Source: Gemmatimonadota bacterium | Lineage (GTDB): Bacteria; Gemmatimonadota; Gemmatimonadetes; Palauibacterales; Palauibacteraceae | Reading direction: 5' to 3' | Length of the DNA: 64,000 nt | Assembly (NCBI GenBank): GCA_039714435.1 | Contig: JBDLJJ010000001.1 | Location: forward strand, 3,717 to 67,716 | Part shown: positions 1-64,000 of the stretch, one piece after another | How the letters are laid out: each line of letters begins with the position of its first letter | How positions within the stretch are numbered: the first letter of the stretch is position 1 | Translations under genes and position numbers: made by a program | The notes under the pieces: model-generated | What the model saw: the letters and a program-made list of their open reading frames with translations, nothing else | What the model was told of the DNA's origin: nothing | The model's database searches: none

Positions 1-1351
1 GCGGGACCTGAGAAAACAGCCCGAACGACGGCTGTGCCTTCATGAAAGGACGCAACGGGGCTTCCATCTCGCGCATCTTCAGATCCCACTGATGCTGAAC
101 AGCGCGAGCAGCAAGCTCCGGAGGTAGCCGCCCGGCGATCCCGCTCGCGGTTCGCTGCTGCTGGGCAGCAGTAACCGTTACTGGCCGCTGAATTGACGTC
201 AGCGGTAGTCGGCCGTTGGCCTCCAGATTCACGCCCGTGAACACGAACCCGTCCGGCTCCACAGAGGCGATCACTTCGTATTCCGCTTCGGATGCCAGAT
301 GGTCGGGTAGATATACACAGCCGACAGCCGCCGGCCCGCTCAGCAGCACGTGCTCGCCCGGCGTCAGCGACAGCTCGCTGGCCGGCTTGATCTGCTGGTT
401 GACCGTCTGGTTGTCGGGCCCCACGATCACCTGCACGGAAGCCGCGCGTCGTGGCAGACACAGACCCAGCAGGTCCGGGAGCGTGATGGTGAGCTGCGTA
501 TCGCTCGCCGTATTCACCACGGCCGCCACTCCGTCCACAAGAACGGTGTTATTTGCCGGCATCGAGCTGAAACCGGTTCCGCTGATAGTCGCCGACCCAC
601 CCTGCGTCATCGTGTCCGGCGTGATTCCCGTAACGCCAAACAGGTCCTCGGCGCCGCCAGATGCCGTGGCCGAGAACGGGACGGAAACGCTTCCCGCCGT
701 GGCCGTCACCTCGTAGGTCCCGTTCTTGTCGCCCAGGGTCAGCAGCGTGGATGCCTGTCCCTGCGCGTCAGTCGAGGCCGACATGGCGCTGACGGATGGA
801 GAACCCGCCGAGCCGCGCGTGATCGCGAAGTCGACCGTCGCTCCGGCCAGATCGTTGCCGAACTGGTCGACGACCGTTACCAGGAACGGGCTGGCCAGCT
901 GCATGCCCACCATGCCGGACTGCATATCTCCGGACGCGGCCTGGATAGACGTCGGCACGGGCGTCTCCGCCGTAGCTAAGAAGGTCGCCGTAGCGCCGGT
1001 AATGGCAGCCTGCACGGTATAGGCGCCGGCGGCCGAGCCCAGTGTGAGATCGACCGAAGTCGTACCGTCCGGCCCGGTGGTGCTGCTGGCCGCGCTGAGC
1101 GATGCGCCCGCGCCCGATGTGATCGTCCACGTCACGGATACGCCGTTGGCCGGATTTCCGGTGGAGGTGCTCACAAGGGCCACCAGCGAAGGTAGAGAAG
1201 CGCCTGGAGCCGCGACCTGGTTGTTGCCGCCCGACACCGCGATAGTGTTGGCGCCTCCGCCCGGAGGCGGGGGCTGCATCGGACCGCCTCCGCAGCCGCT
1301 AATATAGAGGGCTCCCGAGAGGGCGATCAGACCGGCGCGCAGTGTCTTCAT
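1..1351 (-). CDS. Lipoprotein with tandem bacterial Ig-like (Big_1 / invasin-intimin type) repeats; the 3' end runs off the window start.
   Basis: Reverse-complement translation from the ATG at 1351 gives MKTLRAGLIALSGALYISGCGG, a signal peptide with a lipobox. This is followed by a Pro/Gly linker and repeated units of the form VxFxVTSG..LSA.S.TTD..G.A.V.LT.G...G.Y.V.A. The frame has no stop down to position 1, which fits its absence from the complete-ORF track. Confidence 0.55.
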   Translation of the reverse strand, partial: MKTLRAGLIALSGALYISGCGGGPMQPPPPGGGANTIAVSGGNNQVAAPGASLPSLVALVSTSTGNPANGVSVTWTITSGAGASLSAASSTTGPDGTTSVDLTLGSAAGAYTVQAAITGATATFLATAETPVPTSIQAASGDMQSGMVGMQLASPFLVTVVDQFGNDLAGATVDFAITRGSAGSPSVSAMSASTDAQGQASTLLTLGDKNGTYEVTATAGSVSVPFSATASGGAEDLFGVTGITPDTMTQGGSATISGTGFSSMPANNTVLVDGVAAVVNTASDTQLTITLPDLLGLCLPRRAASVQVIVGPDNQTVNQQIKPASELSLTPGEHVLLSGPAAVGCVYLPDHLASEAEYEVIASVEPDGFVFTGVNLEANGRLPLTSIQRPVTVTAAQQQRTASGIAGRLPPELAARAVQHQWDLKMREMEAPLRPFMKAQPSFGLFSQVP

Positions 1352-1498
1352 GTGCGGTTTCCGTGGCTTTCGGTTCGTAGTTCCGCAGCCAATCGGGTGG
1401 CCTTCGCTTCGCACCTGACGGCATGCCCCGGCTGCGATTCTGCATTCTCAACCCGCCAAAGGCGGGCAAGTTCAGTGCCAATACCCTGTCCTGGCGGC

Positions 1499-2860
1499 TC
1501 AGCCCATCATCACACTCGCCAGGCCGAGGAGAAGGAGTAATCCGAGCACGTCCGTCAACGTGGTGACGAAAGGAGAAGACGCCACGGCCGGGTCGACGTC
1601 CATGCTTTCCAGCATGATCGGAATAAAGGCCCCCAGGAAGGACGCTATGATCAGGCTTCCCCACATGGCGAAAAGCACCACCAGCCCGAACTGAACCCCC
1701 GAAACCTGCGGCAGCAGAAAGCCGAGGAGAGCAGCCGCGACGCCCACAACCAGGCCGTTGACGAACCCGACGGTCAACTCTTTACTGAGTACCTGCAGGC
1801 GCTCCGAAAGTGTCTCATTGGAGAGCGCTATACGACGAATGGTAACAGCGAGAGTCTGAGTCCCCGCGTTGCCTCCCACGCCCGCGATGACGGGAATTGC
1901 CGCCGCCAGAATGACGAATTTCTGGATCGTGGCCTCGAAAGCCACGACTACGGAGGCGGCCAGGGCCGCCGTGACGAGGCTGGTCAGGAGCCAGGGCAGA
2001 CGGCTCCGTATCGCATCGGTGGTGGAGCCGCGAAGCTCTTCTTCTTCCGATACAGCCGCAAAGCGCAGGATATCCTCGGTCGTCTCGGCCTCCAGCACAT
2101 CGATCACATCGTCGAACGTGACCCGGCCCACCAGCCTTCCTGACGAGTCCACCACCCCGATGGAAGCCAGATTGTACTTGGAGAGAATGCGGCCGACCTC
2201 TTCCTGATCGGTATCGACATGCACTACCGCGGGCGCTTCCTCCAGCAGCTCTGAGACGGGGGCGTCCGGATCACCGATCACCAGGTTCTGGAGTGATACG
2301 ACTCCGCTCAGGTGATGGCGGGCGTCTACCAGAAAGATCGTATAGAAATCGTCAGCCTCGCTGGCCTGGCGCCGAACCGCCTCGATCGCCTCACCCGTCG
2401 TCAGGTCGGCGGAAACCGCCACGATCTCACGGGTCATGATCCCGCCGGCCGTGTCTTCGGCGTAGTGCAGCAGGCGCTCGATATCGCTCGCTTCCGACTC
2501 CGACACTTGAGCCAGGATGCGGGCCTGCTCAGCCGGATCCAGCTCTCCGATCAAGTCGGCGGCATCGTCATCCGCCATGTCCTCGACGATCTCGCCGATG
2601 CGCTCCGGATCCAGCTGGGCCAGCAGCTCGGCGGGATGCTCTGCCTCATCGACTTCGGGCAGCACGTCAGCCGCCACGTCGGCCGGAAGCAGCTCCAGAA
2701 ACGCTACGCGCCGCTCCTCGTCTAGATCCTCGAGCAGTTCGGCGACGTCACTCGGATGGAGCCCTTCCAGAAGCTCACGCAGTTCGTCCAGCGGGCCTGA
2801 CTCCAGCAGCCCCCGCACCCTGTCCTGTATTTCGAACAGGCGGTCAGCCGAGTCGCTCAC
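1499..2860 (-). CDS. mgtE: Magnesium transporter MgtE.
   Basis: 453 aa. It has an acidic MgtE_N region, two CBS-like segments, and a C-terminal 5-TM MgtE channel domain (VGGNAGTQTLAVTIRRIAL...). It overlaps the upstream DUF502 gene by 4 nt. Confidence 0.9.
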   Translation of the reverse strand: MSDSADRLFEIQDRVRGLLESGPLDELRELLEGLHPSDVAELLEDLDEERRVAFLELLPADVAADVLPEVDEAEHPAELLAQLDPERIGEIVEDMADDDAADLIGELDPAEQARILAQVSESEASDIERLLHYAEDTAGGIMTREIVAVSADLTTGEAIEAVRRQASEADDFYTIFLVDARHHLSGVVSLQNLVIGDPDAPVSELLEEAPAVVHVDTDQEEVGRILSKYNLASIGVVDSSGRLVGRVTFDDVIDVLEAETTEDILRFAAVSEEEELRGSTTDAIRSRLPWLLTSLVTAALAASVVVAFEATIQKFVILAAAIPVIAGVGGNAGTQTLAVTIRRIALSNETLSERLQVLSKELTVGFVNGLVVGVAAALLGFLLPQVSGVQFGLVVLFAMWGSLIIASFLGAFIPIMLESMDVDPAVASSPFVTTLTDVLGLLLLLGLASVMMG

Positions 2861-3477
2861 GCCGATTCCTCATCGTCCTGGCCGGGAACCGCCACGCCGA
2901 CCGACAGCACCATCTTCACTCCCTCTTCGACGCTCATCTCCAGACGCTGAACGTCGGCGCGCGGCACGAACAGCAGATAGCCCGACGTCGGATTGGGCGC
3001 GGTAGGCAGAAACACGCCTATGGTCGGAGAGCCGACGAACTGCTCAACTTCGTCAGGCGCATGGGCTGTCTCGAACACGAGCGCAAACGAGCCGGCCTTG
3101 GGATACTCGATCAAGCCCACGGCGCGGAACAATTTTTCGTCCCGGTCGAGCACGGCGCGAACTATCTGGGAGGAGCCGCTGTGGATCTTGCTGGCGAACG
3201 GGACTCGGTCCAGCACGGAGTTCCAGGCCCACAGCGCCCGGCGGCCAAGTGTTTTCTGTGATATCCAGCCCACACTGACCACGATCGTCAGCAGAACAAC
3301 GAGCCCCAGCCCAGGGAATGTGCGGCCCGTCAGAATAGCCAGGTACCTGCCCAGAATCGGATCCAGCTGCTCGAACAGCCAGACCAGAATGCCGGCCGTC
3401 ACGCCGATGGGAGCGATCACGATGAGCCCGGTAATCAGATACCGGCGCAGGCGCTGCATCAGCTTGGAACGAGTCAT
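2857..3477 (-). CDS. DUF502 (COG2928) family membrane protein.
   Basis: 206 aa. The N-terminus MTRSKLMQRLRRYLITGLIVIAPIGVTAGILVWLF is typical of DUF502. It has two TM helices and a conserved FxxPxxxxGYL-type core. Confidence 0.8.
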   Translation of the reverse strand: MTRSKLMQRLRRYLITGLIVIAPIGVTAGILVWLFEQLDPILGRYLAILTGRTFPGLGLVVLLTIVVSVGWISQKTLGRRALWAWNSVLDRVPFASKIHSGSSQIVRAVLDRDEKLFRAVGLIEYPKAGSFALVFETAHAPDEVEQFVGSPTIGVFLPTAPNPTSGYLLFVPRADVQRLEMSVEEGVKMVLSVGVAVPGQDDEESA

Positions 3478-3486
3478 TCGTTCAGC

Positions 3487-3942
3487 CTAGCTGCGGCCGA
3501 GGCTCCTTAGCAACCGCTCCTGGAGGCGAAACATGTCCGATTCTTCGCGCCGTTCGTCCGGGTGGTCGAGCCCGAGAGCGTGTAGCGTTCCGTGGATCAC
3601 TACGCGCAGAGCTTCCTCTCGATGTGGTACGCCGTGAGCGATCGAGTTGCGGCGCACCTCCTCCGGGGACAGGTAAACATCGCCTATCAAGCCAGCGTCA
3701 TCACCGAGGGAAAAAGACAGGACGTCGGTCGGGTGGTCGCGGCCCAGGAAGCGGACATTCATCTCCTGGATCTCCGCCTCGGTGAGAAGGGTTATCGACA
3801 GTTCTCCCCCCAGGTCCGGAGCTACCGCCGCGAGGGCCACGCCAGCCGCCCGCTCGATTTCCTCTCGCCATTCACTCCAGTCGGGCCACTCGCCGATTCG
3901 GTTGAGGCTCACCTCGACCATTGGCCCTGGCTCGGGCGTCAT
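3487..3942 (-). CDS. ybeY: Endoribonuclease YbeY (16S rRNA maturation factor).
   Basis: 151 aa with the Zn-binding HGTLHALGLDH motif characteristic of the YbeY/UPF0054 family. Its position in a phoH-HD-ybeY operon supports the call. Confidence 0.9.
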   Translation of the reverse strand: MTPEPGPMVEVSLNRIGEWPDWSEWREEIERAAGVALAAVAPDLGGELSITLLTEAEIQEMNVRFLGRDHPTDVLSFSLGDDAGLIGDVYLSPEEVRRNSIAHGVPHREEALRVVIHGTLHALGLDHPDERREESDMFRLQERLLRSLGRS

Positions 3943-3947
3943 GCCAC

Positions 3948-6227
3948 TCAGGCGCTGACCTTTCCGTCCGTGACGGCTTCCCCGATCGGCTGACTGTCAC
4001 CAATCCCGTTGCCTGCTGTCACGCCGCCCGGATAATCGATACGGCGGTGGTAGAGTCCGGTGAGGATACGGTCGAACTGAACCTTCACTTTCTCCAGATC
4101 CGCCAGCGTGAGAGGACAGTCGTCCAGTTGCCGGGCCCGAATCCTCTCGTCCACGATGTGGTCGATCAGCTCCCGGATGCTCTCCGGGTTCGGGTCGCCG
4201 AGCACCCTCGAAGATGACTCCACTCCGTCGGCCAGCATCACGATCGCCGTCTCTCGACTCTGCGGCCTCGGACCCGCGTAGGCGAAGTCGCCGGGATCCA
4301 GATCTACCGCCCCTTCTTCGCGGGCCCTGTCGAGAAAGTATTCGATGGCCATCGTGCCATGGTGTTCCCTGATAAAGCACTGGATGGTCTGCGGCAGCCG
4401 GCGCTCGGACGCCAGCCGCACACCCTCACTGACGTGATCGCGGATGATCTCGGCGCTCCTGGCGGGCGGCAGCCGGTCGTGCGGATTTCGGCCGGAAGGT
4501 TGGTTCTCCACAAAGAAATGCGGCTGTACCATCTTTCCGATGTCATGATAGTAGGATCCGACCCGAGCCAGGACCGGATTCGCCCCGATTGCGACGCAGG
4601 CGGCCTCAGCCAGGTTAGCCACATTGATGGAGTGAGCGTGCGTGCCGGGAGCCTTCAGAGACAGGTCACGCAGAAGAGGCCCGTTGAGATCCGACAGCTC
4701 CAGCAGGGTCTGGTCCGTGGTCCGCCCGGTGAGGCGCTCCAGAAGCGGTAGAGCTGCGCCCATCGCCAGCGCCGTGCACAGGGTGGCGTTGATGCTGCCC
4801 CAGAGGAACGTCTGCCACACCGTGGACAGCGGAAGCGGACGAATGCCGGCGATGGCCGCTCCCGCCAGCAGGTAGGCAACAGAAATACCGGCGATCACGA
4901 ACCACCCCTGCGCGCGCCGCCGCATGCCGCGCGCGCCGATCGTAGCCGCGCCGCCGCCGGCGATCATGAGCAGCGCCACGTCGAGGCCGAAGAAGGCCAT
5001 CTGTCCGGCTACCAGCGCCGCCGCAAACATTACGACGACAAGAGCTACGAGGCCGTCGTACAGGATGCCGATGTTGAGAGCCAGGAAAGCGATCGGAATC
5101 AATGCCTGGCTGGCCGAGCCCGCCGCGATAAGGCTCGCCACTACGAGCACGAAGACGAGATGAGCCATCACGATCGTCACTGCCCGTACGTCGCGATACA
5201 TCTCGGGCCGGAAGAACAGCAGAACGAGCGCCACGCCACCGACCAGGAGCAGACCGTAAAGGACACTTCCGGCCAGCGCGGCCGCTCCGCCCGCTCCGCT
5301 GGCTATCCCGCGCTGGACGAGCTCGTTGTTGTAGGCCCGCAGGCGCTCCGCTTCGGGGCGCCCGACCCTCTCGTGCGCGGAGATAAGGCGTTCACCTTCG
5401 AGGAAGAACCCGGCCGTCGTATCCACCGCGGCCCTGGCTTCGGCGCGGGCCATTTCGGTGGCGCTGCCATCGTGAACAAGGCTCGGCTGCGCGAACCTTA
5501 CCAGCAGGTTCTGGTACAGCCTGAAGACATCCGCCCCGGCCGAACTGGGAGCCAGCGCCGCAGCGGCCTGGAAGAACTGCCCCACCGTTACGACCGAGTC
5601 ACGATCCACCATCAGATCGGCGTCGCGCGTCTTGACCACGATGCGGCTGGTCGTAAGCCCCTGCATGTCGAGCCCTGGCGCCACCCCGGAGGGGAGCATG
5701 GACTCGTACGCCGAAGTGAGCGCCTGCCTCAGTTCGGCGCTGCTGGCCTCATCGGCCAGGTAGGATAGCTGCGCCGCCGTCGTTCCCATTCCGAGAGACC
5801 TGAGGTAGCGCTGGATTCCGGCTGAATCCTGATCGCCCGCGGCGGCGGCCGCTTCGCTCAGCGAGGCGAAAAAATCGTCCGTGCGGGCCACCGCGGTATC
5901 CACCGCGGCCGTGTCGAGCACGAAAACGGGCGGTACGCTGTGCGCCGCCTCGTCTCGCTCCACTTTCAGCCTGCCGGGAGACTTGGGAACTACGAAATCG
6001 AACGAGGCGATCACATCTTCCGCTGCGACCATTCCTTCCTGCAGAGCTACCGCATCCGGAACCGGAACGCGCGGAAACAGCATCGGCATTAGCAGCGCGA
6101 CCCCGACGACCAGGAGTATGCGATAGCCGTGATGGATCACACGAGCCGGCACCGAGTCACCCGGAGACCTGCTCAAGGCCCGAAACGCCTGGCGCACAGC
6201 GGCCAGCGCCGACTCCACTCTTCCCAC
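3948..6227 (-). CDS. 7TM receptor with intracellular HD/HDIG phosphohydrolase (PgpH/YqfF-like).
   Basis: 759 aa. It has an N-terminal extracytoplasmic region, a 7-TM block, and a C-terminal HD domain with the YYHDIGKM HDIG signature. It sits between phoH and ybeY, as in the Firmicutes yqfF locus. Confidence 0.8.
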   Translation of the reverse strand: MGRVESALAAVRQAFRALSRSPGDSVPARVIHHGYRILLVVGVALLMPMLFPRVPVPDAVALQEGMVAAEDVIASFDFVVPKSPGRLKVERDEAAHSVPPVFVLDTAAVDTAVARTDDFFASLSEAAAAAGDQDSAGIQRYLRSLGMGTTAAQLSYLADEASSAELRQALTSAYESMLPSGVAPGLDMQGLTTSRIVVKTRDADLMVDRDSVVTVGQFFQAAAALAPSSAGADVFRLYQNLLVRFAQPSLVHDGSATEMARAEARAAVDTTAGFFLEGERLISAHERVGRPEAERLRAYNNELVQRGIASGAGGAAALAGSVLYGLLLVGGVALVLLFFRPEMYRDVRAVTIVMAHLVFVLVVASLIAAGSASQALIPIAFLALNIGILYDGLVALVVVMFAAALVAGQMAFFGLDVALLMIAGGGAATIGARGMRRRAQGWFVIAGISVAYLLAGAAIAGIRPLPLSTVWQTFLWGSINATLCTALAMGAALPLLERLTGRTTDQTLLELSDLNGPLLRDLSLKAPGTHAHSINVANLAEAACVAIGANPVLARVGSYYHDIGKMVQPHFFVENQPSGRNPHDRLPPARSAEIIRDHVSEGVRLASERRLPQTIQCFIREHHGTMAIEYFLDRAREEGAVDLDPGDFAYAGPRPQSRETAIVMLADGVESSSRVLGDPNPESIRELIDHIVDERIRARQLDDCPLTLADLEKVKVQFDRILTGLYHRRIDYPGGVTAGNGIGDSQPIGEAVTDGKVSA

Positions 6228-7249
6228 TACCCTTCGTCTCCGTGTTCGGCGTAGGCCCGGATGATGTCCTTGACGAGACGGTGGCGAACCACGTCGTGCT
6301 CGCTCAGGTACACAAATTCGATGCCTTCAACGGCCGGAAGGATGCCCTCGATCTCCAGCAGGCCGGAATCCTCCGGACGCGGCAGGTCGATCTGCGTCTT
6401 GTCGCCGGTGATAACCGTGCGGGAATTCGTGCCGAGCCTGGTCAGGAACATCTTCATCTGCGCCGTGGTGGCGTTCTGCGCCTCATCCAGGATCAGGAAC
6501 GCGTCTGACAGGGTCCGGCCTCTCATGTAGGCCAGGGGCGCTATCTCGATCGTGTTGTCGTCGATCGCCCGCTGCAGCCGGTCTGCCGGGAGCATGTCCT
6601 GGAGAGCATCGTACAGGGGACGAAGATACGGATCGACCTTTTCCCGTATGTCTCCGGGAAGGAATCCCAGGGCCTCACCAGCTTCGACAGCCGGCCGGGT
6701 CAAAATGATCCGGCTGACCCGTTTCCGGACGAGAGAGTCCAGCGCCATCGCGACTCCGAGGTACGTCTTCCCCGTGCCGGCCGGGCCGATTCCAACCGCA
6801 ATGTCATTGTCCCGAATGGCCTTCAAATACAGGCCCTGCCCGGCCGACCGAGGCCGAATCGATCGCCGTGCGCCCGGCAGCGTGACCGCCACCTCTTCGT
6901 CCGCCGCTTCGGCGGAGGTGGACTCGCCGCCTTCGGCCGCGCCCGCGCCGTCCTCGGATTGTGCCTCCGCCAGAAAGCGCTCCACATCTCCCGGGCCGAA
7001 CGGCCGCTCCAGGCGGGCGAGCTTGATCATGCGCTGCGCCACCGGCGTGCAGCGTTCGACCGACTCGGGCGAGCCCGACAGAATGAGGTGATCGCGCCTC
7101 ATGATGACGCGGCAGTCGCCCAGCTTGGCCAGCGCCTTGAGATTGACGTCGTTCACGCCCGCTAGCATAAGCTCGTCGGCTCCCTCACTGGGCAGACTGT
7201 GCTGGACCGCCGTTGTTTCCTGTGTCTGGCCGGTTGCCTTGCCGCTCAT
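6227..7249 (-). CDS. phoH: PhoH-like ATPase (PhoH/YbeZ).
   Basis: 340 aa with a Walker A motif [16 protein letters not shown] and a PhoH C-terminal region. It has a 1-nt overlap with the HD gene. Confidence 0.9.
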
Positions 7250-9117
7250 TCGGCCTGCCTGAGCCGAAGCCCGAGCTCGGCCAGGCCCGCATCGTCGACC
7301 GGCGACGGGGAGCCCTCCATGAGCCCGCGGGCAGCCGATGTCTTGGGGAAGGCGATCACCTCCCGAATCGAGTCGGCCCCGACGAGAAGAGTGACCAGGC
7401 GATCCAGCCCCATACCGAATCCGCCATGGGGCGGCACTCCGTGCTGAAAGGAATCCAGCAGGAATCCGAAGCGCTCCTGAATCTGCTCTTCAGACATTCC
7501 GAGAGTTCTGAAAATCGTCGTCTGAAGCTCAGGGTCATGACAGCGAATGCTCCCGCTCACCAACTCCACGCCGTTGACGACGAGGTCGTAGGCGTGCGAC
7601 AGGTTCTCGTATGGCTCCTCCGAGATTCGACTCGGGGTCGGGTCCAGTGGCATACAGAAGGGGTTGTGGCTGTAGGTGGGCAGACCCGTTTCGGGATCCG
7701 GTTCGAATAGCGGAAATCTGGTGATCCAGGCGCACTCGAAGCCCTCAGCTACCGCGCCGAGCAGCTGGGCCGCGTGCCGCCGCAGAACGTCCAGGGCCGG
7801 GCCCGTCTCGGAGTCCGGACCCGCTACGAGGAAGAGAAGATCCCCTTCGTCCACCCCGTGCTCATTCCGCAGCTTCTCGCCCAGTGCTTCATCGACGAAC
7901 TTGGCCGGAGCTCCAGACCAGGCATCTGGATTCCGCTTCAGCCACATGGCGCCCTTGGCTCCCGCGGACTGCGCCATCTCGTTCGCCTCGTCCAGCTGGC
8001 GCCTCGACAGAGCTGCTCCTCCGGGTATTCGCAGACCCCGAATTCGTCCGCCCGACGCGCTCGCCGATTCGAAAATTCCGAAGCCGATGCCGGTCAGACA
8101 GTCTGTCAGGTCCTGGATTCGCCACGAAATGCGCAGGTCGGGTTTGTCGGACCCGAAGAACTCCATGGCGTTGGCGTAGGTCAGGCGCCGGAAGGGCAGA
8201 TCCAGCTCGACCTGCACGGTCTCCCGAAACACGCGATCCAGCATCTTCTCACACACAGCGAACACGTCCTGTTCCTCGACGAAGGACATTTCGAGGTCGA
8301 TCTGAGTGTGCTCCGGTTGCCGGTCGGCACGCAGATCTTCGTCCCGTAGGCAGCGCGCCAGCTGGTAATACCGATCGAAACCGGCCGCCATCAAGAGCTG
8401 CTTGTAAATCTGCGGAGACTGGGGCAGCGCGTAGAACTCGCCCGGGTGGACACGGCTCGGGACCAGATAGTCGCGGGCTCCCTCAGGCGTTCGGCGAGTC
8501 AGAAACGGCGTCTCAACCTCCAGGAACCCCTCTTCGTTGAGGGCGGCCCGGGCGGCGGTGACGGCGCGGTGGCGGATCTCGAAGTTGCGCAGCATGTCCG
8601 GCCGGCGAAGGTCCAGAACCCTGTGGCGCAGCCGCAGCTCCTCGGAGGGAAGCTCCTCCTCCGGGGGTACGGCTACCAGTATGGGCAGCGGAGCGGCCCG
8701 CGACAGCAGCTCCAGAGACTCCACCTGGATTTCCACGGCTCCGGTACTCATGTCGGTGTTGACCATCTCGGGCGGACGCGCACGCACGACACCGCTCACG
8801 ACGACGACGTCTTCGGGCCCTAGTTTGCCCGCCAGGGCCAGTGCTTGCTCGTTCGTCCAATCGGGCCGAAACGAGAGCTGCACCAGGCCGGCCCGGTCTC
8901 TCAGATCGATGAAGAAAAGGCCACCCAGATCGCGTCTGCGATGAACCCAGCCCGCGACTCGAACGGTGCGGTCGGTCCAAGAAGCGTCGAGATCTCCACA
9001 CGGCGAGTCGCGCAGGGCGGTCGCCAGTGAAGTCGCAGCGCTGGGCGCGGCTGGAGAAACGGTTTCAGTCAAAGTGGATTGATCCTCCTGGAGCGCACGG
9101 TCTGCCATGCCTGACAA
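7246..9117 (-). CDS. aspS: Aspartate--tRNA ligase.
   Basis: 623 aa with an anticodon-binding OB fold ([26 protein letters not shown]) and the class II motifs [11 protein letters not shown] and [11 protein letters not shown]. It carries an N-terminal extension of about 35 aa relative to typical AspRS, with no nearer canonical start codon. Confidence 0.9.
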
Positions 9118-9153
9118 GTGGGGTGATCTGGATCCCGTGCGTGGTGCATTATC

Positions 9154-9167
9154 GGCCGCCCAAGATA
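9154..9167. repeat. Exact 14-mer GGCCGCCCAAGATA, copy 1, in the aspS/rlmN divergent promoter region.
   Basis: The identical 14-mer recurs at 19365-19378, upstream of the S8 peptidase gene. Both copies lie 25-60 bp upstream of minus-strand gene starts. Confidence 0.5.
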
Positions 9168-9276
9168 CCCCGGCCCTTGCGGGCCAGCAAGCAACACGGC
9201 AGCGTTCGAGCCCTAGTTTCCGGGTATATTCTCCGTTCGCGGCGGGCCGTTTGTGGCCGCCCGCTCAAAGGGCCAT

Positions 9277-10338
9277 ATGACGCTACAGCCTCTTCTGGAC
9301 ATGTCTCCGTCGGACGCCGAGCAGTCGCTGACGGACTTCCTGGCGGCACGTGGCGAGGAGCCATATCGGGCCCGGCAGATCCTGTCATGGGTTTATGAGC
9401 ACAGAGCGACCTCATTCGCGGATATGAGTTCGCTGCCCGCCCCGGTCAGAACCGCGCTAGCGGACGAATACTCGTTGACACTTCTGAGCGAAGCCTTTTC
9501 AGCCAGATCCAGAGACGGGACACTGAAGCACCTGTGGGCCCTGGACGACGGCGAGCAGGTGGAGTCGGTGTTAATCCCCGTGGAAGGACGCGTCACGCTG
9601 TGTATTTCCTCGCAGGTGGGCTGCGCGCTGGGCTGTGGGTTCTGCGCCACCGGTATGTTCGGTTTTCGGCGGCAGCTCAGTGCTGCCGAGATCGCGGCCC
9701 AGTTTCGAGAGGCCGACGGAGCTTCACGGCGGGCCTTCGGCCGGCCCGTATCGAATCTCGTCTACATGGGAATGGGCGAGCCTTTCGCCAACGCGGACGC
9801 GGTCTTCACGTCGCTGTCCGTGATTCACGGCGGTTTCGGCTTCGGAGCCCGCCGAATCACAGTGTCCACCGTAGGCCTGATCCCCGGAATTCGGCGCCTG
9901 GCCGCCCGCCCGGAAGCGTTTCGGCTGGCGGTTTCTCTGCACGCGCCAAACCATGAGCTGCGGATGACGCTTGTCCCCATCGAGCAGCGCTACCCCCTGC
10001 CGGAGCTGTTCGAGGCGCTGCGGGACTACCAGAAGATCAAGAATAGGCGAATCACATTCGAGTACACCCTGATCGAAGGGATCAACGACTCGGTCGAGCT
10101 GGCGGACCAGCTGGCCGATATTTCCACTGGCCTGGACGTATTCGTTAACCTGATTCCGCTCAACCCGGTCCCGGGAATCGATTTGCGCCCCAGCCCGAGG
10201 CGGCAGGTGGACAAGTTTCGTATGGCTCTCGAGGCGCGCGGAATTCCGGCCGCCGTGCGCCAGCCACGGGGACGGGATATCGCCGCGGCCTGCGGTCAGC
10301 TTCGACTTGAGCGCGACGCGGCGGCTACGTCTCGGTAG
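9277..10338 (+). CDS. rlmN: Dual-specificity rRNA/tRNA m2A methyltransferase RlmN (radical SAM).
   Basis: It has a CxxxCxxC cluster in the context SSQVGCALGCGFCATG and a C-terminal DIAAACGQL. The N-terminus RARQILSWVY matches RlmN. The ATG at 9277 is preferred over the track's GTG at 9253. Confidence 0.9.
   Translation: MTLQPLLDMSPSDAEQSLTDFLAARGEEPYRARQILSWVYEHRATSFADMSSLPAPVRTALADEYSLTLLSEAFSARSRDGTLKHLWALDDGEQVESVLIPVEGRVTLCISSQVGCALGCGFCATGMFGFRRQLSAAEIAAQFREADGASRRAFGRPVSNLVYMGMGEPFANADAVFTSLSVIHGGFGFGARRITVSTVGLIPGIRRLAARPEAFRLAVSLHAPNHELRMTLVPIEQRYPLPELFEALRDYQKIKNRRITFEYTLIEGINDSVELADQLADISTGLDVFVNLIPLNPVPGIDLRPSPRRQVDKFRMALEARGIPAAVRQPRGRDIAAACGQLRLERDAAATSR
10128..10240 (+). repeat. 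Direct repeat copy 1 (about 110 bp), forming the functional 3' end of rlmN.
   Basis: It is about 90% identical to 11688-11800 by my own alignment (cctggacgtattcgttaacctgattccgctcaacccggtcccgggaatcgatttgcgccccagcccgaggcggcaggtggacaagtttcgtatggctctcgagg). Confidence 0.8.
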
Positions 10339-10470
10339 GGGGTGGTTTGCCAAGAGGTCGTGTCGGCCTATTGCTATCCTGACCCAAAACGCGATCTTGG
10401 TTCAGTTTAATTCATAAGTTGAACTATAGAGACTGTCGGGATCAGAATGCGCGGAGAGCACATCCCCTGT

Positions 10471-11643
10471 ATGTGGGAGTGGAATCCCACTCTTTACGCA
10501 CCCGCTCGGTACCGCCGAGCCTGCAAGTTTGAGGCTTTCCTTCCATACCCGCTAGCCCTCTCTGACTTCAACCTGAGCGCTGAGATTGCAGGCATCGTTT
10601 CTGACGCAGAACAGGCAATTCTGAAGCTCAATGCACGGGCAGACCCGGCTCTTACACCACTGGCTCGCCTTCTCCTCCGCACTGAGTCCATCGCATCCTC
10701 TAAGGTCGAGGGCCTGCAGGTTGGAATCCGACAGCTCGCTCGCGCCGAGTCGAGGATGGAGACGGGAGGCAAAATCTCGCGAACCGTCCTCGAGGTCATC
10801 GGCAACATCGATGCGATGGAGCTAGCTGTAGAGCAAGCTGCTGCGGCCGATTCTGTTTGCCTCGGGCACATTACTGAAATCCATCGAGAATTGATGGCAA
10901 ACGCTCCCAACTCTCGATGCGCGGGAGTGGTGCGTACTGAACAGAACTGGATTGGCGGAAACGATTACAATCCTTGCGGCGCCGACTTCGTGCCACCGCC
11001 ACCAGAGCACGTAGACCGACTCCTACAGGATCTGTGTGAGGCGATTGCGGATGAATCCCTTTCTCCTCTCGTTCAGGCCGCGATGGTGCACGGACAATTC
11101 GAAACCATCCACCCTTTTGACGACGGAAACGGCCGCACCGGTCGCGCCTTGATCCATGTGGTGCTCCGAAGGAGAGGGGTGGCGGTGTCCTACGTTCCTC
11201 CGATCAGCGTCATGCTAGCCAGGGATCGGACCGGATATATAAATGGCCTCGTCGAGTTCAGGGAAGACCAGATCGGCTCTTGGATCGCCGGTTTCGCAGC
11301 AGCGGCGGCTCAAGCCGCAAGGTTAGCTGAATGCTATCTGGAGGCCGTCAACCTCCAAATGGATGAGTGGAGAAAACGGCTTTCGCAGGGCCCCAACCCC
11401 AGAGCCGATGCGGCGGCCTGGGCGTTAATCGAGGTTCTTCCCGCACACCCAATCATCACGACCCCGGTAGCCGCCGCCGCGACTGGCAGAGCCAAGGCGG
11501 CAGTCCACCAAGCGGTTAGTCAGCTAACCGATTGTGGCGTATTGGAAGCGATCTCATCGTCCAAACGCAACCGGTCTTGGGAAGTGATGGGTCTTCTGGA
11601 ACTTCTGGAGAACCTTGAGGCGGGTGAAATGCCAACGGGTTAG
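10471..11643 (+). CDS. Fic family protein (class II, self-inhibited AMPylator) with a C-terminal winged-helix region.
   Basis: It has a canonical Fic active-site motif HPFDDGNGRTGR. An N-terminal inhibitory-helix motif SSKVEG ((S/T)xxxEG) is on the same chain. Its MWEWNP start is typical of this Fic subfamily. The gene has lower GC than its flanks and is preceded by a 130-bp AT-rich spacer. Confidence 0.85.
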   Translation: MWEWNPTLYAPARYRRACKFEAFLPYPLALSDFNLSAEIAGIVSDAEQAILKLNARADPALTPLARLLLRTESIASSKVEGLQVGIRQLARAESRMETGGKISRTVLEVIGNIDAMELAVEQAAAADSVCLGHITEIHRELMANAPNSRCAGVVRTEQNWIGGNDYNPCGADFVPPPPEHVDRLLQDLCEAIADESLSPLVQAAMVHGQFETIHPFDDGNGRTGRALIHVVLRRRGVAVSYVPPISVMLARDRTGYINGLVEFREDQIGSWIAGFAAAAAQAARLAECYLEAVNLQMDEWRKRLSQGPNPRADAAAWALIEVLPAHPIITTPVAAAATGRAKAAVHQAVSQLTDCGVLEAISSSKRNRSWEVMGLLELLENLEAGEMPTG

Positions 11644-11687
11644 CCCACCCCTTCCTGGCGCACGCGCCGGCATCTCCACCCGCCTGG

Positions 11688-11800
11688 ACGTGTTCGTCAA
11701 CCTGATTCCGCTCAACCAGGTCCCGGGAATCATTTGGCGCCCCAGCCCCAGACGGCAGGTGGAGAAGTTTCGCATGGCTCTCGAGGAGAGGCTGGAGCTG
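11688..11800 (+). pseudogene. Displaced remnant of the rlmN 3' end (direct repeat copy 2).
   Basis: It encodes DVFVNLIPLNQVPGIIWRPSPRRQVEKFRMALEE, which matches RlmN residues DVFVNLIPLNPVPGIDLRPSPRRQVDKFRMALEA, and then diverges. It lacks the RlmN C-terminus and abuts the 3' end of the convergent LytR_C gene. Confidence 0.7.
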
Positions 11801-12256
11801 CTAGCGGCTGCCGCTGAAGGAGCGCCAGTCCTGGCCCAGAATCACGGTGGCGTCAAGGCGGAGATCCGGCCGGGGTTCGTGCACGACGGGCGGACCGCCC
11901 AGCGAATCGGCCACCTCGGCGGCGGCCCCGGCGACCCCGCTGCGATCTACCACGGTGGTCCGTTCGTAGTCGAACCGCTTCGCGTTGCCGTAGGTCTTTA
12001 CGTCGAAGCCCATGGCGCGCAGCCGGTCGGCCACCTGCTCGGCCGCGCCCTTCTCCCCCGCCCCGTTCAGCACCTCGACCCCGATTCGGTCATCCAGGGG
12101 CGCGCGGCCGGCCGTGGCCGGACGTCCCGAGAACACCCCCGGAGGCCCGCCTGCATCGAGCCGCGTATGCCGCCACTCGAGCCAGAATGAACCGACAAGT
12201 ACTCCGACGCCGACCAGTACGGCCACGACCAGGAGTGTGTGGAGCCTATTCTTCAC
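11801..12256 (-). CDS. LytR_C (cell-envelope-related transcriptional attenuator C-terminal) domain membrane protein.
   Basis: 151 aa. It has an N-terminal TM helix and a LytR_C-like core (VEVLNGAGEKGAAEQVADRLRAMGFDVKTYGNAK...TTVV). Confidence 0.65.
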   Translation of the reverse strand: MKNRLHTLLVVAVLVGVGVLVGSFWLEWRHTRLDAGGPPGVFSGRPATAGRAPLDDRIGVEVLNGAGEKGAAEQVADRLRAMGFDVKTYGNAKRFDYERTTVVDRSGVAGAAAEVADSLGGPPVVHEPRPDLRLDATVILGQDWRSFSGSR

Positions 12257-12821
12257 TGGCTACCAACCGGTTCCAGTAGTGAATGGACTCGAGAAGCACT
12301 TCGTGCCCGTTAGACAGAGCGCCAGCCACCCGGAGCTGGATGACCTCCTTGAGGACCCTCTGTCGATCCTCCGGCAGCTTTTCTCTCAGCGAGGCGCGCC
12401 TCTTCCGCCTGAACGTGCGGCCCGGCTCCAGATAGTCCGCCAGGTACAGGTAGTCGGCCAGGAGTCCGAAGTCCGGGTGTCCGGTCGAATGATACGACAT
12501 GGCGAGGAGAAATTCCTCGTCATCCACACCGGCCCGGCGCAGCCGCTCGGCGCAGGCGGGACCGTGTAGCAGTTTGGCTGGCCAGCGACCATCCGCCAAG
12601 GGCCGAAGTTCTTCGGGACCGGCGTCTTTCAGCGCGTCATGCAGGTAGCCAGCCGCCTTCCAGCGCACCACTTGCTTGCGCGACAAGCCGAGAGCCTTGG
12701 CCCATTCTCCCATCAGACGCGAGACGCGGCGCACGTGTTTGATCCTCTTCGGATCGCAGCGGGCCCACTTGGGGAGCTGCTCTTCCTCGCCCGCCTTTCG
12801 AATTAGCGGATGGAGCTTCAC
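12246..12821 (-). CDS. yqeK: YqeK-family HD phosphohydrolase (putative symmetrical Ap4A hydrolase).
   Basis: It has an HD domain (YLHD) and the YqeK-specific motifs AMSYHSTGHP and LYLADYLEPGR. I chose the internal GTG at 12821, which forms a GTGA overlap with the panC stop, over the track's longer 12893 start. Confidence 0.75.
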   Translation of the reverse strand: MKLHPLIRKAGEEEQLPKWARCDPKRIKHVRRVSRLMGEWAKALGLSRKQVVRWKAAGYLHDALKDAGPEELRPLADGRWPAKLLHGPACAERLRRAGVDDEEFLLAMSYHSTGHPDFGLLADYLYLADYLEPGRTFRRKRRASLREKLPEDRQRVLKEVIQLRVAGALSNGHEVLLESIHYWNRLVASEE

Positions 12822-13705
12822 AGGTCCGCCGTCCCGCCCAGCGGCGTGTTGTCGATCAGCCGAGTAGAGCCGACGACCGCGGCCACGGCGCATACCGAAC
12901 GGGCGCCCGCTTCAGCGTCCTCGTTCAGAGTCTCTGGATCGACCACGGCCACGTATTCTGGCGTCAGTCCGGCCGTTTCCAACACACCAGACGCCGCCTG
13001 CTTGAGTCTCAGAGCGTCGGTCTCTCCGCCAGCGAAGCTGGCGCAAGCGGCCCGCAAACCGCCAGCCAGGGCCAGGGCCTGGACTCGTTGTTCGGGGCTC
13101 AGGTACACGTTGCGCGAGCTGAGGGCCAGGCCGTCCGCCTCTCGAACGACGGGCGCCACGTCTATCTCAACCGGCAGCGCCAGATCCCGGCACATGGCCC
13201 GGATCAGCACCGATTGCTGAAAATCCTTGCGCCCGAACACCGCCGCCGATGGCTCCACGATCTGAAACAGCTTCAGTACGACCGTGAGCACGCCGCGAAA
13301 GTGGCCCGGCCGGCTGGCGCCGCACAGCGTACCGGCCAGCGGACCCGGATCTACCCAGATTCGCTGAGGACTCGGATACATCTCATGCTCTTCCGGCGCG
13401 AATACGTAGTCGGCTCCCCGGGCCCCTGCCAACTCGATATCGGCCGACAGGTCGCGCGGATAGCGGGAGAAATCTTCGCCTGGGCCAAACTGGGACGGGT
13501 TCACGAAAATCGACACGCACACATGGTCAGCCAGGGAGCGGGCCCGATCGATCAGGCTCAGATGTCCCTCGTGCAGCGATCCCATAGTAGGGACGAGAGC
13601 TAGCGAGCTGCCGCCGTCCCGCAGGCGCCGCGACAGCCCTCTCATCTCGCGGACGGTGCGCAGAACAGGCAGATCGCCGAACACCTCAGGCTGCCGGCCA
13701 GGCAC
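12818..13705 (-). CDS. panC: Pantoate--beta-alanine ligase (pantothenate synthetase).
   Basis: 295 aa with LALVPTMGSLHEGHLSLI (HIGH-type) and a PanC fold. It is contiguous with panB. Confidence 0.9.
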   Translation of the reverse strand: MPGRQPEVFGDLPVLRTVREMRGLSRRLRDGGSSLALVPTMGSLHEGHLSLIDRARSLADHVCVSIFVNPSQFGPGEDFSRYPRDLSADIELAGARGADYVFAPEEHEMYPSPQRIWVDPGPLAGTLCGASRPGHFRGVLTVVLKLFQIVEPSAAVFGRKDFQQSVLIRAMCRDLALPVEIDVAPVVREADGLALSSRNVYLSPEQRVQALALAGGLRAACASFAGGETDALRLKQAASGVLETAGLTPEYVAVVDPETLNEDAEAGARSVCAVAAVVGSTRLIDNTPLGGTADL

Positions 13706-13706
13706 C

Positions 13707-14537
13707 TCAGTCGCCGTAGGATTCTTCCTGGGAAGGATAGCCGCCGTCCTTCACCGCTTTGATGTAATCGTCTACCGCTAAGCTGACCTCGCCGGCCAGA
13801 GAACCGAACCGGCGCAGAAACTTCGGCGTGAAGCCGGGATTGAGCCCGAGCATATCGGGCAGAACAAGAACCTGGCCGTCGCACTCGGCGCCAGCCCCGA
13901 TCCCGATCGTCGGCATGTCTACAGCCCTGGAAATCTCGCCCGCAAGCTCCGCCGGAACCAGCTCTAGGACCAAACTGAAGCAGCCGGCTTCGTCCAGACC
14001 TGTGGCGGCTGTCTTGATGGCCTCCGCCTGCTCCGCCCCACGGCCCTGGACGCGGTAGCCCCCGAATCGGTGCAGCGCCTGCGGCGTGAGTCCGAGGTGG
14101 CCCATCACCGGAATGCCCGCGTTTACCAGGGCGCGAACACGGCTCACCGTAGCGGCGTCGCCTCCTTCCAACTTGACGGCCTCGGCGCCGGTCTCCTTCA
14201 GAACACGGCCGGCGTTCCTGAGAGCGTCTTCGTCGCTGATCTGATAGCTCAGAAACGGCAGGTCCACTACGAGAAGCGCCTTCGAGATAGCCCTGCGCAC
14301 GGCTCTCGAATGGTGAATCATCTCGTCCAGCGTAACCGGCAGGGTGGAGTCGTATCCCAGGATCACCTGGCCTAGAGAGTCGCCCACCAGGATGACATCG
14401 ATCGCCGTTTTGTCCAGCAGGCTGCCGAACAGGTGGTCATAGCAGGTCAAGACCGCGATCTTTTCGCCGCGCTCCTTCATCTCACGGAGAGTTCGGGTCG
14501 TGACCCTGTGTGCCTTTGGACTCGGGGCGCTGGACAC
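13707..14537 (-). CDS. panB: 3-methyl-2-oxobutanoate hydroxymethyltransferase.
   Basis: 276 aa with KIAVLTCYDHLFGSLLD and a TIM-barrel PanB signature. Confidence 0.9.
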   Translation of the reverse strand: MSSAPSPKAHRVTTRTLREMKERGEKIAVLTCYDHLFGSLLDKTAIDVILVGDSLGQVILGYDSTLPVTLDEMIHHSRAVRRAISKALLVVDLPFLSYQISDEDALRNAGRVLKETGAEAVKLEGGDAATVSRVRALVNAGIPVMGHLGLTPQALHRFGGYRVQGRGAEQAEAIKTAATGLDEAGCFSLVLELVPAELAGEISRAVDMPTIGIGAGAECDGQVLVLPDMLGLNPGFTPKFLRRFGSLAGEVSLAVDDYIKAVKDGGYPSQEESYGD

Positions 14538-14626
14538 TCTGGCTCCAGTTCAGGAAGTAGGCCGGCGGACGGAATGTCTATGAATACAATTTGGACACTC
14601 GGCGCACCACCCACGAAAGGGCTGCC

Positions 14627-16336
14627 ATGACGATTCGGCACGATTCCGTACTCGTGCAAGCTCTGGCCCGGGAGATATCAGAGCGCTGGAGCGGGTGCGC
14701 TGTCGTGGGACTTCATCTCGCTCCCGAGCAGCACCGGGCCCAGCTCGTGTTCGAGGACGGCTCGGCTCTGCTGGCCTGTCTGGAGCCCGGCGCGGGCTAC
14801 ATTCTGGCCCAAGCTGAGGTCGCCCCGCCGGCGAAGGGACGCATGACTTTCGCCAGGAAGGGACTGCGCTTGGCGGGGGCCGCCGCGCCGCCTGACGAGC
14901 GCGTTCTGCTGATCGAGTTGGCCAACGATGAGGGCCAGGTTCGATCCACCTTCGTGCTCGAGCTGCAGCCCCGAAAGTGGAACGCCGCCTACGTGACGTC
15001 GGGCCAGGGACTGGTTCGAGCGGCGCTGCGCCAGCAGACCCGGGGCGAGCGGACGTTGATCGGCGGGAAGCCATATTCGGCGCCAGCCAGCCGGCGCTCC
15101 TGGGCCGCTGATCTGCCGTCCGGCGCAGATTGGGCGGCGACGATCGTGGGCCTGGAGGTCGAGGGCCGGCGTGCAGCGATCCTGGCCAGTATTTCGTATA
15201 CGAGTGGTTTGAACGTGGACTTCCTCCTGGGCTCCGCCATGGCGTGCACGGATGTGGGCGCCGACGAGTTGAAGCAGGCCTATGACCGCTACACGGCGCT
15301 CCGGACCTGGACGCCCGGCGCGGCCGCCTGGCTGGTGTCGACTCCGGCCGGCTTACAGCCCTACGTGTCCAGCCTGTCCGATCCGGGCGCCGCGAGTTTC
15401 GGTTCCCTGCTCGAGGCCATGGGCTCCGCCGCAGATGGGAGTGATTCAGCCAGGAGCACGGCCCTGTCGGAATGGCGCGCGGCGGACCGGACTGGAGAGG
15501 AAGCGGATCTGGAGCTCGCCCTGCGGCGGAAGCTGAACCGCATCGAGCGCCGGCTGGCAGCGATGCGGCGACAGATAGAGGCGGGCGGCGGTGATGAGCT
15601 CCGGCAGATCGGGCACCTGCTGCTGGCCAAGCAGCATGAGATTGAGCGCGGTGCGGGCGAGGCCACACTCGAGGACTTCAGCGGCGAACTGCGCACCATA
15701 GAACTGGATCCGGCCCTGAGTGTTACGGACAATGCCGCCAGCTATTACGAGTCCGCCCGCCGCCGTGACCGGGCCCTGAGCAGGCTCCCGGCCAAGATTC
15801 GAGGCGACGAAAGAACTGCGGGCCGGCTGCGCGACGCTCTCGGCCTCCTCGGCGCCGAGGGAGCCAGCCCGGAAGCGTGGAAGCTGGCCGGTGGGCGGCC
15901 AGCCGTGGCTCAGGCACCTCCGGGCGCCGCTGACGCGACAAGTCTCCCCTATCGCGTTCTACATACCACCAGCGGCCGCGAAATCCGCGTCGGCCGCTCC
16001 GCCCGCGGCAACGACGACCTCACCTTTCGCCACTCCTCGCCGGACGACGTGTGGCTGCACGCCCGCCAGGTGCACGGCGCGCATGTCATCCTGCGCTGGG
16101 ACAGTAAGGATCAGAACCCGTCTCGCCGCGATCTGCAGGAGGCCGCGGTGGCGGCGGCCTGCAACAGCGAGGCCCGGCACAGCGGTACGGTGGCCGTCGA
16201 CTGGACGCGGCGGAAATACGTTCGGAAGCCGCGCAAAGCGCCGCCCGGCTCGGTTACCGTGGAGCGCACGAGAACGCTGTTCGTGTCACCCGATGAAACC
16301 CTTCTGAAGCGCCTCGCGGCCGAGCCGGATTCCTGA
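14627..16336 (+). CDS. NFACT-family protein (FbpA/RqcH-like; NFACT-N plus C-terminal NFACT-R/DUF814).
   Basis: About 570 aa with a coiled-coil middle region. The C-terminus has DVWLHARQVHGAHVILRW, typical of DUF814/NFACT-R. The ATG at 14627 is preferred over the track's TTG at 14591. Confidence 0.7.
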   Translation: MTIRHDSVLVQALAREISERWSGCAVVGLHLAPEQHRAQLVFEDGSALLACLEPGAGYILAQAEVAPPAKGRMTFARKGLRLAGAAAPPDERVLLIELANDEGQVRSTFVLELQPRKWNAAYVTSGQGLVRAALRQQTRGERTLIGGKPYSAPASRRSWAADLPSGADWAATIVGLEVEGRRAAILASISYTSGLNVDFLLGSAMACTDVGADELKQAYDRYTALRTWTPGAAAWLVSTPAGLQPYVSSLSDPGAASFGSLLEAMGSAADGSDSARSTALSEWRAADRTGEEADLELALRRKLNRIERRLAAMRRQIEAGGGDELRQIGHLLLAKQHEIERGAGEATLEDFSGELRTIELDPALSVTDNAASYYESARRRDRALSRLPAKIRGDERTAGRLRDALGLLGAEGASPEAWKLAGGRPAVAQAPPGAADATSLPYRVLHTTSGREIRVGRSARGNDDLTFRHSSPDDVWLHARQVHGAHVILRWDSKDQNPSRRDLQEAAVAAACNSEARHSGTVAVDWTRRKYVRKPRKAPPGSVTVERTRTLFVSPDETLLKRLAAEPDS

Positions 16337-16397
16337 CCGGCGCCGGGGTGGATCAAGGGCCGGCGGGGGCGCCGGCGCGCAAGTTGGCGGCAAGCAG

Positions 16398-19343
16398 CTA
16401 GCGAAGCAGGAGCAGCTTTCCTGACTGGGTCTGGCCCTCGAAGCGGAACACGTACATGTACACTCCGGCCGCGGCTTCGCGGCCTTCGGCCAGCCTGCCG
16501 TCCCATGTGGGTGTGCGGAGCTGGACTCCGGGGTCCGTGGCGATCCGCTCGCGCACCATCAGGCGACCGGCCAGATCGTAGATCTCGAACAGCAACTCGC
16601 TTCCAGCGCCGCGCTCGGAGGCAGGCAAAGAGTACGGGAACGTAATAGGGCCTGATCCGATGCGAAGCGGATTGGGGAACGGAGCCAGGACCTGGAATTG
16701 GCCGCCGGTCACAGGTGGCTCGATGTCGGTTGCCCGCAGTTCGGCCAGGCGATCGAGAGCGGCTTGTTCAGTATCTGCCACCAGCAGCCAGAACCTGAGG
16801 AGAGCGTTTTCGCCCGGCTGAAGATCGAATGGACCTACGCTGAGCATCGCGGCCCGGTCGTTGGCCGACCCATCTCCGGGTAGACCCGCCGTCCCTCCGC
16901 CCCGGGCCAGGGCGAGCTTTATGGCGTCGGTAAAGTCGCCCTGCAGCACTCCGCTGCCCACATCGTAGAACAGGCCGCTCGAGGTCCCGAGTGGAACATC
17001 GGCGAAGCCGAGCACTGCCTGGTCCGACGCGATCAGGGTTACGGGTCCGCCGCCCGCGGCGGCCTGGGCGGCCATGGCTTCGGCGGCGGAGTTCCAAGCC
17101 AGGGCGTCTCCACCCAGGTCCCAGTCGGCGAACAGCCCGGGCGTGAGATCGGCGATCCGCGTTCCTCGCTGATTCTGTACTGACAGGGTGATCTCCAGCG
17201 CCCCCACGCCCGCGCTTTCCGTGACTTCGTACAGCGCATCGATTTGAACGCCGAGGGGAGACAGCGCCTCGAAATCGTCGAACTGGGCCTGTGCCGACGT
17301 CGTTTGTACGTCCGTGATACCCCGCGAAGGGGCCCAGTCCGTCTCGGCCGCCGCGGGTCCGGACTTCAGTCCCGGACGATCGAGCACCGTGTTGTAGATG
17401 CCGTCCGAAATCAGGCCGCCTCCGGCGACGAAGATTGAGCCGGCCGTCAGCAGCTCTGTTCCAGCCCAGCGGAAGCCGGATGAGGCCGCAATCTGGCCCA
17501 AGCGGCCGAAATCGTTGGCGCCGGCCTGCAGGCCCCCCGCCGTCAGAACAAACCCTCCGAAGAAGTCTGGCGGAGCCAGGAGCAGAGCGCGGTTGAAGAC
17601 GGCTGCGCCTCCAAGATTAAACAGGGTGGCGCTGAGCACACCCGCGCCGGAGCCGGGCCGGTCGGTGGCAATCTCGAGGCGGCCCGAAGCCGCCAGCGGC
17701 CCGATCTGGGTGACGGCGGTTCGCTGGCCTGTCTGCAGCTCGAGCCGGCCGCCGGGCCACGTGCCGGATCCTCGATTCATGAGCTCAACCCACACGGAAT
17801 CGACTGACGTTCGCGCCACCGCGACCTGCAGGGAAACAGACGCGAAGGACGGATTGGCGAGCTGTACGGCCGCCGGTACATCGAGCAGGCCCGCACCGGT
17901 ATCGTTGTCGGGGCCCGCCAGGCCCAGGTCCTGCGCGCTGTTCATCAGAAAGCGCTTGGCCTGCTCGGGAGTGGCGGCGGGCGCGATCTGGCGCATGAGG
18001 GCGACCGCCCCGGTGGCGGCGGCAACCGAAAACGAGGTGCCTTGAGCCGTGAATCCGGTGGAGCGAACGCGTCCCGAGCCGTCCGCGACGATCACAGGTA
18101 CTGTGCCCGGAGCGGCGAGTTCCGGCTTGATCCCCCCGCCGCAGGGAGAGGGTCCGCGGGCGCTGAAGTCAGCCACGCTCACGGGCCCCGAGCCCTGCGT
18201 AGCGCCGACGGCCATGTTCCGGATACCCGCGTCGTCCCGGGCGGCCGGAAAAGCGACGCTGGTGGGATCCGGTCCGCCGTTCCCGGCCGCGAACAGGACT
18301 GCTATTCCGGCAGCTTCAGCCGCGTCGATAGCCGAGTACAGTACGTCGGAACACAGGTCAAAATCAGCGGCCCCGAAAATCCCCCAGCTATTGTTGATCA
18401 CGCTGGGAGCGTCGTCCGTGCCTGGCACCCCGTCCGGATCCATGGCCCACTGAAAAGCCTGCAGCAAGACCGAGCGCCGCGTATAGATGTCGCCGCCGAA
18501 ATCCTCGAACACGCGCGCCGCGATCCACTCGGCTTCAGGGGCGGTTCCCGTCACCACGTCGAGACCGTCCGCCGCCACGAGCTGCGTGCCGTCCGGCAGC
18601 ACCAGCGTGTCGCCGGCCGGGAGCGCCCCGACAGCGGTAAGCGCGACCTGAGTCCCGTGCCCGATTAGATCCTGTGGCAGCGTAGATCTCCGAAACGGAT
18701 CGAACCAGGAGGCGCGCAGCGCGGTTCTATTGCCTCGCCAGCGGCCCGCCAGCATGGCGTTCAGGATGTCCGCTCCGGTATCGAAGAACGCGACCGTGAC
18801 CCCGGCTCCTGTGACGCCCTGGTCCCAGACAGCGTCGGCGCCAATGGTCTGCATGGCCTGGGACGTGAAGCTGGGGACGTGAACTACTGAGCGCACGGGA
18901 TCCAGAACCACCGGGAGCCGCTCGTCCAGATACACACGGCGCACTTCCGGCTGCGCCGCCAGGCGCGCGATTCCAGCCGCCGTGGCAACCACGGAAGCGG
19001 CGGGAACGACCCAGAATCGCTCCCGGACTCGCACGCCTCCCTGGTCCACGACGTCGTCCAGGGGCGTCATAAGCTCGGCGGCGCGGCGCTGAAGCTGAAA
19101 CACACCTGTCGGCTGTGGGCCGTCGCGGTATTCGACCACGACCTCCAGGCTATCCGGCGCTACGGCGCTCGCCAGAACCTGGCTCAGCCGCGGGCTGAGA
19201 ACCGGCTCCTGTACCGGCCCCTGCTCCTGGCCGTAGGCGGCCGCCACCCCCGGCCCGATAGCCAGCGGGCCCATTCCAACCGCAAGCAGCACCGTCCGCC
19301 GCAGCCGCCGGGAAGCGGCCCGCCACGCTTCAAGACACCTCAT
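16398..19343 (-). CDS. S8 subtilisin-family serine peptidase with a C-terminal sorting-type beta-sandwich domain.
   Basis: 981 aa with a signal peptide and the catalytic triad contexts FFDTGADI (Asp), HGTQVA (His) and GTSFSVAAATG (Ser). The roughly 80-aa C-terminus (LFEIYDLAGRLMV...WDGR...AAGVYMYVF...GKLLLLR) resembles Por/T9SS-type or FlgD-Ig-like sorting tails. Confidence 0.8.
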   Translation of the reverse strand: MRCLEAWRAASRRLRRTVLLAVGMGPLAIGPGVAAAYGQEQGPVQEPVLSPRLSQVLASAVAPDSLEVVVEYRDGPQPTGVFQLQRRAAELMTPLDDVVDQGGVRVRERFWVVPAASVVATAAGIARLAAQPEVRRVYLDERLPVVLDPVRSVVHVPSFTSQAMQTIGADAVWDQGVTGAGVTVAFFDTGADILNAMLAGRWRGNRTALRASWFDPFRRSTLPQDLIGHGTQVALTAVGALPAGDTLVLPDGTQLVAADGLDVVTGTAPEAEWIAARVFEDFGGDIYTRRSVLLQAFQWAMDPDGVPGTDDAPSVINNSWGIFGAADFDLCSDVLYSAIDAAEAAGIAVLFAAGNGGPDPTSVAFPAARDDAGIRNMAVGATQGSGPVSVADFSARGPSPCGGGIKPELAAPGTVPVIVADGSGRVRSTGFTAQGTSFSVAAATGAVALMRQIAPAATPEQAKRFLMNSAQDLGLAGPDNDTGAGLLDVPAAVQLANPSFASVSLQVAVARTSVDSVWVELMNRGSGTWPGGRLELQTGQRTAVTQIGPLAASGRLEIATDRPGSGAGVLSATLFNLGGAAVFNRALLLAPPDFFGGFVLTAGGLQAGANDFGRLGQIAASSGFRWAGTELLTAGSIFVAGGGLISDGIYNTVLDRPGLKSGPAAAETDWAPSRGITDVQTTSAQAQFDDFEALSPLGVQIDALYEVTESAGVGALEITLSVQNQRGTRIADLTPGLFADWDLGGDALAWNSAAEAMAAQAAAGGGPVTLIASDQAVLGFADVPLGTSSGLFYDVGSGVLQGDFTDAIKLALARGGGTAGLPGDGSANDRAAMLSVGPFDLQPGENALLRFWLLVADTEQAALDRLAELRATDIEPPVTGGQFQVLAPFPNPLRIGSGPITFPYSLPASERGAGSELLFEIYDLAGRLMVRERIATDPGVQLRTPTWDGRLAEGREAAAGVYMYVFRFEGQTQSGKLLLLR

Positions 19344-19364
19344 ACGCCTCCTCTCGGGTCACTT

Positions 19365-19378
19365 GGCCGCCCAAGATA
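19365..19378. repeat. Exact 14-mer GGCCGCCCAAGATA, copy 2, upstream of the S8 peptidase gene.
   Basis: It is identical to 9154-9167. Confidence 0.5.
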
Positions 19379-19426
19379 GAGGCGGCTGTTCCCAAAACCA
19401 ACTCAGCCGGGCCGCGTCCGAGCCGC

Positions 19427-19455
19427 TTGTGTTTCGGTTCCTATTCGGGTATACT
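19427..19455 (+). promoter_or_regulatory. Putative sigma-70 promoter of lexA (-35 TTGTGT, 17-bp spacer, -10 TATACT).
   Basis: The hexamers TTGTGT and TATACT are read directly at 19427-19432 and 19450-19455. The Shine-Dalgarno AAGGAG sits at 19515-19520, 9 nt before the ATG. Confidence 0.4.
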
Positions 19456-19472
19456 CTGTTCGGCTTTATTTC
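19432..19472 (+). promoter_or_regulatory. Candidate LexA operator: two direct-repeat boxes, TTTC-N7-ATTC (19432-19447) and GTTC-N7-TTTC (19458-19472).
   Basis: The boxes overlap the promoter spacer and the start region. They resemble the GTTC-N7-GTTC direct-repeat LexA boxes of Alphaproteobacteria and Acidobacteria. A TTCGG pentamer recurs four times. Confidence 0.3.
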
Positions 19473-19529
19473 GGTTACGGACTGAGATGCGGTTCACCGG
19501 CCACAGCGATTTCCAAGGAGCCCGCCACC

Positions 19530-20141
19530 ATGGCACTCACGAGAAGGCAGAAGCAGATCCTCGATTTCATCGAGAGTTTCCTCGACACTCATGGCTACTC
19601 GCCAAGCTTCGAAGAGATCGCGGCCTTCTTCGGCTACAGGTCTCTTGCCACGGTGCATGAGCACCTCTCTAACCTCGAGGCCAAGGGATACATCAGGAAG
19701 AACTACAACGAGAGTCGTTCTATCGAGCTGGCTCAGACAGACATGCGCCTCTCCTCTGTCACGCTTCCCCTCCTCGGCCTCGTCGCCGCGGGTGAGCCTA
19801 TCGAGGTTATCGAGCAGCAGGAGATGATCGCCGTCCCGGACGACATGGTATCGGGCTCGGCCAGCACACACTTCGTTCTGCGCGTGCGCGGGCAATCGAT
19901 GATCGAAGAGCAGATCCGCGACGGAGATTATGTCATTGTTCAGTCCCGGGAGACGGCGCACAACGGCGAGATGGTCATCGCGCTGGTGGACGGAGATAGC
20001 GCGACGGTCAAGAAGTACTACCGCGAAGACGGCGGCCGCGTGCGGCTGCAGCCGGCCAACCCACTGCTGACACCTCTCTTCTTCGATGAGGACAGAGTGC
20101 AGATCCAGGGCATAGTGGTCGGAGTCATACGCAAGTACTGA
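19530..20141 (+). CDS. lexA: LexA repressor (SOS regulator, S24 peptidase).
   Basis: 203 aa. It has an N-terminal wHTH (LTRRQKQILDFIESF...SPSFEEIA) and a C-terminal autoprotease with the RVRGQSMIE (Ser) and KKYYRE (Lys) contexts. Confidence 0.9.
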   Translation: MALTRRQKQILDFIESFLDTHGYSPSFEEIAAFFGYRSLATVHEHLSNLEAKGYIRKNYNESRSIELAQTDMRLSSVTLPLLGLVAAGEPIEVIEQQEMIAVPDDMVSGSASTHFVLRVRGQSMIEEQIRDGDYVIVQSRETAHNGEMVIALVDGDSATVKKYYREDGGRVRLQPANPLLTPLFFDEDRVQIQGIVVGVIRKY

Positions 20142-20371
20142 GCGAAACCACCAGGGAGATCAGACTATGGCCAACCGTTCCAGACGCCGCCCCTTTGTCA
20201 TCGGATACATATCAGGAACGAAGGTGACGATGTGGTTTTTGCGGGCTACCCGGCCTCCGATCAAAGGTCCCTGGACTCTGGCCCAACTCAGCCATGACGC
20301 CTCCGCGGAGCGCCGCACGGCCTGAATTTTCCCGGCTGGCCCAGTCAGGTTCCGCCCGGTAGGTTCGCCCG

Positions 20372-21178
20372 GTGGAGCACGGAGAGAACGGAAAAATTCG
20401 CGCCACGGTCCACTACGACGGGACCGGATTTCACGGCTCGCAGCGTCAACCCGCCGCGCGAACCGTGCAGGGCGAGGTAGAGCGCTGTCTGCGGAGGCTT
20501 TTCGAGGAAGCCACCCGGGTCGACGCCGCCGGACGCACCGATACGGGGGTGCATGCCGCCGGCCAGGAAATAGCTTTCACTCCTCCCCCCGGCTGGGATC
20601 CGCCCGAGCTTCGCCGGGCTCTGAACGCAGTACTTCCCGGCGACATCTGGATCGAGTCGCTCACCGAAGCAGAGCCTGATTTCCATCCACGGTTCTCGGC
20701 CACTGGACGGCGATACGAGTATTATGTTGGAACCGCCGCCGACTTCATGGCGCCCTCCTGGCTCAACCGGGTCTGGCAGTTTGGCAGCCCGCTGTCGACA
20801 GATATCTTGAGAAGCGCAGCCAAGCCGACGCTGGGACGTCATTCATTTGCGCGGCTGTCCAAGACTGGAGCAGTGGAGAAGAGTACGATCTGCTGCATTG
20901 AGAAGGCGGAATGGACAGACATGGGGGGAGGGAACGTGAGGCTCACAGTAGTGGCGGATCGTTTCCTACACCGTATGGTACGGTATCTGGTAGCTACGAT
21001 GGTCGATATCGCCCTGGAGAAGAGACCTCTGACTGACATCTCGGCCTTGCTCGCCGCAAGGAAGGCACGCCCACCCGAGCCCGCGCCAGCGGTAGGCCTT
21101 TACCTGACTGGAGTTCGCTACGCAGAGGGCTGGAACCGCGCACCTGGAGTGCCCGGGCTGGGAGCGGTGCGCGCATGA
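20372..21178 (+). CDS. truA: tRNA pseudouridine(38-40) synthase TruA.
   Basis: 268 aa with the catalytic Asp context GRTDTGVHAAGQEIAF and N-terminal YDGTGFHGSQRQ. It has a GTG start. Confidence 0.85.
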   Translation: MEHGENGKIRATVHYDGTGFHGSQRQPAARTVQGEVERCLRRLFEEATRVDAAGRTDTGVHAAGQEIAFTPPPGWDPPELRRALNAVLPGDIWIESLTEAEPDFHPRFSATGRRYEYYVGTAADFMAPSWLNRVWQFGSPLSTDILRSAAKPTLGRHSFARLSKTGAVEKSTICCIEKAEWTDMGGGNVRLTVVADRFLHRMVRYLVATMVDIALEKRPLTDISALLAARKARPPEPAPAVGLYLTGVRYAEGWNRAPGVPGLGAVRA

Positions 21179-22734
21179 AATCCCGGGCCTCACGGCTGGC
21201 TCTCAGCCAAGCCTCACGGCTGGCTGGCGGCGAACTCGGGTCCGCCCGGGCATGGGTCGTGGCCCTGCTTCTGGCCGCGTTCCCTATCGGCCTCGCCCTG
21301 GGAGGTGTTCTGTCGCCCTCCGCCGACGCACCCGGTCAGGCGGAGGCGGCCCGGAGCGACACCCCCAACCTGATCCGCACCAGCGCGGCCGATGCCGGAG
21401 TTGAGTCCCCGCAGCAGCGGCCGCTCGCGCAGCAGGCAGAACCGGCGAGACAGCAAGCTCCGCCGGAAGGCAGTGCCCGCTACACCCCGATCGTGAGAGC
21501 GGCCAACCGGGTCTCCCCCTCCGTGGTCAGCGTCACAGTACTCCGCACGGTCAGTGAATCGCGGCGCTCCAGTCCGTTCGACTTCTTTGTTCCACGCCGC
21601 TTCGAGCGCACGGTTCGTGGTCTCGGATCGGGGTTCGCGATCAACGATCGCGGACACGTGCTGACCAACGACCATGTGGTCAGCGACGCCGATTCGATCG
21701 TGGTGACTGACAACCGCGGCAGAGTGTTCCAGGCCAGCGTGGTCGGATCCGACCCCCTGACCGATGTGGCGCTGCTCAAGATCCCCGCCGGAGAGATTCC
21801 CGCCGCACCGCTCGGAGTGTCGTCTGACATCATGGTTGGTGAACCCGCCATCGCGATCGGTAATCCGTTCGGATACCTGCTGGCCAACTCGGAAGCCACC
21901 GTGACGGTGGGCGTCATCTCCGGAGTGGGCCGGGACTTCAGGGGCCAGGACGAGTCGCTCATGGCGGATCTCGTGCAGACAGACGCCTCCATCAACCCCG
22001 GCAATTCAGGCGGCCCGCTGGTCAACGCCGAAGGTGAGGTCATCGGAATCAATTCATCTATCTTCTCGCGCTCGGGCGGCTCGGAGGGGCTTGGTTTTTC
22101 CATCCCCATTGATCGGGCGCTGCGAGTAGCCGAGGAGCTTGACCAGTACGGACGTATTCGCCGGCCCTGGGTCGGGCTGTGGCCGAGCGAGGTAATCGTG
22201 GACGACCGCATCCCGCAGACAGCGGTTCGTAGGGTCGCGGACAGTTCTCCGGCTGACCGCGCCGGCCTCGTGGCGGGCGACCTCCTGATCTCGCTGAACG
22301 ACAGGCCCGTGGACAGTTCGATCGGCTGGGAGCTGGGCCTGCTGGACGCCGGCGTCAATTCACAGGTACGGGTTACGTACGAGCGTGGCGGGCGGCGGCG
22401 ATCAGTCACTCTTGACGTGGAAGAGCTGCCTTCGAACATGGCCGAGCGCGTACAGGTCGTGCGGGGTCTGGAGCTCATCACGCTCACCCCGAGCATCGCC
22501 CTGGAAAGGAGACTGGACATCGAGCGAGGGGCACTGATCTCGGAAATCGAGTCTCAGGCCAGCGATGTCACCGGACTCCGCGAGGGTGACGTACTCCTGT
22601 TCATCAATCGTGAGCCGGTCTCGGACGCGCAGACAGCAGGAGAACTCTTTCAGTCCAATGCCGGCCGCGGTAGGATTGTCGTAGAGTTCTTTCGCGACGG
22701 ACGGCAGTACCGAACCCTCTTCTCTGTCGGCTAG
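21175..22734 (+). CDS. HtrA/DegP-family periplasmic serine endoprotease with two PDZ domains.
   Basis: 519 aa with a signal/TM, a trypsin-like triad (HVLTNDHVV, D, GNSGGPLVN), and two PDZ-like C-terminal segments. It has an ATGA overlap with truA. Confidence 0.85.
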   Translation: MKSRASRLALSQASRLAGGELGSARAWVVALLLAAFPIGLALGGVLSPSADAPGQAEAARSDTPNLIRTSAADAGVESPQQRPLAQQAEPARQQAPPEGSARYTPIVRAANRVSPSVVSVTVLRTVSESRRSSPFDFFVPRRFERTVRGLGSGFAINDRGHVLTNDHVVSDADSIVVTDNRGRVFQASVVGSDPLTDVALLKIPAGEIPAAPLGVSSDIMVGEPAIAIGNPFGYLLANSEATVTVGVISGVGRDFRGQDESLMADLVQTDASINPGNSGGPLVNAEGEVIGINSSIFSRSGGSEGLGFSIPIDRALRVAEELDQYGRIRRPWVGLWPSEVIVDDRIPQTAVRRVADSSPADRAGLVAGDLLISLNDRPVDSSIGWELGLLDAGVNSQVRVTYERGGRRRSVTLDVEELPSNMAERVQVVRGLELITLTPSIALERRLDIERGALISEIESQASDVTGLREGDVLLFINREPVSDAQTAGELFQSNAGRGRIVVEFFRDGRQYRTLFSVG

Positions 22735-22736
22735 TC

Positions 22737-24173
22737 TTGGCGAACGAAGAAACCAGATATTCCCACCCGCTGATCGAGCGCTACGCCTCAGCGGAAATGG
22801 CCGAAATTTTCTCTCCCCGTGCGCAGGCCCTTATGTGGCGCGACCTGTGGATCGGTCTGGCCGAAGGGTCGCGGCATCTGGGCGCTGACATCCCCGCCTC
22901 GGCCATAGAAGCCATGAAGTCCGGCCGCGAAACGGTGGACCTCAAGCGTGTGGCCGAGCTCGAGAGAGAACTTCGGCACGACGTCATGGCTCACGTGCGA
23001 CATTTCGCGGAGGTCGCGCCGGAGGCTGGCCCCTACATTCACCTCGGGGCCACGAGTTGCTACGTAACGGACAACGCGGGCCTCCTGCAGCTCCAGTCGG
23101 GTCTGCGCCTCGTCCTGTCCCGCATAGACGCGGCGCTATCGGTCCTGGGCCGCTTCGCCGAGCAATGGGCGGATCTGCCCACCCTGGGCTACACCCACTG
23201 GCAACCCGCCCAGCCGACCACCGTTGGAAAACGAGCTACCCTGTGGGCCCAGGACCTGGTCCTCGACCGCAGGGATGTGGAAGCCAATCTCCGCGACCTG
23301 CGGTTTCGCGGCGCCCGCGGCACGACGGGGACGGAGGCCAGCTTCCTGGCGCTGTTCGGCGGCGACACGGCACGAGTGGACGACCTGAACCGAATTTTGG
23401 CGGAGCGGTTCGGTTTCCCGGCCGCATACGCGGTCGTGGGCCAGACATATCCCCGCAAAGTGGATCACCGGATTTTGAGCTGTCTGGCCGGCGTCGGCGC
23501 CAGCGCGGCCCGTTTCGCCGGCGATATCCGGATTCTGCAGAGCTTCGGAGAAATGGAAGAGCCGTTCGGGAGTGCTCAGGTCGGCTCGTCGGCCATGCCG
23601 TACAAGCGGAATCCGATGCGCTCGGAGCGCATATGCGCCCTGTCGCGTCATCTGTGCACTCTGGAGATAGACGCGGCCTGGACCGCCTCGGTGCAGGGAC
23701 TGGAGCGCACTCTGGATGACTCGGCAAACAGACGAATCGCCATTCCGGAGGCTTTCCTGGCAGCCGACGCGGTGCTGCAACTGGTGAATAACGTGGCGGA
23801 CGGCCTGGTCGTCCATGAACCTGTGATCAAGGCCCGGCTGGCAAAGTCGCTGCCCTTCCTCGTCGTCGAGCAGATGCTCATAGTCGGCGTCGGAAAGGGA
23901 GGCGACAGGCAGGACCTGCATGAGCGGATCAGGCGTCACGCGATGGATGCGCGTCAGAATCTGGACGAAGGAGCGGACACAAACGATTTCTTCGCTCGGG
24001 TGGAATCGGATCAGTCCATCCCGCTGGACACGGTTGATCTAGTGGCGCTGGCCCAGCCGGAAGATCTGGTCGGCCGCGCGCCGGAGCAGGTGCGCACCTT
24101 CGTTGCAGAGGTGCTTTCCCCGCTGCGGGAGGGGATGGGAGAGGAGCGGCCTGTGGTGGACGTGAGAGTATGA
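22737..24173 (+). CDS. purB: Adenylosuccinate lyase.
   Basis: 478 aa with N-terminal LIERYASAEMAEIFS and the fumarate-lyase signature GSSAMPYKRNP. It has a TTG start. Confidence 0.9.
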   Translation: MANEETRYSHPLIERYASAEMAEIFSPRAQALMWRDLWIGLAEGSRHLGADIPASAIEAMKSGRETVDLKRVAELERELRHDVMAHVRHFAEVAPEAGPYIHLGATSCYVTDNAGLLQLQSGLRLVLSRIDAALSVLGRFAEQWADLPTLGYTHWQPAQPTTVGKRATLWAQDLVLDRRDVEANLRDLRFRGARGTTGTEASFLALFGGDTARVDDLNRILAERFGFPAAYAVVGQTYPRKVDHRILSCLAGVGASAARFAGDIRILQSFGEMEEPFGSAQVGSSAMPYKRNPMRSERICALSRHLCTLEIDAAWTASVQGLERTLDDSANRRIAIPEAFLAADAVLQLVNNVADGLVVHEPVIKARLAKSLPFLVVEQMLIVGVGKGGDRQDLHERIRRHAMDARQNLDEGADTNDFFARVESDQSIPLDTVDLVALAQPEDLVGRAPEQVRTFVAEVLSPLREGMGEERPVVDVRV

Positions 24174-25072
24174 GCACTCTTTCCTATCCTCTGTTCAAGA
24201 CTGGTAAGGTCCGGGAGATGTATGATCTCGGCGACGACCTCCTGCTCGTGGCCAGCGACCGGATCAGTGCCTTCGATTGCGTGCTGCCTCAGCCAATCCC
24301 GGACAAGGGAGCCGTGCTGACGCAGATGTCCGCCTTCTGGTTTGACCTCACAGCGCCGCTGACCCCGAACCACTGCATCTCAGCCGACCCGGACGAGATC
24401 GAGAGGCGCAGGCCGGAGCTCGGGCCGGCCCGAAGCGAGTGGGCCGGCCGAGGCATGCTGGTGCGGAGGGCCACAGTGTTTCCGGTCGAGTGCGTGGTGC
24501 GCGGCTACATGGCCGGGTCAGCCTGGAAGGAGTACAGCCGGAGCGGAACTCTGGCCGGGGAGCCCCTGCAGCCTGGTCTTAAGGAAGCCGACCAGCTTCC
24601 CGAGCCGCTCTTCTCGCCCGCCACCAAGGTCGATGAGGGCCACGACGAGAACATCACGTTTGAAGAGATGCAAAGGCTGCTGGGCATGCATGTCGCGGAG
24701 CATCTGAGGCGAGAGAGTCTCAGGCTGTACGAGGCGGCCGCGGCCCGCATGCGGACCGCCGGACTGATTCTGGCTGACACGAAGTTCGAGTTCGGTACCG
24801 CTCCGACAGGCGAGATCATGCTGATCGACGAGGCGCTGACGCCTGACTCATCACGTTTCTGGTTTGCGGACGAGTGGAAACCGGGGAGCAGCCCGCCATC
24901 TCTGGATAAGCAGCCTGTGCGCGACTACCTGGAAGGGCTGGTGGCGGCCGGCGAGTGGGACCGGACCGAACCGGCGCCGGATCTACCGGACTCGGTAATC
25001 GATTCGACGGTGAGCAGGTACCGTAAAGCATTCCAATTGGTCACGGGGCGGGAACTGCCCCAATTCGCCTAG
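24170..25072 (+). CDS. purC: Phosphoribosylaminoimidazole-succinocarboxamide (SAICAR) synthase.
   Basis: 300 aa with GKVREMYDLGDDLLLVASDRISAFD and an ATGA overlap with purB. Confidence 0.9.
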   Translation: MSTLSYPLFKTGKVREMYDLGDDLLLVASDRISAFDCVLPQPIPDKGAVLTQMSAFWFDLTAPLTPNHCISADPDEIERRRPELGPARSEWAGRGMLVRRATVFPVECVVRGYMAGSAWKEYSRSGTLAGEPLQPGLKEADQLPEPLFSPATKVDEGHDENITFEEMQRLLGMHVAEHLRRESLRLYEAAAARMRTAGLILADTKFEFGTAPTGEIMLIDEALTPDSSRFWFADEWKPGSSPPSLDKQPVRDYLEGLVAAGEWDRTEPAPDLPDSVIDSTVSRYRKAFQLVTGRELPQFA

Positions 25073-25080
25073 GAGGAACG

Positions 25081-25359
25081 ATCGCCACGTTTGATGTCGA
25101 GATTACGATCAGGCCCAGGCCGGGCATACTGAATCCCGAAGGCCAGACGATCGAGCGCGCGCTCGGGGATCTGGGCTACAGCGGGATCGAGGAGGTACGA
25201 GTCGGACGGATGATCGGACTGAGGATTGAGGCCGACGACCTCACGAGCTGTGAACAGCAGGTCCGCGAAGCCTGCCAGCGCCTGCTCGCGAACCCGGTTA
25301 TCGAGGACTTCGAGTTCACTGTCTCCGAGAGCGCCGACCAGCCGGCGGTAGCCAAATGA
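25081..25359 (+). CDS. purS: FGAM synthase subunit PurS.
   Basis: The frame from 25027 to 25359 encodes [52 protein letters not shown]..., a clear PurS. Its stop overlaps the purQ ATG (AATGA). No ATG, GTG or TTG start exists in frame. AGGAGG at 25071-25076 is followed 4 nt later by ATC at 25081, and ATT codons lie upstream. Confidence 0.7.
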
Positions 25360-26066
25360 GATTCGGGATCGTCCGCTTTCCAGGCTCCAACTGCGATTTC
25401 GACTGTGAGCGCGCGGTTCGGGACGGGATCGGACAGGAGCCGGTGGTTCTGTGGCACAAGGAAGAGTCACTCCTCGGCGCCGACGTGGTCCTGCTGCCGG
25501 GCGGATTCTCGTACGGTGACCACCTGCGCGCCGGAGCTATCGCCCGCTTCAGCCCGATTATGAAAGCGGTACGCGCCTTCGCCGCCGAGGGCGGGCCAGT
25601 GCTCGGCATCTGCAACGGGTTTCAGATCCTTTGTGAAGCTCACCTTCTCCCCGGCGCGCTGATTCGCAACCGCGGCCTTCGCTTTCGCTGCCACCCGGTT
25701 CATGTGCGTGTAGAAAGCACTGCGACTCCTTTCACGGGCGAGTATGACGCGGGCCAGATCCTGCGCCTTCCGATCGCGCACGGGGAAGGACAATACGTAG
25801 CTGACGAGAACACGCTGGACGAACTGGAACGAGACGGCAGGGTCATCTTTCGATACGTGAACCCGGCGGGCGAAACTACGGAAGAGGCGAACCCCAACGG
25901 GTCCGCACGCAGCATAGCCGGAGTGTGTAATGCGGAGCGCAATGTCGTCGGGCTCATGCCGCACCCCGAAAGGGCGATCAGCGCGATGATCGGCTCGGAA
26001 GACGGGCTTGGGGTGTTCCGGTCTGCTGTCGCGGCACTTACGTCGCTCCAGGGAGCGACCGCGTGA
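25356..26066 (+). CDS. purQ: FGAM synthase glutaminase subunit PurQ.
   Basis: 236 aa with [14 protein letters not shown], a class I GATase with GICNGFQIL (Cys) and MPHPER. Confidence 0.9.
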
Positions 26067-28405
26067 CGCCGCTCGAGTCCGATCTCATGACTTCGCCGGA
26101 AGCGATCTCGCCGCCGGACGCCGGGGAATCGAGCCGCCCGGCGCCGGAGCGTGATGATTTGCTCAGCCTGGCCATCCGGCACGGGCTGAGCGAACAGGAG
26201 TTCGACGCCATCCTGGAAATCCTCGGCCGCCTGCCGAGCCTGCCTGAGGTCGGGGTGTTCAGCGCCATGTGGTCAGAGCACTGCGGATACAAGAACTCCC
26301 GCCCCTTACTCAGGACGCTGCCCACGACGGGGGACCTGGTGGTCGAGGGCCCGGGCGAAAACGCCGGGGTAATCGACGCCGGCGACGGGTGGGGTGTGGC
26401 GTTCAAAATCGAGTCTCACAACCACCCCTCCGCGGTCGAGCCCTACCAGGGAGCCGCTACCGGAGTAGGCGGAATCCTGCGCGACGTGTTCACGATGGGC
26501 GCCCGGCCTATCGCCGTGCTGAACAGTCTTCGCTTCGGTTCGCTCGACTCGGCGCGGTCGCGCTTCCTGCTCGACGGGGTGGTCCGGGGGATCGGTGATT
26601 ACGGCAACTGCGTCGGGATTCCGACCGTCGGCGGGGAAACGGTCTTCGACCCGGCTTACGAACAGAATCCGCTCGTCAACGCCATGTGCATCGGCGTGGT
26701 GCGCCTCGATTCACTGGCCCGGGGCCGGGCGGACGGAGTCGGCAACCCGGTCATGGCGGTCGGGGCCAGAACCGGCCGCGACGGCATACACGGGGCGACG
26801 TTCGCCTCCGCCGAGCTGGACGAGTCGAGCCACGAGAGCCGCCCACAGGTACAGGTCGGAGACCCGTTCACCGAGAAATTGCTCCTCGAGGCCAGCCTGG
26901 AGCTCATTGAGAGAGATCTTCTGGTCGGCATCCAGGACATGGGCGCCGCGGGCCTCACGTCCAGTGCGGCGGAGATGGCCTCCAGATCCGGCTCCGGCAT
27001 CGACATCGATGTGGGTCTCGTACCTGTCCGGGAGCCGGATATGACCCCGTACGAGATCCTTCTCTCCGAGTCGCAGGAGAGAATGCTCCTGGTTACGCGT
27101 CCCGAGCGCGTGGCCGACGTCCGGGAGGTGCTCGAGCGCTGGGACCTGCAGGCCGCGACTATCGGGTCCGTGACAGACGACGGAATCTTCCGGGTGCGTG
27201 AAAACGGCCAGGTGGTGGCCGAGATTCCGGTCGCGCCGCTCGTGGACGGCTGCCCGACCTACACGCGCGAGGCAGTGGAGTCTCCCGAAATCATACGGCT
27301 ACGGGAGCTGGACCTTACCGAAGTATCTGGCCTGAACGCTGATTCTGAGGCGGAGGAATCGCTGCTCAGCCTGCTCCGCTCGCCCACGATCGGATCCCGG
27401 CGCTGGATCTACGAACAGTACGACACATCGGTCCGGACGAACACGGTCGTCGGTCCCGGTTCTGACGCCGCCGTCCTGCGGCTGGAAGACACAGGCCGCG
27501 GAATCGCGGCCAGCGTAGACGGCAACGGACGATACGTGTGGCTGGAGCCCAGACGAGGGGCGGCGATCGCCGTGGCGGAGGCTGCCCGCAATGTGGCCTG
27601 CGCTGGGGCGCGGCCGGTGGCGGTCACCAATTGTCTCAATTTCGGCAACCCGTTGGGAGCGGCCGTCTACTACCAGCTGTCGGAGGCGGTGGCGGGGCTA
27701 GGCGAGGCCTGTGAGGCACTCGGCACGCCGGTTACCGGCGGCAACGTCTCACTGTACAACGAAACCCCCTCGGGTCCGATCTATCCGACGCCGGTAGTGG
27801 GAATGATCGGCCTGCTCTCTTCGCTCGATCGTGTGGTTCCCAGTGCTTTCCGCGAAACCGGCGACGTCGTCCTGCTGGTGGGCGATACGGCCGAGGAATT
27901 GGGTGGCTCCGAGTACCTGGCCGTGCGGCACGGGCTCGTGGCGGGCGCTCCGCCTGAGATCGATCTGGCGCAGGCGCGAAGGCTGGTAGACTTTCTGGTC
28001 CGTGCTGCCGAAGAGGGGCTGCTGCGCTCGGCGCACGACTGCTCGGACGGAGGGCTGGCGGTAGCTCTGGCCGAGTGCTCGATCGGATCCGCGGGATCCA
28101 CATCGGGGCCGCTGGGGCTGGACGCACAGTTCCATTCCGGCGTGGGAGCGGCCGCCGCTCTGTTCGGGGAGTCGCAGAACCGCGCCGTGCTGTCATGCAC
28201 GGCCGCCGAAGAGGCGCGCCTGTGCGAACTGGCGAGTGAGTTCGACCTTCCCATCCACACGCTTGGTGCAGTCGCCGCTCCGCACGGTAGGTTTCGCCTG
28301 GCGGCTGATAGTGTGAAAATCGATCTGGAGGTCGGCGTAATCCAGGAGGCCTTCGAGTCCGCGCTGCCTGCGCGGATGGAAAAAGAGGCAGGTTTGACGG
28401 CGTGA
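26063..28405 (+). CDS. purL: FGAM synthase II, large subunit PurL.
   Basis: 780 aa with AIR-synthase-related domains. It has a GTGA overlap with purQ. Confidence 0.9.
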
Positions 28406-29847
28406 ACGGCAGGCCAGGAATTCGGAGGCGGCTGCCCACGTGGCGTGACGACGACCGCCTGCGGGACGAATGCGGCGTAGTGGGCGTGAGCGGGGCCATG
28501 GGTGCAGCCGAGCTGGCCTTTCTCGGCCTCTACGCTCTTCAGCACCGGGGCCAGGAGTCGGCTGGAATCGTGGCCGTCGATGAGAAAGGCCGGGCCCGCG
28601 TGCAGCGGGGTATGGGCCTGGTCAACGACGCCTTCAGCGACGAAGAGCTGGGCAGCCTTGTCGGCACGACTTCCATAGGACACGTGAGATATTCAACGGC
28701 TGGATCCTCGGCGCTTCGCAACGCCCAGCCTGTGATGGTCAACTATCGGAACGGTCCGCTAGCCCTGGCCCACAACGGCAACCTGACGAACGCGGGCGAG
28801 CTGCGGGCCCGGCTCTCGGCCGAGGGCGCCATCTTCCAGACGGACAGTGACTCCGAGGTCATCATCCATCTGATCGCGCGCTCCCGCCGGCACACTCCGG
28901 ACCAGCAGGTGGACGACGCGCTGTCGCAGGTAGCCGGCGCATTCTCACTGGTGCTCAGCGTGGGCAACGTCCTGTACGCCATCCGCGACTCGCGTGGCTT
29001 CCGGCCCCTGGTTCTGGGACGGCTTGGTGAGGCCGCCGTCGTGGCGTCGGAGACCTGCGCTCTGGACATCGTGGGCGCGGAATACGTGAGAGACATCGAG
29101 GCGGGCGAGGTTGTCCGAATCGAGAACGGGCGGGTCGAGTCTCTGCGTCCGCTGGAGCCCGCCGAGCCCTCTCCATGCCTGTTCGAGTTGGTCTATTTCG
29201 CCCGCCCCGATTCACGCCTGTGGGGCTGCAGCGTCGACAGCGCCCGCCGGGAATTCGGGCGGCGGCTGGCCCAGGAGCACCCGGTAGAAGCCGACTGCGT
29301 GTTCTCGGTGCCCGACTCGTCCAATTCGGCGGCGCTCGGGTACAGCGAGGAGTCCGGCGTCCCGTTCGAGCTGGCGCTGATCAGAAACCATTACGTGGGC
29401 CGAACGTTCATTCACCCGACGCAGGCCGACCGCGACTTCCAGGTTAGAATCAAGTATAATCCAGTACGGGAACTTATTCAGGACAAACGCGTTATCGTAG
29501 TCGATGACTCTCTAGTGAGAGGGACTACGAGCCGCGGCCTGGTTCAGCTTCTGCGCGACGCGGGCGCCAGTGAAATCCATCTCAGGGTGGCGTCACCCCC
29601 TATCATTTCGCCCTGCTACTACGGCATAGACATGCCTTCGCGGGACGAGCTTATCGGGAGCCGCCACAGCGTGGAGGAAATCCGCCACAAGCTGGGCGTG
29701 GAGTCACTCGGTTACCTGTCCCTGGAAGGCATGCTGTCGAGGGTCGAGGACTTCGGGCCCTTCTGTGACGCCTGCTGGACAGGCAACTACCCCGCCCCCC
29801 TACTGGACCTTCAGCACGGGGTTCCGCTCCACGAGGCGTCCCACTGA
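28402..29847 (+). CDS. purF: Amidophosphoribosyltransferase.
   Basis: 481 aa with an Ntn Cys in CGVVGV and a PRTase motif [14 protein letters not shown]. It has a GTGA overlap with purL. Confidence 0.9.
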
Positions 29848-29872
29848 GGCACCCCCACGGAAAGCAATCAGC

Positions 29873-32533
29873 ATGAAACAGGCGTATTCCTTCGGCGATG
29901 GCCACGCTGACGGCCACCGGGGCCTAAAGGATCTTCTGGGTGGCAAGGGAGCCAATATCGCCGAGATGACCCGCCTCGGCGTGCCTGTTCCGCCTGGATT
30001 CACGATCACCACTGAAGTCTGCCGGCACCATCTGATCAGCTCGGAGCTTCCCGAGGGATTGCACGATGAGGTCGTGGGGGCCCTGCGGCAGGTAGAGGCG
30101 CTTACCGGCAAAACTTTCGGAAGCCCGGACGATCCTCTTCTGGTTTCGGTTCGCTCCGGCGCCGCCATTTCGATGCCGGGAATGATGGACACGATTCTCA
30201 ACTTGGGCCTGAATGACCAGACGGTGAAGGGGCTGGCGCGGGTGTCGGAGGATGAGCGCTTCGCGTACGACAGCTATCGCCGTTTCATTCAGATGTACGG
30301 TGTGGTCGTGCTCGGAGTGCCCCACTCCGGATTCGAATCCATCTTCTCGGACGAGAAGCAGAAGTCCGGCGCCGAAGAAGATCAGGACATCAGCGCCGCA
30401 CACTTGCGCCAGATTATCGAGCGCTACCGCGACCTTATCGTGCGGGAAGGCAGCGGTCCCTTTCCCGACAGCCCGGTAAAGCAGATCTGGGGAGCTATCG
30501 AGGCGGTGTTCCACAGTTGGCGTAATCCGCGGGCCCGCGCTTACCGCCGGGAATACGGCATCCCCCACGATCTGGGCACCGGGGTCACGGTGCAGGCGAT
30601 GGTATTCGGCAACCGGGGTCTGGGAAGCGGTACCGGAGTGGCCTTCACCCGCAACGCCGCCACCGGCGAGCCGGTCCTGTTCGGCGAGTTCCTCGTCAAC
30701 GCTCAGGGAGAGGACGTCGTGGCCGGTATCCGCCACCCGCTCTCGATCGATCAGATGCAGGACCATCTGCCCGAGGCCTATGAACAGCTCGTCGAAACAG
30801 CCGCCAGGCTCGAGCAGCACTACGGCGACATCCAGGATCTGGAGTTCACGGTCGAGGACGGGCGGCTTTTCCTTCTCCAGACGCGGACAGGAAAGCGTAC
30901 CGCGCAGGCCGCCGTGCGCATTGCCGTGGACATGGCCGACGAAGGGTTGATCGACCGCAGGGCGGCAGTCCTGAGAGTCACGCCCCAGAGAATCGAACAG
31001 GTCCTGCACTCTACCGTGGACCCGGAGGCCGAGTTCGAGTCGATGGCGGTCGGAATACCCGCCTCCCCTGGCGCCGCGAGCGGAGGGCTCGTCTTCACGT
31101 CCGAGGAAGCCATCACCGCAGCCGCGGAAGGAGAAGCGGTTATCCTCGTCCGCCGTGAGACGTCGCCGGACGACTTCGAGGGCATGGTCGCGGCCCAGGC
31201 GATCGTCACGACGCGGGGAGGAAAGGCGAGCCACGCGGCGGTCGTGGCGCGTGGGATGGGCAAGTGCTGCGTGGTGGGAACCCGCGACCTGCTCATCGAT
31301 GAAGCGGCGGGCGAGATTCGCAGCAACGGAGTCGTCGTTCGGCGCGGCGAACCGCTCACGGTAGACGGTTCTTCAGGCGAAATCATCGCGGGCACGATAC
31401 CGACCGTGAAGCCCGAACCGGGCGAGTATTTCAACACGATCATGGACTGGGCCGACGAGTACAGGGTCCTGTCCGTACGGGCCAACGCCGACACGCCCGA
31501 AGACGCGCTACGCGGCCGTCAGTTCGGGGCGGCGGGAATAGGCCTGTGCCGCACGGAGCACATGTTCGTGGGCGAACAGCGAATCGATGCGATCCGAATG
31601 ATGATCATGGCCCGGGACGACGAGTCTCGCAGCCGGGCGCTCGATCTGCTGCTGCCCATGCAAAGGAGTGATTTCGACGGGATCTTCCGGGCCATGGACG
31701 GGCTGCCCGTCACCATCCGGCTTCTCGACCCTCCCCTGCACGAGTTTCTTCCTGATGAGCCCGAGGAGCTGGAGCGCATGGCCCGGCTGCTGGAAGTCTC
31801 GCTCGAGGACGTGGCGCAGCGCGTGATCACGCTGGAGGAGGCTAATCCCATGCTCGGCCACAGGGGCTGCCGGCTGGGGTACTCGATTCCCGCCATTACC
31901 GAGATGCAGGCCAGAGCAATCTTCGAGGCCGCTGTCGCTGTGCAGCAGGACGGGGTGGCCGTTATTCCCGAAATCATGGTTCCACTTGTCTCCACGGCGG
32001 CCGAGTTGGCGCAGCAGGCCGAACTGGTGCACCGGGTGGCGGCTGAGGTGTTCGCAGCGGCCGGTACGCGCGTGTCCTACCTGGTCGGTACGATGATCGA
32101 GCTGCCTCGGGCCTGTTTGACGGCGGCCGAGATCGCGGAACCGGCTGATTTCTTTTCGTTTGGAACCAACGACCTCACCCAGACCACTTTCGGGCTCTCC
32201 CGCGATGACGCCGGGTCGTTCTTGCCACTATACCTGGAGAGCGGCGTGTTCGGCGCGGATCCGTTCCAGACGATAGACCGTGCTGGCGTGGGCCGCCTTA
32301 TGAGTATCGCCGTTACCGAAGGCAAGGCCAGGAAGGAGTCGCTGAAGATCGGAATCTGCGGCGAGCATGGAGGCGACCCCGACTCGGTAGACTTCTGTCA
32401 CGAGTTGGGCCTGGACTACGTGTCCTGCTCGCCCTTCCGAGTGCCGGTAGCCCGACTGGCGGCTGCCCACGCAGCGCTTGCCAGAGCGCCCGCTGACGCG
32501 CCCGCCGCAGCGCCCGCCGAAGGTGAGTCGTAG
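29873..32533 (+). CDS. ppdK: Pyruvate, phosphate dikinase.
   Basis: 887 aa from the ATG at 29873. It has a PEP-utilizing enzyme mobile domain with GGKASHAAVVARGMGKCCV (His) and a TIM-barrel PEP-binding C-terminus. Confidence 0.9.
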   Translation: MKQAYSFGDGHADGHRGLKDLLGGKGANIAEMTRLGVPVPPGFTITTEVCRHHLISSELPEGLHDEVVGALRQVEALTGKTFGSPDDPLLVSVRSGAAISMPGMMDTILNLGLNDQTVKGLARVSEDERFAYDSYRRFIQMYGVVVLGVPHSGFESIFSDEKQKSGAEEDQDISAAHLRQIIERYRDLIVREGSGPFPDSPVKQIWGAIEAVFHSWRNPRARAYRREYGIPHDLGTGVTVQAMVFGNRGLGSGTGVAFTRNAATGEPVLFGEFLVNAQGEDVVAGIRHPLSIDQMQDHLPEAYEQLVETAARLEQHYGDIQDLEFTVEDGRLFLLQTRTGKRTAQAAVRIAVDMADEGLIDRRAAVLRVTPQRIEQVLHSTVDPEAEFESMAVGIPASPGAASGGLVFTSEEAITAAAEGEAVILVRRETSPDDFEGMVAAQAIVTTRGGKASHAAVVARGMGKCCVVGTRDLLIDEAAGEIRSNGVVVRRGEPLTVDGSSGEIIAGTIPTVKPEPGEYFNTIMDWADEYRVLSVRANADTPEDALRGRQFGAAGIGLCRTEHMFVGEQRIDAIRMMIMARDDESRSRALDLLLPMQRSDFDGIFRAMDGLPVTIRLLDPPLHEFLPDEPEELERMARLLEVSLEDVAQRVITLEEANPMLGHRGCRLGYSIPAITEMQARAIFEAAVAVQQDGVAVIPEIMVPLVSTAAELAQQAELVHRVAAEVFAAAGTRVSYLVGTMIELPRACLTAAEIAEPADFFSFGTNDLTQTTFGLSRDDAGSFLPLYLESGVFGADPFQTIDRAGVGRLMSIAVTEGKARKESLKIGICGEHGGDPDSVDFCHELGLDYVSCSPFRVPVARLAAAHAALARAPADAPAAAPAEGES

Positions 32534-32580
32534 CGCCCTTCCGCAGTGGCTTCTGCCGGCTCCCAGCCCTATTATTCGGG

Positions 32581-34185
32581 ATGTTTAACCAAAAAACTCG
32601 CTCCGCGATTGTCCCGATTATTGCCCTCTCCCTGGCTGCCTGCGGGGGGCGTGGCTCTCAGGGCTCGAACACGAGCCCGCAGGCTGCCGCCACAGGACTG
32701 GTTTGCGCCACCGTTCTGTCCACAAACGACACACACGGCCAACTCGTGCCCCGCACCTTTCGCCGGATGGGTGAACGCGAAGTGGGAGGATCGGCCGTGC
32801 TGGGCGCCTATTTCGGAGCCATCCGGGACACGTCCAGCTGCCCGGTGTTCTTGTTCAGCGGCGGCGACATCATGCAGGGAACGCCGGTATCGAATCTCCT
32901 GGAGGGGGTGTCAACGATCGCCGCCTTCAACGAGCTGGACTACGACGCCGCCGCGCTCGGAAATCACGAATTCGACTGGGGCATCATCATTCTGCGCCAG
33001 CGCATGGAGCAGGCTGACTTCCCCATCCTGGGCGCCAACGTGTATGAACGCGCCACAGGCGAGCACCCGGAGTGGCTGAGTCCGACAGCCGTGGTCGAGC
33101 GACAGGGAGTGCGTATCGGCGTCGTGGGTCTGGCCACTCGCTCGACTCCGACTTCCACCCGTCCCTGGAACGTTTCGGAGCTGGAGTTTCGGCCTGTCTC
33201 GGAAGCGCTGAACGAGTACGTGCCGCAGCTCAGAGCTCAGGGCGTGCACTTCGTGGTGGCGACTATGCACGCGGGCGGGTTCTGCCGCAGCGATGAAGGC
33301 TGCGGCGGAGAAGCGTTCGATGAGGTGGGAGCAGCTGCTGAGCTGCCGGATTATGTCGTCACCGGCCACACCCATAGCCATCTCGAGCAATCGGTGCGGG
33401 GGGTCCCCATCATTCAGTCGCGATCCAGCACGGCTGCGTTTGGAGTCGGGCGCATGACGAGGACGGCTGGAGGTGAGATCTCGGCCCATATCGTTGACAT
33501 CGTGGACGCGTACGCCGATCAAGTGACACCTGACCCGGACCTGGTGGAGATAGTCGGGAACTACGTGGCGCAGGTGGCTGACATCTCAGAGCGGCTCATC
33601 GCGGCTGAAATCGCAGACGATCTTCCCCGCGTGAGCGGCGGCCAGGCCGGCTACCCGCTCGGACGCTTGATCGCGGACGCACAGCGGGGATCAGCCGGAA
33701 CGCAGATCGCCATCATGAACAACGGCGGGATTCGAACCGACCTGGCCGCGGGCCAGCCCACGTTCGGCGACCTGTTCAGCATCCAGCCGTTCGGCAACGT
33801 GCTCGTGAGGCTCACCGTAAGTGGGAGCGTCGTCCTGGCGGCGCTGGAGCACGCTCTGGAGGACGGAGATCCCGACGCTCACATCAGCGGTATCGTGGCG
33901 CGCTACGATCCTGCCGCTGGGCAGGGCTCCCGGGTGCTGTCCGCCGTTCTAACGGACGGACAAGAGGTAGTTACCAGCGGTAGCTATACGGTTGTGGTCA
34001 ACGACTTCATGGCCGGCGGTGGTAGCGGCTTCACCATGTTCGAGGACGCCGAGGAACTCAAGGTCACGGGTACGGCGGATCTGGATGCCCTCATCGCCTG
34101 GATCGAGGCAGCGGAGCAGCCGGTAGTTGGCCCGTCCGACCCACGCTGGGTGGCCGCGCCCGGCGGCTCGAATGGCTCGGATTGA
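32581..34185 (+). CDS. Lipoprotein 5'-nucleotidase / bifunctional metallophosphatase (UshA-like).
   Basis: 534 aa with a signal and lipobox LSLAACGG. It has calcineurin-like motifs (DTHGQ, GGDIMQG, GNHEFD) and a 5'-nucleotidase C-terminal domain. Confidence 0.8.
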   Translation: MFNQKTRSAIVPIIALSLAACGGRGSQGSNTSPQAAATGLVCATVLSTNDTHGQLVPRTFRRMGEREVGGSAVLGAYFGAIRDTSSCPVFLFSGGDIMQGTPVSNLLEGVSTIAAFNELDYDAAALGNHEFDWGIIILRQRMEQADFPILGANVYERATGEHPEWLSPTAVVERQGVRIGVVGLATRSTPTSTRPWNVSELEFRPVSEALNEYVPQLRAQGVHFVVATMHAGGFCRSDEGCGGEAFDEVGAAAELPDYVVTGHTHSHLEQSVRGVPIIQSRSSTAAFGVGRMTRTAGGEISAHIVDIVDAYADQVTPDPDLVEIVGNYVAQVADISERLIAAEIADDLPRVSGGQAGYPLGRLIADAQRGSAGTQIAIMNNGGIRTDLAAGQPTFGDLFSIQPFGNVLVRLTVSGSVVLAALEHALEDGDPDAHISGIVARYDPAAGQGSRVLSAVLTDGQEVVTSGSYTVVVNDFMAGGGSGFTMFEDAEELKVTGTADLDALIAWIEAAEQPVVGPSDPRWVAAPGGSNGSD

Positions 34186-34193
34186 GTCCCGGC

Positions 34194-35234
34194 ATGCAGC
34201 CTGATGAGCTGCGCCGCCTGATTCGAGAGGTTCCCAAGACAGAGCTTCACGTCCATCTGGACGGGTCTCTGCGCCCTGAGACAATCCAGGATCTGGCTGC
34301 GACCTACGGCGTCGAGCTTCCCTTCAGTGAGATCGACGAATTGGCCGACTACCTCCTCGTGCGGGACGCGGCGAACCTGGAGGACTACCTGGCACGGTTC
34401 GAAGTGACGCTGTCCGTAATGCAGCGCTCTGACGCCCTGGAGCAGATCGCCTACGAACTGTGCGAAGACGCGGCGGCGGAGAACGTACGCTACATGGAGA
34501 TCCGCTACTCTCCGATTCTGCATACCCGGAACGGCCTTCCTCTGCCCGAGACGGTGGACGCACCCCTGCGGGGCATCCGGGCCGCGGAAGAAAAACTGGG
34601 GATTCGCGCCGCCTTGATCATCTGCGGCATTCGGAACATGTCGGCGGACGCATCGCGGGACTTGGCGGACCTGGCCGTCGCCTACAAGGAGCGGGGCGTG
34701 GTGGGCTTCGACCTGGCCGGGGCCGAGTACAACTATCCGGCCAAGAAACACAAGAACGCGTTTTACACAGTGCGAAACGCTAATATCAGCGCCACGATTC
34801 ACGCCGGAGAAGCTTACGGACCCGAGTCCATCCATCAGGCCATCCACTACTGCGGGGCGCACCGAATAGGCCATGGCACGAGGCTGTTCGAGGATCCGGA
34901 TCTCATGCAGTACGTCAACGACCACCGGATTCCGCTGGAAATCTGCCTCACGAGTAACGTGCAGACGCGGGCCGTGGCGGATTTCGCGAGCCACCCGGTG
35001 CGGCAGTACTACGACGCCGGGCTCGTGGTCAGTCTCCATACTGACAACCGGCTCATGAGCGGCACGACGGTGACGGAAGAGTATGCCCGGGCCGTCGAGC
35101 ACCTGGACTTCGGGCTCGACGATGTGGCGCAGATGATCCTGAACGGCTTTCGTAGTTCTTTCCTGCATCAGGGTGAGAGATCCGAATTGCTGGAAGAGGT
35201 AGCCCCCGAAGTGCTTAGCCTGGCGGAGGCCTAG
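34194..35234 (+). CDS. add: Adenosine deaminase.
   Basis: It has KTELHVHLDGSL metal-binding His residues and an amidohydrolase fold. The ATG at 34194 is preferred over the track's TTG at 34182. Confidence 0.85.
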   Translation: MQPDELRRLIREVPKTELHVHLDGSLRPETIQDLAATYGVELPFSEIDELADYLLVRDAANLEDYLARFEVTLSVMQRSDALEQIAYELCEDAAAENVRYMEIRYSPILHTRNGLPLPETVDAPLRGIRAAEEKLGIRAALIICGIRNMSADASRDLADLAVAYKERGVVGFDLAGAEYNYPAKKHKNAFYTVRNANISATIHAGEAYGPESIHQAIHYCGAHRIGHGTRLFEDPDLMQYVNDHRIPLEICLTSNVQTRAVADFASHPVRQYYDAGLVVSLHTDNRLMSGTTVTEEYARAVEHLDFGLDDVAQMILNGFRSSFLHQGERSELLEEVAPEVLSLAEA

Positions 35235-35254
35235 GGCCGGATAGCGGGTACGCG

Positions 35255-35271
35255 AGAACCGACCCGGTTCT
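35255..35271 (+). terminator. Short perfect hairpin (AGAACCG-ACC-CGGTTCT) 20 nt after the add stop. It may be a terminator-like element without a U-tract.
   Basis: A 7-bp stem and 3-nt loop are read directly. There is no downstream T-run, so its function is uncertain. Confidence 0.25.
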
Positions 35272-35420
35272 AGTCAGGCGGTGACCCAGTCGTTACAATT
35301 ATGAGATGGCTGCGCTAAGTGCACTCGGCACGCTTCACCTGACTGCGGTGATCGTGACCGATGCGTGACGCGTGGTCCTCTAAATATGGAAGTCTAACCT
35401 AGAGAAAGCGGGTCAGATCC

Positions 35421-38400
35421 ATGGTTTCCACACGTCGTACGATGCAGGGAGCTTTCGCTTCCGCTCTTGCGCTCCTCCTCTTGGCCGCGCCAGCCGCAGC
35501 CCAGCAGACGACGGGAGCAATCCGCGGCACGGTCTCGGCCACTACTGGCGAGCCAATTGCGGCTACCGAAATGACCGCAACGAACGTCGCGACTGGTGTT
35601 CGCCAGGCCACGATCTCTGGGGCCAACGGCAGGTATATCTTCCCGTCGCTCCAGGTCGGACGGTATCGCGTAGAGGCGAGGCGGATCGGCTACCAGGCGC
35701 TGGTCCGGGAATCGATCCGGGTGTCGCTCGGCGGAACGGTGGTGCAGGATTTTGCCATGGAAGTCAGCGCGGCGGAGCTTGATCCGATCGTGGTGGCCGG
35801 CGCGAGGCCTCTTATCGATCCGGCTGAGACTGGTGTCGTGGACCTGGTCAGTTCGGAGGAAATCAACGCTATCCCCGCGCTGGGCCGTAATTTCTCCGAC
35901 CTGGTGGCTCTGTCGCCGAAGGTGGGAGTTTCGGCCGGCGACGGTACAGGCGGAAACCTTTCGCTGGGCGGCGGACGCCGCGGTGCGAATCTCGTTCAGA
36001 TCGACGGCGCGGGTTCGACCGGAACGTTCTTCGGCGGTGAAGCGCGCGGATCGGACCGCATTCCGTTCGCCTTCTCTATCGAGAGCGTACAGGAGTTCCA
36101 GGTCGTGTCCAACGGATTCGACGTGGAGTTCGGCTTCTTCACAGGCGGCGTAATCAACGCGGTCACCAAGTCCGGCACTAATGAAGTGCACGGCTCGCTG
36201 TTCGGATACTTTCAGGACGATCAGTTTACGCGCGCCGATTTCCAGGGTCGATCGGCCGACTTCAAATCGCGGCAGCTCGGCGGCACCTTGTCGGGTCCCC
36301 TTATTCGCGACAAGCTTCACTTCTTCGTCGCCGTGGAGCGCCAGGACCGGGATCAGCCGATCTTCGGTCTTCCGGCGCCCGGTACCGCTCCTGACCCGAC
36401 GACGCGCGTCCATCCGGACAGCGTGGCGCGGTTCCTGGAGATCCTGGAAAGGGTTTACGGCGTAACGGACGCGGCTGGACAAATCAATCAGACGCAGGAC
36501 GAATGGTCGGTGTTCGGCAGGCTCGACTGGCAGCTCAACGACAAGCACCGGCTGACCCTTCGCCACAACTACACCGATCTCGAGCAATTGGGCGATCGGG
36601 TAAATCCAGATGAGACGATCCTCAACGGTGGGGTGTTCAACAACACCAGCAACTCGTTCGTGGCTCAGTTGAACTCGGTGTTCACTCCGACTGTATGGAA
36701 CGAGTTCCGCGGTCAGTACGCTACTGAGCCGAGGCCGCGTACGGCCAATACCCTGCTTCCCGAGGCCGAGGTCAACGTCACGAGCGACTTCGGTGGCGGC
36801 GAGACTCAGTCCCTGCGGGGCCTTGAGTGCTGCAACGACGCGGTTCTTCCGAATAACCTCGAGGAAACCACGATCGAGCTGAGCAACAGCCTGCACATTC
36901 TGGCCGGCGACCATGAGGTCAAGCTGGGCGGAATCTACAATCGTTTTGACTATGTGAATTTCTTCTTCTTCAATCAGCAAGGTCAGTTTGACTTCAACAG
37001 TCTGGAGGACTTCGAGAATCAGCAGCCGGACGACTTCAACAGAAATCTTCCCAATCCGGGTCCGGACGGACAGTTCTTTACGGATGACGACGTCGGCCCG
37101 TTGGCGGACTACGCGACGAGCGAGGTTGGGCTGTACATTCAGGATACCTGGTCAGCTGGCGACAAGCTCAGCATCCAGGCGGGTGTCCGGTTCGACTTTA
37201 CCAAAATGCTCGATTCGGCTCCGCTCAACTCCCAGCTCGTGACTGACCTTGGTATTAGCACCGATTTTCGCCCGGACGACAACAATATCTCACCGCGCCT
37301 GAGCTTCACCTACGATCCGACAGGTGAAGGCAGCAGCATCATTCGCGGTGGCGGCGGCCTGTTCTTCGGTCGGTTCCCATCGGTGCTCTATTCGAACTCG
37401 CTGCTCAACACAGGCGGCAACCAGCTCGGGCTGTTCTGTGATGACGATGAGGTGCCGTTCCCGGATTATCAGGCGTTCGCGGCTGACCTGACCAACATTC
37501 CGACGGCGTGCGCTGGCGGCGGCGGTGCTTCCCCCCCGACCGCGGACATCAACACGTTCTCGCCGGATTTCGAGTACCCGAAGACATTTAAGGCCAGCCT
37601 CGGGTACGAGCAGGAGATCGGTGAGGGCTTCAAGCTCGACTTCGACTTCTTGCTCGCGAATACTACCAGCAACTTCTCCGTACAGGATCAGAACCAGGGT
37701 CCCGAGTTGTTCCGGTCAGGCATCGAGAATCGCCCGGTGTTCTCCACCGTTCGATCTTCAGGCAGTCCCTCGTCGAGCGCCGGCCGAATCACGAACAACT
37801 TTGACGAAGTATTGGTGCACGTCAGCAACTCAGAGTCGCGGACATACCAGCTTTCGGTCGGTCTCTCGCAGCGCGGAGAGACATTCAGTTGGCAAACTGG
37901 ATACACGTACTCTGATAGCAAGGACAACAACTCCTACTCCTGCTGCACCACGACGACGGGTATTTTCGAGCAGACAACAGCAGGAAACGTCAACTTCATC
38001 GGCGATCGCGGCGATGACGTTGAGGGTAACTGGGGCACGGCTGACTTCAACCGCAAACACACGTTCGTGCTTTCAGGGAACGCCGCCCTGCCGGCCGATT
38101 TCGAGATCAGCGGAATCTGGAGAACCTTCTCCGGGCGGCCGTGGACCGCCGTCGTCGACGGCAACGTCAACGGTGACCGTGACTTCGGAAACGATCGGGC
38201 GTACATCGGAACCAATCTGGTGTTCGACGATCCGGCCGCGGATGTGGCCCAGCTGAACGAGCACATGGCCAACCATAGCTGTTTGCGCGAAGCAGAAGGT
38301 CGAATCATCGGCCGCAACACCTGCGAAAATGACTTCTTTACACAGGTGGACATGCGGCTGCGCAAAGGATTCAACATCAAAGGCAACCAGAAGTTCGAGA

Positions 38401-38630
38401 TCATAGTAGACGCGTTCAACGTGCTCAACTTGATCAACGACGATTGGAGCCGTCAGATCGGAGTGGGATCGTTCAGCGATGAGACAGAGCTGCTCTCCGT
38501 GGAAGGCTTCGACTCGGCGACCAATACGTTCGTCTACTCGGTCAATCCGAGCTTCGGTGAAGAGAGCGATCTCAACCGGTTCCGGACCAATCAGGGCACG
38601 CTGCAGCTGGGCGTGAAGTACGTCTTCTAG
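35421..38630 (+). CDS. TonB-dependent outer-membrane receptor with an N-terminal CarboxypepD_reg-like domain.
   Basis: 1069 aa with a signal peptide and a CarboxypepD_reg segment (GTVSATTGEPIAATEMTATNVATGVRQATISGANGRYIFPSLQVGRYRV). It has a plug and a 22-strand barrel ending in the C-terminal aromatic ...LGVKYVF. Its GC is lower than the surrounding genes. Confidence 0.85.
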   Translation: MVSTRRTMQGAFASALALLLLAAPAAAQQTTGAIRGTVSATTGEPIAATEMTATNVATGVRQATISGANGRYIFPSLQVGRYRVEARRIGYQALVRESIRVSLGGTVVQDFAMEVSAAELDPIVVAGARPLIDPAETGVVDLVSSEEINAIPALGRNFSDLVALSPKVGVSAGDGTGGNLSLGGGRRGANLVQIDGAGSTGTFFGGEARGSDRIPFAFSIESVQEFQVVSNGFDVEFGFFTGGVINAVTKSGTNEVHGSLFGYFQDDQFTRADFQGRSADFKSRQLGGTLSGPLIRDKLHFFVAVERQDRDQPIFGLPAPGTAPDPTTRVHPDSVARFLEILERVYGVTDAAGQINQTQDEWSVFGRLDWQLNDKHRLTLRHNYTDLEQLGDRVNPDETILNGGVFNNTSNSFVAQLNSVFTPTVWNEFRGQYATEPRPRTANTLLPEAEVNVTSDFGGGETQSLRGLECCNDAVLPNNLEETTIELSNSLHILAGDHEVKLGGIYNRFDYVNFFFFNQQGQFDFNSLEDFENQQPDDFNRNLPNPGPDGQFFTDDDVGPLADYATSEVGLYIQDTWSAGDKLSIQAGVRFDFTKMLDSAPLNSQLVTDLGISTDFRPDDNNISPRLSFTYDPTGEGSSIIRGGGGLFFGRFPSVLYSNSLLNTGGNQLGLFCDDDEVPFPDYQAFAADLTNIPTACAGGGGASPPTADINTFSPDFEYPKTFKASLGYEQEIGEGFKLDFDFLLANTTSNFSVQDQNQGPELFRSGIENRPVFSTVRSSGSPSSSAGRITNNFDEVLVHVSNSESRTYQLSVGLSQRGETFSWQTGYTYSDSKDNNSYSCCTTTTGIFEQTTAGNVNFIGDRGDDVEGNWGTADFNRKHTFVLSGNAALPADFEISGIWRTFSGRPWTAVVDGNVNGDRDFGNDRAYIGTNLVFDDPAADVAQLNEHMANHSCLREAEGRIIGRNTCENDFFTQVDMRLRKGFNIKGNQKFEIIVDAFNVLNLINDDWSRQIGVGSFSDETELLSVEGFDSATNTFVYSVNPSFGEESDLNRFRTNQGTLQLGVKYVF

Positions 38631-38682
38631 AACGATTCGGACGGAGTAAACAGCGGCCCGCACCTTGCGTGGCAGCGGAGAA

Positions 38683-38715
38683 GGGGGCGGAGGCGACTCT
38701 GCCCCCTTCTTTTTT
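38683..38715 (+). terminator. Rho-independent terminator after the TonB receptor gene.
   Basis: GGGGGC (38683-38688) pairs with GCCCCC (38701-38706) across a 12-nt loop. It is followed by TTCTTTTTT at 38707-38715. Confidence 0.6.
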
Positions 38716-38752
38716 CGACAACCAGTTCCGAGCGGACAACCATGGAGGATTT

Positions 38753-39292
38753 GTGAGACATGCAGTAGCGGCAGTTTTGGTAGGCCTGGTAAGCGCCAGC
38801 TGCGCCGGAGAGGGACCCGATACTGTGGCAGAACAGTTCTGGACAGCGGCCCAGGCGCGGGACATAGAAACCGTCGAGGCGCTTTCGGTCGAATCGGAGT
38901 CAACGCAGCTGAACTTCGAGAACGAAGACAACGCCATCGACGCGTTTGAACTAGGCGATTCGTTTGAAGAAGATGGCGAAACGCTGGTGCCGACATCGCT
39001 AAAGAGCAGCACTGGCGAAAAAGCCCTGGAGTTTGATTTCGAGACTGTGATGGTGAAGCGAGAGGGTGCATGGAAGGTGGATCTGGATGAGACGGGCAAC
39101 CGGATGATCCGGGCTGTGCTGGGCGCGTCGATGGAAGAACTCGGCCAAGCCATCGGCGAGGGAATGAAAGAAGCGATGGAAGGTGTCGCGGAGGGAATGG
39201 CCGAGGGCATGAGAGAGATGGGCGAAGCTATGGGCGAGGCCATGGAGGAAGGTTTCGAGCCAGGCCAGGATCCGGAACCGGCCGCCGAGTAG
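38753..39292 (+). CDS. Small lipoprotein (DUF4878-like N-terminal domain) with a C-terminal Met/Glu-rich repeat tail.
   Basis: The GTG at 38753 gives VRHAVAAVLVGLVSASCAGEG, a signal peptide with a lipobox. The tail is EGMKEAMEGVAEGMAEGMREMGEAMGEAMEEG. The track start at 38669 would overlap the terminator, so I trimmed it. Confidence 0.5.
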   Translation: MRHAVAAVLVGLVSASCAGEGPDTVAEQFWTAAQARDIETVEALSVESESTQLNFENEDNAIDAFELGDSFEEDGETLVPTSLKSSTGEKALEFDFETVMVKREGAWKVDLDETGNRMIRAVLGASMEELGQAIGEGMKEAMEGVAEGMAEGMREMGEAMGEAMEEGFEPGQDPEPAAE

Positions 39293-39342
39293 CCCTGCGG
39301 CAGGGCAGTCCGGGTGTGGCCCGGGAGTGTCAGCGAGCGGAG

Positions 39343-40389
39343 CTAGGCGCCGCCGCTCTTCCCGGCCAGGTAGGAGCCCGCCATTTCGATGAGGTCTTTG
39401 GCGCCCATATAGAGTGGAATCGTCTGATGTAGCGCTGCAGGCTGGATCTGGAGGATGGGACGCGATCCGTCCGTAGCGGCTCCTCCCGCCTGTTCGCACA
39501 CGAAGGCCAGGGGCGCAGCCTCATACAGAAGACGCAGCTTGCCATTTGGAGACCTGGTGTCGGCCGGATACATGAAGATCCCACCGTACAACAGCGTGCG
39601 GTGGAAGTCGGCCACCAGCGACCCGACATATCTGTGCGAGAATCCGGGCTCCTCGCCATCATCGCCGCGCAGGTGGTCTACCAGGGCCTGCTGTCCGGGA
39701 CTCCAGCGAGTGTAGTTGCCTTCGTTCGCGCTGTAGATACGTTTCCCGGGTGTGGGGATTCGAATCTCCGGATGAGATAGAAGAAACTCCCCGATGCTGG
39801 GATCCAGGGTAAAGCCGTGCACGGCCCGCCCTGTGGTGTACACGAGCACCGTGGACGACCCATACATGACGTATCCCGCCGCGACCTGCTTGTAGCCGGG
39901 CTGAAGACAATCCTCAAGCGTTCCATCCCGTCCTTCAGTGCACTGCCGGTGAATCGAGAAAATGGTTCCGATAGAGATGTTGGCATCTATATTGGAACTG
40001 CCGTCGAGCGGATCGAATAGCAGCACGTATTCGCCGGCCGGAAATTCGTCCGGTATGGGGAGCAGCTCTTCCGCCTCCTCCGAGGCCATGACGCACAGGA
40101 GGCCCGTGTGGTCGAAGGCCCGGAAGATCACTTCGTGCGCGTACTCGTCCAGCTTCTTGACCGCCTCGCCGTGCACGTTCTCGCGGCCCGTGTCCCCCAG
40201 GATGTCCACCAGGCCTGCCTTGCTGACCTCGCGGTGGATGAGTTTGGCCGCCAGCGTGAGCTCATGAAGAATACCGGTGAGCACTCCCGTGGCCTCGGGA
40301 TGATGGCGCTCCTGGTCCACGATAAAACGGCCGATCGTGACGACAGACCTCTGCATATACGCTCCTCCGGGGGTTCTCTCTCGAGTCAT
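39343..40389 (-). CDS. fbp: Fructose-1,6-bisphosphatase class 1.
   Basis: 348 aa with a metal-binding [11 protein letters not shown] motif and an FBPase fold. Confidence 0.9.
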
Positions 40390-40438
40390 TCCACAGTGCC
40401 CTGCGCCAAGAATAGCTTTGCGCCGCAGGGCCGGTGCG

Positions 40439-42868
40439 TCAAGCGGTGGAAGGCAGGTCTCCTGACCGACCCAAACGCTTGCACTGCGTTCCTTGCTGGT
40501 CCGTTCTCCAGATCGTCTCCACTCCCGCCGAGCCGAGGCGCGCCAGGACAGAGGCGTGGGGGTGGCCGTATCGATTTCCTCTGCCGCTGGAGATCACTAC
40601 TTCCGGAGCCGCAACAGCGCTGAGCCATGGGCTCGATGACGACGTCTTGCTGCCGTGGTGTCCGACCTTGAGCAGATCCGCCCGTACTGAGTCGCGTGGC
40701 CAGCGGGCCAGAATCTCCGCCTCGAGTTTGGCTGAGGCATCGCCGGTGTTGAGGTACCGGAAACCTTCGTCCGTGGTGAGGCGGAACACGACGCTTGATT
40801 CATTCGCTCCGGTCACCCCAGCTGTGGAGCCCGGCTCGAGAGGACCCGGAGCCAGAACGGTTATCGTAACGTTGTCGAGCCGAAACCGGTCTCCAGCGCC
40901 GACCGGGTACCAGACGGCTCCCTCCATTTCGACGTCGGCCAGAAACTCTTCGTAGGCCGGCTTGGCCAGAGGCCGTCCGCCGTCAAGAACTCGCCGGACG
41001 GAGAACTGCCGGAGCACATCCGCCGCCCCACCCAGATGATCCAGGTCCGGATGCGATAGAACCAGCAGGTCGATCTCCCGGGCCCCGTTCTGAGTCAGGA
41101 ATCGGGTAATGGCTTGTCCCGCCTGTGGCGGGCCCGCGTCGAACAGAGCCCAGTGTCCGCGCTCGGTTCGCAGAACCGCGGCGTCTCCCTGCCCGACATC
41201 CAGCGTGCACAGCAGCGTCTCTCCCCGATGCCCGGCGGACAGTAGGGCAGGCATCGCGGTGAGTGATGCGAGCGCGAGTCCGGCGGCCGGCAACATCCGG
41301 CCCACGGGCCGGCCGGCGGCGAGCCGGCTCAAAATCCAGGCTAGCGCGAACATGGCAGCCCACTCGGCCGGGGACGGCGCTCGAACCTGGGCGTTGGCGA
41401 ACGGAAGCGCGGCGAAGAACTCGGCCACCCGCAGCAGGGTCTCGACCAACAAGTCTGAGGCCGCGGAGGCGAGGCTGCCCACAGCTCCCGGTAGAGCTAC
41501 GGTGAGCGCCAGGCTGGCGACGGCCAAACCTACCAGCGGGGCTCCTATCAGATTCGAGAACAGCGCGACCGGAGCCGTCCGTCCGAAGTGCGCTGCGGCT
41601 ATGGGAGCCGTGAAGGCCAGAGCTCCAGCGCTGGCGCCTGCCACTCGGCTCCACCGAACGGCACGCGAATCTGGCGCGGCGCGCCCCGTGCTCGACCGCC
41701 GGTCCGCGACGTACGTGCCCAGCCGAGTGCCCAGGTCGCTTCCGACGAGCAAGCCCAGGAAGCCGGCGAAGGACATCTGAAAGCCCGGATCCGTAACCGA
41801 AGCCGGATTCAGTACGAGCAGGGAGCCGGCTGCGAGCCCCAGCGCGTCGAGCACGCTGGCAGGGCTTCCGCGCAGGCGAGACAGTGAGAAGGCGGCAAAC
41901 AGAACCCAGGCCCGCGCCGCTGCCGGCGGGGCGCCGATCATTAGCACGTACAGGCCCACCAGGAGAACCGCGGCGAGATAGCGGCGTGATCCGGGCAGGA
42001 TAAATCCGGCCAGGCGCAGCGCTCCGAGTGCGATGAGACCGATGTGCAGACCAGAGATGGCCAGCAAGTGCGCCATTCCAGCGTCCGCGAAGGTTCGCCG
42101 AGTTTCGGGGCTGAGCTGGTCTCGCTCGGCCAGGGTAAGCGCCAGAGCGGCGGGTACCGCGCCTGGAGTCAGCCGGCTCGCCAGACGGTCACGGATCCAG
42201 CCGCGCACCATGGTGAGCCGGTGGCTCGGAGCGCTCTGGACGTCGACGATCCGGGCCCCCGTGACCAGGCCCTGCCGCTGCGGAAGCGCAGGCCAGCCTG
42301 AGCCAGCCGGCTCCGCCGTCTGAAACGGCCGCCAGCGACCGCTCAACGCGACCTCCATCTCCCGCACCCGGGGCCCGCTGGCCGGTGGCTCGGCCTGCCC
42401 CCGCCCCAAGAAGACGATGAGCGAGGGAATGCGGCATTCTCTACCGGCGCTGGACAGACGGACGTCGCGCAGGGTCATGCGGGACGTACTCTCGGCGCCG
42501 AGCGGGCTGAGGGGCGCGTTGGCCAGGCCGACAACTGACACGCGGTGGCCCGACTCCAAGTCAAGAGTGCACGCCAGGCCTAGTTGGCCGGCGGAGCGAA
42601 CGCCCAGAGCGAACCCGGCTCCGGCAACCAGCGTCAGCCAGACCGCTAGCGGTACTCCACTCCCATGTAGGGCCGCGCGTACTGCCAGAGATCCCGCCAC
42701 AAGACCGCCCAGGCCCAGGTACCAGGAGCTGCTGCTGGCTAATAAGGAGGATTCACCTGAACCGAGCCACAGGCCGGCCGCTATGAACACCGCCAGGAGC
42801 AGCGCCGCGGCCAAGAGTGGGGACGGCCGGCGGAATGTGGCCGAAGATGTCTGCTGGCCCCCGCTCAC
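40439..42868 (-). CDS. comEC: DNA internalization-related competence protein ComEC/Rec2.
   Basis: 809 aa with multiple TM helices and a competence domain ([12 protein letters not shown]). It has a C-terminal metallo-beta-lactamase domain ([11 protein letters not shown] ... [13 protein letters not shown]). Confidence 0.85.
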
Positions 42869-43119
42869 TCGTCTTTCTGCAGAATCTCTTTGTAGCGGCG
42901 GAGCATTCGGCGTGTCCGCAGATCGGCCCGCAGTCCCACGAGCACTACGGAGATCATGCCCAGGAGTGCGGCGCTGAACACCAGGGCCGGAACGGATACG
43001 GAGTCAAGCGTGACGATGCCCAGCCGTATCTGGACACGCTGGGATCCGTTGGCGGCCGCGAACCAGAACGCCAGCAGGGCGGCCCCTACGCCTGTCAGAA
43101 CAACGAGTCCGCGGCTCAC
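42865..43119 (-). CDS. Small LapA-like (DUF1049) inner-membrane protein.
   Basis: 84 aa with two TM helices and a basic C-terminus. It has 4-nt overlaps with both comEC and miaB. Confidence 0.5.
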   Translation of the reverse strand: MSRGLVVLTGVGAALLAFWFAAANGSQRVQIRLGIVTLDSVSVPALVFSAALLGMISVVLVGLRADLRTRRMLRRYKEILQKDE

Positions 43120-44519
43120 GCTACCTGCTCACCGCGGAAGGTCGCCCCCGATGTGCTCACAATGCGGACCTTGTGGTACTCACCTACCCTCGCCCTCCGA
43201 CCCGGGAAGGCTACCACTTTGTTCCCTTCCGTCCGGCCCAGAAGGTCGCCTTCGCTGCGGGCGGAGCGCTCCACCAGCACTTCTACAATGCGGCCTACTT
43301 GAGCCAGGTTGATCTCACGTTGGATCCGCCGGTGCACGTCGATCACCGTAGCCAGGCGCCGTCTGGCCTCGGCGTCGGGCACACTATCGGCCGGCGGGAG
43401 ACGGGTCGCCGGCGTGCCGTCCCGGGCCGAGAACCGGTACAGGTAAGCATCGTCGAATCTCGCCGTCTGGAGTACGCTGATCGTTTCGTCAAAATCGGCC
43501 TCCGTCTCACCCGGGAAGCCGACAATGACGTCGGTGGAGAGCGTGATGTCGGGAATCGCGGCCCGAACTCGATCCACCGTGTCCAGGAACCGCTCGGCCG
43601 TGTAGCGGCGCACCATGCGCCGCAGGACGCGGTTCGACCCGGACTGAAGTGGAAGGTGGAGTTGTTTGCAGACAGCTTCCTCCTGGCTCATGACGTCTAT
43701 CAAACGCTGATTCACATCGTTGGGGTGAGGTGAGGTAAATCGAACCCGCCGAATTCCAGGCACACGCGCCACTCCTCTCAGCAGGCGCGCGAAATCCCAA
43801 TCGTCCGACTCGTACGAATTGACCGTCTGTCCCAGCAGAGTGACCTCCGTGAACCCGTCCGCCACCGCTAGCCTCACGTCGTTCAGAACCGCGCCGGCTT
43901 CCCGGTTCTTCTCGGAACCCCTGACATAAGGAACGATGCAGAAAGTGCATCTGTGGTCGCAGCCTCGCTGGACCGTGATCCACGCTGTGACTCCTTCCCT
44001 GCGAACAGCACTGATTCCCTCATAGTTTTCGTCTGCGTCCAGTTCCAGGAGCGTCTGTCCGCGAGGAAGCTCTCCCTGGCGAATCTCCTCGATGGCCTCG
44101 CCCAGGCGCCGGTACGCATCGGGACCCGCAACCAGATCCACACCCGCGTTCTGGGCTAGAAGGTCGTTGCCGACGCGCTGCGCCATGCATCCAGTCACGG
44201 CCAGCACCAGTTCCGGCCGCTCGACCCGATACTGCTGAAGCTGACCCACCCGTCCGCGAACCCGGCGCTCCGCGTTCTCCCGAATGGCGCATGTGTTCAC
44301 GACGATAACGTCGGCCTGAGCCGGGTCGTCTACCAGGGCATAGCCCTGCGATGTGAGGACGCGGGACATAAGCTCCGTGTCGCTTACGTTCATCTGACAT
44401 CCGTACGTCTCGATGAAAGCGTTTCCGCCGCCGGGCCGGACAGCGCGTGCGTCCGGGCTGGCCTCATCTGAGGCGGGGGCCGCTGCCTGATGCTCTTCTC
44501 CAGCCACGCGCAGCTGCAC
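43116..44519 (-). CDS. miaB: tRNA-i6A37 methylthiotransferase MiaB (radical SAM).
   Basis: It has an MTTase N-domain Cys triad (FIETYGCQMN...VVNTCAIRE...VTGCMA), a radical SAM CDHRCTFC motif, and a TRAM C-terminus. The track start at 44747 gives an N-extension of about 110 aa. In-frame GTGs at 44534, 44519 and 44507 are more plausible, so the start is uncertain by about 30 nt. Confidence 0.85.
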   Translation of the reverse strand: MQLRVAGEEHQAAAPASDEASPDARAVRPGGGNAFIETYGCQMNVSDTELMSRVLTSQGYALVDDPAQADVIVVNTCAIRENAERRVRGRVGQLQQYRVERPELVLAVTGCMAQRVGNDLLAQNAGVDLVAGPDAYRRLGEAIEEIRQGELPRGQTLLELDADENYEGISAVRREGVTAWITVQRGCDHRCTFCIVPYVRGSEKNREAGAVLNDVRLAVADGFTEVTLLGQTVNSYESDDWDFARLLRGVARVPGIRRVRFTSPHPNDVNQRLIDVMSQEEAVCKQLHLPLQSGSNRVLRRMVRRYTAERFLDTVDRVRAAIPDITLSTDVIVGFPGETEADFDETISVLQTARFDDAYLYRFSARDGTPATRLPPADSVPDAEARRRLATVIDVHRRIQREINLAQVGRIVEVLVERSARSEGDLLGRTEGNKVVAFPGRRARVGEYHKVRIVSTSGATFRGEQVA

Positions 44520-44661
44520 GAGCTTCCCTGCCACCTGATCTCTGATCACCGCGGTCCGATATCCTATAGAAATGGGACTCAACTGGGCTTCATCTGGAGG
44601 GAATGTAGTCTGAATCGGCGTGTGTGGGCTACCAGGATGTGAGGCGGCCGCCGCCAATTGC

Positions 44662-44680
44662 CCCAATCGACCAGATTGGG
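44662..44680. promoter_or_regulatory. Perfect 7-bp inverted repeat CCCAATC-N5-GATTGGG, 13 bp upstream of the hydrolase ATG.
   Basis: It is read directly and lies in the miaB/hydrolase divergent intergenic region. It is a candidate operator. Confidence 0.3.
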
Positions 44681-44692
44681 TAGGATCGGCCC

Positions 44693-45418
44693 ATGAAAGA
44701 GCCTCAGCCGTTCGGGTTCGGAGACATCTCCGTTCCCGTTCAGACATTCGGCAACGGGTCGCGGCGAGTGCTGTTTCTTCCCGGCATGGGGGTCCACCCC
44801 AGTTACTACGAGGAGAGCCTGGCGCGGCTGTCTCGACATGTTCGCCTCATCACCCCGGATCTCTCGTTCCGCAGCCGCGGTGAGCTACCGCAGGCGATCA
44901 CGGAATACCGCAGGCTCGCAGCCGAACTCGCCCGCGCCTTTGGACCTCTGGATGCGACCGTGGGCCACTCCTTCGGTGGCCTGGTCGCGCTGCTGTGCGA
45001 GCAGCACGCTATCGCACTGTCTCCGACCGTCCCGGTTCGGATCGGCTGGATAAGGAAGTTCGGGAGGTCCGTCCTCATGCAGCTGCGGGAGTACGCAGGG
45101 CTGGAGGGCCGAAAAGGACCCAGGTGGGCGTTCGGCCTGCTCCGCGACTACGCGGGCAGAGTCTTCACGCGGCCAGATCTGCTGTTTCCGGTTGTCGGCG
45201 CGACGATGGGAAACCCGGCAGAGCCGTTCCTGCCCAGCGCTCCCAGGGCCCACGTCGTCCTGGCGGAGCGTGATCATCTGTACACCCGTAGCGAGTCGGA
45301 GCGGTACCTCGAGGCGGGGGGAGAGAGTATGGTCGTGCGCACGGTGCAGCGAGGCCACGGGTGGCCTGGCACCGATCCAGTCCTATTCGAACAGCAGGTG
45401 CTCCAGGCCCTGGACTAG
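44693..45418 (+). CDS. Alpha/beta-fold hydrolase.
   Basis: 241 aa with a nucleophile elbow GHSFGG and an N-terminal VLFLPGMG oxyanion region. Confidence 0.6.
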   Translation: MKEPQPFGFGDISVPVQTFGNGSRRVLFLPGMGVHPSYYEESLARLSRHVRLITPDLSFRSRGELPQAITEYRRLAAELARAFGPLDATVGHSFGGLVALLCEQHAIALSPTVPVRIGWIRKFGRSVLMQLREYAGLEGRKGPRWAFGLLRDYAGRVFTRPDLLFPVVGATMGNPAEPFLPSAPRAHVVLAERDHLYTRSESERYLEAGGESMVVRTVQRGHGWPGTDPVLFEQQVLQALD

Positions 45419-45443
45419 GGCTAGGGACGGCGCGGCGCCCAGA

Positions 45444-46634
45444 CTACGGGCGGCGAATCGAGATCGTAAGCGCCGTGCGGGTGAATGACTCCTCAAAGCC
45501 GGACACTGCCGCCTCCCCTCTCGAACCGACCTCGCCGGACAGGTCCAGCACGGCCTTTCCACCAGCCGTCGAGAGTCCAAGCCCGAACGTAACTGCGGTC
45601 TCTCTGGCCTGCCGCCTCCCGATCGGAAAGAACGGAAGGTCCGCAAAACGGTACCCCAGGCGAAGCGGGACGCTAGCCGAACCCAACGTCAGATGGCTCC
45701 ATTCGATTCCGCCGCCGGCCCAGGTAACGCTCGCTACTCCGACGCTGTTGAAGTCGCCCTTGGCTCTGGACCACTGACTCCAGCCACCCGACGCGGCCAG
45801 CAGGAGCTTCGGAGACAGGCGCGCCGAACCGCCGAAAGCTACTTCGATGGGCATGTCGAACTGTTGCGTCACGCCTGTGTCCTGCTGGTCGGCCTCGAGC
45901 GCTGATGTCCGGCTCACCGAGCCGCCGATTCGAAACCGGCCATCGGCCTCCCAGGCCAGGCCACCTCTGATCCGGCTCGCGGCGTACGTCAGCCTCGAAA
46001 AGTCCTCCACCGGTGTCAGTGTGGGCATGACGCCCGTGGGGTCCGCTTCGAAGCGCCGCGATACGACCTGCCGCAGCGCCCCGAACACCGGCCCACCGGA
46101 GACACCGACGGTCAAAGGTCCCACGCGGCGGGCAAGCGATATGTCCAGGGAACTGATGCCGCCATCGTGTTCACGCTTCTCTTCGAAGGGGAATCGCCCG
46201 AAAGAGGTCACCAGGGTGTCGGGAAATACGACCAGAAAGTCCTGGTCCAGTTCGTTTCGCAGCCCCACTCCGACCACCCAGCGCCCGATCGGGACCACGG
46301 CCTGCATGAGACCGATCCGGCTTCGCTTGGCCTGATCTTCGCCGCCCGCCGTGACGAGAGTGATGCTTTCCGGATTCAGCGACAAGCCGATAACGTTGCC
46401 CGCGAAGCCCGTCAGGTCGGCGGGATTGAGAAGGTTGAGCGAGCCCCCCAGCAAGCCGACAGCCGCACCACCGAGCGCAGCCGTTCGCCCATCCGTGGCG
46501 GCCACGGGCGCCCCGAGTCCGAGCGACGTGACCGGCACCTGGGCCTCGAGCACGTCTGGATGTGCCATCAGGGCCAAACCCGACGCGAGAACGGACAAGG
46601 CCTGCAGGGCCAGGGGGCGTGGTGCGTTCATCAT
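45444..46634 (-). CDS. Uncharacterised secreted / outer-membrane beta-barrel-like protein.
   Basis: 396 aa with a signal peptide (LALQALSVLASGLALMA). It has alternating Gly/aromatic-rich amphipathic segments consistent with a beta-barrel (FadL/PorV-like size). Its start overlaps the upstream lipoprotein gene (ATGA). Confidence 0.4.
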   Translation of the reverse strand: MMNAPRPLALQALSVLASGLALMAHPDVLEAQVPVTSLGLGAPVAATDGRTAALGGAAVGLLGGSLNLLNPADLTGFAGNVIGLSLNPESITLVTAGGEDQAKRSRIGLMQAVVPIGRWVVGVGLRNELDQDFLVVFPDTLVTSFGRFPFEEKREHDGGISSLDISLARRVGPLTVGVSGGPVFGALRQVVSRRFEADPTGVMPTLTPVEDFSRLTYAASRIRGGLAWEADGRFRIGGSVSRTSALEADQQDTGVTQQFDMPIEVAFGGSARLSPKLLLAASGGWSQWSRAKGDFNSVGVASVTWAGGGIEWSHLTLGSASVPLRLGYRFADLPFFPIGRRQARETAVTFGLGLSTAGGKAVLDLSGEVGSRGEAAVSGFEESFTRTALTISIRRP

Positions 46635-47893
46635 GGCAGCTCGAACTCGGTGGGTGGTGTCACGATGAGGCGCAGTCCGGGCTGGAAAGCCGGCGCCGAT
46701 TGAGAAGATCCGAACTCCCAGCGTCCGAGCGTCGTCCCTTCGGGAATCGTTCGCAGACCTAAATTAATAAACTGGATCGTGTCGTTGCTCGACCAGCGCT
46801 GCAACAGGGCCGTGGCAGGAAACTCCAGACTCACACCAGCCGCCAGAGAATCGGGATCGAGAACTTCCGCTCCGAGCCCCAGATTGGGTCCAACCGGCAC
46901 CTTTTCTCCTTCGGTGAGCGGATCTCCGGTTACTTCGAAAGCACCAGCGGCAATCGACTGGGTCAGTGCGAACGGGTCCGTGGGAGTAGCCAGCGGGCGG
47001 AGCTGGAACACCGCGTCGTTGATCACCGCGCCTCGAAGCGCGAAACCCGCCACAGATTCCGGAATTTGAAACCTTATGTACGCCCGGGCGGCCGGAAGAC
47101 CTCCGAGCCGCAGACCGAGGCCGACTGCAGGCGGCGGCGGATCGAAAATGAATGTCTGCTCGGAAGGGGTTCGCGCTACCTGAACGACCGTGTCGCCCGC
47201 CGCGGCGCCCAACAGCAGGGCCGTCGCCGACACCTGTAGCACTACACCACGGGCCTCCATGGAGAGCGCCAGACCGGGTTCGCCATCGGTGGCCCTCCAG
47301 GCCGTGAAGAGAGAGTCGATGTTGCCCGACAGGGGAACGAAAATCGTGTCGGGAAAGGTCTCCGCAGTCAGAGTGTCGAGGTCAAGCGTGCCCAGGAGCG
47401 CGCCCAGGTCTCCCCCAGGGATCATCCAGGGGACGCCAGCCGAGGCCTCGCTCCAGGTCGCCTCTCGTTCCACGAAAGAACCGTCCAGGCTGAAGGCCGA
47501 AAGCGAGAACGGGGCAGCGAAAGCGGAATCAGGCAGGACCGAGAGAACGGTATCCACCACGAGCCTCAGGGACGCTGCAACGAACGAGTCGACCGCAACC
47601 CGAAGCGTCGTGTCGACCTGCACCGAGTCGGGAATGGTCGAGAACCGCGCCAGCATGCGCGAATCCAGACCGTCTTGATCCGCTACTATGCTGAACGGCG
47701 CCGCGCCCGGGATCGCGTAGCCGACATATGTCGTGTCTTCAAACGACACGAAGTCAGCCGCCCGAAGCTCGATTTCTACGGTTGGCGCCGAGCTCCCTGG
47801 AGCGTCTTCCGGGGAGACATCCGTAATCGCGTCCTCGGTGCAACCGGCCGCCGTCAGCAGCGAGAACAAAATCGCCGCACGTATACGGGTCAC
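46631..47893 (-). CDS. Uncharacterised lipoprotein.
   Basis: 420 aa with MTRIRAAILFSLLTAAGCTEDA (lipobox) and no recognisable catalytic motifs. It is co-transcribed with the downstream beta-barrel-like gene. Confidence 0.45.
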   Translation of the reverse strand: MTRIRAAILFSLLTAAGCTEDAITDVSPEDAPGSSAPTVEIELRAADFVSFEDTTYVGYAIPGAAPFSIVADQDGLDSRMLARFSTIPDSVQVDTTLRVAVDSFVAASLRLVVDTVLSVLPDSAFAAPFSLSAFSLDGSFVEREATWSEASAGVPWMIPGGDLGALLGTLDLDTLTAETFPDTIFVPLSGNIDSLFTAWRATDGEPGLALSMEARGVVLQVSATALLLGAAAGDTVVQVARTPSEQTFIFDPPPPAVGLGLRLGGLPAARAYIRFQIPESVAGFALRGAVINDAVFQLRPLATPTDPFALTQSIAAGAFEVTGDPLTEGEKVPVGPNLGLGAEVLDPDSLAAGVSLEFPATALLQRWSSNDTIQFINLGLRTIPEGTTLGRWEFGSSQSAPAFQPGLRLIVTPPTEFELP

Positions 47894-48306
47894 GGTAGCT
47901 GGCCCGGACCGAAATGTCCCGGTAGAAGCTCGCTCAAGCCCCAGGACTGTCTGGCGCCGGATGTTCCCTCACTGATCACCTCGAGGTCGACTCCGAACTC
48001 CGACAGCGCCTGTCTGCACATTCCGCAGGGCGTGACAGGATCCGCGCCGCTGGAACATATGAAGATCTTTCGGAATCTTTTGGCCCCGGCGGCGACTGCC
48101 GCTCCGAGAGCAACACGCTCGGCGCACACGGATACCGGGTAGGAAGCATTTTCCACATTGCAACCCCCGAATACTCGACCGTCTTCCGCCTCCAGGGCCG
48201 CACCCACATGAAATTTCGAATATGGTGCATAGGCGCGTTCCATAGCCTGGTGCGCGCATGTTGCCAGCTCTGCTATGTCCAGGTCCGTCTCCTCCCTAGT
48301 CTTCAC
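47890..48306 (-). CDS. cdd: Cytidine deaminase.
   Basis: 138 aa with Zn-binding CAERVA and PCGMCRQ motifs. Confidence 0.8.
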   Translation of the reverse strand: MKTREETDLDIAELATCAHQAMERAYAPYSKFHVGAALEAEDGRVFGGCNVENASYPVSVCAERVALGAAVAAGAKRFRKIFICSSGADPVTPCGMCRQALSEFGVDLEVISEGTSGARQSWGLSELLPGHFGPGQLP

Positions 48307-48324
48307 CTAGTGTTCAGATATCTG

Positions 48325-49464
48325 TCACGACTCGTCGCCGACCTCCAGGCGGGGCAAGCGGGCCGCCCAGCCTGTGAGAATCTCATAACCGATCGTCCCA
48401 CTGGCCTGAGCGAGCTTTTCAAGGCCGATGGAGCTCTGTCCATCGTTACCGAGGAACGTGACGATATCGCCTCTTCTCACGCCCGGAATCCCCGTCACGT
48501 CCAGGACAGTCGAATCCATACACACCGCGCCCCTGATCGGTGCCACCTGGCCGGCGACCAGGGCGCTGCCGCTGTTCGACAGCCGCCACGGAAGCCCGTC
48601 TCCGTACCCTATGGCCACCGTGGCGAGCCGTCCATCCTCCGGCGCTGTGTACGTGGCGCCATAGCTCACCGTCTGTCCGGCCCGAACATCTCTCACGCCC
48701 GCGACTCGCGCCCTGACCGACAGGACTGGACGCGGCGCCTCAGCGCCGGCAACCGCGCCTCCGTACAGAAAGTACCCGGTTCGGACGACGTCAGCCGTGA
48801 GCGACGGATACAGGATCGACGCCGCGCTGTTGGCTGCGTGCACGAAACCCGGCTTGACACCCGACTCCCGCATGGCCTCTACGACCCGCTCAAACCGGCT
48901 CCACTGGATCTGCGTGGCCCGTTCGTCCGCTCCGGCCGAGTGGAAGTGCGTAAACGTGCTGCCCAGGTGCAAGCGCCCGCCATCTACGTGCCTGGCCAGA
49001 TCGGCAATCCAACTGTCGGGGTCCTCCCAACCGAAGCCGCTCCGGCTCATTCCCGTATCGATCTCGACATGAACGGTCGGGACCAGGCCGCGTTCCCGCC
49101 CTGCTGCGGCCAACGACTCAGCGGCCGCTATGTCGGGCAACGCTGGCTCCAGACGTTCACCTAGTAGGGCTGCCAGCTCGGTGGGCAGGGTCGGAGCGAA
49201 CACGAGTACCCTTCCGGCCCAGCCCGCACTGCGAAGAGATGCTCCCTCGGCCGCGGTCGCCACACCGAATCCCCACGGGCCCAGTGGTCCGAGTGTCCGC
49301 ATCACCCACTCGGCACCAAGTCCGTATCCGTCTGCCTTGACCATTGGCACTACCTGACAACCAGCCGGGAGATGCGTCTCAATCTGCCGGTAGTTTGCAC
49401 ACAACGCGCCAGAGTCCACTTCGACCCAGGCGCGTTCTCGACCATCGTTTGACACTGTTTTCAA
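48325..49464 (-). CDS. alr: Alanine racemase.
   Basis: 379 aa with a PLP-Lys motif VVPMVKADGYGLG and an alanine-racemase C-terminal domain. Its TTG start lies only 23 bp from the divergent mazG ATG. Confidence 0.85.
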   Translation of the reverse strand: MKTVSNDGRERAWVEVDSGALCANYRQIETHLPAGCQVVPMVKADGYGLGAEWVMRTLGPLGPWGFGVATAAEGASLRSAGWAGRVLVFAPTLPTELAALLGERLEPALPDIAAAESLAAAGRERGLVPTVHVEIDTGMSRSGFGWEDPDSWIADLARHVDGGRLHLGSTFTHFHSAGADERATQIQWSRFERVVEAMRESGVKPGFVHAANSAASILYPSLTADVVRTGYFLYGGAVAGAEAPRPVLSVRARVAGVRDVRAGQTVSYGATYTAPEDGRLATVAIGYGDGLPWRLSNSGSALVAGQVAPIRGAVCMDSTVLDVTGIPGVRRGDIVTFLGNDGQSSIGLEKLAQASGTIGYEILTGWAARLPRLEVGDES

Positions 49465-49487
49465 GGCCGGCGTAGTATACCCGCCGC

Positions 49488-50306
49488 ATGTCTAGCGAGC
49501 AACAGATTCCCCAGTCAGCCGGCGGGCCCGCCCCTCACCCTGATGCGGCCCGGCCGCAAGACGAAAGTCTCGGCCGAGCGCTGGCCCTGGTCCGCTTCCT
49601 GCGCTCCGCATGTGAGTGGGACGCGGCTCAGACGCCGGCCAGCCTTAGACCTTACCTGATAGAAGAGGCGCAGGAGGTGGCCCAGGCGATTCTCAGGGGC
49701 TCAGACGACGATCTCCGAGACGAACTCGGAGACCTGCTCCTGAACGTGGCCTTTCAACTTGTTCTAGCGGAGGAGCGGGACGCTTTCACGAGTAATGACG
49801 TGGTCGCGAGCCTGGAAGCCAAGATGCGGCGCCGGCATCCTCATCTGTATGGAGACGCTTCATCAAATCCAGGCTGGGAGAAGCTGAAGGCAGCGGAGCG
49901 CACTGAGCAGGATCCTTTTGACGGGATGCCAGACGCGCTCGAGCCTCTTAACCGGGCCCTCAGGCTCCAGGATCGCGCCGCTGCACTCCGGTTCGATTGG
50001 CCCGATCACTCTGGCCCGGCTTCCAAGCTACGAGAAGAATTGCTCGAACTCGAAGAAGCCGTGCGGGGAGACGAGAGCGGCAGTGAGGTCGAAGAAGAGC
50101 TGGGAGACATTCTGTTCACAGCCGTGAACCTGGCACGCCTGCTGGGCGTTCATCCAGCAGTGGCGCTGGACGCGGCATCCGACAAGTTCGCCCGGCGCTT
50201 CAAGCATCTTGTGCGGCGCGCCAACGAGCAGGGCCTCGACATGGAGTGCGCCGAGCTGGAGGAGCTCGAAGCGATCTGGCTGGCCGTAAAGAGAACCGAG
50301 GCCTGA
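49488..50306 (+). CDS. mazG: Nucleoside triphosphate pyrophosphohydrolase MazG.
   Basis: 272 aa with two MazG EExxE/D repeats (EEAQEVAQAI...ELGDLLLNVAF; EELGDILFTAVNLARL). Confidence 0.85.
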   Translation: MSSEQQIPQSAGGPAPHPDAARPQDESLGRALALVRFLRSACEWDAAQTPASLRPYLIEEAQEVAQAILRGSDDDLRDELGDLLLNVAFQLVLAEERDAFTSNDVVASLEAKMRRRHPHLYGDASSNPGWEKLKAAERTEQDPFDGMPDALEPLNRALRLQDRAAALRFDWPDHSGPASKLREELLELEEAVRGDESGSEVEEELGDILFTAVNLARLLGVHPAVALDAASDKFARRFKHLVRRANEQGLDMECAELEELEAIWLAVKRTEA

Positions 50307-50337
50307 GCCAGGCCTCAGTTCCAGTTCTGGTCGGGGT

Positions 50338-50610
50338 TTAGCCCCCCGTAAGCTGCCGGACCTGCCGCTGGCCTTTCTTCACGCCTGCTACCACCGCACC
50401 ACCCAGGATCAACGGCACTCCGAATCCGGTCAGCGGAGTAATGGCGACTACCGCTCCGGTCAGCAGCGCCGCGGCACCACCCGCCAGCCATGGCGCGCGA
50501 CGTCCCTGAGCCGCGTCCACGAATCTGAGGCGATTTCGAACGTAGTCACGCGTGCGTGTATATGTGGCGTATGCGCCGGCGCCCAATAGGGCTAGTAAGA
50601 CAGCTTCCAT
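50338..50610 (-). CDS. Small hypothetical membrane protein.
   Basis: 90 aa with two predicted TM helices and no recognisable motif. It may be spurious. Confidence 0.3.
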   Translation of the reverse strand: MEAVLLALLGAGAYATYTRTRDYVRNRLRFVDAAQGRRAPWLAGGAAALLTGAVVAITPLTGFGVPLILGGAVVAGVKKGQRQVRQLTGG

Positions 50611-50699
50611 TATTTTGTCTCCTCTCTACACCGCTGTACGCGCCGAGAGAGCCAAAAGTTGCATCTCGCCCCGCCGAGCCTGAGGGATAACGCTACCCA

Positions 50700-51992
50700 T
50701 CAGGGATTGAGGCGATTCATGAGGCGCGGGAACGGAATCGCCTCGCGCAGATGGGGAAGGCCGCAGATCCAGCTTATCGTTCGCTCCAGGCCGAGCCCGA
50801 AGCCGCTGTGCGGAAACGAACCATACTTCCGCAGGTCCAGGTACCAGTCATACTCGGCCTCCGGCAAACCCTCTTCCCTGATGCGGGCCAGGAGCCTGTC
50901 GTGATCGTCCTCGCGCTGGCTTCCTCCGATGATCTCCCCATACCCCTCCGGAGCGAGCAGATCGTTACACTTCACCGTGCGCGGGTCCTCCGGGTTTTCC
51001 TTCATGTAGAAGGCTTTGGCCTGTTTGGGGTAATCATACACGAAAACTGGCCGATCCCGGTCGGATGTGAGAAGAGTCTCGTCCTCTCCTCCCAGGTCGT
51101 CGCCCCACGTCACGTCGCTTCCCCTGGCCTGAAGAAGCTCGACAGCCTCCGTATAGCTCATGCGCCCGAAGGGTGAGACAATCTTTTCCAGCACCTCCCG
51201 GTCTCGCCCCAATACTTCCAGTTCCGGTCCTTTTCGGTCCAGTACTCTGGCCACGATGTAGGTGACGAACTCCTCCTGAAGCGCCATGTTGCCGTCGCTG
51301 TCGAGCCATGCGACCTCCGGCTCCACCATCCAGAACTCGGTGAGATGTCTTCTGGTCTTGGACTTTTCGGCCCGGAAAGTGGGGCCGAAACAGTACACTT
51401 TCCCGAACGCGGCAGCGCCCGCTTCCACGTACAACTGGCCTGTCTGGGCCAGATACGCCTTGCCCAGATCGAAGTACTCCGTCTCGAACAAGGTCCCCGC
51501 TGACTCTCCGATCGAGCCGGTGAGGATAGGCGTGTCGATGAGCGTAAACTCTCTCTCATAGAAGAAGTCGCGGATCGCCTTCACTACCTCGTCGCGAATC
51601 CGCAGCACGGCGTGAGGCCGCTTGTGCCGCATCCAGAGATGCCGCTTGTTGTGGAGAAAATCGGGGCCGTGCTCCTTCGGCTGGATGGGGTACTCGTCCG
51701 AGCTTCCGACCAGGCCTACCTCGGTGGCCGTGACTTCCACGCCGCCCGGCGCTCTAGTGTCCTCGCGCACCGTGCCCCGGATTTCGACGCTGGCCTCGAT
51801 GCTCAGGGCTTTGACCGTCTCCCACGAAGCGTCGTCCAGATCGTCCCGCGCCGCGATGACCTGCACGATACCCGTACCATCCCGGAACTGGAGAAAAGAG
51901 ATCTTACCGCTCGAGCGTAGCTGATGAATCCAGCCTCGGAGAGTCACCGATTCTCCGGTCTGAGTGGACAGGGATTTTATTGTGCAGTCCAT
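50700..51992 (-). CDS. asnS: Asparagine--tRNA ligase.
   Basis: It has class IIb motifs and a C-terminal GFGLGLERTISWICGLPHLREAIPFPR. The ATG at 51992 (MDCTIKSL..., matching the typical AsnRS N-terminus) is preferred over the track's 52070. Confidence 0.85.
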   Translation of the reverse strand: MDCTIKSLSTQTGESVTLRGWIHQLRSSGKISFLQFRDGTGIVQVIAARDDLDDASWETVKALSIEASVEIRGTVREDTRAPGGVEVTATEVGLVGSSDEYPIQPKEHGPDFLHNKRHLWMRHKRPHAVLRIRDEVVKAIRDFFYEREFTLIDTPILTGSIGESAGTLFETEYFDLGKAYLAQTGQLYVEAGAAAFGKVYCFGPTFRAEKSKTRRHLTEFWMVEPEVAWLDSDGNMALQEEFVTYIVARVLDRKGPELEVLGRDREVLEKIVSPFGRMSYTEAVELLQARGSDVTWGDDLGGEDETLLTSDRDRPVFVYDYPKQAKAFYMKENPEDPRTVKCNDLLAPEGYGEIIGGSQREDDHDRLLARIREEGLPEAEYDWYLDLRKYGSFPHSGFGLGLERTISWICGLPHLREAIPFPRLMNRLNP

Positions 51993-52076
51993 AGATTCCG
52001 TGACCCGGGGCGTCGATTGTGTGTTCTGAGGAGCGGCGGCGAAGCTAGGCCTGTGCTGCGAGGCCGTCAACGCCGG

Positions 52077-54158
52077 TCAGCCCACGCTAAACAGGGCTTC
52101 TTGATCAGGGTAGTGCTCGGCCAGCTCTCTGGCGAAGCCACGATTGGGGACACTCGTCAGGTCAGGGTCGGCTGCTACCAACGCGCGGGCCCTTTCTCGA
52201 GCCCGCATGAGCAGATCTACGTCCCGTTCCAGGTCGGCGAAGCGGAGGCGCGCGATCCCGTGCTGCTCCGCCCCGAACAGGTTGCCTTCTCCGCGCAGGC
52301 GCAGATCCTCGCGGGCCAGCTCGAACCCGTCCTGACTGCGTTGGAAGGCAGCCAGCCGGTCGGGGATCTGCGCAGATGAGTGGAGGGCCACGCAGTAGCT
52401 CTGCGCACTTCCCCGCCCCACGCGGCCGCGCAGCTGGTGAAGCTGGGCCAGCCCGAAACGCTCGGCGTTCTCGATCAGCATGACGCTCGCGTTGGGCACA
52501 TCGATGCCTACTTCGATCACGGTGGTGGCGACCAGGACCTGCACTTCACCCGCCAGAAAGCTCCGCATGACAGCCTCTTTTTCGGACCCGCTCATTCGGC
52601 CGTGAAGCAGCGCCACCGAGTGAGGGGCGAGGCGCTCGGCCAGCGTGCCCGCCATTTCGGTAGCGGATCTGGCGTCGATGGCGGCCGAGTCCTCGACAAG
52701 CGGGTACACGACGTATCCCTGGCAACCCTCATCGAGCTGCTCGCGCAGGAAGTCGAAGGCCTTTTCTCGCGCGCCGGGGCCCCTCACGCCGGTGACGATT
52801 TTCTTTCTGCCGGGCGGCATTTGGTCGATAATCGACTGATCCAGGTCGCCATACAGGGTGAGAGCGAGCGAGCGCGGAATCGGAGTCGCAGACATGACGA
52901 GAGTGTCAGACCCGCTCCCGGCGTCACGCAGTTCGCGCCGCTGCTCGACGCCGAACCGGTGCTGCTCGTCGATGACCACACAGCCCAGACGATCGAACAC
53001 GACGGTCGGCTGAAGCAGAGCGTGCGTACCGACGACGAGCAGCAGACTGCCTGACGCGAGTCCGGCTAGCACCGACCGGCGTTCCTCACCGGTCACCGAG
53101 CTCGTCAGCAGGGAGATAGCGGGCCCCTCGTCGCCAAGCAGCGACCGAACCGTTCGCAGGTGCTGCTCGGCCAGGAGCTCGGTGGGAGCCATCAGCGCCG
53201 CCTGGGCTCCGTTTTCAGCCGCCTTGAGCATGGCCAGAATCGCCACGACCGTCTTGCCGCTTCCCACATCCCCCTGGAGCAGGCGGTACATGCGGCGCGC
53301 ACTTTCCATATCCCGCCGGATTTCATCCCAGACCCGCTCCTGCGCGGGAGTGAGCTCGAAGGAAAGGTTGGCCCGAAACGGCTCCGTAAGATCCGGCGGT
53401 CCGACATAGGCCGTGCCCGCCCTGTCGGCTCGCCGGCCGCGGCCGACCCGCGCATGGAGGAGCTGAATGAAGAACAGTTCCTCGAAGGCCAGGCGCCTTC
53501 TGCTCCGCTCTACCCTGGCTAGAGACTCGGGGTTGTGCAGGTCCCTCAGGGCCTCCTGCAGGGTCGGCAGGTCGAATTCTGTGCGCCACTCGTCCGGAAG
53601 TAGCTCCCGGTCCCCGACCTCTTCCAGAAGCGGCTCCAGGTTGTCCTCGAGAATCGTGCGGATCTGACGGTGGCTGAGACCCTCGGTGGCCGGATATACG
53701 GGAAAGACCCGTCCCTCGGTCTCGAACTGCTCTGACTCGCGGGCCAGGACGGTATACTCGCGGGGCCGGAACTGCCGTCCGTGGTAGAAGTGAACCGAAC
53801 CCGAGACGAGCATCGCGTCGCCCCGGGAGATGCTCCTGTCGAGCCACGGCTGCCCGGGCCAGGCGCACTCGATCAGTCCAGAAGAATCTCGCAGCACGGC
53901 GCGGAAAATCCGCAGGCCGCGGCGGGTGGGAAGAACTCCCTTGGAGACGACCCGCCCGATTATCGTGGCCTCGTCTCCGATGGCCAGGGTGCCGATCTCC
54001 CGAACGGTCGTAGCGTCTTCATATCGGTGCGGGATGTGATACAGGAGATCTCTGGCGGTCAGGATGCCGAGGCGGGCGAAGCGCTCCGCTCGCCTGGGAC
54101 CTACCCCGGCCAGGTACTGGACGGGCTTCTGAAGGAGCGAGCGCGTTCCGCTCTTCAC
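52077..54158 (-). CDS. recG: ATP-dependent DNA helicase RecG.
   Basis: 693 aa with an N-terminal wedge/OB domain, Walker A GDVGSGKTVVA, a DEQH box, and helicase motifs. Confidence 0.9.
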   Translation of the reverse strand: MKSGTRSLLQKPVQYLAGVGPRRAERFARLGILTARDLLYHIPHRYEDATTVREIGTLAIGDEATIIGRVVSKGVLPTRRGLRIFRAVLRDSSGLIECAWPGQPWLDRSISRGDAMLVSGSVHFYHGRQFRPREYTVLARESEQFETEGRVFPVYPATEGLSHRQIRTILEDNLEPLLEEVGDRELLPDEWRTEFDLPTLQEALRDLHNPESLARVERSRRRLAFEELFFIQLLHARVGRGRRADRAGTAYVGPPDLTEPFRANLSFELTPAQERVWDEIRRDMESARRMYRLLQGDVGSGKTVVAILAMLKAAENGAQAALMAPTELLAEQHLRTVRSLLGDEGPAISLLTSSVTGEERRSVLAGLASGSLLLVVGTHALLQPTVVFDRLGCVVIDEQHRFGVEQRRELRDAGSGSDTLVMSATPIPRSLALTLYGDLDQSIIDQMPPGRKKIVTGVRGPGAREKAFDFLREQLDEGCQGYVVYPLVEDSAAIDARSATEMAGTLAERLAPHSVALLHGRMSGSEKEAVMRSFLAGEVQVLVATTVIEVGIDVPNASVMLIENAERFGLAQLHQLRGRVGRGSAQSYCVALHSSAQIPDRLAAFQRSQDGFELAREDLRLRGEGNLFGAEQHGIARLRFADLERDVDLLMRARERARALVAADPDLTSVPNRGFARELAEHYPDQEALFSVG

Positions 54159-55072
54159 GAGCTGAGTAGTTTCTCCACGTAACGGTCACTGTCGAAGGGG
54201 ATCAAGTCTGCGGTCGTCTCACCCAGACCAACATAGCACACCGGCAGGCCGAGTTCCTGGACCACTGCGGCAGCGGTTCCACCCCGGGCCGTGCTGTCGT
54301 ACTTGGACAGAACAAGCCCGGTAAGATCCAGTCGGGATCCGAAATCTCTGGCCTGCTGAAGAACGTTCTGGCCTGACGTGGCGTCCACCACGAGAAGTCT
54401 CTCGTGCGGCGCCCCCGAAATCTGGCGGCATAATACGCGGTCAATCTTGTCGAGTTCGTCCATCAGGTCACGCTGTGTATGAAGGCGGCCGGCCGTGTCC
54501 ACTATCAGATGGTCTATCCCGCGCGCCCGAGCCGCTTCCGCCGCATCGTAAGCCACCGACGCCGGATCCGCGCCGGGTTGTCCCCCTACCATGCCGACGT
54601 CGAGTTCGCCGGCCCACCTCCGGAGTTGCTCCTGAGCCCCACTTCGAAACGTGTCGGTCGCCGCGAGCAGGACCGAGCGCCCCTCCGATTTCGATCTGTA
54701 GGCCAGCTTCGCGGCTGTGGTAGTCTTTCCGGTGCCGTTTACGCCCAGGAGCAGAGTGACGAACACGCCGCCTGTATCCGGCCACTCGGCAGAGCACGTG
54801 GCTGCGGACAGGACCGCTCGGATTCGGCTCCCAAGCATGGTTCGAACCTCGGCCTGAGACCGGATCTTGCCCCGTGTGATGTCCTGCTCGAGCTGGCCTA
54901 CGAGCTGTTCCGTAAGTTCCACCCCGAAGTCGGCCTCCAGTAATATTCTTTCCAGCTCATCCAGAGTATCCGCGTCTACGCCACGGGCCAGCGTTTCGAT
55001 ATCCGCTAGAGCGACGTCGACGATCTTCTGCCACAGAGACCGCTTCTGCCGCAGTCTTCCAATATCGTTCAC
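54155..55072 (-). CDS. ftsY: Signal recognition particle receptor FtsY.
   Basis: It has an NG domain with GVNGTGKTTTAAKLA. The start is set at the GTG at 55072, which forms a GTGA overlap with the stop of the upstream VWA gene. The track's 55141 start would overlap that gene by 72 nt. Confidence 0.85.
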   Translation of the reverse strand: MNDIGRLRQKRSLWQKIVDVALADIETLARGVDADTLDELERILLEADFGVELTEQLVGQLEQDITRGKIRSQAEVRTMLGSRIRAVLSAATCSAEWPDTGGVFVTLLLGVNGTGKTTTAAKLAYRSKSEGRSVLLAATDTFRSGAQEQLRRWAGELDVGMVGGQPGADPASVAYDAAEAARARGIDHLIVDTAGRLHTQRDLMDELDKIDRVLCRQISGAPHERLLVVDATSGQNVLQQARDFGSRLDLTGLVLSKYDSTARGGTAAAVVQELGLPVCYVGLGETTADLIPFDSDRYVEKLLSS

Positions 55073-57027
55073 CTGAGTCCTATTCGTCGCCGCCAGATCC
55101 ACTCCAGACACAGTAGTAGAACAGCCGCCGCCAGCGGCCACCAGGGTCTCTCGCTGGCCCGTGAGGGCGATGCGCCAGCCAGCGGCTGCGAGGCCAGCGT
55201 AAGCGGTTCCTGCCTGTCGCGGGGCAGCAGTTCGGCCAGCGTGGGAATCGCAAACGGCCTCTGAGAAGCCATGGACGAGCCGCGTGTTTTTCCGTCAGCC
55301 CGGTAACTCCAGGCGCCCGGTTCCAGTAAGGGGCCGTCGACGGTGCGCTCTCCTCCGCCCGGCAGGGCCGGGGAAGAGTCCGACCACACGGCCGCGCCGC
55401 TGGAGTCACGGACCGTCAGGGCAAGCTCGGTCACTCCGGCCGCTATGCGCCACCCGATCCGGTCTCTTCCGCCCTCACCTACCTCGAGCAGGGTCACCGG
55501 AGTGCCGGCCTCGTCCTCCAGCAGCCAGCCCATCATGGAGGCGTACAGAGCCCGATACGCCTGCCGGGCCGCCGCTCCGCGCGTAGCCCAGCGCCACATG
55601 CCGGTTCCCGCGATCACGCCGACCCTGCGGTTTCCCGTCTCCAGTATTTGGCCGATCGGCCGGGTCGGGCCGCGGCGATCGCGCTGAGCCACGAGAGGGG
55701 ACCAGCCGTTTCCAGTCTCCAGAGCCAGGAGAGTACTCAGCGGCGGTAAGGCCGACCCGTCGAGTCCCGCCAATAGCGCCGCCACCGGACTTCCGGGAAT
55801 CTGCTCGCCCACGTACCACTCACCGGCCAGGGCTTCGCCGACGGACAACCCAAGCCCCGGGATCTGGCCTGGCTGCCGGGCCAGAAAGAGTACTCGGGTA
55901 TGTGAACGAATGGCGGACTGCAGCCAGCCGGGGACCCGGTTCGGATCCCCCTGCACCACGAGAAGCTTTGCGGCTCGGATATCCGCGCGCACGGCACTCA
56001 GCGGCACGTGCGGACGTGGGCTGGCGGATACTCTGACAAACTCTCCGGTGCCGATCTGCAGATACCCGGTCGCTCCACCCGCGCTGGCCCGGGAGGCTAT
56101 GGGCATGAGTGAACGCAGCTCCCAGTCCGGATCCAGCGAAACGGCAACCACGCCGCTGGCGCGCGGCCAGACTTGAATCCAGGCGCTGGCGCTAAGCGCA
56201 GCGCCATACGGATCCGCGCCCTCCGCCAAGCGAACATCCACGCGCCGCCACTCGGCCGAATCCGCCCGGGACGTGAAGGTCAGCGGCAGGCTGCCTCTTC
56301 CGGTACGGCCGTGGCCCGGAACGGGGATCAGGGCCTGTACGTCAGGCTGGTCGCCATGCGACACGATGACAGGTACTTCAGTGGGTAATTGTTCCCGATC
56401 TCCCGAGGCCGCTATCTCGATTACCGCGATCACGGTGTCGCCGCCCCGAGCACTGGGCGGCAGGGTGATCCCCGCCACTCCTATGCGCGGCGTCGCCTCT
56501 CCCACACGCACCTCGAGCACTCCGAGGCCGCTCTCCGCGGCGAGTCGAGTGGCTTCCTGTAGATCATCAAAACTTCCGTCGGTAACCACGAGCACGCTGT
56601 CCACGCCGCGGCCGCGCGCGGCCGACAGCGCCGGAGCCAGCAATGAGCCGCGGGCCGAGAAGGAGTCAGGGCTCAAAGAGGCGATGTCAGTCCAGGAAGG
56701 GTTGCCGCCGAACAGGAGCACCTGAGCGTCTCCCCTGCCTGACAGCCGAGCCAGCGCTGAGTCGGCGCGAGTCAGCCCACCCGGGCGCAGCGGGAGAAGC
56801 ATGCTGCGAGACTGATCCACCAACCAGACAGTCTCCGCGATCCGGTTGGAGTCTGGCACGACTCCGACGAAAACTGGAGAGCCCAGAACGAGAAAGAGCG
56901 CTGTACCGCGCAGAAGTCCGGCGACTGCACGGCCCCGAACACGCTCTTCCCGCCGGGCGTACCACCAGTAGGTGAGGCCGGAGGCCAGGATCGCCGACAG
57001 AACCAACCATGCGGTGGCGCCCGTCAT
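55069..57027 (-). CDS. BatA-like membrane protein with an N-terminal double-TM domain, a VWA-like region (MIDAS-type DQSRS) and a C-terminal TM anchor.
   Basis: 652 aa with two N-terminal TM helices (AWLVLSAILASGLTYWWY / TALFLVLGSPVFVGVV) and a DxSxS motif in WLVDQSRSM. The C-terminus is ERPWWPLAAAVLLLCLEWIWRRR. Confidence 0.45.
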   Translation of the reverse strand: MTGATAWLVLSAILASGLTYWWYARREERVRGRAVAGLLRGTALFLVLGSPVFVGVVPDSNRIAETVWLVDQSRSMLLPLRPGGLTRADSALARLSGRGDAQVLLFGGNPSWTDIASLSPDSFSARGSLLAPALSAARGRGVDSVLVVTDGSFDDLQEATRLAAESGLGVLEVRVGEATPRIGVAGITLPPSARGGDTVIAVIEIAASGDREQLPTEVPVIVSHGDQPDVQALIPVPGHGRTGRGSLPLTFTSRADSAEWRRVDVRLAEGADPYGAALSASAWIQVWPRASGVVAVSLDPDWELRSLMPIASRASAGGATGYLQIGTGEFVRVSASPRPHVPLSAVRADIRAAKLLVVQGDPNRVPGWLQSAIRSHTRVLFLARQPGQIPGLGLSVGEALAGEWYVGEQIPGSPVAALLAGLDGSALPPLSTLLALETGNGWSPLVAQRDRRGPTRPIGQILETGNRRVGVIAGTGMWRWATRGAAARQAYRALYASMMGWLLEDEAGTPVTLLEVGEGGRDRIGWRIAAGVTELALTVRDSSGAAVWSDSSPALPGGGERTVDGPLLEPGAWSYRADGKTRGSSMASQRPFAIPTLAELLPRDRQEPLTLASQPLAGASPSRASERPWWPLAAAVLLLCLEWIWRRRIGLR

Positions 57028-57051
57028 GCGCGCCGCTCGGTGCTCAGGTGC

Positions 57052-58389
57052 TCAGCGAGCCGGCGAGTTCATCGCCGCGGCTGTACGCTCGATAGCCGGC
57101 TCAGAAGGCGGCTCGGAAGGCGGCGGCGCCACCTGATCCGGAACCGGAATCATGGCCAGCAGCTCCAACGCGGTCTCCCGTACACCGGCAAACGCTGGCA
57201 ACTGTTCTGAATCCAGCGCTTTCGCGGGTGGCAGTTTGACCGTAGCCGGATTCGTTTGACGACCGTTCTGCAGGAATTCGTAGTGAAGGTGAGGCGCGGT
57301 CGCCAGGCCGGTAGCGCCGACTCTCCCTATGATGTCCTCCTGGTCTACGTACTGTCCCACTCGTACACCGATGCGGCTCAGGTGCGCATACCGGGTCACG
57401 ATCCCCCGCGAGTGCGAAAGCTCGACCATCCGCCCGTACCCACCCCAGGTTCCCGCCCTCGTAACGCGCCCGGCAGCCGTCGCCTTAATCCGAGTTCCGG
57501 TCGGCGCTCCGTAATCGGTGCCCAGATGCGGCCTGCGCCGCTTCAGAATCGGATGATACCGGCGACGATTGAAATTACTCGTGACGCGGAACGGCACCGG
57601 ATAGCGCAGGAAGGCACCGCGCAGGGCCTTCCCGTCGGCGTCATAGTACTCCCGCATCTCGGAGCCCCAGACAAATGGGATCGCCGGGAGCGTGTTACCC
57701 CTGTTGATCAGCTCGATCACCATGAAGCGACGTGAACGAAGTGATCCGTCCGGACGTCTCTCTCTCTCGACAGCCACTCGGAACTGGTCACCTTCACGAA
57801 TGTCTCGCGTGAAATCCAACTTCCAGGCGAACACGTCCGCCAGATCATACACGTAGTCCTGAAACTCGCCCGCGGCCAGCTTCTCCACTTCGCCACCCAG
57901 CTTCGCGAACCAGAGACTGGTTTCGATAACGCCGGACAGGAGCAGTGTGTCTGTGGTAACCGGCGTCAGCTCCAGGTCCGCCGTCCAGACCGAGTCCTCC
58001 ACTTCCAGGAGCAATGTGGAATCCGGATTCAGCTTCATGGACATCCGGTGCGGGGGCTCATCCAGCCGTTGCGCGAACTCGACCGAGGCGCCGGGACGCA
58101 GCCGGCGAGGATTCTTGTAGGCGCGCACGACCTCGATCACTTCCAGCGAACCCGAGCCCTCGAACCCGTTGTCGGCCAGGAGCTCCGCCAGGGTCTCACC
58201 GCGCTCCAGTGTGTCGGCGGTCAGGATGGCGGGTGGAGGAGTCGGAACCACGATTCGCCTGGCGACTACGGCCGGGTCGGGCGCCACGACATGCCGCGCG
58301 CCCAGGACGGCACCACCCGTGACCAGCACCGCCCCCAGAGTCCAGGCCGCCCTATTGGCCAACAATGATTTCACCCCTGTCAACCTCAA
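57052..58389 (-). CDS. M23 family (LytM-domain) metallopeptidase.
   Basis: 445 aa with an N-terminal TM/signal. The C-terminal M23 domain has HLGTDYGAPTGTRIKA and HLHYEF. It has a 4-nt overlap with the ftsZ stop. Confidence 0.85.
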   Translation of the reverse strand: MRLTGVKSLLANRAAWTLGAVLVTGGAVLGARHVVAPDPAVVARRIVVPTPPPAILTADTLERGETLAELLADNGFEGSGSLEVIEVVRAYKNPRRLRPGASVEFAQRLDEPPHRMSMKLNPDSTLLLEVEDSVWTADLELTPVTTDTLLLSGVIETSLWFAKLGGEVEKLAAGEFQDYVYDLADVFAWKLDFTRDIREGDQFRVAVERERRPDGSLRSRRFMVIELINRGNTLPAIPFVWGSEMREYYDADGKALRGAFLRYPVPFRVTSNFNRRRYHPILKRRRPHLGTDYGAPTGTRIKATAAGRVTRAGTWGGYGRMVELSHSRGIVTRYAHLSRIGVRVGQYVDQEDIIGRVGATGLATAPHLHYEFLQNGRQTNPATVKLPPAKALDSEQLPAFAGVRETALELLAMIPVPDQVAPPPSEPPSEPAIERTAAAMNSPAR

Positions 58390-59579
58390 TCCATCTGCCG
58401 GCGAATGAATGTCGGAATGTCCAGATCGGCCACCTGCCGCTGACCGGCCAGCCTGCTTCCGATGTCGCTTGCGACGCTCTCTGTCTGGACCGGTGCCATA
58501 GCCACGGTCGCCCCCGCTCTTTCCGGCTGCCCACCTGGTTCCAGCAGATTCAGGCCGTTGCCGAAGTCGGGCTCGGACTCCAGCTGGAACGTCGGACCAG
58601 ACGGCGCGAATTCCTCGCTGTCGGGTCCGAATCCTGTCGCGATCACGGTGACCCGTACCCGGCCTTCCAGCTCTGGTTCATGCACGGCTCCGAAGATCAG
58701 TTCCGCCTCGTCACCTACCGCCTCCTGGACAACCGAATTGATTGTCGTAACCTCGTCAATCGCCAGATCCAGACCGCCGGAGATATTGACCAGAACGCCG
58801 GTCGCGCCGTTGATCGAAATGCTGTCGAGAAGAGGTGAGCATATAGCTTGCTGCGCCGCGTCGAGAGCGCGGCTTTCGCCGGCCGCCTCGCCCGTACCCA
58901 TCAGCGCGGCGCCGCGATTGGACATGACGGTTCGCACATCGGCGAAGTCGACGTTTACCTCACCTGTCACGCTGATCAGATCTGAGATTCCCTGTGTGGC
59001 GTGCAGCAGCACCTCGTCCGCCTTCTTGAGCGCGTCTCTGAATGTCGTCCCCTTTCCAACAACCGACAGTAGTCGTTCGTTGGGTACGACTATCATCGTG
59101 TCCACTCCGGCCCTCAGCTCACGCAGGCCGATCTCAGCGTGCCGCATGCGCTTCTTGCCCTCGAAGTGAAACGGACGGGTGATTATCGCGATGCATAGCG
59201 CCCCGAGCTCTGAAGCGATCTCACCCACAATCGGCGCGGCGCCCGTGCCAGTTCCGCCGCCCATGCCTGCCGTGACGAAAACAAGATCGGCACCTTCGAG
59301 GGCCTGTCTGACCTCTTCGGCGTTCTCCGCCATCGCCTGGCGTCCGACTTCCGGCCGCGCCCCCGCACCCAGGCCCCGAGTGAGCTTCTTGCCTATCTGA
59401 AGTTTCAGATGAGCGTTGCACCGCTTCAGCGCCTGAGCGTCCGTATTGATCGCGACGAACTCGACGCCATCCAGGTTTTCATCGATCATGCGGTTTACGG
59501 CGTTGCCGCCTGCTCCTCCCACTCCCACAACTTTCATTCGGGCGTTTCGGGCAATGCTGTCATCGAATTCGAAAATCAT
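58386..59579 (-). CDS. ftsZ: Cell division GTPase FtsZ.
   Basis: 397 aa with the tubulin signature GGGTGTGAAPIV and N-terminal MKVVGVGGAGGNAVNRM. Confidence 0.95.
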   Translation of the reverse strand: MIFEFDDSIARNARMKVVGVGGAGGNAVNRMIDENLDGVEFVAINTDAQALKRCNAHLKLQIGKKLTRGLGAGARPEVGRQAMAENAEEVRQALEGADLVFVTAGMGGGTGTGAAPIVGEIASELGALCIAIITRPFHFEGKKRMRHAEIGLRELRAGVDTMIVVPNERLLSVVGKGTTFRDALKKADEVLLHATQGISDLISVTGEVNVDFADVRTVMSNRGAALMGTGEAAGESRALDAAQQAICSPLLDSISINGATGVLVNISGGLDLAIDEVTTINSVVQEAVGDEAELIFGAVHEPELEGRVRVTVIATGFGPDSEEFAPSGPTFQLESEPDFGNGLNLLEPGGQPERAGATVAMAPVQTESVASDIGSRLAGQRQVADLDIPTFIRRQMD

Positions 59580-59628
59580 GTTGGGGCTCCCCCGTTAAGG
59601 TGTCGTGGTCGATAAGAGTGTGTTCGGT

Positions 59629-60861
59629 TCAAAAGAAATCGCGCAGCCAATCCGTGACTCGAGCCAGTGTGCGTCCTGCCATTCCAGGCCCCCTCCCCAA
59701 TTCACAGCGCTGGCCGTACAAGGCCAGGCCTACAGCGGTGGCGTATCGAGGGCTGCGGACGGCTTCGACGGGTCCGGTCAGACCGGCGCCCGGCGTACCG
59801 AGCCGGACTGGCATGTTGAACACGTCCTGAGCCAGCTCCAGCGTGCCCTCCAGCATGGCTCCCCCGCCGGTCAGCACCGCCCCGGCGGGCAGGTCATCGA
59901 TCAGTGACCGCTCGTCGAGCTCCTCGTAGACCAGGCCCAGAATCTCGTCCAGGCGCTGCTCGATGATGTGGGCCAAGAGCTCGCGGGAGACTTCCCTGGT
60001 CCTGTCCGGAGTGGGCCCTGGAATCTGCAGTGTCTCGCTCGCATCCACGCTGGCCGTGCGAGCCACTCCGTGCTTGCGCTTCAGGGCCTCCGCTGCCGCG
60101 CTCGACACCCCCAGGCCTTTCACGATGTCGTTCGATACGGTGCCAGAGCCCCAGGGATACGAGGCCAGCAGGCGCAGGCGCTCGTCCTTGAAAACGATGA
60201 CTTCGGTAGCGCCTCCGCCGATCTGGATGAGAGCCACTCCCGCCTGGCGCTCCTGCGCTGTAAGAACGGCCTCGCTGGTAGCCAGCGACCCGAGGACGAG
60301 GCCGTCGGTAACGAGCCCTGCCCGGTCCACGGCCTTCCTGAGATTCTGGCACACGGTGGTCCCTGCCGTGATCACGCACACCTGTGTTTCCAGTCGCGTC
60401 GCGGCCATGCCCACGGGATCCTGGATCCCGCACCGACCGTCTACGCTGAAGTCGACTGGAATGGCGTGAATCAGCTCCTTGTCCGGTGGAATGGCGATAG
60501 CACGCGCCACGTCGTGGACGCTGTCTACGTCTTCTTCGGTTACCTCGGGGTCCGAAACAGCTACTACCCCGTTCGAGCAGCTTACCTCGACATGTGTGCC
60601 CGACAGGCTCGCGTATACGCAGCGGACTTCGAGGCCCGCCATCTCCTCGGCTTCGCGTACCGCCTGCCGAATGGACGCAGTGGCAGCCTCGATATTCGTA
60701 ACAGCCTGGTTTCGAACCCCCTCGGTGGGCACCAGGCCCGCGCCCAGCACCTGAGGCGGTTCGCTGCCGGTATCCCAGGCGCTCGGCACACCCAGTAATA
60801 CGGCCGCCGTCTTCGTCGCTCCGACGTCTACCGCGGCCACGAAGTTGTCTCCCCCGATCAA
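59629..60861 (-). CDS. ftsA: Cell division protein FtsA.
   Basis: It has an actin-like ATPase fold (VAAVDVGATKTAAVL). The start is set at the TTG at 60861, which forms a TTGA overlap with the ftsQ stop and gives about 411 aa. The track's 501-aa version would overlap ftsQ. Confidence 0.9.
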   Translation of the reverse strand: MIGGDNFVAAVDVGATKTAAVLLGVPSAWDTGSEPPQVLGAGLVPTEGVRNQAVTNIEAATASIRQAVREAEEMAGLEVRCVYASLSGTHVEVSCSNGVVAVSDPEVTEEDVDSVHDVARAIAIPPDKELIHAIPVDFSVDGRCGIQDPVGMAATRLETQVCVITAGTTVCQNLRKAVDRAGLVTDGLVLGSLATSEAVLTAQERQAGVALIQIGGGATEVIVFKDERLRLLASYPWGSGTVSNDIVKGLGVSSAAAEALKRKHGVARTASVDASETLQIPGPTPDRTREVSRELLAHIIEQRLDEILGLVYEELDERSLIDDLPAGAVLTGGGAMLEGTLELAQDVFNMPVRLGTPGAGLTGPVEAVRSPRYATAVGLALYGQRCELGRGPGMAGRTLARVTDWLRDFF

Positions 60862-61580
60862 GCTCCCTCCTTCTTCGGCTTTGCCGGACGGACTACTACC
60901 TGTCCAGAGAATCGCGCGTCTGCTTCGAGAACCGGATCCGAACTCGGCCGGCTGCTGAGTGCTGCTTCGATTCGGCGCAGGCCCAGCAGGGGATCCGACA
61001 AGGGAAGAACCATTCGGCCCGCTGGGCTGGCTTCGAGGAGAATGAGCTCGACTCCGTCCCCAGCCGAGGTCAACCTGGCCTCCGAAATCGTACCGAAAAC
61101 GGCTGGCCGCGCCTCGAGCAGTTCCGCCAGGCACCTCACGACCGTTCGGTCAGATCCCGGCTTGGGCACGATCGGCAGATCGAGCATGTGCGTGGCCGGA
61201 TCGATCGCCAGGGGCTGCCCTTCCCCGTCTATCGGAACGAGTCTTGGAGTGGCTGCCACAGCTACTGGAACCACTTCGTCAATTCGGAAGGTCACCCGGC
61301 GCAGCCCGCTCTTGCGGGCACTCGCGGCGACAACCAACGGGTGAGCTTCTACGCGTCTTTCCCAGATCGACGGATCGTCCCAGATCGACGATTCGGATCC
61401 CAGCGCTGCCAGCTCCCTTATCTCATCGGGACTCGTGAAGATCGTGCCTTCCACGGCTATTTCAGCCACCGTGAACAGAGGCAGATGAGACAGCATGGCG
61501 GGTCCCCAGTCGGGTAGGGTGGCGATCAGAAACACCGCGATTCCGGTCAACACGAGCCGGCGTCGATTGACCTTGCTCAC
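60858..61580 (-). CDS. ftsQ: Cell division protein FtsQ/DivIB.
   Basis: 240 aa with an N-terminal TM (LVLTGIAVFLIA) and a POTRA domain (FTVAEIAVEGTIFTSPDEI). Confidence 0.8.
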   Translation of the reverse strand: MSKVNRRRLVLTGIAVFLIATLPDWGPAMLSHLPLFTVAEIAVEGTIFTSPDEIRELAALGSESSIWDDPSIWERRVEAHPLVVAASARKSGLRRVTFRIDEVVPVAVAATPRLVPIDGEGQPLAIDPATHMLDLPIVPKPGSDRTVVRCLAELLEARPAVFGTISEARLTSAGDGVELILLEASPAGRMVLPLSDPLLGLRRIEAALSSRPSSDPVLEADARFSGQVVVRPAKPKKEGA

Positions 61581-62473
61581 GCGGCCACTCCCAGAGAGCT
61601 CAATTCATCCGCTTCGAAGCCCCACAGCTGGATCTCCGGAGCCAACCAGATACCGAGTTGCTCATGGACCCGGCGGCGGCTCTCACGCATCAGCCATATC
61701 ACGTCGTCAGCGGTCGCCCCTCCCTCGTTCACGATGAAATTGGCGTGCTTCGCGCTGACCCTGGCCCCACCGCGGCTGACGCCCCGCATTCCGGCCTGAG
61801 AAAGCACCTCCCAGGCCGATCCGTGCGGAGGGCCAGGATTCTTCCACGTGGAGCCGCAGGAAGGCAGCTCGTAGACCTGGGACTCGACTTTTGACCGGCG
61901 GCGCTCCTGATGCGCGCGCTGTACGCGCTTCAGGTCGCCCTGCGGAGCCGCGAGGCGGGCCGCGACGAATACCCAGTCGGTGGGTACGCCCGTGCCCCGG
62001 TAGACCGGCTTCGCCTCCTGAGGTGTGATGCGCACGCGCTCTCCGCCTGGGGTCACCGCCTCGGCCCAGACGACTCGATCCCATATTCCCTCGGTGGCGG
62101 AACCCGCGTTCATGCGAAGCGCGCCACCAATTGTCCCGGGGACGGCCTCGAGGAAGTCGAACCCGGTCCGGCCTGTGCGCCTGGCCTCTCCCACCGTGCC
62201 CGGGATGCCAGCCGCCGCGCCCACTTCCAGCGCGTCGGGCTCGAGCTGGACGCTGCCGAAGTCCCCTGCCAGCATCAGCACATCGCGCTGCACGCCGCGA
62301 TCTGACACCAGAACGTTGGCGCCCCAGCCGAGCACGAAGTGGCCGTGAGCGGCCGGATCGGCGAGGGCGGCCACGAGCTCAGCCTCGGTCTCCGGGCGGC
62401 CGAAGCGCACGGCCGGTCCACCGATCCGGTAGCGAGTATGGAGCGCCAGGCTCATATCAGTCTCCCACCGCAT
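61577..62473 (-). CDS. murB: UDP-N-acetylenolpyruvoylglucosamine reductase.
   Basis: 298 aa with an FAD-binding domain (GWGANVLVSDRG) and a MurB C-terminal domain. Confidence 0.9.
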   Translation of the reverse strand: MRWETDMSLALHTRYRIGGPAVRFGRPETEAELVAALADPAAHGHFVLGWGANVLVSDRGVQRDVLMLAGDFGSVQLEPDALEVGAAAGIPGTVGEARRTGRTGFDFLEAVPGTIGGALRMNAGSATEGIWDRVVWAEAVTPGGERVRITPQEAKPVYRGTGVPTDWVFVAARLAAPQGDLKRVQRAHQERRRSKVESQVYELPSCGSTWKNPGPPHGSAWEVLSQAGMRGVSRGGARVSAKHANFIVNEGGATADDVIWLMRESRRRVHEQLGIWLAPEIQLWGFEADELSSLGVAA

Positions 62474-63878
62474 GCTGCCCTACCTGTTCTGCGAACTCGT
62501 GTGCGGTGTCAGTGACGTCGCCTGCACCCATGAATACGACTGTCACGCCAGGAGATCCGGCGCTCAGGGCTGCCTGGCAAACGTCCCACAAATCTTCCTG
62601 GATTTCCTGCTTCGTCGCCGCCCGGACATGCTCCTGCGCCGGCTCCGAAATCAGGCGCTCCGTGACCCCCGGGATCGGCTTCTCGCGCGCCGGATAGATC
62701 GGCAGCACGAAGGCGCGGTGTGACGCCGCCAGCGCGGCGGCGAACTCCGCTGCGTGCCGAAGGGTCCGCGTGAACAGGTGTGGCTGAAAAACCGTCACGA
62801 GAGTGTGATCCGGCCACGCGCCCGCGGCGGCGCTCAGGGACGCGGCCACCTCGGTCGGATGGTGCGCGTAGTCGTCGATGACCACTATCCGGCCCGCTTC
62901 CACCAGACGCTCCAGCCGCCTGTCCACCCCCCGGAAGTCGGTCAGCGCGTTCCGGGCTAACCCCAGATCGGCTCCCAGCAGCCGCGCCGCTTCCAGAGCG
63001 GCCGCCGCGTTCTGCGCGTTGTGCAGGCCCGGAGCGGCCAGCTCGAAGTCGAGTAGCGCGCCTTCGGTGTGCAGGCGGCAAACCTGCCGGCCGGCCGCCG
63101 TGCCCACGACCTCGACCCTGGCATCGGCCTCTGGGCTGAATCCATACAGGCGGCTGCGCGAGCTCGTCGCCGCCAGGGACAGGGATCCGGCGTCGTCGGC
63201 GCAGGCCAGAAGACCCAGGCGCGGCTCCGCACGAGCGGCGAACTCCTCGAAGCAGGCGCGCAGCATCTCGGCCGTCTCATACTGCTCCATATGCTCTTCT
63301 TCGACGGAGGTGACGACGGCCAGGTGGGGATCCAATTCGAGAAACGAGCGGTCGTACTCGTCCGCCTCGACCACCCACAGGTCTCCCGCGCCGGGCCTGG
63401 CGTAGGCGTCCCAGCTCCCGACGCGTCCGCCGACCATGGAGCTGGGGTCGAGTCCTGCGGCCTCGCACAGAAGCGACAACATCGCGGTCACCGTCGTCTT
63501 GCCGTGCGTACCCGCCACCGCCGCCAGCCTGCTCCCGTTCGTGAGGGCGCCGAGCGCACGGGCCCGCTTGAGCACGGGCACGCCAGCCTGGCGGGCCGCC
63601 AGCATCTGTGGATGTTCGTCGGGAACGGCGGCACTCCGGACGATCAGAGCGGCCCCGAATACACAGTCCAGGTCGGCCTCGGCTACGAGGCGCACTCCGG
63701 CAAGGTCGGACGAGGCGGCGAGGGAGTTCTTGTCCGCCCCGCTGACCCGGTATCCCTCGTGCCTGAGGAGCCCTGCCAGGCCGCGCATTCCGGCACCGCC
63801 CACACCTATCATGTGGATAGCGCTTCCGGCCGCAGGCAGATCCGAGCGCACCGGCAGACGAGCCTCAGCCACGGTCAT
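62457..63878 (-). CDS. murC: UDP-N-acetylmuramate--L-alanine ligase.
   Basis: It has a Mur ligase N-domain IHMIGVGGAGMRGLAGLL and an ATP-binding GTHGKTTVT motif. The ATG at 63878 (MTVAEARLPV...) is preferred. The track's GTG at 63962 lies inside the murG 3' end. Confidence 0.9.
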   Translation of the reverse strand: MTVAEARLPVRSDLPAAGSAIHMIGVGGAGMRGLAGLLRHEGYRVSGADKNSLAASSDLAGVRLVAEADLDCVFGAALIVRSAAVPDEHPQMLAARQAGVPVLKRARALGALTNGSRLAAVAGTHGKTTVTAMLSLLCEAAGLDPSSMVGGRVGSWDAYARPGAGDLWVVEADEYDRSFLELDPHLAVVTSVEEEHMEQYETAEMLRACFEEFAARAEPRLGLLACADDAGSLSLAATSSRSRLYGFSPEADARVEVVGTAAGRQVCRLHTEGALLDFELAAPGLHNAQNAAAALEAARLLGADLGLARNALTDFRGVDRRLERLVEAGRIVVIDDYAHHPTEVAASLSAAAGAWPDHTLVTVFQPHLFTRTLRHAAEFAAALAASHRAFVLPIYPAREKPIPGVTERLISEPAQEHVRAATKQEIQEDLWDVCQAALSAGSPGVTVVFMGAGDVTDTAHEFAEQVGQHAVGD

Positions 63879-64000
63879 CCGGCCTCCCGCTGACCAGTAG
63901 GGTGGCCAATTCGCCTGCGATTCGATCAGCCGCGTGGGGCCGTCCGCGGGCCCGCATCGCACTGCTCATGGCTTCCAGTTTCGACCCGTCCCGCAGGAGC
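63865..64000 (-). CDS. murG: MurG (UDP-GlcNAc--undecaprenyl-PP-MurNAc-pentapeptide GlcNAc transferase), C-terminal end only.
   Basis: The minus-strand frame reads ...LLRDGSKLEAMSSAMRARGRPHAADRIAGELATLLVSGRPDDRG*, matching the MurG C-terminus. Its stop overlaps the murC start by 14 nt. Confidence 0.65.
   Translation of the reverse strand, partial: LLRDGSKLEAMSSAMRARGRPHAADRIAGELATLLVSGRPDDRG

Follow-up and report, generated by a model that had tools for sequence, protein, structure and literature searches.

The window analysed here is a 64-kb stretch of a Gemmatimonadota contig, in which a single Fic gene stands between two convergent core genes. On the left lies an intact rlmN (9277–10338, forward strand), whose 353-residue product carries the RlmN_N and Radical_SAM domains and scores 350 bits against TIGR00048 (cut-off 290). 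Its start is placed at the ATG at 9277; the longest open reading frame begins with a GTG at 9253. On the right lies a gene encoding a LytR_C domain (11801–12256, reverse strand; Pfam LytR_C 3.5e-18), convergent with both rlmN and the Fic gene. The Fic gene itself (10447–11643, forward strand, 398 residues) is intact and is followed by a second, incomplete copy of the rlmN 3' region. The interval between the two copies holds the final 98 nt of rlmN, a spacer of 108 nt (GC 0.47) and the Fic gene, besides which no open reading frame of at least 50 residues with any family match was found. An earlier note on this DNA had reported the same layout, with only a Fic gene between the copies; this stands, except that its spacer of 130 bp was too long.

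A repeat search returned a direct repeat of 121 nt (10114–10234 versus 11666–11786; 88% identity, ungapped, spacing 1552), which MAFFT and a codon-registered comparison extended to 10114–10240 versus 11666–11792, with 108 of 125 positions identical (86–88%) and again no gap. The repeat claimed in the earlier note is thus real, but its second interval, 11688–11800, is shifted by ~8 nt: the true partner of 10128–10240 is 11680–11792. A further 9 nt at the 5' side may belong to it (10099–10107 versus 11655–11663, 8 of 9 matching, across a 4-nt gap), a weak extension. The repeat has two copies in the 64-kb window, and its 26-nt core pattern occurs exactly twice there and in none of 100 shuffles.

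Copy 1 (10114–10240, forward strand) is part of the functional rlmN, covering codons ~280–321. Copy 2 (11666–11792, forward strand) is internally in frame and is missing the final ~97 nt of rlmN (32 codons plus the stop), including the region of the catalytic C-terminal Cys. Judged by its sequence, it is a truncated, non-functional rlmN fragment, and it ends 8 nt short of the LytR_C stop codon, much as the earlier note had it in describing a decaying 3' remnant beside LytR_C. The remaining 8 nt (11793–11800) gave no significant local alignment, and a residual rlmN 3' end was rejected for them. Copy 2 likewise gave no evidence of a structured RNA or of a terminator: the fold is unremarkable (z = −0.27 against shuffles), with no Rfam match and no terminator-like site. 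By the same fold and Rfam results we found no attC hairpin that would mark an integron cassette; the region 3' of fic is rlmN-derived, and there is no array.

What does the gene between the copies encode? Its product matches the Pfam families Fic (5e-22) and Fic_N (1e-8). Class-2 Fic proteins are defined by an N-terminal inhibitory motif, (S/T)xxxE(G/N), together with HxFx(D/E)GNGRxxR (PMC12249575). The translation contains both, the inhibitory-helix motif as SSKVEG at residues 84–89 (10696–10713, forward strand) and the catalytic motif as HPFDDGNGRTGR at residues 222–233 (11110–11145, forward strand). With its C-terminal domain, the protein shares the class-2 architecture of SoFic, and it is matched over its full length by the PADLOC SoFic model (5e-72 over residues 27–388); PDB 7cb8_A is matched at 9e-58. 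It is, however, distant from Shewanella SoFic (1.8e-11 against the PDB SoFic chains, in the C-terminal half only) and far below the cut-off of the NCBIfam model ProtAdlyltaseSoFic (62.9 bits; equivalog cut-off 550). SoFic figures in PADLOC and DefenseFinder as a single-gene anti-phage system, in E. coli (Sofic) with an AS1 antitoxin (PMC12249575); unlike there, no credible AS1-like small antitoxin ORF lies downstream of the window fic. On these matches we class the product as a SoFic-like AMPylase of class 2, and the gene as probably an anti-phage defence gene of the SoFic type. In a search for carriage of this fic by phages or plasmids, the best matches stayed below 40% identity, and look-ups of the exact Fic and LytR_C proteins found no identical protein on record.

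The cargo is compositionally foreign. The Fic gene has a GC content of 0.584 in a window with a mean of 0.644, and its GC3 of 0.617 is the lowest among the ~55 ORFs of the window, the adjacent genes having values of 0.75–0.83. The earlier note had rightly seen the drop in GC, although the 67% against which it was set exceeds the window mean. Among relatives of this Fic gene in other genomes, GC3 is 0.75–0.79 at four loci (L081, L089, L090 and L092) and 0.66 at L082, in a locus of 60% GC.

We compared the rlmN/LytR_C junction with its counterparts in related genomes. Two congeners, L001 and L085, are roughly as distant from each other as from the genome of the window (85–87% amino acid identity over 9 genes), and the flanks of the window are collinear with both over at least 14 kb, from mgtE to panB. 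All three rlmN genes are 1062 nt long, that of the window being 84% identical in amino acid sequence to L001 and 80% to L085; its LytR_C protein is 91% identical to that of L001. The three congeners display three states of the junction: fic plus repeat in the window, an unrelated single gene in L001 (a PF00144 hydrolase gene of 50% GC, without repeat), and an empty site in L085. At the empty site, in L085 as in L086, the stop codons of rlmN and LytR_C share the sequence CTAG, and in the window the LytR_C stop codon likewise lies in a CTAG, at 11801–11804. In more distant Gemmatimonadota the two ORFs overlap by 20–23 nt (L002–L005) or leave a gap of 30 nt (L007).

In both occupied genomes the stop codons of rlmN and LytR_C mark precisely where homology to relatives breaks off; on the LytR_C side of the window, homology to L001 and L085 begins exactly at the stop codon. 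By these alignments the Fic segment is an insertion between rlmN and LytR_C, and the insertion part of the integration claim in the earlier note is borne out by the empty sites in L085/L086, L002–L005 and L007. At none of the relatives' rlmN loci is there a fic gene. Apart from the source itself, only two rlmN clusters were obtained at 80% identity or more, and a metagenome scan with LytR_C gave distant matches only.

Relatives of the Fic protein, with 69–80% amino acid identity, occur at five other loci with differing neighbours. None of the five has flanking direct repeats, an association with rlmN, or an integrase or other recombinase. DNA homology among the fic loci is limited to 10370–11624, that is, to the gene and an upstream element. 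This element is a nested palindrome (10370–10449, forward strand, including the ATG) that is kept in 6 loci of different genomes; its consensus fold comprises 28 pairs, of which 2 are compensatory, and the single-sequence fold gives z = −2.2. It travels with fic, probably as an operator or 5'-UTR structure. At L082 a PF00144 gene adjoins fic, and we considered a larger ancestral island, with a beta-lactamase-family gene plus fic, that was split between L001 and the window; this was rejected, the L001 and L082 proteins being just 25% identical.

The remaining parts of the insert are short. A left filler of 31 nt (10339–10369, GC 0.65) is not conserved at the other fic loci, and neither the rlmN 3' end nor the L001 spacer resembles it significantly in local comparison. 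A right filler of 22 nt (11644–11665, GC 0.77) shows a weak 10-nt inverted match to rlmN 10254–10263 (p ~0.03). An origin of the fillers, or of the L001 spacer, from rlmN or LytR_C was rejected for want of any significant local alignment. The motifs GGGGTGG / CCCACCCC, which follow the two stop codons, were rejected as terminal inverted repeats, the right arm being missing in L081 and L082. No transposon, IS or MITE was recognised: there is no transposase, and the 7-nt GGGGTGG/CCACCCC at the insert ends is not kept in L081 or L082.

Could the segment nevertheless be what is left of a site-specific element? A prophage, IME or genomic island would have supplied a new rlmN 3' end, its integrase and remaining genes being deleted afterwards, or the segment would have been mobilised in trans. 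Intact gene, cargo and displaced partial 3' copy, in this order, are the classical signature of site-specific integration, and as such an observation against the explanation that we favour below. Some islands integrate into the 3' ends of genes and supply a replacement end; icd of E. coli is reportedly such a target, for e14 and phage 21. As with e14/icd, a functional gene with a complete 3' end is followed by cargo and then by a diverged partial 3' copy, and synonymous changes are over-represented among the differences between the copies, as expected of two once-functional alleles. Empty sites in relatives would also be expected of such an element. Unlike e14/icd, the insert has no integrase or other element gene, and its cargo amounts to a single gene of 1.3 kb. 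The displaced copy stops before the original stop codon, and no further instance of the fic unit with these repeats was found.

The earlier note had already observed that no recombinase lies between the repeats, and we found neither a recombinase nor a remnant of one there: the flanks without assignment amount to 31, 22 and 8 nt, the first two of these flanking the fic unit. The compositionally deviant, low-GC patches of the 64-kb window yielded no integrase or other recombinase either, the Pfam scan covering about 20 of the ~55 ORFs in the window. A tRNA as target was rejected, since the window contains none. The supposedly element-supplied 3' end, moreover, behaves as vertically inherited rlmN. 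Sliding identity to L001 and L085 is flat along the gene, with no discontinuity and no sign of a mosaic or recombination breakpoint within rlmN, and L001 has exactly the same C-terminal tail. Judging from these comparisons, the intact 3' end looks native rather than supplied by an element, contrary to what the earlier note had proposed.

A precedent for rlmN as a target does exist. AICE03, which is inserted in rlmN of Streptomyces strain RLB3-6, carries its own integrase, an excisionase, and transfer and replication genes, and is flanked by 11-nt repeats (PMC9513070). It takes the edge off the earlier remark that this attachment site is not commonly described, and it lends the site-specific reading some plausibility. 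The window insert resembles AICE03 in its target and its flanking direct repeats, but contains no integrase, excisionase, transfer or replication genes, and its repeats are not 11 nt long. Over their 125 nt the copies are 86% identical (12–14% diverged) and agree without interruption for at most 19 nt, a run that may be an old crossover core or a coincidence. Together with the Fic homologues that lack such a repeat or target, and with L001, where different cargo occupies the same junction without repeats, the divergence of the copies and the shortness of this run argue against the dedicated element with an rlmN att site that the earlier note had put forward. We regard the remnant of a site-specific element as an unlikely origin of the segment.

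How did the two copies diverge? Of the differences between them, 9 are synonymous and 9 non-synonymous, which gives a pN/pS of 0.34 (Fisher p = 0.017 against neutrality); this is less than the ~0.6 that an in-situ duplication followed by neutral evolution of copy 2 should have produced. The low ratio is a hint of divergence as functional alleles in separate genomes, and it would also fit a 3' end supplied by an element of the e14/icd type. At 0.28, the pS between the copies exceeds half the synonymous divergence that separates the window from L001. A scar formed in situ would consequently be old, and its survival free of indels would be somewhat surprising. Both values count against the duplicative insertion that we favour below. 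Both copies can be assigned to the same lineage because they have in common at least 11 nucleotides that are derived relative to L001 and L085, and the nearest relative of each copy is the other.

Deep divergence between copies that are sisters within this lineage would agree with two unrelated events, in which the rlmN 3' end was duplicated locally in tandem long ago, relieving the overlap of the genes, and fic entered the resulting non-coding gap later and independently. That the L001 junction accepted cargo without a repeat points in the same direction. Such a history requires one event more than a duplicative insertion, however; no relative has the duplication without cargo, and a higher pN/pS would be expected of a fragment neutral for so long. 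We hold it to be decidedly unlikely.

The contig derives from a metagenome-assembled genome, and no second assembly of the same species is on record, so that strain variants might have been joined into a chimera. Of the explanations considered, we find an assembly artefact the least probable. Mis-joining in typical k-mer graphs is unlikely because the longest run shared by the copies comprises only 19 bases. Both flanks keep their collinearity with L001 and L085, fic is intact, and a truncated copy 2 joined to LytR_C is the arrangement of neither putative parent.

The explanation that we favour, with a probability of about 0.55, is that a horizontally acquired Fic gene was inserted once, by a duplicative event, into a permissive rlmN/LytR_C junction, leaving copy 2 as a pseudogene scar. 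In relatives the two core genes touch or overlap, and an insert would destroy one of them unless sequence were duplicated or supplied; the insertion would therefore have been duplicative. A class-2 Fic AMPylase of the SoFic type would have been acquired horizontally together with its own upstream palindromic control region, and the rlmN 3' part would have come to lie on both sides of the cargo. If the left copy is the resident one, it would have stayed in the working gene, while the redundant right copy would have lost its last ~97 nt and decayed. We infer that the joining was independent of a recombinase, and that end-joining or template-switching may have produced the local duplication. Alternatively, the joining may have occurred by one-ended or Campbell-type homologous recombination with DNA of a related strain bearing rlmN–fic.

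Is the junction then a target in its own right? The overlapping stop codons of rlmN and LytR_C might mark a landing site in this genus, at which a trans-acting mechanism inserts single promoter-bearing genes, such as fic in one species and a serine hydrolase gene in another; the repeat would be an att-like footprint, and the whole an integrase-less mini-cassette system. We consider this very improbable. More probably the junction is a permissive hot spot than a specific att site. Defence genes are often found in hot spots that are flanked by core genes and devoid of genes of mobile elements, such as cDHS1/2 of Pseudomonas aeruginosa (PMC10250203). The junction resembles these in its conserved core flanks, in being empty or filled with differing, compositionally deviant cargo of which at least one is a defence-type gene, and in its lack of mobility genes. 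It differs from them in its far smaller size, with single genes at a junction of 0 nt or less across the three genomes of the genus compared, and in that a partial duplication scar, usually absent there, is visible.

The feature in the window appears to be an ordinary scar, left by an insertion at a hot spot of gene exchange, and not a new kind of mobile element, and on present evidence it reveals no new mobility mechanism. It provides a small and clean case of how a dense genome takes in a single foreign, probably defensive, gene at a point where core genes overlap tail to tail: through partial duplication of one gene, both core genes survive and the spare copy decays. With three junction states in three congeners, the rlmN/LytR_C junction may be of use as a marker locus when gene flux is studied in this poorly sampled phylum.

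An intact, lone Fic gene (10447-11643, 398 aa, Pfam Fic and Fic_N) lies between two copies of the 3' part of rlmN. Copy 1 (10114-10240) is contained in the 3' end of the functional rlmN gene (9277-10338, TIGR00048 350 bits), and copy 2 (11666-11792) ends 8 nt short of the stop codon of LytR_C (11801-12256), a convergent gene. The copies align without gaps at 88% identity across 121 nt in a repeat search, with 108 of 125 positions identical in codon register; a 26-nt core of the repeat has two occurrences in the window and none in 100 shuffles. The interval between the copies begins with the final 98 nt of rlmN, stop codon included, and continues with a spacer of 108 nt (GC 0.47), fic and 22 nt of filler. 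An ORF search of this interval returned no credible ORF besides fic. The repeat-flanked lone fic at the 3' end of rlmN described in the earlier note is hereby confirmed, with only small corrections to coordinates and GC. Just upstream of copy 2, 10 nt of the filler (11655-11664; CTGGCGCACG / CGTGCGCCAG) match rlmN 10254-10263, in the portion missing from copy 2, exactly and in inverted orientation (shuffle p ~0.03). This match could be due to chance or be a trace of the joining event.

Is fic an insertion at this position? An rlmN of at least 80% amino acid identity was found in two other lineages only, represented by the genome pairs L001/L087 (84%) and L085/L086 (80%). The window, L001 and L085 are roughly equidistant (85-87% amino acid identity over nine shared genes) and collinear from mgtE to panB. 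L085 and L086 present an empty site, in which the stop codons of rlmN and LytR_C share the tetranucleotide CTAG (L085 9059-9062). Farther out in the Gemmatimonadota, L007 has a 30-nt gap between the two ORFs, and L002-L005 have convergent overlaps of 20-23 nt. Counting the 4 nt of L085, tail-to-tail overlap of these unrelated core genes is conserved. L001 carries another lone gene at exactly this junction: a 421-aa PF00144 (beta-lactamase-family) gene of 49.6% GC, the insert lying exactly between the two stop codons (7063-8455; 9063-10455 in L087), with a 119-nt spacer upstream, 8 nt downstream, and neither an rlmN repeat nor other flanking repeats around it. The LytR_C stop codon at the L001 junction is TAA in place of TAG. 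Where the site is occupied, in the window and in L001, both the rlmN stop codon and the LytR_C stop codon mark exact breakpoints of homology to the relatives. Three congeners therefore show three states, fic, the PF00144 gene and empty: the junction is a hot spot for insertions, and fic is one of them. The host of the window is a Gemmatimonadota MAG; an assembly chimera is highly improbable, because the copies are identical over no more than 19 nt in a row, too little to cause a mis-join, and because the flanks run collinear with those of relatives.

Two further observations concern this neighbourhood. In L007, ~2.6 kb (7383-9986) separate LytR_C from the HD/YqeK-like gene, its direct neighbor in other genomes; this interval is another variable spot. 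In the window, the HD/YqeK-like gene, taken at its longest ORF (12246-12893, 215 aa), shares 76 nt with panC; its true start is probably further downstream, since the L085 and L087 orthologues are called at 189 aa.

In translation, the Fic protein shows SSKVEG, the inhibitory motif of class 2, and HPFDDGNGRTGR, the catalytic motif. The PADLOC SoFic model aligns to it along the full length (5e-72), and the best relative among solved structures is 7cb8_A (9e-58). Matches to Shewanella SoFic chains reach only 1e-11, and the protein falls short of the NCBIfam SoFic equivalog cut-off. SoFic is described as a single-protein abortive-infection defence system, whose E. coli version has a 47-aa downstream antitoxin (PMC12249575). 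Unlike in E. coli, a small antitoxin-like ORF is absent downstream of the window fic. The cargo is probably defensive. It belongs to a very large family, with E<=1e-20 for 7235 of 8000 scored candidates, and the closest relatives are 80% and 75% identical. The public annotation (P0001, 390 aa) begins at Met9 (10471); the ATG at 10447 (MRG...) is the likelier start, as it is conserved in every aligned homologue.

Where did this gene come from? Its GC is 0.584 and its GC3 of 0.617 is the lowest among ~55 ORFs of the window, which averages 64.4% GC. GC3 is 0.75-0.79 in four of five fic relatives, so the window gene is a compositional outlier that probably came from a lower-GC donor. A second lower-GC patch (35421-39292, 0.57-0.58) encodes a 1069-aa TonB-dependent-receptor-like outer-membrane protein (OMP_b-brl_4, CarboxypepD_reg), followed by a 207-aa ORF (38669-39292, GC3 0.66) that has no Pfam match; this patch contains no mobility genes. 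The five other fic loci (L081, L082, L089, L090, L092) have unrelated housekeeping neighbors and show neither flanking direct repeats nor an integrase adjoining fic; the sole mobility-related gene seen there, a fragment of IS21 IstB, lies ~2.3 kb from fic where L090 ends. Their DNA homology to the window is limited to 10370-11624, that is, fic plus ~77 nt upstream, and phage and plasmid collections contained no close copy of this fic. Directly 5' of these SoFic-like genes lies a conserved nested palindrome of ~80 nt (window 10370-10449; L082 9924-10003; L081 1-63; L089 ~255-339; L090 and L092 ~5922-6006). Its outer arms are ATCCTGAACC / GGTTCAGGAT, the latter overlapping the ATG, its inner arms are CTTgGTTCAG / CTGAACcAAG, and it comprises four GTTCAG half-sites and two compensatory pairs, with no Rfam match. 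It could be an operator for the C-terminal winged-helix domain of Fic, or a hairpin sequestering the start codon.

The two rlmN copies have at least 11 derived nucleotides in common relative to L001 and L085, and are therefore mutual closest relatives from this lineage. Either copy keeps ancestral states gone from the other, for example W and E, both outgroup residues, in copy 2, P and D in copy 1. Of the differences between them, 9 are synonymous and 9 non-synonymous (pS 0.284, pN 0.095, ratio 0.34; Fisher p = 0.017 against neutrality). This ratio resembles that of true orthologues over the same stretch (0.24-0.41) and is lower than the ~0.6 expected had copy 2 been neutral since an in-situ duplication, a model that 18 differences do not reject (estimated P ~0.04-0.16, varying with the calculation). 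Synonymous divergence between the copies is 55-60% of the window-L001 value. A two-step history, in which an old duplication preceded a later insertion, is quite unlikely. Along the complete rlmN, identity to L001 and to L085 runs on without a discontinuity, and the poorly conserved tail at its C-terminus (RLERDAAATSR) is the same in L001.

Could a site-specific element of the e14/icd type, its integrase later lost or its mobilisation provided in trans, have created this locus? The layout and the synonymous bias between the copies fit, and in Streptomyces an AICE that bears an integrase has been documented to target rlmN (PMC9513070). We nevertheless consider such an element unlikely: recombinase and recombinase remnant are both absent between the repeats, the diverged copies have no long identical core in common, the original 3' end is missing from copy 2, the complete rlmN appears native, no second instance of the unit was found, and the alternative cargo in L001 is repeat-free.

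Since rlmN and LytR_C abut or overlap tail to tail, an insertion sparing both must duplicate or supply sequence, and the repeat would be a by-product of that duplication. The event would have left the 3' part of rlmN on either side of the cargo, the left copy serving rlmN and the right one, having lost its distal ~97 nt, decaying. This may have occurred by local, recombinase-independent duplicative insertion through end-joining or template switching. Alternatively, one-ended or Campbell-type homologous recombination with DNA of a related strain already bearing rlmN-fic would make the copies former alleles, a better fit to pN/pS. Incoming DNA is documented to trigger duplications in transformation (PMC3784515). 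The interpretation given in the earlier note holds in part: a foreign gene was inserted, and nothing positive points to a mobile element, autonomous or satellite. Defence genes are well known to occupy hot spots that have core genes on both sides and no MGE genes (PMC10250203). Here a foreign Fic gene, probably a defensive one, has genuinely been inserted at a recurrent hot spot, along with an rlmN fragment that is duplicated and decaying.

Follow-up and report, generated by a model that had tools for sequence, protein, structure and literature searches.

Class II Fic proteins carry the inhibitory motif (S/T)xxxE(G/N) in the same polypeptide as the Fic motif and N-terminal to it (Engel et al. 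2012, via PMC9755527, PMC12249575); its glutamate extends to the second of the Fic-motif arginines and blocks the productive binding of ATP (PMC9755527, PMC12249575). FicT/FicA, VbhT/VbhA (class I) and Doc/Phd are Fido-fold toxins whose active site is likewise blocked by an (S/T)xxxE(G/N) helix, but in these pairs the helix is provided by a separate antitoxin gene.

Several class II proteins combine the Fic domain with a DNA-binding domain. SoFic of Shewanella oneidensis (SO_4266/MloA) and EcSofic are encoded by single genes and share an N-terminal helix running into the inhibitory helix, a canonical Fic motif and a C-terminal winged helix-turn-helix (wHTH). SoFic binds the 100-bp region that precedes its own start codon, and its AMPylation of EF-Tu depends on dimerization (bioRxiv 10.64898/2026.07.09.737422), switch I of EF-Tu being the precedent for the modified site. 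EcSofic is toxic, with dimerization and the C-terminal domain being required, and the Sofic system gives protection against T5; furthermore, Sofic-AS1 has been described as a toxin-antitoxin pair in which a small antitoxin ORF lies immediately downstream (PMC12249575). In Yersinia pseudotuberculosis, the class II Fic-HTH dimer CccR represses its own promoter via an inverted repeat and AMPylates FtsZ; its operator is a long-spacer inverted repeat, AGATAATCAT-N26-ATGATAATCT, and its Fic motif is the variant HPFGNGNGRTVR (PMC9755527). CccR is also reported to be secreted by a type VI system. Here, we describe a gene of this group found in a 64-kb stretch of DNA (hereafter, the window), together with its upstream element, its homologs and the history of its insertion site.

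The Gene and Its Product

The plus strand of the window carries, at positions 10447..11643, a single long and intact ORF of 398 aa with an ATG start and a stop codon at 11641-11643, delimited from the ORF list and from Pfam and PADLOC matches. The gene had previously been taken to start at 10471, and the database version of the protein has 390 aa; the start is here corrected, on comparative and modeling grounds, to the ATG at 10447, 24 nt further 5', because in an alignment of 41 selected homologs M1 and G3 of the N-terminal MRG are invariant and R2 is nearly so, ATGCGCGG is kept at the DNA level in the nucleotide alignment with homologous loci, and residues 3-10 form a beta strand in the AlphaFold2 model. 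An exact-sequence look-up of the protein, in its 390-aa and 398-aa forms, returned no contig. The gene is under strong purifying selection, with a dN/dS of 0.07-0.09 against its homologs, and every residue invariant in the family is present in its product.

Pfam identifies a Fic domain (PF02661, E 5e-22, aa 139-240; 79 bits vs a cutoff of 24) preceded by Fic_N (PF13784, E 1.4e-8, aa 52-129), while the match to the wHTH family HVO_A0114 (aa 324-371) remains below threshold. The catalytic motif HPFDDGNGRTGR (aa 222-233; 11110..11145, plus strand) fits HxFx(D/E)GNGRxxR exactly, with H222 as the predicted catalytic base, and H222, F224, D226, G227, N228, G229, R230 and R233 are invariant among 42 aligned sequences; the active site, which the earlier note had considered complete, is not degenerate. 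The inhibitory motif SSKVEG (aa 84-89; 10696..10713, plus strand) matches (S/T)xxxE(G/N), precedes the Fic motif in the same polypeptide and falls at the end of the modeled helix 67-87, E88 being the predicted inhibitory glutamate. Its presence in cis upstream of the active site had been noticed before and is borne out. Both motifs are present in 117 of 119 close homologs; their separation, previously estimated at about 100 residues, is instead 138 residues from start to start, and this spacing is unchanged in 116 of the 119.

A C-terminal winged helix had also been supposed from the letters of the sequence, and the AlphaFold2 model (pLDDT 89.1, pTM 0.87) agrees with it. Residues 322-391 (11410..11619, plus strand) are modeled as a helix-strand-helix-helix-wing domain (H322-333, E336-338, H339-346, H350-362, E366-368 and E377-380), in which aa 350-362 are the predicted recognition helix, and in Foldseek searches the model superposes over its full length, wHTH included, on solved Fic-wHTH proteins, among them SoFic and 7cb8. 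By its motifs and its model, the protein is thus a predicted class II Fic enzyme with an intact catalytic motif, an in-cis inhibitory motif and a C-terminal winged helix.

Relationship to 7CB8, SoFic and CccR

Although the gene had been described as an orphan, it belongs to the known class II Fic-wHTH proteins of the SoFic/CccR-like group and does not represent a new kind of system; for relatives, targets and regulation have been published. The PADLOC SoFic model (PDLC03963) covers essentially the whole protein (E 5e-72), aligning aa 27-388 with positions 5-359 of its 361. The subfamily to which the window protein belongs comprises 789 cluster representatives at E <= 1e-30. Foldseek matches the model to many Fic structures and gives TM scores of 0.87 to 7cb8, 0.76 to SoFic, 0.61 to 7xux and 0.58 to CbFic2, VbhT being a weak match (0.29).

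The closest solved relative, ahead of SoFic, is 7CB8, a FIC-domain protein of Mycobacterium marinum crystallized with CDP, for which no published function was found in the literature. The two proteins match over their full length (E 9e-58 with a single sequence, 1.7e-78 with a profile) and superpose with a TM of 0.87-0.88 and an rmsd of 2.6 A over 391 columns; they have the same Fic_N, Fic and wHTH layout and the same inhibitory-helix sequence, LLLRTES(I/V)ASSK(V/I)E. However, their identity in the structural alignment is about 32-33%, and the inhibitory motif of 7CB8 is SSKIER, where R replaces the canonical G/N. Since 7CB8 was solved with CDP, the nucleotide substrate of the window protein is not certain. 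One paper names 7CB8 as CccR, an identification that we reject; both the title of the PDB entry and its motif contradict it, and for this reason the data on CccR are not applied to 7CB8.

The resemblance to SoFic extends to the class, the helix arrangement, the canonical motif, the C-terminal wHTH and the single gene, but the identity in the structural alignment is only about 20%, and the score for the NCBIfam SoFic equivalog (NF046030), 62.9 bits, stays far below its cutoff of 550. On these values the window protein is judged not to be an ortholog of SoFic, and the targets of SoFic cannot be confidently transferred to it. CccR shares with it the class II Fic-HTH architecture, and the element described below is, like the operator of CccR, a dyad of repeated half-sites, spanning the putative promoter and the start of the gene; the differences are the variant motif, the type VI secretion and the FtsZ target on the CccR side, the low similarity to 7xux, probably the structure of CccR (TM 0.61, 19% identity), and the presence of two half-sites in the CccR operator rather than four as in this element.

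A Dyad Element Upstream of the Gene

Nucleotide homology among otherwise unrelated loci begins about 77 nt 5' of the ATG, and not earlier, so that about 77 nt of upstream DNA travel with the gene, holding four copies of a half-site in alternating orientation. In the window, this putative promoter/operator block (10371..10448, plus strand) begins with TTGCTA (10371-10376, a possible -35 element) and ends over the start codon. Alignments, and for the first site also repeat statistics, place an outer-left half-site ATCCTGACCC at 10376..10385 (subfamily consensus ATCCTGAACC), an inner-left half-site TTGGTTCAGTTTA at 10397..10409, an inner-right half-site TAAGTTGAACTAT at 10415..10427 (consensus TAAACTGAACTAA) and an outer-right half-site GGGATCAGAAT at 10438..10448 (consensus GGTTCAGGAT), the last one extending over the ATG and the region of ribosome binding; all are given on the plus strand. 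Three of the four differ from the subfamily consensus by one base or an insertion, and within the 64-kb window clear operator copies occur only in this upstream region.

The arrangement is recurrent. In an alignment of 13 members of the subfamily, 87.7% of cells retain the dyad symmetry and, allowing at most one mismatch on either strand, at least four copies of an 8-mer were counted in 18 of 71 distinct upstream regions, against 0 in shuffled controls and 1 in in-ORF controls; in all listed examples with at least four copies the orientation alternates, with a spacing of about 13-27 nt. The half-site is not the same in all subfamilies (GTTCAG, GTAAAGG, TATAGT, TATGGT and CCTAATTA were found) and tracks the residues of the recognition helix, which read KAA(I/V)HQ, KPA(I/V)NQ, KAA(I/V)SE and RPQV(H/Y). 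This joint change of half-site and wHTH recognition helix across subfamilies suggests autorepression, as in CccR and SoFic. The conserved dyad, a putative operator co-varying with the recognition helix of its own protein, had escaped the earlier note.

The same dyad could alternatively fold, at the RNA level, into a hairpin that covers the start codon. Its predicted RNA fold is marginally better than that of shuffled sequences (z-score -1.66), and counts of dyad pairs do not separate an RNA hairpin from a DNA palindrome; we rank the 5'-UTR hairpin below the operator because the half-site occurs four times and tracks the recognition helix. The flanks of the gene have no match in Rfam, and a promoter/terminator scan detected neither a sigma-70-like promoter nor terminator-like sites.

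Gene Neighborhood and Search for a Partner

The absence of a partner gene, proposed earlier, holds across the family. All ORFs within 4 kb were collected from 85 homologous loci and compared by all-against-all BLAST, and a given flanking ORF family recurs in at most 6 of them. The 102 nearest neighbors represent 90 different Pfam families, each seen in at most 3, and PADLOC finds no consistent defense family among them. On neither side of the window gene is there a free-standing small ORF; those between the stop codons of fic and lytR_C are antisense or overlap artifacts. Downstream, no ORF family that might correspond to the AS1 antitoxin recurs across the 85 loci, a point in which this gene and its homologs differ from Sofic-AS1. 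A partner gene was thus rejected as a candidate. With the inhibitory motif in cis and no conserved adjacent gene, the locus indeed differs from FicT/FicA-type pairs, as had been stated, and equally from VbhT/VbhA and Doc/Phd.

The homologs are found in a different gene context at every locus, with no conserved synteny, as opposed to a conserved housekeeping setting; the neighbors in the window are themselves housekeeping genes, such as rlmN, aspS, phoH, lytR_C and panBC. A suggested association of the homologs with phage-defense islands proved weak: defense or toxin-antitoxin genes (HicA, BrnA, ThsB_TIR, UvrD) were found in one of eight annotated neighborhoods (L166), and most homologous loci lie outside defense islands, a point of difference from SoFic as a single-gene anti-phage system. 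No secretion genes were seen near the gene in the 64-kb window or near its homologs.

Horizontal Acquisition and the rlmN/lytR_C Junction

Three lines of comparison indicate that the gene is foreign to this genome and was acquired horizontally. Its GC3 is 0.617, against 0.73-0.83 in eight neighboring genes. In the relatives L006-L009 and L011, rlmN and lytR_C are adjacent or overlapping without fic, and in the sister lineage L005 this position is taken by another gene. Finally, homologs named as Thermoanaerobaculales and Armatimonadetes are 70-72% identical to the Fic protein, whereas RlmN does not exceed 49% identity outside Gemmatimonadota. As for the vehicle, carriage by phage or plasmid was considered and rejected: IMG/VR viral contigs contain no relative of the protein, phage records give only partial MloA-type matches, and plasmids only matches of at most 37% identity.

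Upstream of the gene, rlmN (9253..10338, plus strand) is intact (NCBIfam TIGR00048, 349.9 bits vs a cutoff of 290) and is collinear with L005 up to its stop codon. Downstream, a convergent gene with a LytR_C domain (11801..12256, minus strand; Pfam E 3.5e-18) follows, and the 157 nt between the fic and lytR_C stop codons are occupied by a non-functional relic of the rlmN 3' end (11666..11790, plus strand), 86-88% identical to positions 10114-10238 inside rlmN and ending 10 nt before the lytR_C stop codon. In relatives with an empty site the 3' end of rlmN overlaps lytR_C by 20-23 nt, and since the two genes overlap there, a duplication was needed to separate them. The 125-nt repeat flanking the cassette, which the earlier note had called mobile-looking, is therefore probably not the boundary of an element but a duplicated rlmN 3' end produced when the overlapping pair was split. 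The layout of the relic end fits the true rlmN end, although the short alignment between them is equaled by 1624 of 2000 shuffled controls. As best reading, attachment sites of a mobile cassette were rejected: the copies are no more than 86-88% identical and lack a long identical core, the conserved fic unit starts 132 nt after the end of the first copy and stops at its own stop codon, and L001-L003 carry fic without such flanking repeats. The relic also shows that the locus has undergone deletion.

Possible Role

The reading that we favor, with a probability of about 0.6, is that of a SoFic/CccR-like class II Fic-wHTH protein encoded by a self-contained, horizontally acquired unit of promoter, operator and gene, and acting as a regulated toxin. 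On the model of SoFic, EcSofic and CccR, the protein would dimerize via helix 45-63, which is directly continuous with the inhibitory helix, and the dimer would bind its own operator and repress its own transcription, so that expression would be low. E88 of the inhibitory helix would hold ATP in a non-productive pose until, upon relief of autoinhibition or repression, H222 would catalyze the transfer of AMP to a side-chain hydroxyl on an essential protein of the cytoplasm, for which switch I of EF-Tu (SoFic) and FtsZ (CccR) are the precedents; AMPylation of this target would then result in growth arrest. On the same analogies, an abortive-infection or addiction-type module is plausible as the most likely role of such a toxin. 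A bolder and rather doubtful extension would see in the unit of about 1.27 kb, with its four half-sites, a minimal recombinase-free selfish module in which one polypeptide serves as toxin, in-cis 'antitoxin' and repressor, spreading as a single gene between phyla; operator and helix would co-diversify, insulating co-resident copies, and DNA occupancy of the wHTH could be the switch that releases AMPylation upon an event such as the entry of phage DNA or upon loss or dilution of the locus.

The protein could instead be a reversible housekeeping regulator, a deAMPylase/AMPylase tuning translation or another core process under stress, with no role in defense or addiction. SoFic reportedly acts constitutively as a deAMPylase and needs its inhibitory glutamate for this reaction, most homologous loci are found among ordinary metabolic genes, and the purifying selection on fic would also agree with such a function. 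We nevertheless regard it as unlikely, as the distribution of fic is patchy and without synteny, the closest relatives of the organism lack it at this site, and an identity of about 70% across phyla, together with the foreign GC3, speaks for an accessory, often-transferred gene as opposed to a core regulator. It is very unlikely that the protein is in the first place a transcription factor whose wHTH dimer regulates further genes, with the Fic domain as a nucleotide-sensing or DNA-activated module, as in CbFic2 of Coxiella: the near invariance of the catalytic and inhibitory motifs across the family argues that catalysis itself is under selection, and clear operator copies are confined, within the window, to the region upstream of fic, even though the putative operator co-varies with the recognition helix, CccR is reported to alter the expression of other genes and DNA-binding-induced (de)AMPylation is reported for CbFic2.

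Selection on the coding sequence bears also on the idea of an inert, decaying passenger, silenced or unexpressed and intact only through recent insertion, with which the three off-consensus half-sites, the lack of detected promoter-like or terminator-like sites and the rlmN relic as a sign of deletion would agree; with an intact ORF, all invariant residues in place, and saturated synonymous sites with a dN/dS of 0.07 against the nearest homolog, it is very unlikely. Most improbable is a secreted interbacterial effector delivered into neighboring cells, a reading that draws on the architecture shared with CccR, itself reported to be type VI-secreted, and that conflicts with the low similarity to 7xux, the absence of recurrent secretion genes beside the homologs and the housekeeping nature of the neighbors in the window.

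Conclusion

The current understanding of Fic enzymes is unchanged by this locus, and the value of the following points is modest. With its start at 10447 and 398 aa, the product should be annotated as a class II Fic-wHTH (SoFic-like) protein rather than labeled an orphan of unknown type. The gene provides a case in which foreign DNA has probably come to lie between two convergent genes that overlapped, through duplication of the 3' end of one of them, leaving a repeat that mimics the boundary of an element. Its subfamily is large and without an experimental member, and spreads as a lone gene through phyla of soil and sediment; in this family, the co-variation of half-site and recognition helix may offer a ready specificity code and a simple experimental approach to the silencing of these enzymes.

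The fic Gene and Its Product

The sole long ORF between rlmN (9253-10338, + strand) and a lytR_C-domain gene (11801-12256, – strand) is fic, whose product carries the database label ‘Fic family protein [Gemmatimonadota bacterium].’ Both the public annotation (P0001, 390 aa) and the earlier note, which placed the start at 10471, begin at M9. The true start is instead the ATG at 10447, 24 nt upstream, giving an ORF of 398 aa (10447-11643, + strand), because the N-terminal pattern MRG...TW.W.P is conserved among homologues. In fact, M1 and G3 are invariant and R2 nearly so in the aligned homologues, the DNA surrounding this ATG is conserved in the nucleotide alignment of the loci, and residues 3-10 are part of a strand in the AlphaFold2 model.

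Pfam recovers Fic_N (aa 52-129) and Fic (aa 139-240). The intact catalytic motif HPFDDGNGRTGR (aa 222-233) and the in-cis inhibitory motif SSKVEG (aa 84-89), both noticed in the earlier note, lie on the same chain and are almost invariant within the family; their distance, first put at about 100 residues, is 138 residues, a spacing preserved in 116 of 119 close homologues. The dN/dS of fic, calculated against four homologues, is 0.07-0.09, which shows that the protein is under selection. The AlphaFold2 model, built from an input of 42 sequences, is confident (pLDDT 89.1, pTM 0.87). It opens with a beta hairpin (aa 3-33) and continues with helix 45-63, which leads into helix 67-87, whose end carries the inhibitory motif; the Fic core follows and then, after an extended connector helix (276-313), a wHTH (H322-333, E336-338, H339-346, H350-362, wing E366-368/E377-380). 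The C-terminal winged helix that had been suspected is thus present in the model, and a sub-threshold Pfam match to a winged-helix family covers aa 324-371.

The gene had also been described as an orphan, and no recurrent partner emerged from the comparison of 85 homologous loci. Among ORFs within 4 kb of the fic homologue, no family occurs in more than six loci, and the one that reaches this number is a tyrosine integrase; the 102 ORFs closest to fic are spread over 90 Pfam families with at most three members each, and their PADLOC scan gave nothing consistent. Since no free-standing small ORF is found on either side of fic in the window, the AS1-type antitoxin encoded downstream of E. coli Sofic (PMC12249575) has no visible counterpart here.

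Placement Among Fic-wHTH Proteins

The PADLOC ‘SoFic’ profile matches the product end to end (E 5e-72), and the best solved relative by both sequence (E 9e-58) and fold (TM 0.87; rmsd 2.6 Å over 391 columns) is 7CB8, a FIC-domain protein of Mycobacterium marinum, followed in the fold ranking by Shewanella oneidensis SoFic (TM 0.76), 7XUX (0.61) and Coxiella CbFic2 (0.58). 7CB8 was crystallised with CDP, not with an adenine nucleotide, and reads SSKIER opposite aa 84-89, where the canonical motif is (S/T)xxxE(G/N). Orthology with SoFic was ruled out, the NCBIfam equivalog scoring 62.9 bits vs a cutoff of 550, with an identity of about 20%. The family is large, comprising 12,055 cluster representatives at E ≤ 1e-3 and 789 at E ≤ 1e-30. 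The profile and fold matches, the near-invariant motifs and the low dN/dS place the fic product in the known class II Fic-wHTH group, as a member predicted to be functional.

7CB8 is cited as CccR, the Yersinia pseudotuberculosis relative, in PMC13621843; this label is at odds with the PDB title, which names M. marinum, and the 7CB8 motif HPFTDGNGRIGR is unlike that of CccR, HPFGNGNGRTVR (PMC9755527), so that CccR is more probably represented by 7XUX, an entry of 380 aa. A second, distinct Fic-domain gene (L001:111-1394; 427 aa, PF02661 only) was observed 6.6 kb upstream on the contig of the homologue P0003.

Foreign Origin and Insertion Site

In this genome fic is a foreign gene: at 0.617, its GC3 falls below the 0.73-0.83 of eight neighbouring genes, and its product is 70-72% identical to homologues named Thermoanaerobaculales and Armatimonadetes, while RlmN identity does not exceed 49% outside Gemmatimonadota. 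In five Gemmatimonadota relatives rlmN and lytR_C are adjacent without fic, and in four of these (L006-L009) the two genes converge and overlap by 20-23 nt, with the lytR_C stop codon just past the rlmN codons RLER. The closest relative, L005 (RlmN 84% identical), carries at the same spot a different low-GC gene of the PF00144 beta-lactamase family. The pair is therefore split by about 1.4 kb of unlike foreign cargo, fic in the window (10338-11801) and the PF00144 gene in L005 (5063-6456), and the derived rlmN tail RLERDAAATSR is common to both. As the relatives lack fic here and L005 carries a different low-GC gene, the site looks like a recurrent landing place, that is, an insertion hotspot.

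The description of the locus as a mobile-looking cassette holds for the foreign origin of fic, but probably not for the direct repeat of 125 nt that flanks it (10114-10238 and 11666-11790; 86-88% identical, just two copies in the window), as this repeat is an improbable element boundary. Copy 1 lies inside an intact rlmN collinear with L005 through the stop codon, the conserved fic unit begins 132 nt past it, and the fic loci L001-L003 have no such repeats; copy 2 goes on as ...MALEE-RLEL up to the lytR_C stop. The latter belongs to an rlmN relic (11652-11800) following fic, in frame and stop-free, which reads ...FRMALEE-RLEL ahead of that stop and has the layout expected of the ancestral overlapped rlmN end minus 66 nt internally (GIPAAVRQPRGRDIAAACGQLR); the similarity of the short relic tail to the true rlmN end is not statistically significant on its own. 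We infer that the 3′ end of rlmN was duplicated in splitting the overlapping pair, copy 2 being the decayed original.

That the homologues might be conserved housekeeping genes with no mobile context is not borne out by the surroundings of the fic unit, which differ in every other locus examined. In six loci (L113, L114, L115, L129, L130, for example at 4390-5904 on the minus strand, and L136) of the 85, the tyrosine integrase gene (PF00589) immediately precedes the fic homologue, and thus some family members ride on integrative elements. Searches of IMG/VR and of phage records gave no phage copy, and plasmids yielded no close one. In one 2.66-Mb genome (L166:2313-11688) the homologue lies between glmS and gyrBA, and its neighbours encode a UvrD helicase, HicA, an antitoxin of the BrnA type and a pair of ThsB_TIR and DUF4231 proteins; no other annotated neighbourhood resembles a defence or TA cluster.

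Elsewhere in the window, an NFACT-family (RqcH/FbpA-like) gene of 581 aa (14550-16336, + strand) is overlapped in antisense by an Arg/Pro/Ser-rich ORF of 372 aa, a typical high-GC artefact. A second G+C dip (19501-21000; 0.59-0.62 vs the window mean of 0.64), a few kb downstream of an S8 peptidase gene, could be another acquired segment.

The Upstream Operator-Like Element

About 77 nt of upstream DNA travels with fic: nucleotide similarity among otherwise unrelated loci runs from 10371 to the fic stop codon. It forms a nested dyad upstream of the gene, ATCCTGAACC ... TTAGTTCAGnTTA-N5-TAAnCTGAACTAA ... GGTTCAGGATG, in which one half-site occurs four times in alternating orientation, the fourth copy covering the start codon; in the window three of the four are slightly off consensus. 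At least four copies of an 8-mer are present in 18 of 71 distinct upstream regions, vs none in shuffled sequences and one in in-ORF controls. The half-site differs by subfamily (GTTCAG, GTAAAGG, TATAGT, TATGGT, CCTAATTA) and co-varies with the predicted recognition-helix residues (KAA(I/V)HQ, KPA(I/V)NQ, KAA(I/V)SE, RPQV(H/Y)). Such co-variation is characteristic of a protein and DNA site that recognise each other, and the fic product would bind this element; the dyad may alternatively form an RNA hairpin across the start codon. Binding by the protein agrees with experimental autoregulation in relatives, as CccR represses its own promoter via an inverted repeat with widely separated arms (PMC9755527) and dimeric SoFic binds the 100-bp stretch that precedes its start codon (bioRxiv 10.64898/2026.07.09.737422).

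Proposed Mechanism and Significance

By analogy with these relatives, the protein would dimerise via the helix preceding the inhibitory helix, and the dimer would repress its own promoter, while the predicted inhibitory glutamate E88 would keep the enzyme incompetent for AMPylation and maybe competent for deAMPylation. Upon relief, H222, the predicted catalytic base, would drive AMP transfer onto an essential protein, leading to growth arrest; precedents for the target are EF-Tu switch I for SoFic (bioRxiv 10.64898/2026.07.09.737422) and FtsZ for CccR (PMC9755527). We assign a probability of about 0.6 to the overall picture of an in-cis-inhibited, self-repressing, horizontally acquired Fic-wHTH protein that arrests growth when relieved. 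Sofic has been reported to protect against phage T5, its wild-type form being toxic (PMC12249575); anti-phage defence as the selected function is considered much less likely here, and less likely than not, because the defence-island signal is weak.

The original finding is accurate and its interpretation sound, and the fic locus belongs to a kind already known and catalogued. Of value as by-products are the account of the flanking repeat and the family-wide co-variation of operator and recognition helix: the half-site types tracking the recognition helices (L085-L164, about 100 nt before the fic starts) may represent a specificity code for Fic-wHTH autoregulators.

What the first reader, a model, noticed from the sequence alone, without database searches (positions are those of the whole stretch)
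19427..19475. The lexA promoter has overlapping tandem direct-repeat boxes ([G/T]TTC-N7-[A/T]TTC, twice), a candidate non-canonical LexA operator.
Upstream of lexA there is a clear sigma-70-like promoter (-35 TTGTGT, 17 bp, -10 TATACT). It is overlapped by two boxes: TTTC-N7-ATTC (19432-19447, in the spacer) and GTTC-N7-TTTC (19458-19472, at or near +1). This resembles the direct-repeat GTTC-N7-GTTC LexA boxes known from Alphaproteobacteria and Acidobacterium, rather than the palindromic E. coli or Gram-positive boxes. Two autoregulatory boxes positioned over -35/-10 and +1 is the classic repressor geometry. The LexA motif for this lineage may not be defined yet.
Basis: partly seen in the sequence, partly recalled or inferred. 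Interest (0 to 1): 0.5.

Follow-up and report, generated by a model that had tools for sequence, protein, structure and literature searches.

The report
Direct-repeat LexA operator, TTCGG-N6-TTCGG
The two repeated boxes in front of this Gemmatimonadota lexA gene are almost certainly the sites where the LexA repressor shuts off its own promoter; the same box sits in front of lexA and recA across the phylum and in Patescibacteria, so it is a solid but unsurprising new example of a known kind of SOS operator.

Summary
The conserved unit is TTCGG-N6-TTCGG, a direct repeat with an 11-bp period. Box 1 (19433-19448) fills the spacer between -35 TTGTGT and -10 TATACT. Box 2 (19459-19474) covers the predicted transcription start.

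The gene downstream is a bona fide LexA from a Gemmatimonadota bacterium. Of 81 Gemmatimonadota lexA loci (LexA 64-98% identical), 76 carry two exact boxes and 5 carry one. In 535 kb of the same loci, only one exact box lies anywhere else.

The box also overlaps recA promoters in two Gemmatimonadota lineages, including four Longimicrobium loci picked without reference to the box. It sits in four of four Patescibacteria lexA promoters, whose LexA proteins are among the closest relatives.

The LexA recognition helix SLATVHEHL is invariant in all 81 loci. Two relatives with Lys in place of Glu44 lack the box.

The best explanation is autorepression by LexA, confidence about 0.87. It is not the alphaproteobacterial GTTC-N7-GTTC motif, though it shares the architecture. 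I found no published Gemmatimonadota LexA motif. A direct-repeat Patescibacteria motif is published, but I could not read that paper. I rate this a new member of a known kind, of moderate interest.

The parts
19427..19432 (+). -35 hexamer TTGTGT of the lexA promoter
   Evidence: Read directly from the sequence. The homologous position is TTGCnn in 75 of 76 aligned relatives. The strict consensus scan does not call it.
19433..19448 (+). LexA box 1, TTCGGTTCCTATTCGG. It is a direct repeat of TTCGG with an 11-bp period and fills the -35/-10 spacer.
   Evidence: Exact match. An exact box at the same place in 76 of 81 Gemmatimonadota lexA promoters. The same placement in Patescibacteria lexA promoters L241, L246 and L249.
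19450..19455 (+). -10 hexamer TATACT
   Evidence: Read directly from the sequence. Relatives keep G-TA-nnn-T immediately after box 1.
19459..19474 (+). LexA box 2, TTCGGCTTTATTTCGG. It starts 4 bp after the -10 and covers the predicted transcription start.
   Evidence: Exact match. A second box is conserved 21 or 26 bp downstream of box 1 in 67 of the 76 two-box loci. Low-GC relatives L078-L080 keep only this box. recA promoters of Longimicrobium have a box in the same post -10 position.
19515..19520 (+). Ribosome-binding site AAGGAG
   Evidence: Read directly from the sequence; it ends 9 nt before the ATG.
19530..20141 (+). lexA coding sequence, 203 aa. Helix 3 is SLATVHEHL (residues 38-46). 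The cleavage site is Ala87-Gly88, with Ser123 and Lys161/162.
   Evidence: Pfam LexA_DNA_bind (1.6e-19) plus Peptidase_S24 (4.4e-30). PDB LexA hits 3k2z (1e-39) and 3jso. Residue positions.

Best explanation
**What it is.** The two TTCGG-N6-TTCGG boxes are the operators through which LexA represses its own promoter.

**How it works.**
1. Each 16-bp box offers two TTCGG half-sites one helical turn apart, so both lie on the same face of the DNA.
2. The two winged-helix domains of a LexA dimer bind them head to tail.
3. Box 1 occupies the -35/-10 spacer and box 2 the transcription start, so bound LexA excludes RNA polymerase.
4. After DNA damage, RecA filaments trigger LexA self-cleavage at Ala87-Gly88, using Ser123 and Lys161/162. 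The operators are freed and lexA is transcribed, as is recA in the phylum.

**Shown here.**
- The presence, position and very strong conservation of the boxes at lexA.
- The recurrence of the box at recA.
- An intact LexA domain set and catalytic residues.
- Co-variation of the box with the helix-3 sequence.

**Inferred.**
- That LexA itself is the binding protein.
- That one dimer binds one box.
- That binding is head to tail.
- That the boxes repress transcription.
For: **1. The gene is a LexA.** It has the HTH and S24 domains and matches solved LexA structures. The Ala-Gly, Ser and Lys residues are all present.

**2. Footprint at lexA.**
- 76 of 81 Gemmatimonadota lexA upstream regions have two exact boxes, and the other 5 have one. 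The LexA proteins are 64-98% identical and the loci range from 0.45 to 0.74 GC.
- A Gemmatimonadaceae locus at 58% identity also has two boxes.
- There are 65 distinct 16-mers among the 157 boxes, so the spacers drift while TTCGG stays fixed.

**3. Unbiased discovery.** TTCGG is the most enriched 5-mer in the 200 nt upstream of lexA: 327 observed against 22 expected, present in 81 of 81 loci. The dominant spacing between copies is 11 bp.

**4. Specificity.** In 535 kb of window plus loci, both strands, only one exact box lies outside lexA promoters.

**5. Independence from the promoter hexamers.**
- L078-L080 and L014 keep only the downstream box.
- The offsets between boxes are 21, 26 or 37 bp.
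- Patescibacteria locus L242 has the box inverted.

**6. Recurrence at recA.**
- A metagenome scan for the box 95-155 nt upstream of the RecA FGKG motif gave 33 hits, 30 of them recA.
- 12 are Longimicrobium or Longimicrobiaceae, and 8 belong to a second Gemmatimonadota lineage. In these the box abuts or overlaps the -10.
- Four distinct Longimicrobium recA loci were chosen by RecA similarity alone. All have TTCGC-N6-TTCGG at the same spot, next to a conserved -35 and -10, while the intervening spacer varies.

**7. Protein and site co-vary.**
- Helix 3 SLATVHEHL is invariant in all 81 loci.
- Patescibacteria LexAs with S[LVI]AT[VI]H[EQ]H have the same box in 4 of 4 distinct lexA promoters.
- Two relatives with SLATVHKHL, at 57% and 51% identity, have no box.
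Against: - No binding or expression data exist for any of this.
- The recA evidence comes from other Gemmatimonadota, not from this genome.
- The window itself holds no other SOS gene to test.
- A PSSM scan of the window and of +/-3 kb around 80 lexA loci found no further sites. +/-10 kb around two more lexA loci contained only housekeeping genes. No regulon member beyond lexA and recA is shown.
- The metagenome recA hits were selected for the box, so only the four Longimicrobium loci are an unbiased sample, and those four are related to each other.
- My estimate of about 4-6 chance hits in that scan is a rough calculation, not a control run.
- The linker between the LexA domains is short, about 4 residues longer than in E. 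coli (alignment). Head-to-tail binding is therefore assumed, not modelled.
- The helix-3 correlation with Lys variants rests on only two loci.
Confidence: 0.87

Rival explanations
1. The boxes are operators for a different DNA-damage or stress regulator, not LexA, which happens to control both lexA and recA in these phyla.
For: No experiment links LexA to the box. The sequence data only show that something conserved binds or acts at lexA and recA promoters.
Against: - LexA autoregulation is close to universal (established knowledge).
- The strongest sites, and the only doubled ones, are at lexA itself.
- The box tracks the LexA helix-3 sequence across two phyla, and is missing where that helix carries Lys.
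- The half-site (G/C)TTCGG contains GTTCG, the half-site of LexAs with a similar helix. That last point rests on my own knowledge of the Gram-positive box.
Confidence: 0.07
2. The TTCGG repeats are part of the promoter architecture, such as spacer or discriminator elements read by RNA polymerase or a sigma factor. Alternatively they are a chance repeat kept by shared ancestry.
For: - Box 1 always abuts the -35 and the -10.
- The promoters are homologous, so some conservation is expected.
Against: - Spacer bases inside the boxes and flanking bases vary freely, while all four TTCGG stay exact across 64-98% protein identity.
- The box moves relative to the hexamers: it lies after the -10, in the spacer, over the -10, or inverted.
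- It is absent from every other promoter in 535 kb.
- It appears at non-homologous recA promoters.
Confidence: 0.03
3. The element acts in RNA. UUCG-containing hairpins in the 5' leader, of the cUUCGg tetraloop kind, would control stability or translation.
For: Box 2 lies downstream of the -10, so it is transcribed. UUCG is a well-known stable tetraloop (my own knowledge).
Against: - Box 1 lies upstream of the start site and is just as conserved.
- The bases flanking TTCGG do not pair consistently.
- In many recA and Patescibacteria promoters the only box lies between -35 and -10, where it is not transcribed.
- The fixed 11-bp spacing points to recognition of a DNA face.
Confidence: 0.01
4. 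It is an iteron-like or packaging-type 11-bp repeat of a mobile element or replication origin.
For: Many viral contigs carry TTCGGNNNNNN tandem arrays. Some carry 16-bp boxes at a 26-bp period next to terminase genes.
Against: - Here there are exactly two boxes inside a chromosomal promoter.
- Synteny is conserved and housekeeping, with truA, htrA and pur genes.
- There are no mobile-element genes nearby.
- The viral arrays have other spacers and contexts.
Confidence: 0.01

Closest known systems
Patescibacteria (CPR) LexA-binding motif. It is reported as a direct repeat by Sanchez-Osuna, Barbe and Erill, Environ Microbiol 2017, which is cited in PMC7739468 and was not readable here.
   Same: - My own data show exact TTCGG-N6-TTCGG over the core promoter of 4 of 4 distinct Patescibacteria lexA genes (L241, L242, L246/L248, L249).
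- Two Curtissbacteria-type recA genes also carry it (L222, L231).
- These LexAs are among the closest relatives of the window's LexA (49-52% identical for P0298, P0309, P0321, P0325 and P0331) and share the helix S[LVI]AT[VI]H[EQ]H.
   Different: - It is a different phylum.
- The promoters seen have one box rather than two.
- Many Patescibacteria LexAs are fused to a DNA methyltransferase.
- I could not check that the published consensus is this sequence.
Alphaproteobacterial (and Acidobacterium capsulatum) LexA box GTTC-N7-GTTC (PMC4951493, introduction)
   Same: - It is a direct repeat.
- It has the same 11-bp period and the same TTC core.
- It is found in lexA and recA promoters.
   Different: - The conserved pentamer here is TTCGG.
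- The G before TTC is present in only 9 of 76 first half-sites in box 1 and 13 of 76 in box 2.
- The GG after TTC is not part of the alphaproteobacterial consensus.
- The protein is 203 aa with helix SLATVHEHL.
- None of the best 150 LexA representatives carries the alphaproteobacterial type of helix as I remember it, KSGIHRLI. That comparison rests on memory.
Firmicutes/Actinobacteria LexA (Cheo) box GAAC-N4-GTTC (PMC4951493)
   Same: - The half-site (G/C)TTCGG contains GTTCG.
- Helix 3 has TVH-HL, as in the B. subtilis LexA as I remember it (SSSTVHGHL).
   Different: The half-sites are arranged as a direct repeat 11 bp apart, not as an inverted repeat. No GAAC half-site is present.
Balneolaeota LexA direct repeat TTACACATATTTTWTACATA (PMC7739468)
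   Same: It is another case of LexA reading a direct repeat. That paper states that this ability arose several times.
   Different: The sequence is unrelated.
E. coli lexA promoter with two SOS boxes (established knowledge)
   Same: The regulatory logic is the same: two operators in the repressor's own promoter, overlapping the core promoter and the start site.
   Different: The E. coli boxes are CTGT-N8-ACAG palindromes.

Membership tests
LexA-autoregulated SOS operator (general) | The downstream gene encodes a LexA with an N-terminal winged-helix domain, an S24 peptidase domain, an Ala-Gly cleavage site and a Ser/Lys dyad. | tested here: met
   Pfam LexA_DNA_bind plus Peptidase_S24. PDB LexA hits. 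A87-G88, S123 and K161/162.
LexA-autoregulated SOS operator (general) | The site overlaps the core promoter or transcription start of lexA. | tested here: met
   Box 1 lies between the -35 and -10, and box 2 starts 4 bp after the -10. The hexamers are conserved in relatives, but the strict consensus scan does not call them.
LexA-autoregulated SOS operator (general) | The site is conserved in orthologous lexA promoters beyond the background level. | tested here: met
   76 of 81 loci have two exact boxes. There are 65 distinct 16-mers. TTCGG is the top enriched 5-mer.
LexA-autoregulated SOS operator (general) | The same motif recurs upstream of other SOS genes. | tested here: met
   This is met for recA in two Gemmatimonadota lineages and in Patescibacteria. 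It is not shown in the window's own genome or for any other SOS gene.
LexA-autoregulated SOS operator (general) | LexA binds the site, and the gene is derepressed after DNA damage. | not testable with these tools
   This needs EMSA or footprinting, and expression data.
Alphaproteobacterial-type GTTC-N7-GTTC box | Direct repeat with an 11-bp period. | tested here: met
   A spacing of 11 bp dominates, with 157 pairs.
Alphaproteobacterial-type GTTC-N7-GTTC box | The conserved tetranucleotide is GTTC in both half-sites. | tested here: not met
   The G before the first TTC occurs in 9 of 76 cases (box 1) and 13 of 76 (box 2). Before the second TTC it occurs in 44 of 76 and 39 of 76. The invariant part is TTCGG.
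Alphaproteobacterial-type GTTC-N7-GTTC box | The LexA protein belongs to the alphaproteobacterial lineage. | tested here: inconclusive
   No alphaproteobacterial-like helix appears among the best 150 representatives. The closest named relatives are Gemmatimonadota and Patescibacteria. No alphaproteobacterial LexA sequence was compared directly.
Gram-positive GAAC-N4-GTTC (Cheo) box | Inverted repeat of GAAC and GTTC with a 4-bp spacer. | tested here: not met
   There is no GAAC half-site and no dyad symmetry in 19420-19480.
Patescibacteria LexA direct-repeat motif | The same box is present at Patescibacteria lexA and recA promoters. | tested here: met
   L241, L242, L246/L248 and L249 for lexA; L222 and L231 for recA.
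Patescibacteria LexA direct-repeat motif | The sequence is identical to the published, EMSA-validated consensus. | not tested
   The paper (doi 10.1111/1462-2920.13826) is not in the held library. PMC7739468 only says that it is a direct repeat.

The most novel reading that the evidence does not exclude
Gemmatimonadota and Patescibacteria share one LexA lineage, marked by helix 3 S-x-A-T-V/I-H-E/Q-H, that reads a head-to-tail TTCGG-N6-TTCGG repeat despite a short interdomain linker. The half-site is the Gram-positive GTTCG turned from an inverted into a direct arrangement. The Glu/Gln to Lys change at helix position 44 marks the switch to another motif in sister lineages. If true, this would be a natural series for studying how a dimeric repressor changes half-site orientation. 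It would also hint at either deep common ancestry or lateral transfer of lexA between two very distant phyla.
Probability: 0.4. Interest if true: 0.55.

Novelty: new member of a known kind. Interest (0 to 1): 0.4.

Why it matters
It gives Gemmatimonadota a sharply defined candidate LexA box. This is a widespread soil, freshwater and sponge-associated phylum with no described SOS regulon in the literature I could search. With the box, the SOS regulon of any Gemmatimonadota genome can be predicted by a simple scan and tested by EMSA.

It adds a further phylum to the short list in which LexA reads a direct repeat. It also ties that phylum to the Patescibacteria motif, which bears on how LexA specificity evolves.

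It does not reveal a new mechanism.

Tried and rejected
- **Strict sigma-70 scan of 19000-20400.** It found no promoter. I kept the promoter assignment only because both hexamers are conserved in relatives.
- **PSSM scan for more sites.** I built a matrix from 157 boxes and scanned the window and 80 lexA loci. Nothing outside lexA promoters scored above weak, intragenic matches.
- **Signature search for other SOS genes.** I looked for RecA, UvrA, UvrB, RuvB, UvrD and DinB in the window and loci and found none. The long window ORFs I read in translation include recG, comEC, purL, ppdK and aspS, and the window also holds a dcw cluster. The Pfam scan covered only LexA, its neighbours, FtsQ and FtsA.
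- **Double-box scan of viral contigs.** It returned more than 120 hits. They are mostly 11-bp tandem arrays or terminase-proximal arrays and are unrelated to LexA.
- **+/-10 kb around lexA in two further lineages.** Synteny is housekeeping only (trp, truA, htrA, pur), with no extra box.
- **The search for homologous proteins with LexA.** It returned only close relatives, at or above 71% identity, so it did not help with outgroups. The representative search did.
- **Reading the Patescibacteria SOS paper.** It is not held. Text searches for TTCGG together with LexA found nothing.
- **Considered and rejected.** These were an RNA tetraloop element, an iteron, a pure promoter element, the Deinococcus-type RDRM/DdrO system (a palindromic motif with no resemblance; from memory), membership of the alphaproteobacterial motif family, and a palindromic reading of the boxes (none exists).
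- **Third exact box.** The match at 61082-61097 is treated as probable chance (0.27 expected per window). It was not followed up.

Full report
**The observation**

The region reads TTGTGT (19427-19432), a 17-bp spacer, then TATACT (19450-19455). lexA starts at 19530, behind an AAGGAG ribosome-binding site.

Comparison with relatives shows that the conserved unit lies one base to the right. It is TTCGG-N6-TTCGG: box 1 at 19433-19448 and box 2 at 19459-19474.

The window has three exact copies, against 0.27 expected from shuffles. Two of them sit 26 bp apart in this promoter.

The strict sigma-70 scan does not call the promoter, because TTGTGT is a poor match to TTGACA. Both hexamers are nevertheless conserved in relatives, as TTGCnn and TAnnnT.

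**The gene and the organism**

The 203-aa product has LexA_DNA_bind and Peptidase_S24 domains. It matches solved LexA structures, with T. maritima 3k2z at 1e-39 and E. coli 3jso also hit. The Ala87-Gly88 cleavage site, Ser123 and Lys161/162 are all present.

A scan of one genome per species returned 80 loci with LexA 64-98% identical. Almost all are Gemmatimonadota MAGs, including Longimicrobiales, Gemmatimonadales and Candidatus Palauibacter.

**Footprinting at lexA**

- Of 81 upstream regions, 76 have two exact boxes and 5 have one.
- The loci span 0.45-0.74 GC.
- A Gemmatimonadaceae locus at 58% identity also has two boxes.
- Without any prior pattern, TTCGG is the most enriched 5-mer in the 200 nt upstream of lexA. 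It is seen 327 times against 22 expected, in 81 of 81 loci. The dominant distance between copies is 11 bp.
- The six spacer bases vary, giving 65 distinct 16-mers among 157 boxes.
- The base before TTC is not conserved.
- In 535 kb of window plus loci, on both strands, only one exact box lies outside a lexA promoter.

Box 1 always fills the -35/-10 spacer. Box 2 follows at an offset of 21 or 26 bp in 67 of 76 loci, and at 37 bp in Gemmatimonadaceae. Low-GC relatives L078-L080, and also L014, keep only the downstream box. The box is therefore not just part of the promoter hexamers.

**Recurrence at another SOS gene**

The window holds no other SOS gene. The flanks of the lexA loci hold no further sites.

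I therefore scanned the metagenome collection for the box placed 95-155 nt upstream of the coding pattern of the RecA F/Y-G-K-G-x-[IV]-M motif. This gave 33 hits, of which 30 are recA genes. My rough estimate of chance hits is 4-6. That figure is a calculation, not a control run.

The recA hits break down as follows:
- **Longimicrobium/Longimicrobiaceae, 12 hits.** The arrangement is TTGTGC, 17-18 bp, TGTAAACT, then the box immediately after.
- **A second Gemmatimonadota lineage, 8 hits.** The RecA is 72% identical to the first group, and the box overlaps the -10.
- **Candidatus Curtissbacteria, 2 hits.** The box lies between the -35 and the -10.
- **Gallionella, 2 hits.** A canonical GAAC-N4-GTTC box lies next to the match, so I read these as chance.
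- **The rest, 6 hits.** These are unnamed lineages and one 'Clostridia' MAG.

The scan selected for the box, so it is a biased sample. To correct for that, I fetched Longimicrobium recA loci chosen by RecA similarity alone. All four distinct loci have TTCGC-N6-TTCGG, one mismatch from the box, at the same position. They also share a conserved -35 and -10, while the spacer between them varies.

Longimicrobiales lexA loci L067 and L074 carry the double box. So lexA and recA promoters both carry the box within that one order.

**The protein side**

Helix 3 is SLATVHEHL in all 81 LexAs.

A search of 1.84 billion representatives shows that the nearest LexAs outside the close family carry S[LVI]AT[VI]H[EKQ]H. 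The named ones fall into two groups:
- Gemmatimonadales and Gemmatimonadaceae, with Glu at this position.
- Patescibacteria such as Nealsonbacteria, Buchananbacteria and Paceibacterota, with Gln or Glu.

Four distinct Patescibacteria lexA promoters all carry an exact box over the core promoter:
- L241: TTGACT + TTCGGTTTTTGTTCGG + TATATAAT.
- L246/L248: TTGACT + TTCGGTTTTCTTTCGG + TATAGAT.
- L249: TTGACAC + TTCGGTTTTTTTTCGG + TATTAT.
- L242: an inverted copy after the -10.

Two relatives with SLATVHKHL, at 57% and 51% identity, have no box. In the HMMER alignment to E. coli LexA, the Glu/Gln/Lys position aligns with Glu45. As I remember the LexA-DNA structure, that residue contacts bases.

**Mechanism**

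The most economical reading is classic autorepression:
1. A LexA dimer sits on each 16-bp box, with its two half-sites one helical turn apart on the same DNA face.
2. Bound LexA blocks RNA polymerase at the spacer and at the transcription start.
3. RecA-stimulated self-cleavage relieves the block after DNA damage.

The binding protein, the stoichiometry, head-to-tail binding and repression itself are all inferred, not shown.

**Comparison with known systems**

LexA direct-repeat motifs are known from several groups:
- Alphaproteobacteria and Acidobacterium, as GTTC-N7-GTTC (PMC4951493).
- Balneolaeota (PMC7739468).
- Patescibacteria, according to PMC7739468, which cites a paper I could not read.

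The present box shares the period and the TTC core with the alphaproteobacterial motif but fails its consensus. Its half-site contains the Gram-positive GTTCG, arranged directly rather than inverted. It is the same sequence that I find at Patescibacteria lexA and recA promoters.

Text searches found no description of a Gemmatimonadota LexA motif.

**Verdict**

It is a new member of a known kind: a direct-repeat LexA operator. It is useful for predicting SOS regulons in Gemmatimonadota and for studies of LexA motif evolution, but it is not mechanistically surprising.

The main gaps are:
- no binding data;
- no regulon member beyond lexA and recA;
- no recA data from this very genome.

Noticed in passing
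window 61082-61097 (- strand): This is the third exact box, TTCGGTACGATTTCGG. It lies inside the ftsQ ORF, in the same orientation as the dcw genes and about 224 nt upstream of the likely ftsA start. It is the only exact box outside a lexA promoter in 535 kb. It could be chance (0.27 expected per window) or a LexA site acting on ftsA/ftsZ.
   Followed up: partly
P0298/L242, P0321/L246-L248, P0331/L249, P0325; many of P0318-P0416: Many Patescibacteria LexA homologues are 445-841 aa fusions of LexA_DNA_bind plus Peptidase_S24 with an N6/N4 or Eco57I-type DNA methyltransferase. Restriction-like or Abi genes lie next to them (MwoI_N, Mrr_N, AbiEii). Their own promoters carry the TTCGG-N6-TTCGG box.
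   Followed up: partly
L163/L170, L183 (also L092, L148, L132): Viral contigs carry two to six 16-bp TTCGG-N6-TTCGG units, adjacent units mostly 26-27 bp apart. They sit next to a G/C-rich hairpin-like run and about 300 nt upstream of a terminase-large-subunit-like gene. They look like packaging-site repeats, not SOS boxes. Many other viral contigs have plain 11-bp TTCGGNNNNNN tandem arrays.
   Followed up: partly
L223 (recA of a MAG labelled Clostridia bacterium, MBQ2444184.1): The recA promoter reads TTGCAT + TTCGGGCAATATTCGG + CTATAAT. That is the direct-repeat box in the spacer, not the GAAC-N4-GTTC box expected for Firmicutes. Either the motif reaches further than two phyla, or the MAG is misassigned, or this is chance.
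   Followed up: no
L211, L216, L212, L219: These are recA genes of unnamed lineages (GC 0.48-0.65) with an exact box. In L211, L216 and L212 the box lies between a good -35 and -10, for example TTGACAg + box + tTATACT. In L219 no such hexamers were identified. Their phylum is unknown.
   Followed up: no
L243 (4.17-Mb contig, LexA 57% identical) and L244 (51%): These LexA relatives have helix SLATVHKHL, with Lys instead of Glu44, and no TTCGG repeat upstream. Their operator motif was not identified.
   Followed up: partly
L234-L238: In Longimicrobium, recA lies a few kb downstream of ftsA-ftsZ, after genes for an M23 peptidase, a His_biosynth-family protein and an aminotransferase. In the window, the same dcw end is followed by other genes and by recG, with no recA.
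   Followed up: no
window 20167-20325 (+): A 52-aa ORF lies between lexA and truA. It has no support and is probably not a gene. truA (20372-21178) and an HtrA-type protease (21175-22734) follow lexA, as they do in relatives.
   Followed up: no
L241 4954-6168: In a Buchananbacteria contig, a Y-family polymerase gene (IMS domain) lies about 1.1 kb downstream of lexA on the same strand. It has no box of its own directly upstream, so it may be co-transcribed or regulated from elsewhere.
   Followed up: no

Follow-up and report, generated by a model that had tools for sequence, protein, structure and literature searches.

A probable Gemmatimonadota version of the BamH–BamG subunit pair of the BAM complex, encoded by overlapping genes

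The window, by which we mean the whole stretch of 64,000 nucleotides of DNA that was analysed, carries two overlapping genes for a lipoprotein and an outer-membrane beta-barrel that very probably constitute the Gemmatimonadota version of BamH and BamG. These proteins are extra subunits of the BAM complex that were described in Bacteroidota by cryo-EM in 2025 (PMC12611786, PMC12578637), and the literature of that year also reports BamG and BamH in six of the seven other FCB phyla. It is clear from our results that the pair is an unannotated, divergent member of a known system and not a new system. By analogy with the solved complexes, we infer physical association with BamA, exposure at the cell surface, and a role in the biogenesis of outer-membrane proteins. 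The original prediction had described the pair as uncharacterised and as matching nothing known, and had named confident homology of either protein to a characterised family as evidence against this. Such homology was found: the barrel is a BamG-family protein by sequence and fold (HMM, profile, and structural comparison) and the lipoprotein is a fold homologue of BamH, so the claim of novelty is refuted on its own terms. That the relationship was missed is understandable, since Pfam is empty for both proteins and the lipoprotein is recognisable by fold only.

Arrangement and conservation of the locus

The two open reading frames, their neighbours (an alpha/beta hydrolase on one side, cdd and alr on the other), and the export signals of both proteins are as the original prediction had described them (Table 1). 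The letters at 46634..46631 read gctgccATGAtgaac, so that the ATG of the barrel gene and the TGA of the lipoprotein gene overlap by 4 nt, an arrangement that had also been predicted and that implies co-expression. A further overlap, of cdd with the lipoprotein gene (GTGA), had gone unnoticed; alr, cdd, the lipoprotein gene, and the barrel gene thus make up one co-directional block. A promoter and terminator scan of this block gave no signal above chance, searches of the window against Rfam and for tRNAs returned no matches, and neither a BamA nor a BamD gene is encoded within the window.

Table 1. Positions of the gene pair, its sequence features, and its neighbours in the window
Feature	Position	Strand	Description
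bamH-like lipoprotein gene	46631..47893	minus	420 aa, GTG start; two beta-rich domains, one DNRLRE/CBM96-like
Lipoprotein signal peptide (residues 1–17) and lipid-anchor Cys18	47840..47893	minus	MTRIRAAILFSLLTAAG followed by C; Cys18 codon at 47842..47840
Acidic stretch directly after Cys18	47822..47839	minus	T-E-D-A-I-T; like the Bacteroidota surface-lipoprotein export signal
bamG-like gene	45444..46634	minus	396 aa, ATG start; FadL-family outer-membrane beta-barrel
Barrel signal peptide (residues 1–31)	46542..46634	minus	Ends …LSVLASGLALMAHPDVLEA before Q32; putative cleavage LEA/Q32, site inferred
Conserved mature N-terminal tail/putative plug of barrel (residues 32–74)	46413..46541	minus	Q-VPVTSLGLG…DGR.AALGG…NPAD, from alignment
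ATGA overlap, lipoprotein TGA / barrel ATG	46631..46634	minus	4 nt, read from the sequence
GTGA overlap, cdd stop / lipoprotein GTG start	47890..47893	minus	Read from the sequence; cdd named by Pfam
alr and cdd, co-directional, upstream of the pair	47890..49464	minus	Context only, no functional link inferred
cdd	47890..48306	minus	Named by Pfam
alr	48325..49464	minus	Upstream neighbour
Alpha/beta hydrolase gene, convergent	44693..45418	plus	Pfam Abhydrolase_6

Homologue searches recovered 124 barrel homologues and 1,195 cluster representatives of the lipoprotein, the word-indexed searches returning the window's own clade only. The closest named relatives found belong to Ca. Palauibacter and to unclassified Gemmatimonadota MAGs. 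Of the more than 1,000 homologues recovered, all that are named bear the label "hypothetical protein", as do the two proteins themselves, and a cluster look-up of distant lipoprotein relatives likewise returned only hypothetical proteins of Gemmatimonadota. A survey of the gene order covered 32 Gemmatimonadota loci, 31 of which include upstream DNA and could be scored, and the lipoprotein gene lies directly upstream of the barrel gene in all 31. The 4-nt overlap is kept at 27 of the 29 scorable junctions, usually in the context CC[A/G]TGA, where the start codon takes its first base from the codon of an invariant terminal Pro. The same adjacent arrangement, with a GTGA overlap, recurs in a distant locus (L033, from a lineage with 28–30% identity) that was found by a metagenome scan with P0296, and the barrel encoded there matches the BamG NCBIfam model (E 1.1e-13); a metagenome scan with P0250 found no locus. 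This pairing is far beyond a chance arrangement of open reading frames. The wider gene order, mazG< alr> cdd> lipoprotein> barrel> <hydrolase miaB>, is repeated in most of the 32 loci.

The adjacency of the two genes also bears on whether the pair corresponds to the constitutive subunits or to a homologous module of the BamG2/BamH2 type, which would be expressed conditionally or serve another envelope task. In Bacteroides and Flavobacterium, the main bamG and bamH are unlinked, whereas the paralogous pairs (BT_1785/1786 and Fjoh_1686/1685, respectively) are adjacent, as are the genes in the window; these paralogues are dispensable and their expression is not detectable (PMC12578637; Liu et al. 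2025). However, the genes listed as BamG and BamH are themselves adjacent in Gemmatimonas, Ignavibacterium, Salinibacter, Fibrobacter, Chitinophaga, and for one of the two BamG copies of Caldithrix (Liu et al. 2025), and adjacency thus looks ancestral. Two further observations argue against a paralogous module: the window pair sits inside a housekeeping block that is strictly conserved across 32 genomes, and the genome scan, which used a single peptide pattern, found one locus per genome. We consider a BamG2/BamH2-type pair improbable.

The barrel and its N-terminal tail

The expectation of an outer-membrane barrel of FadL/PorV size is borne out by the AF2 model, which has a pLDDT of 88.3 and adopts a FadL-family fold. 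A hydrophobic helix in the model, at residues 7–22, falls inside the signal peptide, and the model has several very long strands (22–26 residues), which would fit with an extracellular pillar. The DSSP string of the model contains about 17 segments, against 14 strands, a difference that was not reconciled and is not counted as evidence. In an NCBIfam scan, the sole match of the barrel was the BamG model NF053685 (E 1.4e-22), with residues 35–393 aligned to positions 9–388 of the 397 in the profile. The score of 80.4 bits is far under the equivalog trusted cut-off of 250 bits, which is an annotation threshold and not a biological property, and we therefore class the barrel as a divergent homologue within the BamG family rather than an NCBIfam equivalog. 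The same model was matched by all 26 barrel homologues scanned (best E 2.2e-32).

Comparisons with solved structures point in the same direction. The top matches of a sequence-profile search of the PDB were BamG chains (9hiv_F/9hj3, 9n2d_B, and 9hjm_F, with E of 2.4e-14, 6.3e-14, and 5.9e-7), followed at a distance by TbuX/TodX (E 8e-4 to 1.6e-2) and PorV (E 0.096). When the single sequence was used, BamG of Bacteroides thetaiotaomicron (Bt) was the sole significant match, and the N-terminal tail lay inside the alignment. Foldseek placed the three BamG chains as the top three matches of the model (TM 0.73, E 4e-17 to 1e-15), with FadL/TodX at TM 0.49–0.60 and E ≥7e-11. Conservation in the barrel is highest at the mature N-terminus. 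Q32, its predicted first residue and the first conserved one in the homologue alignment, is nearly invariant, and the segment contains the invariant residues P34, T36, G39, L40, G41, D48, R50, G55, G60, L61, and P71. Residues 32–74 align with residues 27–69 of Bt BamG (NSPYTRYGYGD…NPAS), the conserved BamG-specific N-terminal extension (PMC12578637), although the mature N-terminus of the window barrel is four residues shorter.

These results bear directly on two other readings. In the first, the genes would form a nutrient-uptake unit, a miniature SusCD in which a FadL-type channel admits hydrophobic or amphipathic compounds and a surface lipoprotein captures a polysaccharide or another ligand with its CBM-like domain. 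Against this, the barrel is nearer to BamG than to transport FadL proteins both in sequence (1e-14 versus 1e-3) and in fold (TM 0.73 versus ≤0.60), a Pfam scan at E ≤ 1 gave no match to the barrel, Toluene_X (PF03349) included, the best-conserved part of the barrel is the tail that aligns with the pore-blocking extension of BamG, and the locus is a housekeeping one that lacks catabolic genes. In the second, the barrel would be a PorV/PorQ-like shuttle or anchor of type IX secretion, with the lipoprotein as its cargo or partner. PorV likewise belongs to the FadL family of barrels and uses its extracellular loops to bind proteins (PMC12578637), and the NCBIfam model PorV_fam weakly matches 15 of the 26 barrel homologues (best E 5.5e-6). 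However, the window barrel itself has no PorV_fam match at E ≤ 1, PorV in the PDB is matched at E 0.096 as opposed to 2e-14 for BamG, no PorV chain occurs among the top 50 fold matches, and T9SS genes are absent from both the window and the conserved block.

The lipoprotein and its fold

Like the barrel, the lipoprotein has a clear export signal, the lipobox LLTAAG/C. Cys18 is invariant in the sets of 31 and of 96 homologues, and a Cys in a lipobox-like context is present in 31/31 close and 93/96 broad homologues. The residues that follow are also well conserved, the sequence C-TED being nearly invariant (T19 and E20 at ≥90%). Surface lipoproteins of Bacteroidota follow a rule of at least two D/E among the six residues after the Cys (PMC12578637), and positions +2..+7 hold at least two acidic residues in 28/31 close homologues and in 69/93 of the broad set. 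The start of the mature protein is consistent with putative export to the cell surface.

The predicted structure is an elongated two-domain beta fold that includes a domain resembling DNRLRE and chondroitin-sulfate CBMs, and its best structural match is solved BamH. The match spans the whole lipoprotein, about 330 residues, and extends beyond the CBM-like domain alone, which is a further point against the uptake unit. Identity in the fold alignment is 10–11%, and profiles built from 31 and from 96 lipoprotein sequences retrieved no BamH chain from the PDB sequences. The sole PDB profile match, serine hydroxymethyltransferase (E 0.032), was dismissed as noise. The homology of the lipoprotein to BamH thus rests on fold. 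Pfam DUF4270 is matched by 0 of the 96 homologues, and the window lipoprotein has no Pfam match of any kind; we therefore name the protein BamH-like, homologous or analogous to BamH in structure, and not a DUF4270 member.

The lipoprotein also speaks against type IX secretion, as it has a lipobox and the Pfam and NCBIfam scans detected no T9SS C-terminal domain family. Given the relative similarities and the gene context, we reject both the FadL-transporter and the PorV/PorQ readings, the former being very improbable and the latter extremely so.

A different possibility is that the pair is a minimal, overlap-coupled BamGH module that may work unlike the canopy of Bacteroidota or may have no attachment to BamA. 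[quoted passage not shown] We regard this as unlikely and favor the reading of the pair as BamH–BamG subunits of BAM.

Proposed mechanism and comparison with known systems

For the BamH–BamG reading, the following steps are drawn by homology with the solved complexes of Flavobacterium, Bacteroides, and Porphyromonas. In the outer membrane, the FadL-fold barrel would pack behind the BamA barrel, on the side away from the lateral gate. The pore and lateral opening of the FadL-fold barrel itself would be filled by its conserved N-terminal tail, and we propose on this basis that this barrel is a scaffold and not a transporter. After export, the lipoprotein would receive its lipid at Cys18 and be flipped to the cell surface, where it would dock on the barrel's extracellular extensions while its lipidated N-terminal tail is held at the BamA–BamG interface. 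Its two-domain beta-rich arm would then extend over BamA as an extracellular canopy, and outer-membrane proteins whose surface-exposed parts are large may fold beneath it; candidate clients include barrels of the TonB-dependent/SusC-like type and complexes between barrels and lipoproteins. The 4-nt start/stop overlap would couple the translation of both subunits and favor their production at 1:1. The more general point of the original prediction, that lipoprotein/barrel pairs form complexes, was in our judgment right.

The practical value of these results lies in the annotation of proteins that have so far been called hypothetical. FCB-type BamH outside of the Bacteroidota can be recognised by its fold and its conserved coupling to bamG, but not by sequence, and this probably explains why one of the 2025 papers confines BamH to the Bacteroidota (PMC12578637) and the other finds it across the FCB superphylum. 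Overlapping bamH and bamG genes in a housekeeping block also provide a simple genomic marker of the module in Gemmatimonadota. The pair raises no new biological question beyond those of the 2025 papers.

Among FadL-family proteins, the FadL/TodX/TbuX channels share the fold family of the window barrel, but their similarity to it is below that of BamG at every level, and they are lone transporters rather than scaffold subunits. PorV and PorQ of the T9SS are FadL-family barrels that bind partner proteins at the cell surface, and their similarity to the window barrel is marginal. The solved BamG proteins are those of F. johnsoniae (Fjoh_1412, 9N2D chain B), B. thetaiotaomicron (BT_4367, 9HIV/9HJ3 chain F), and P. 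gingivalis (Pg; 9HJM chain F). Like these, the window barrel is a secreted, FadL-family barrel of ~400 aa whose gene is paired with that of a BamH-like lipoprotein and whose N-terminal tail carries an alignable P-x-T-x-x-G-x-G … NPA pattern; its structural-alignment identity with them is only 15–16%. Solved BamH is represented by 9N2D chain C, 9HJ3 chain G, and 9HJM chain G, of which the Bt and Pg chains are labelled DUF4270 in the PDB. The window lipoprotein, at 420 aa, compares with 517–520 aa for BamH of Fj and Bt and 439 aa for that of Pg. The canopy partners BamM and BamI–K are lineage-restricted even inside the Bacteroidota (2025 BAM papers, including PMC12578637). A further described counterpart is found in Gemmatimonas aurantiaca, a member of the same phylum, in which BamG and BamH are likewise encoded by an adjacent pair, GAU_1453/GAU_1452 (Liu et al., Nature 2025, Supplementary Table 1), and the window pair is most likely a putative orthologue of these genes in another lineage.

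Gene block and surroundings

The two genes of the module lie on the minus strand with exactly the limits that the original prediction had assigned to them, and the stop/start overlap that it had claimed is visible in the junction sequence gctgccATGAtgaac, where the barrel ATG (46634..46632) shares bases with the lipoprotein TGA (46633..46631). A second overlap, which had been missed, joins the lipoprotein gene to its upstream neighbor, with the cdd stop overlapping the GTG start as GTGA. Because of this overlap, and because alr lies 18 bp upstream of cdd on the same strand, alr, cdd, and the lipoprotein and barrel genes form a single co-directional block of four genes, limited by a divergent mazG on one side and a convergent alpha/beta hydrolase gene on the other. 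This arrangement couples cdd, a nucleoside-salvage gene, to an envelope module. Both module proteins are annotated as hypothetical in the Gemmatimonadota MAG (ABFS14_00190 and ABFS14_00185).

Features of the window discussed in the text
Feature	Coordinates	Strand	Details
Secreted 1,069-aa protein	35421..38630	+	N-terminal CarboxypepD_reg; OMP_b-brl_4/TonB-dependent-receptor-like barrel (Pfam 1.7e-73)
Barrel ORF	45444..46634	-	396 aa; ATG start
Lipoprotein ORF	46631..47893	-	420 aa; GTG start
cdd (cytidine deaminase)	47890..48306	-	Pfam dCMP_cyt_deam_1
alr (alanine racemase) + cdd	47890..49464	-	Directly upstream of the bamH/bamG-like pair
652-aa ORF	55069..57027	-	GC3 0.74, coding-like; hydrophobic N-terminus
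M23/Csd3-like peptidase	57052..58389	-	Downstream of dcw cluster
murC, murB, ftsA, ftsZ	58386..63962	-	End of dcw-type cell-division cluster
ftsA ORF	59629..61134	-	501 aa

The window is ordinary chromosome, containing murC, murB, ftsA, ftsZ, recG, comEC, miaB, fbp, purine-biosynthesis genes, and genes for an M23 peptidase, an Asn/Asp-type tRNA synthetase, HtrA, and a subtilase; scans of the window detected no RNA families or tRNAs. The ftsA ORF has an extension of ~170 residues N-terminal to the first FtsA domain, and its call may be over-long. The 652-aa ORF, for which Pfam gave no match, shares its strand with ftsZ and the M23-peptidase gene and follows closely downstream of them; recG lies ~0.9 kb farther along. 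The stretch encoding the 1,069-aa protein has the lowest GC content in the window (0.58–0.59). The FCB-type BAM, with its canopy, has been proposed to help fold large outer-membrane barrels, its putative clients (PMC12611786), and this protein falls in that class.

Conservation of the pair

The module is real and well conserved. Scanning species-representative genomes with the barrel profile yielded 32 loci, all from Gemmatimonadota, most of which retain the order mazG (opposite strand), alr, cdd, lipoprotein, barrel, then hydrolase (opposite strand) and miaB. A lipoprotein homolog lies directly upstream of the barrel gene in all 31 loci that have upstream sequence, and the barrel start codon sits on the lipoprotein stop in a 4-nt overlap at 27 of the 29 scorable junctions. 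The usual junction across these loci (L001–L032) is CC[A/G]TGA (46631..46636 in the window). Members of the lipoprotein family have an invariant Pro at the C-terminus (…F-x-L-P), and the third base of this Pro codon also opens the barrel ATG or GTG; thus, the C-terminus of one protein and the start codon of the next are jointly constrained.

An exhaustive profile search showed the lipoprotein family to be large, with 1,195 cluster representatives passing E ≤1e-3 and 117 of these passing E ≤1e-30. It includes a broad tier of full-length relatives at ~27% identity, and every member that carries a name is a hypothetical protein from Gemmatimonadota. The module, including its overlap, is conserved well outside the clade of the window: a distant locus (L033) encodes a lipoprotein homolog (30% identity, N-terminus C-ADE) whose end, …QLP-TGA, overlaps a GTG start (GTGA), and the 408-aa product of that downstream gene has 28% identity to the window barrel and matches BamG at 1.1e-13.

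Relationship to BamG and BamH

Structures of BAM complexes published in 2025 for Flavobacterium johnsoniae (PMC12611786) and for Bacteroides thetaiotaomicron and Porphyromonas gingivalis (PMC12578637) describe BamG as a 14-strand FadL-family barrel on the rear of BamA, with an extended N-tail running through its own lateral opening, and BamH as a surface lipoprotein docked on the extracellular strands of BamG, its lipidated tail packed between BamA and BamG (PMC12611786, PMC12578637). The extracellular canopy or dome above the BamA folding site is built on BamH as its scaffold, and in F. johnsoniae neither BamG nor BamH is dispensable (PMC12611786, PMC12578637).

The barrel protein is homologous to BamG by both sequence and fold. 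Its N-terminus is a hydrophobic signal peptide whose last residues, …HPDVLEA, precede Q32, and a Pfam scan gave no match. Its sole NCBIfam match is the BamG family beta-barrel-assembly machinery protein, NF053685, over its full length (residues 35–393 aligned to positions 9–388 of the 397-position profile; E 1.4e-22), with a score of 80 bits that is under the equivalog cut-off. This model was matched by all 26 aligned homologs (best 2.2e-32). Against all PDB sequences, the family profile found BamG of B. thetaiotaomicron (9HIV/9HJ3 chain F, E 2.4e-14, nearly full length), F. johnsoniae (9N2D chain B, "Bam G", 6.3e-14), and P. gingivalis (9HJM chain F, 5.9e-7), and for the window barrel alone, B. 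thetaiotaomicron BamG was the only significant match, with the N-terminal tail within the alignment. The same three chains ranked top in Foldseek, a comparison proposed in the original prediction, with a confident AF2 model (pLDDT 88.3, pTM 0.80) as query (TM 0.73, E 4e-17 to 1e-15). Ranked lower were TbuX, TodX, and CymD (8e-4 to 7e-2) and PorV (0.096) in the PDB profile search and ~25 FadL/TodX/TbuX entries in Foldseek (TM 0.49–0.60, E ≥7e-11), and PorV_fam was matched weakly by 15 of the 26 homologs (best 5.5e-6). The FadL-transporter and PorV-shuttle readings are disfavored by these relative similarity scores and by the housekeeping gene context. The mature N-terminus, the most conserved stretch of the barrel family (Q32, P34, T36, G39-L40-G41, D48, R50, G55…P71), aligns with NSPYTRYGYGD…NPAS of B. 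thetaiotaomicron BamG, a conserved, BamG-specific N-terminal extension (PMC12578637).

The lipoprotein begins with MTRIRAAILFSLLTAAG followed by C-TEDAITD. The first residues of the mature protein, C-T-E-D, hardly vary within the family, and 28 of 31 close homologs and 69 of 93 broad ones conform to the acidic N-terminus rule. No library yielded a significant match for the window lipoprotein itself, its single signal being a weak NCBIfam DNRLRE-domain match (E 0.032, residues 344–408), which is real at the family level, as 24 of 31 homologs match the model (best 8e-8). The closest structural relative of BamH is 8WAB, "a DNRLRE domain-containing protein" (PMC12611786). Profiles built from 31 and then 96 family members found no solved structure among PDB sequences, and none of the 96 matched Pfam DUF4270. 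At the level of modeled structure, the lipoprotein has the whole two-domain fold of BamH, beyond a common CBM domain, and is homologous to BamH by fold.

The original prediction had called the module uncharacterized, but the published work on BamG and BamH explains it. We consider it likely that the two genes encode the BamH–BamG module of the source Gemmatimonadota organism and are translationally coupled; a BamG2/H2-like pair with a non-core role is improbable. By analogy, the barrel would bind BamA as a membrane scaffold and the lipoprotein would be a surface-exposed arm above the folding site, with a presumed role in outer-membrane protein biogenesis.

BamG and BamH are reported to be conserved in six of seven other FCB phyla (PMC12611786), with adjacent genes in Gemmatimonas aurantiaca (GAU_1453, BamG; GAU_1452, BamH) and in Ignavibacterium, Salinibacter, Fibrobacter, Caldithrix, and Chitinophaga (PMC12611786, Supplementary Table 1); our literature search found no other publication on the module in Gemmatimonadota. 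The 2025 papers differ on BamH, which is confined to Bacteroidota in one (PMC12578637) and spread across the FCB superphylum in the other (PMC12611786), and this may be because a family of 1,195 representatives is unrecognizable by Pfam DUF4270 or by comparing sequences with solved BamH. [quoted passage not shown] The pair is a new, divergent, and unannotated representative of the already published BamG/BamH system.
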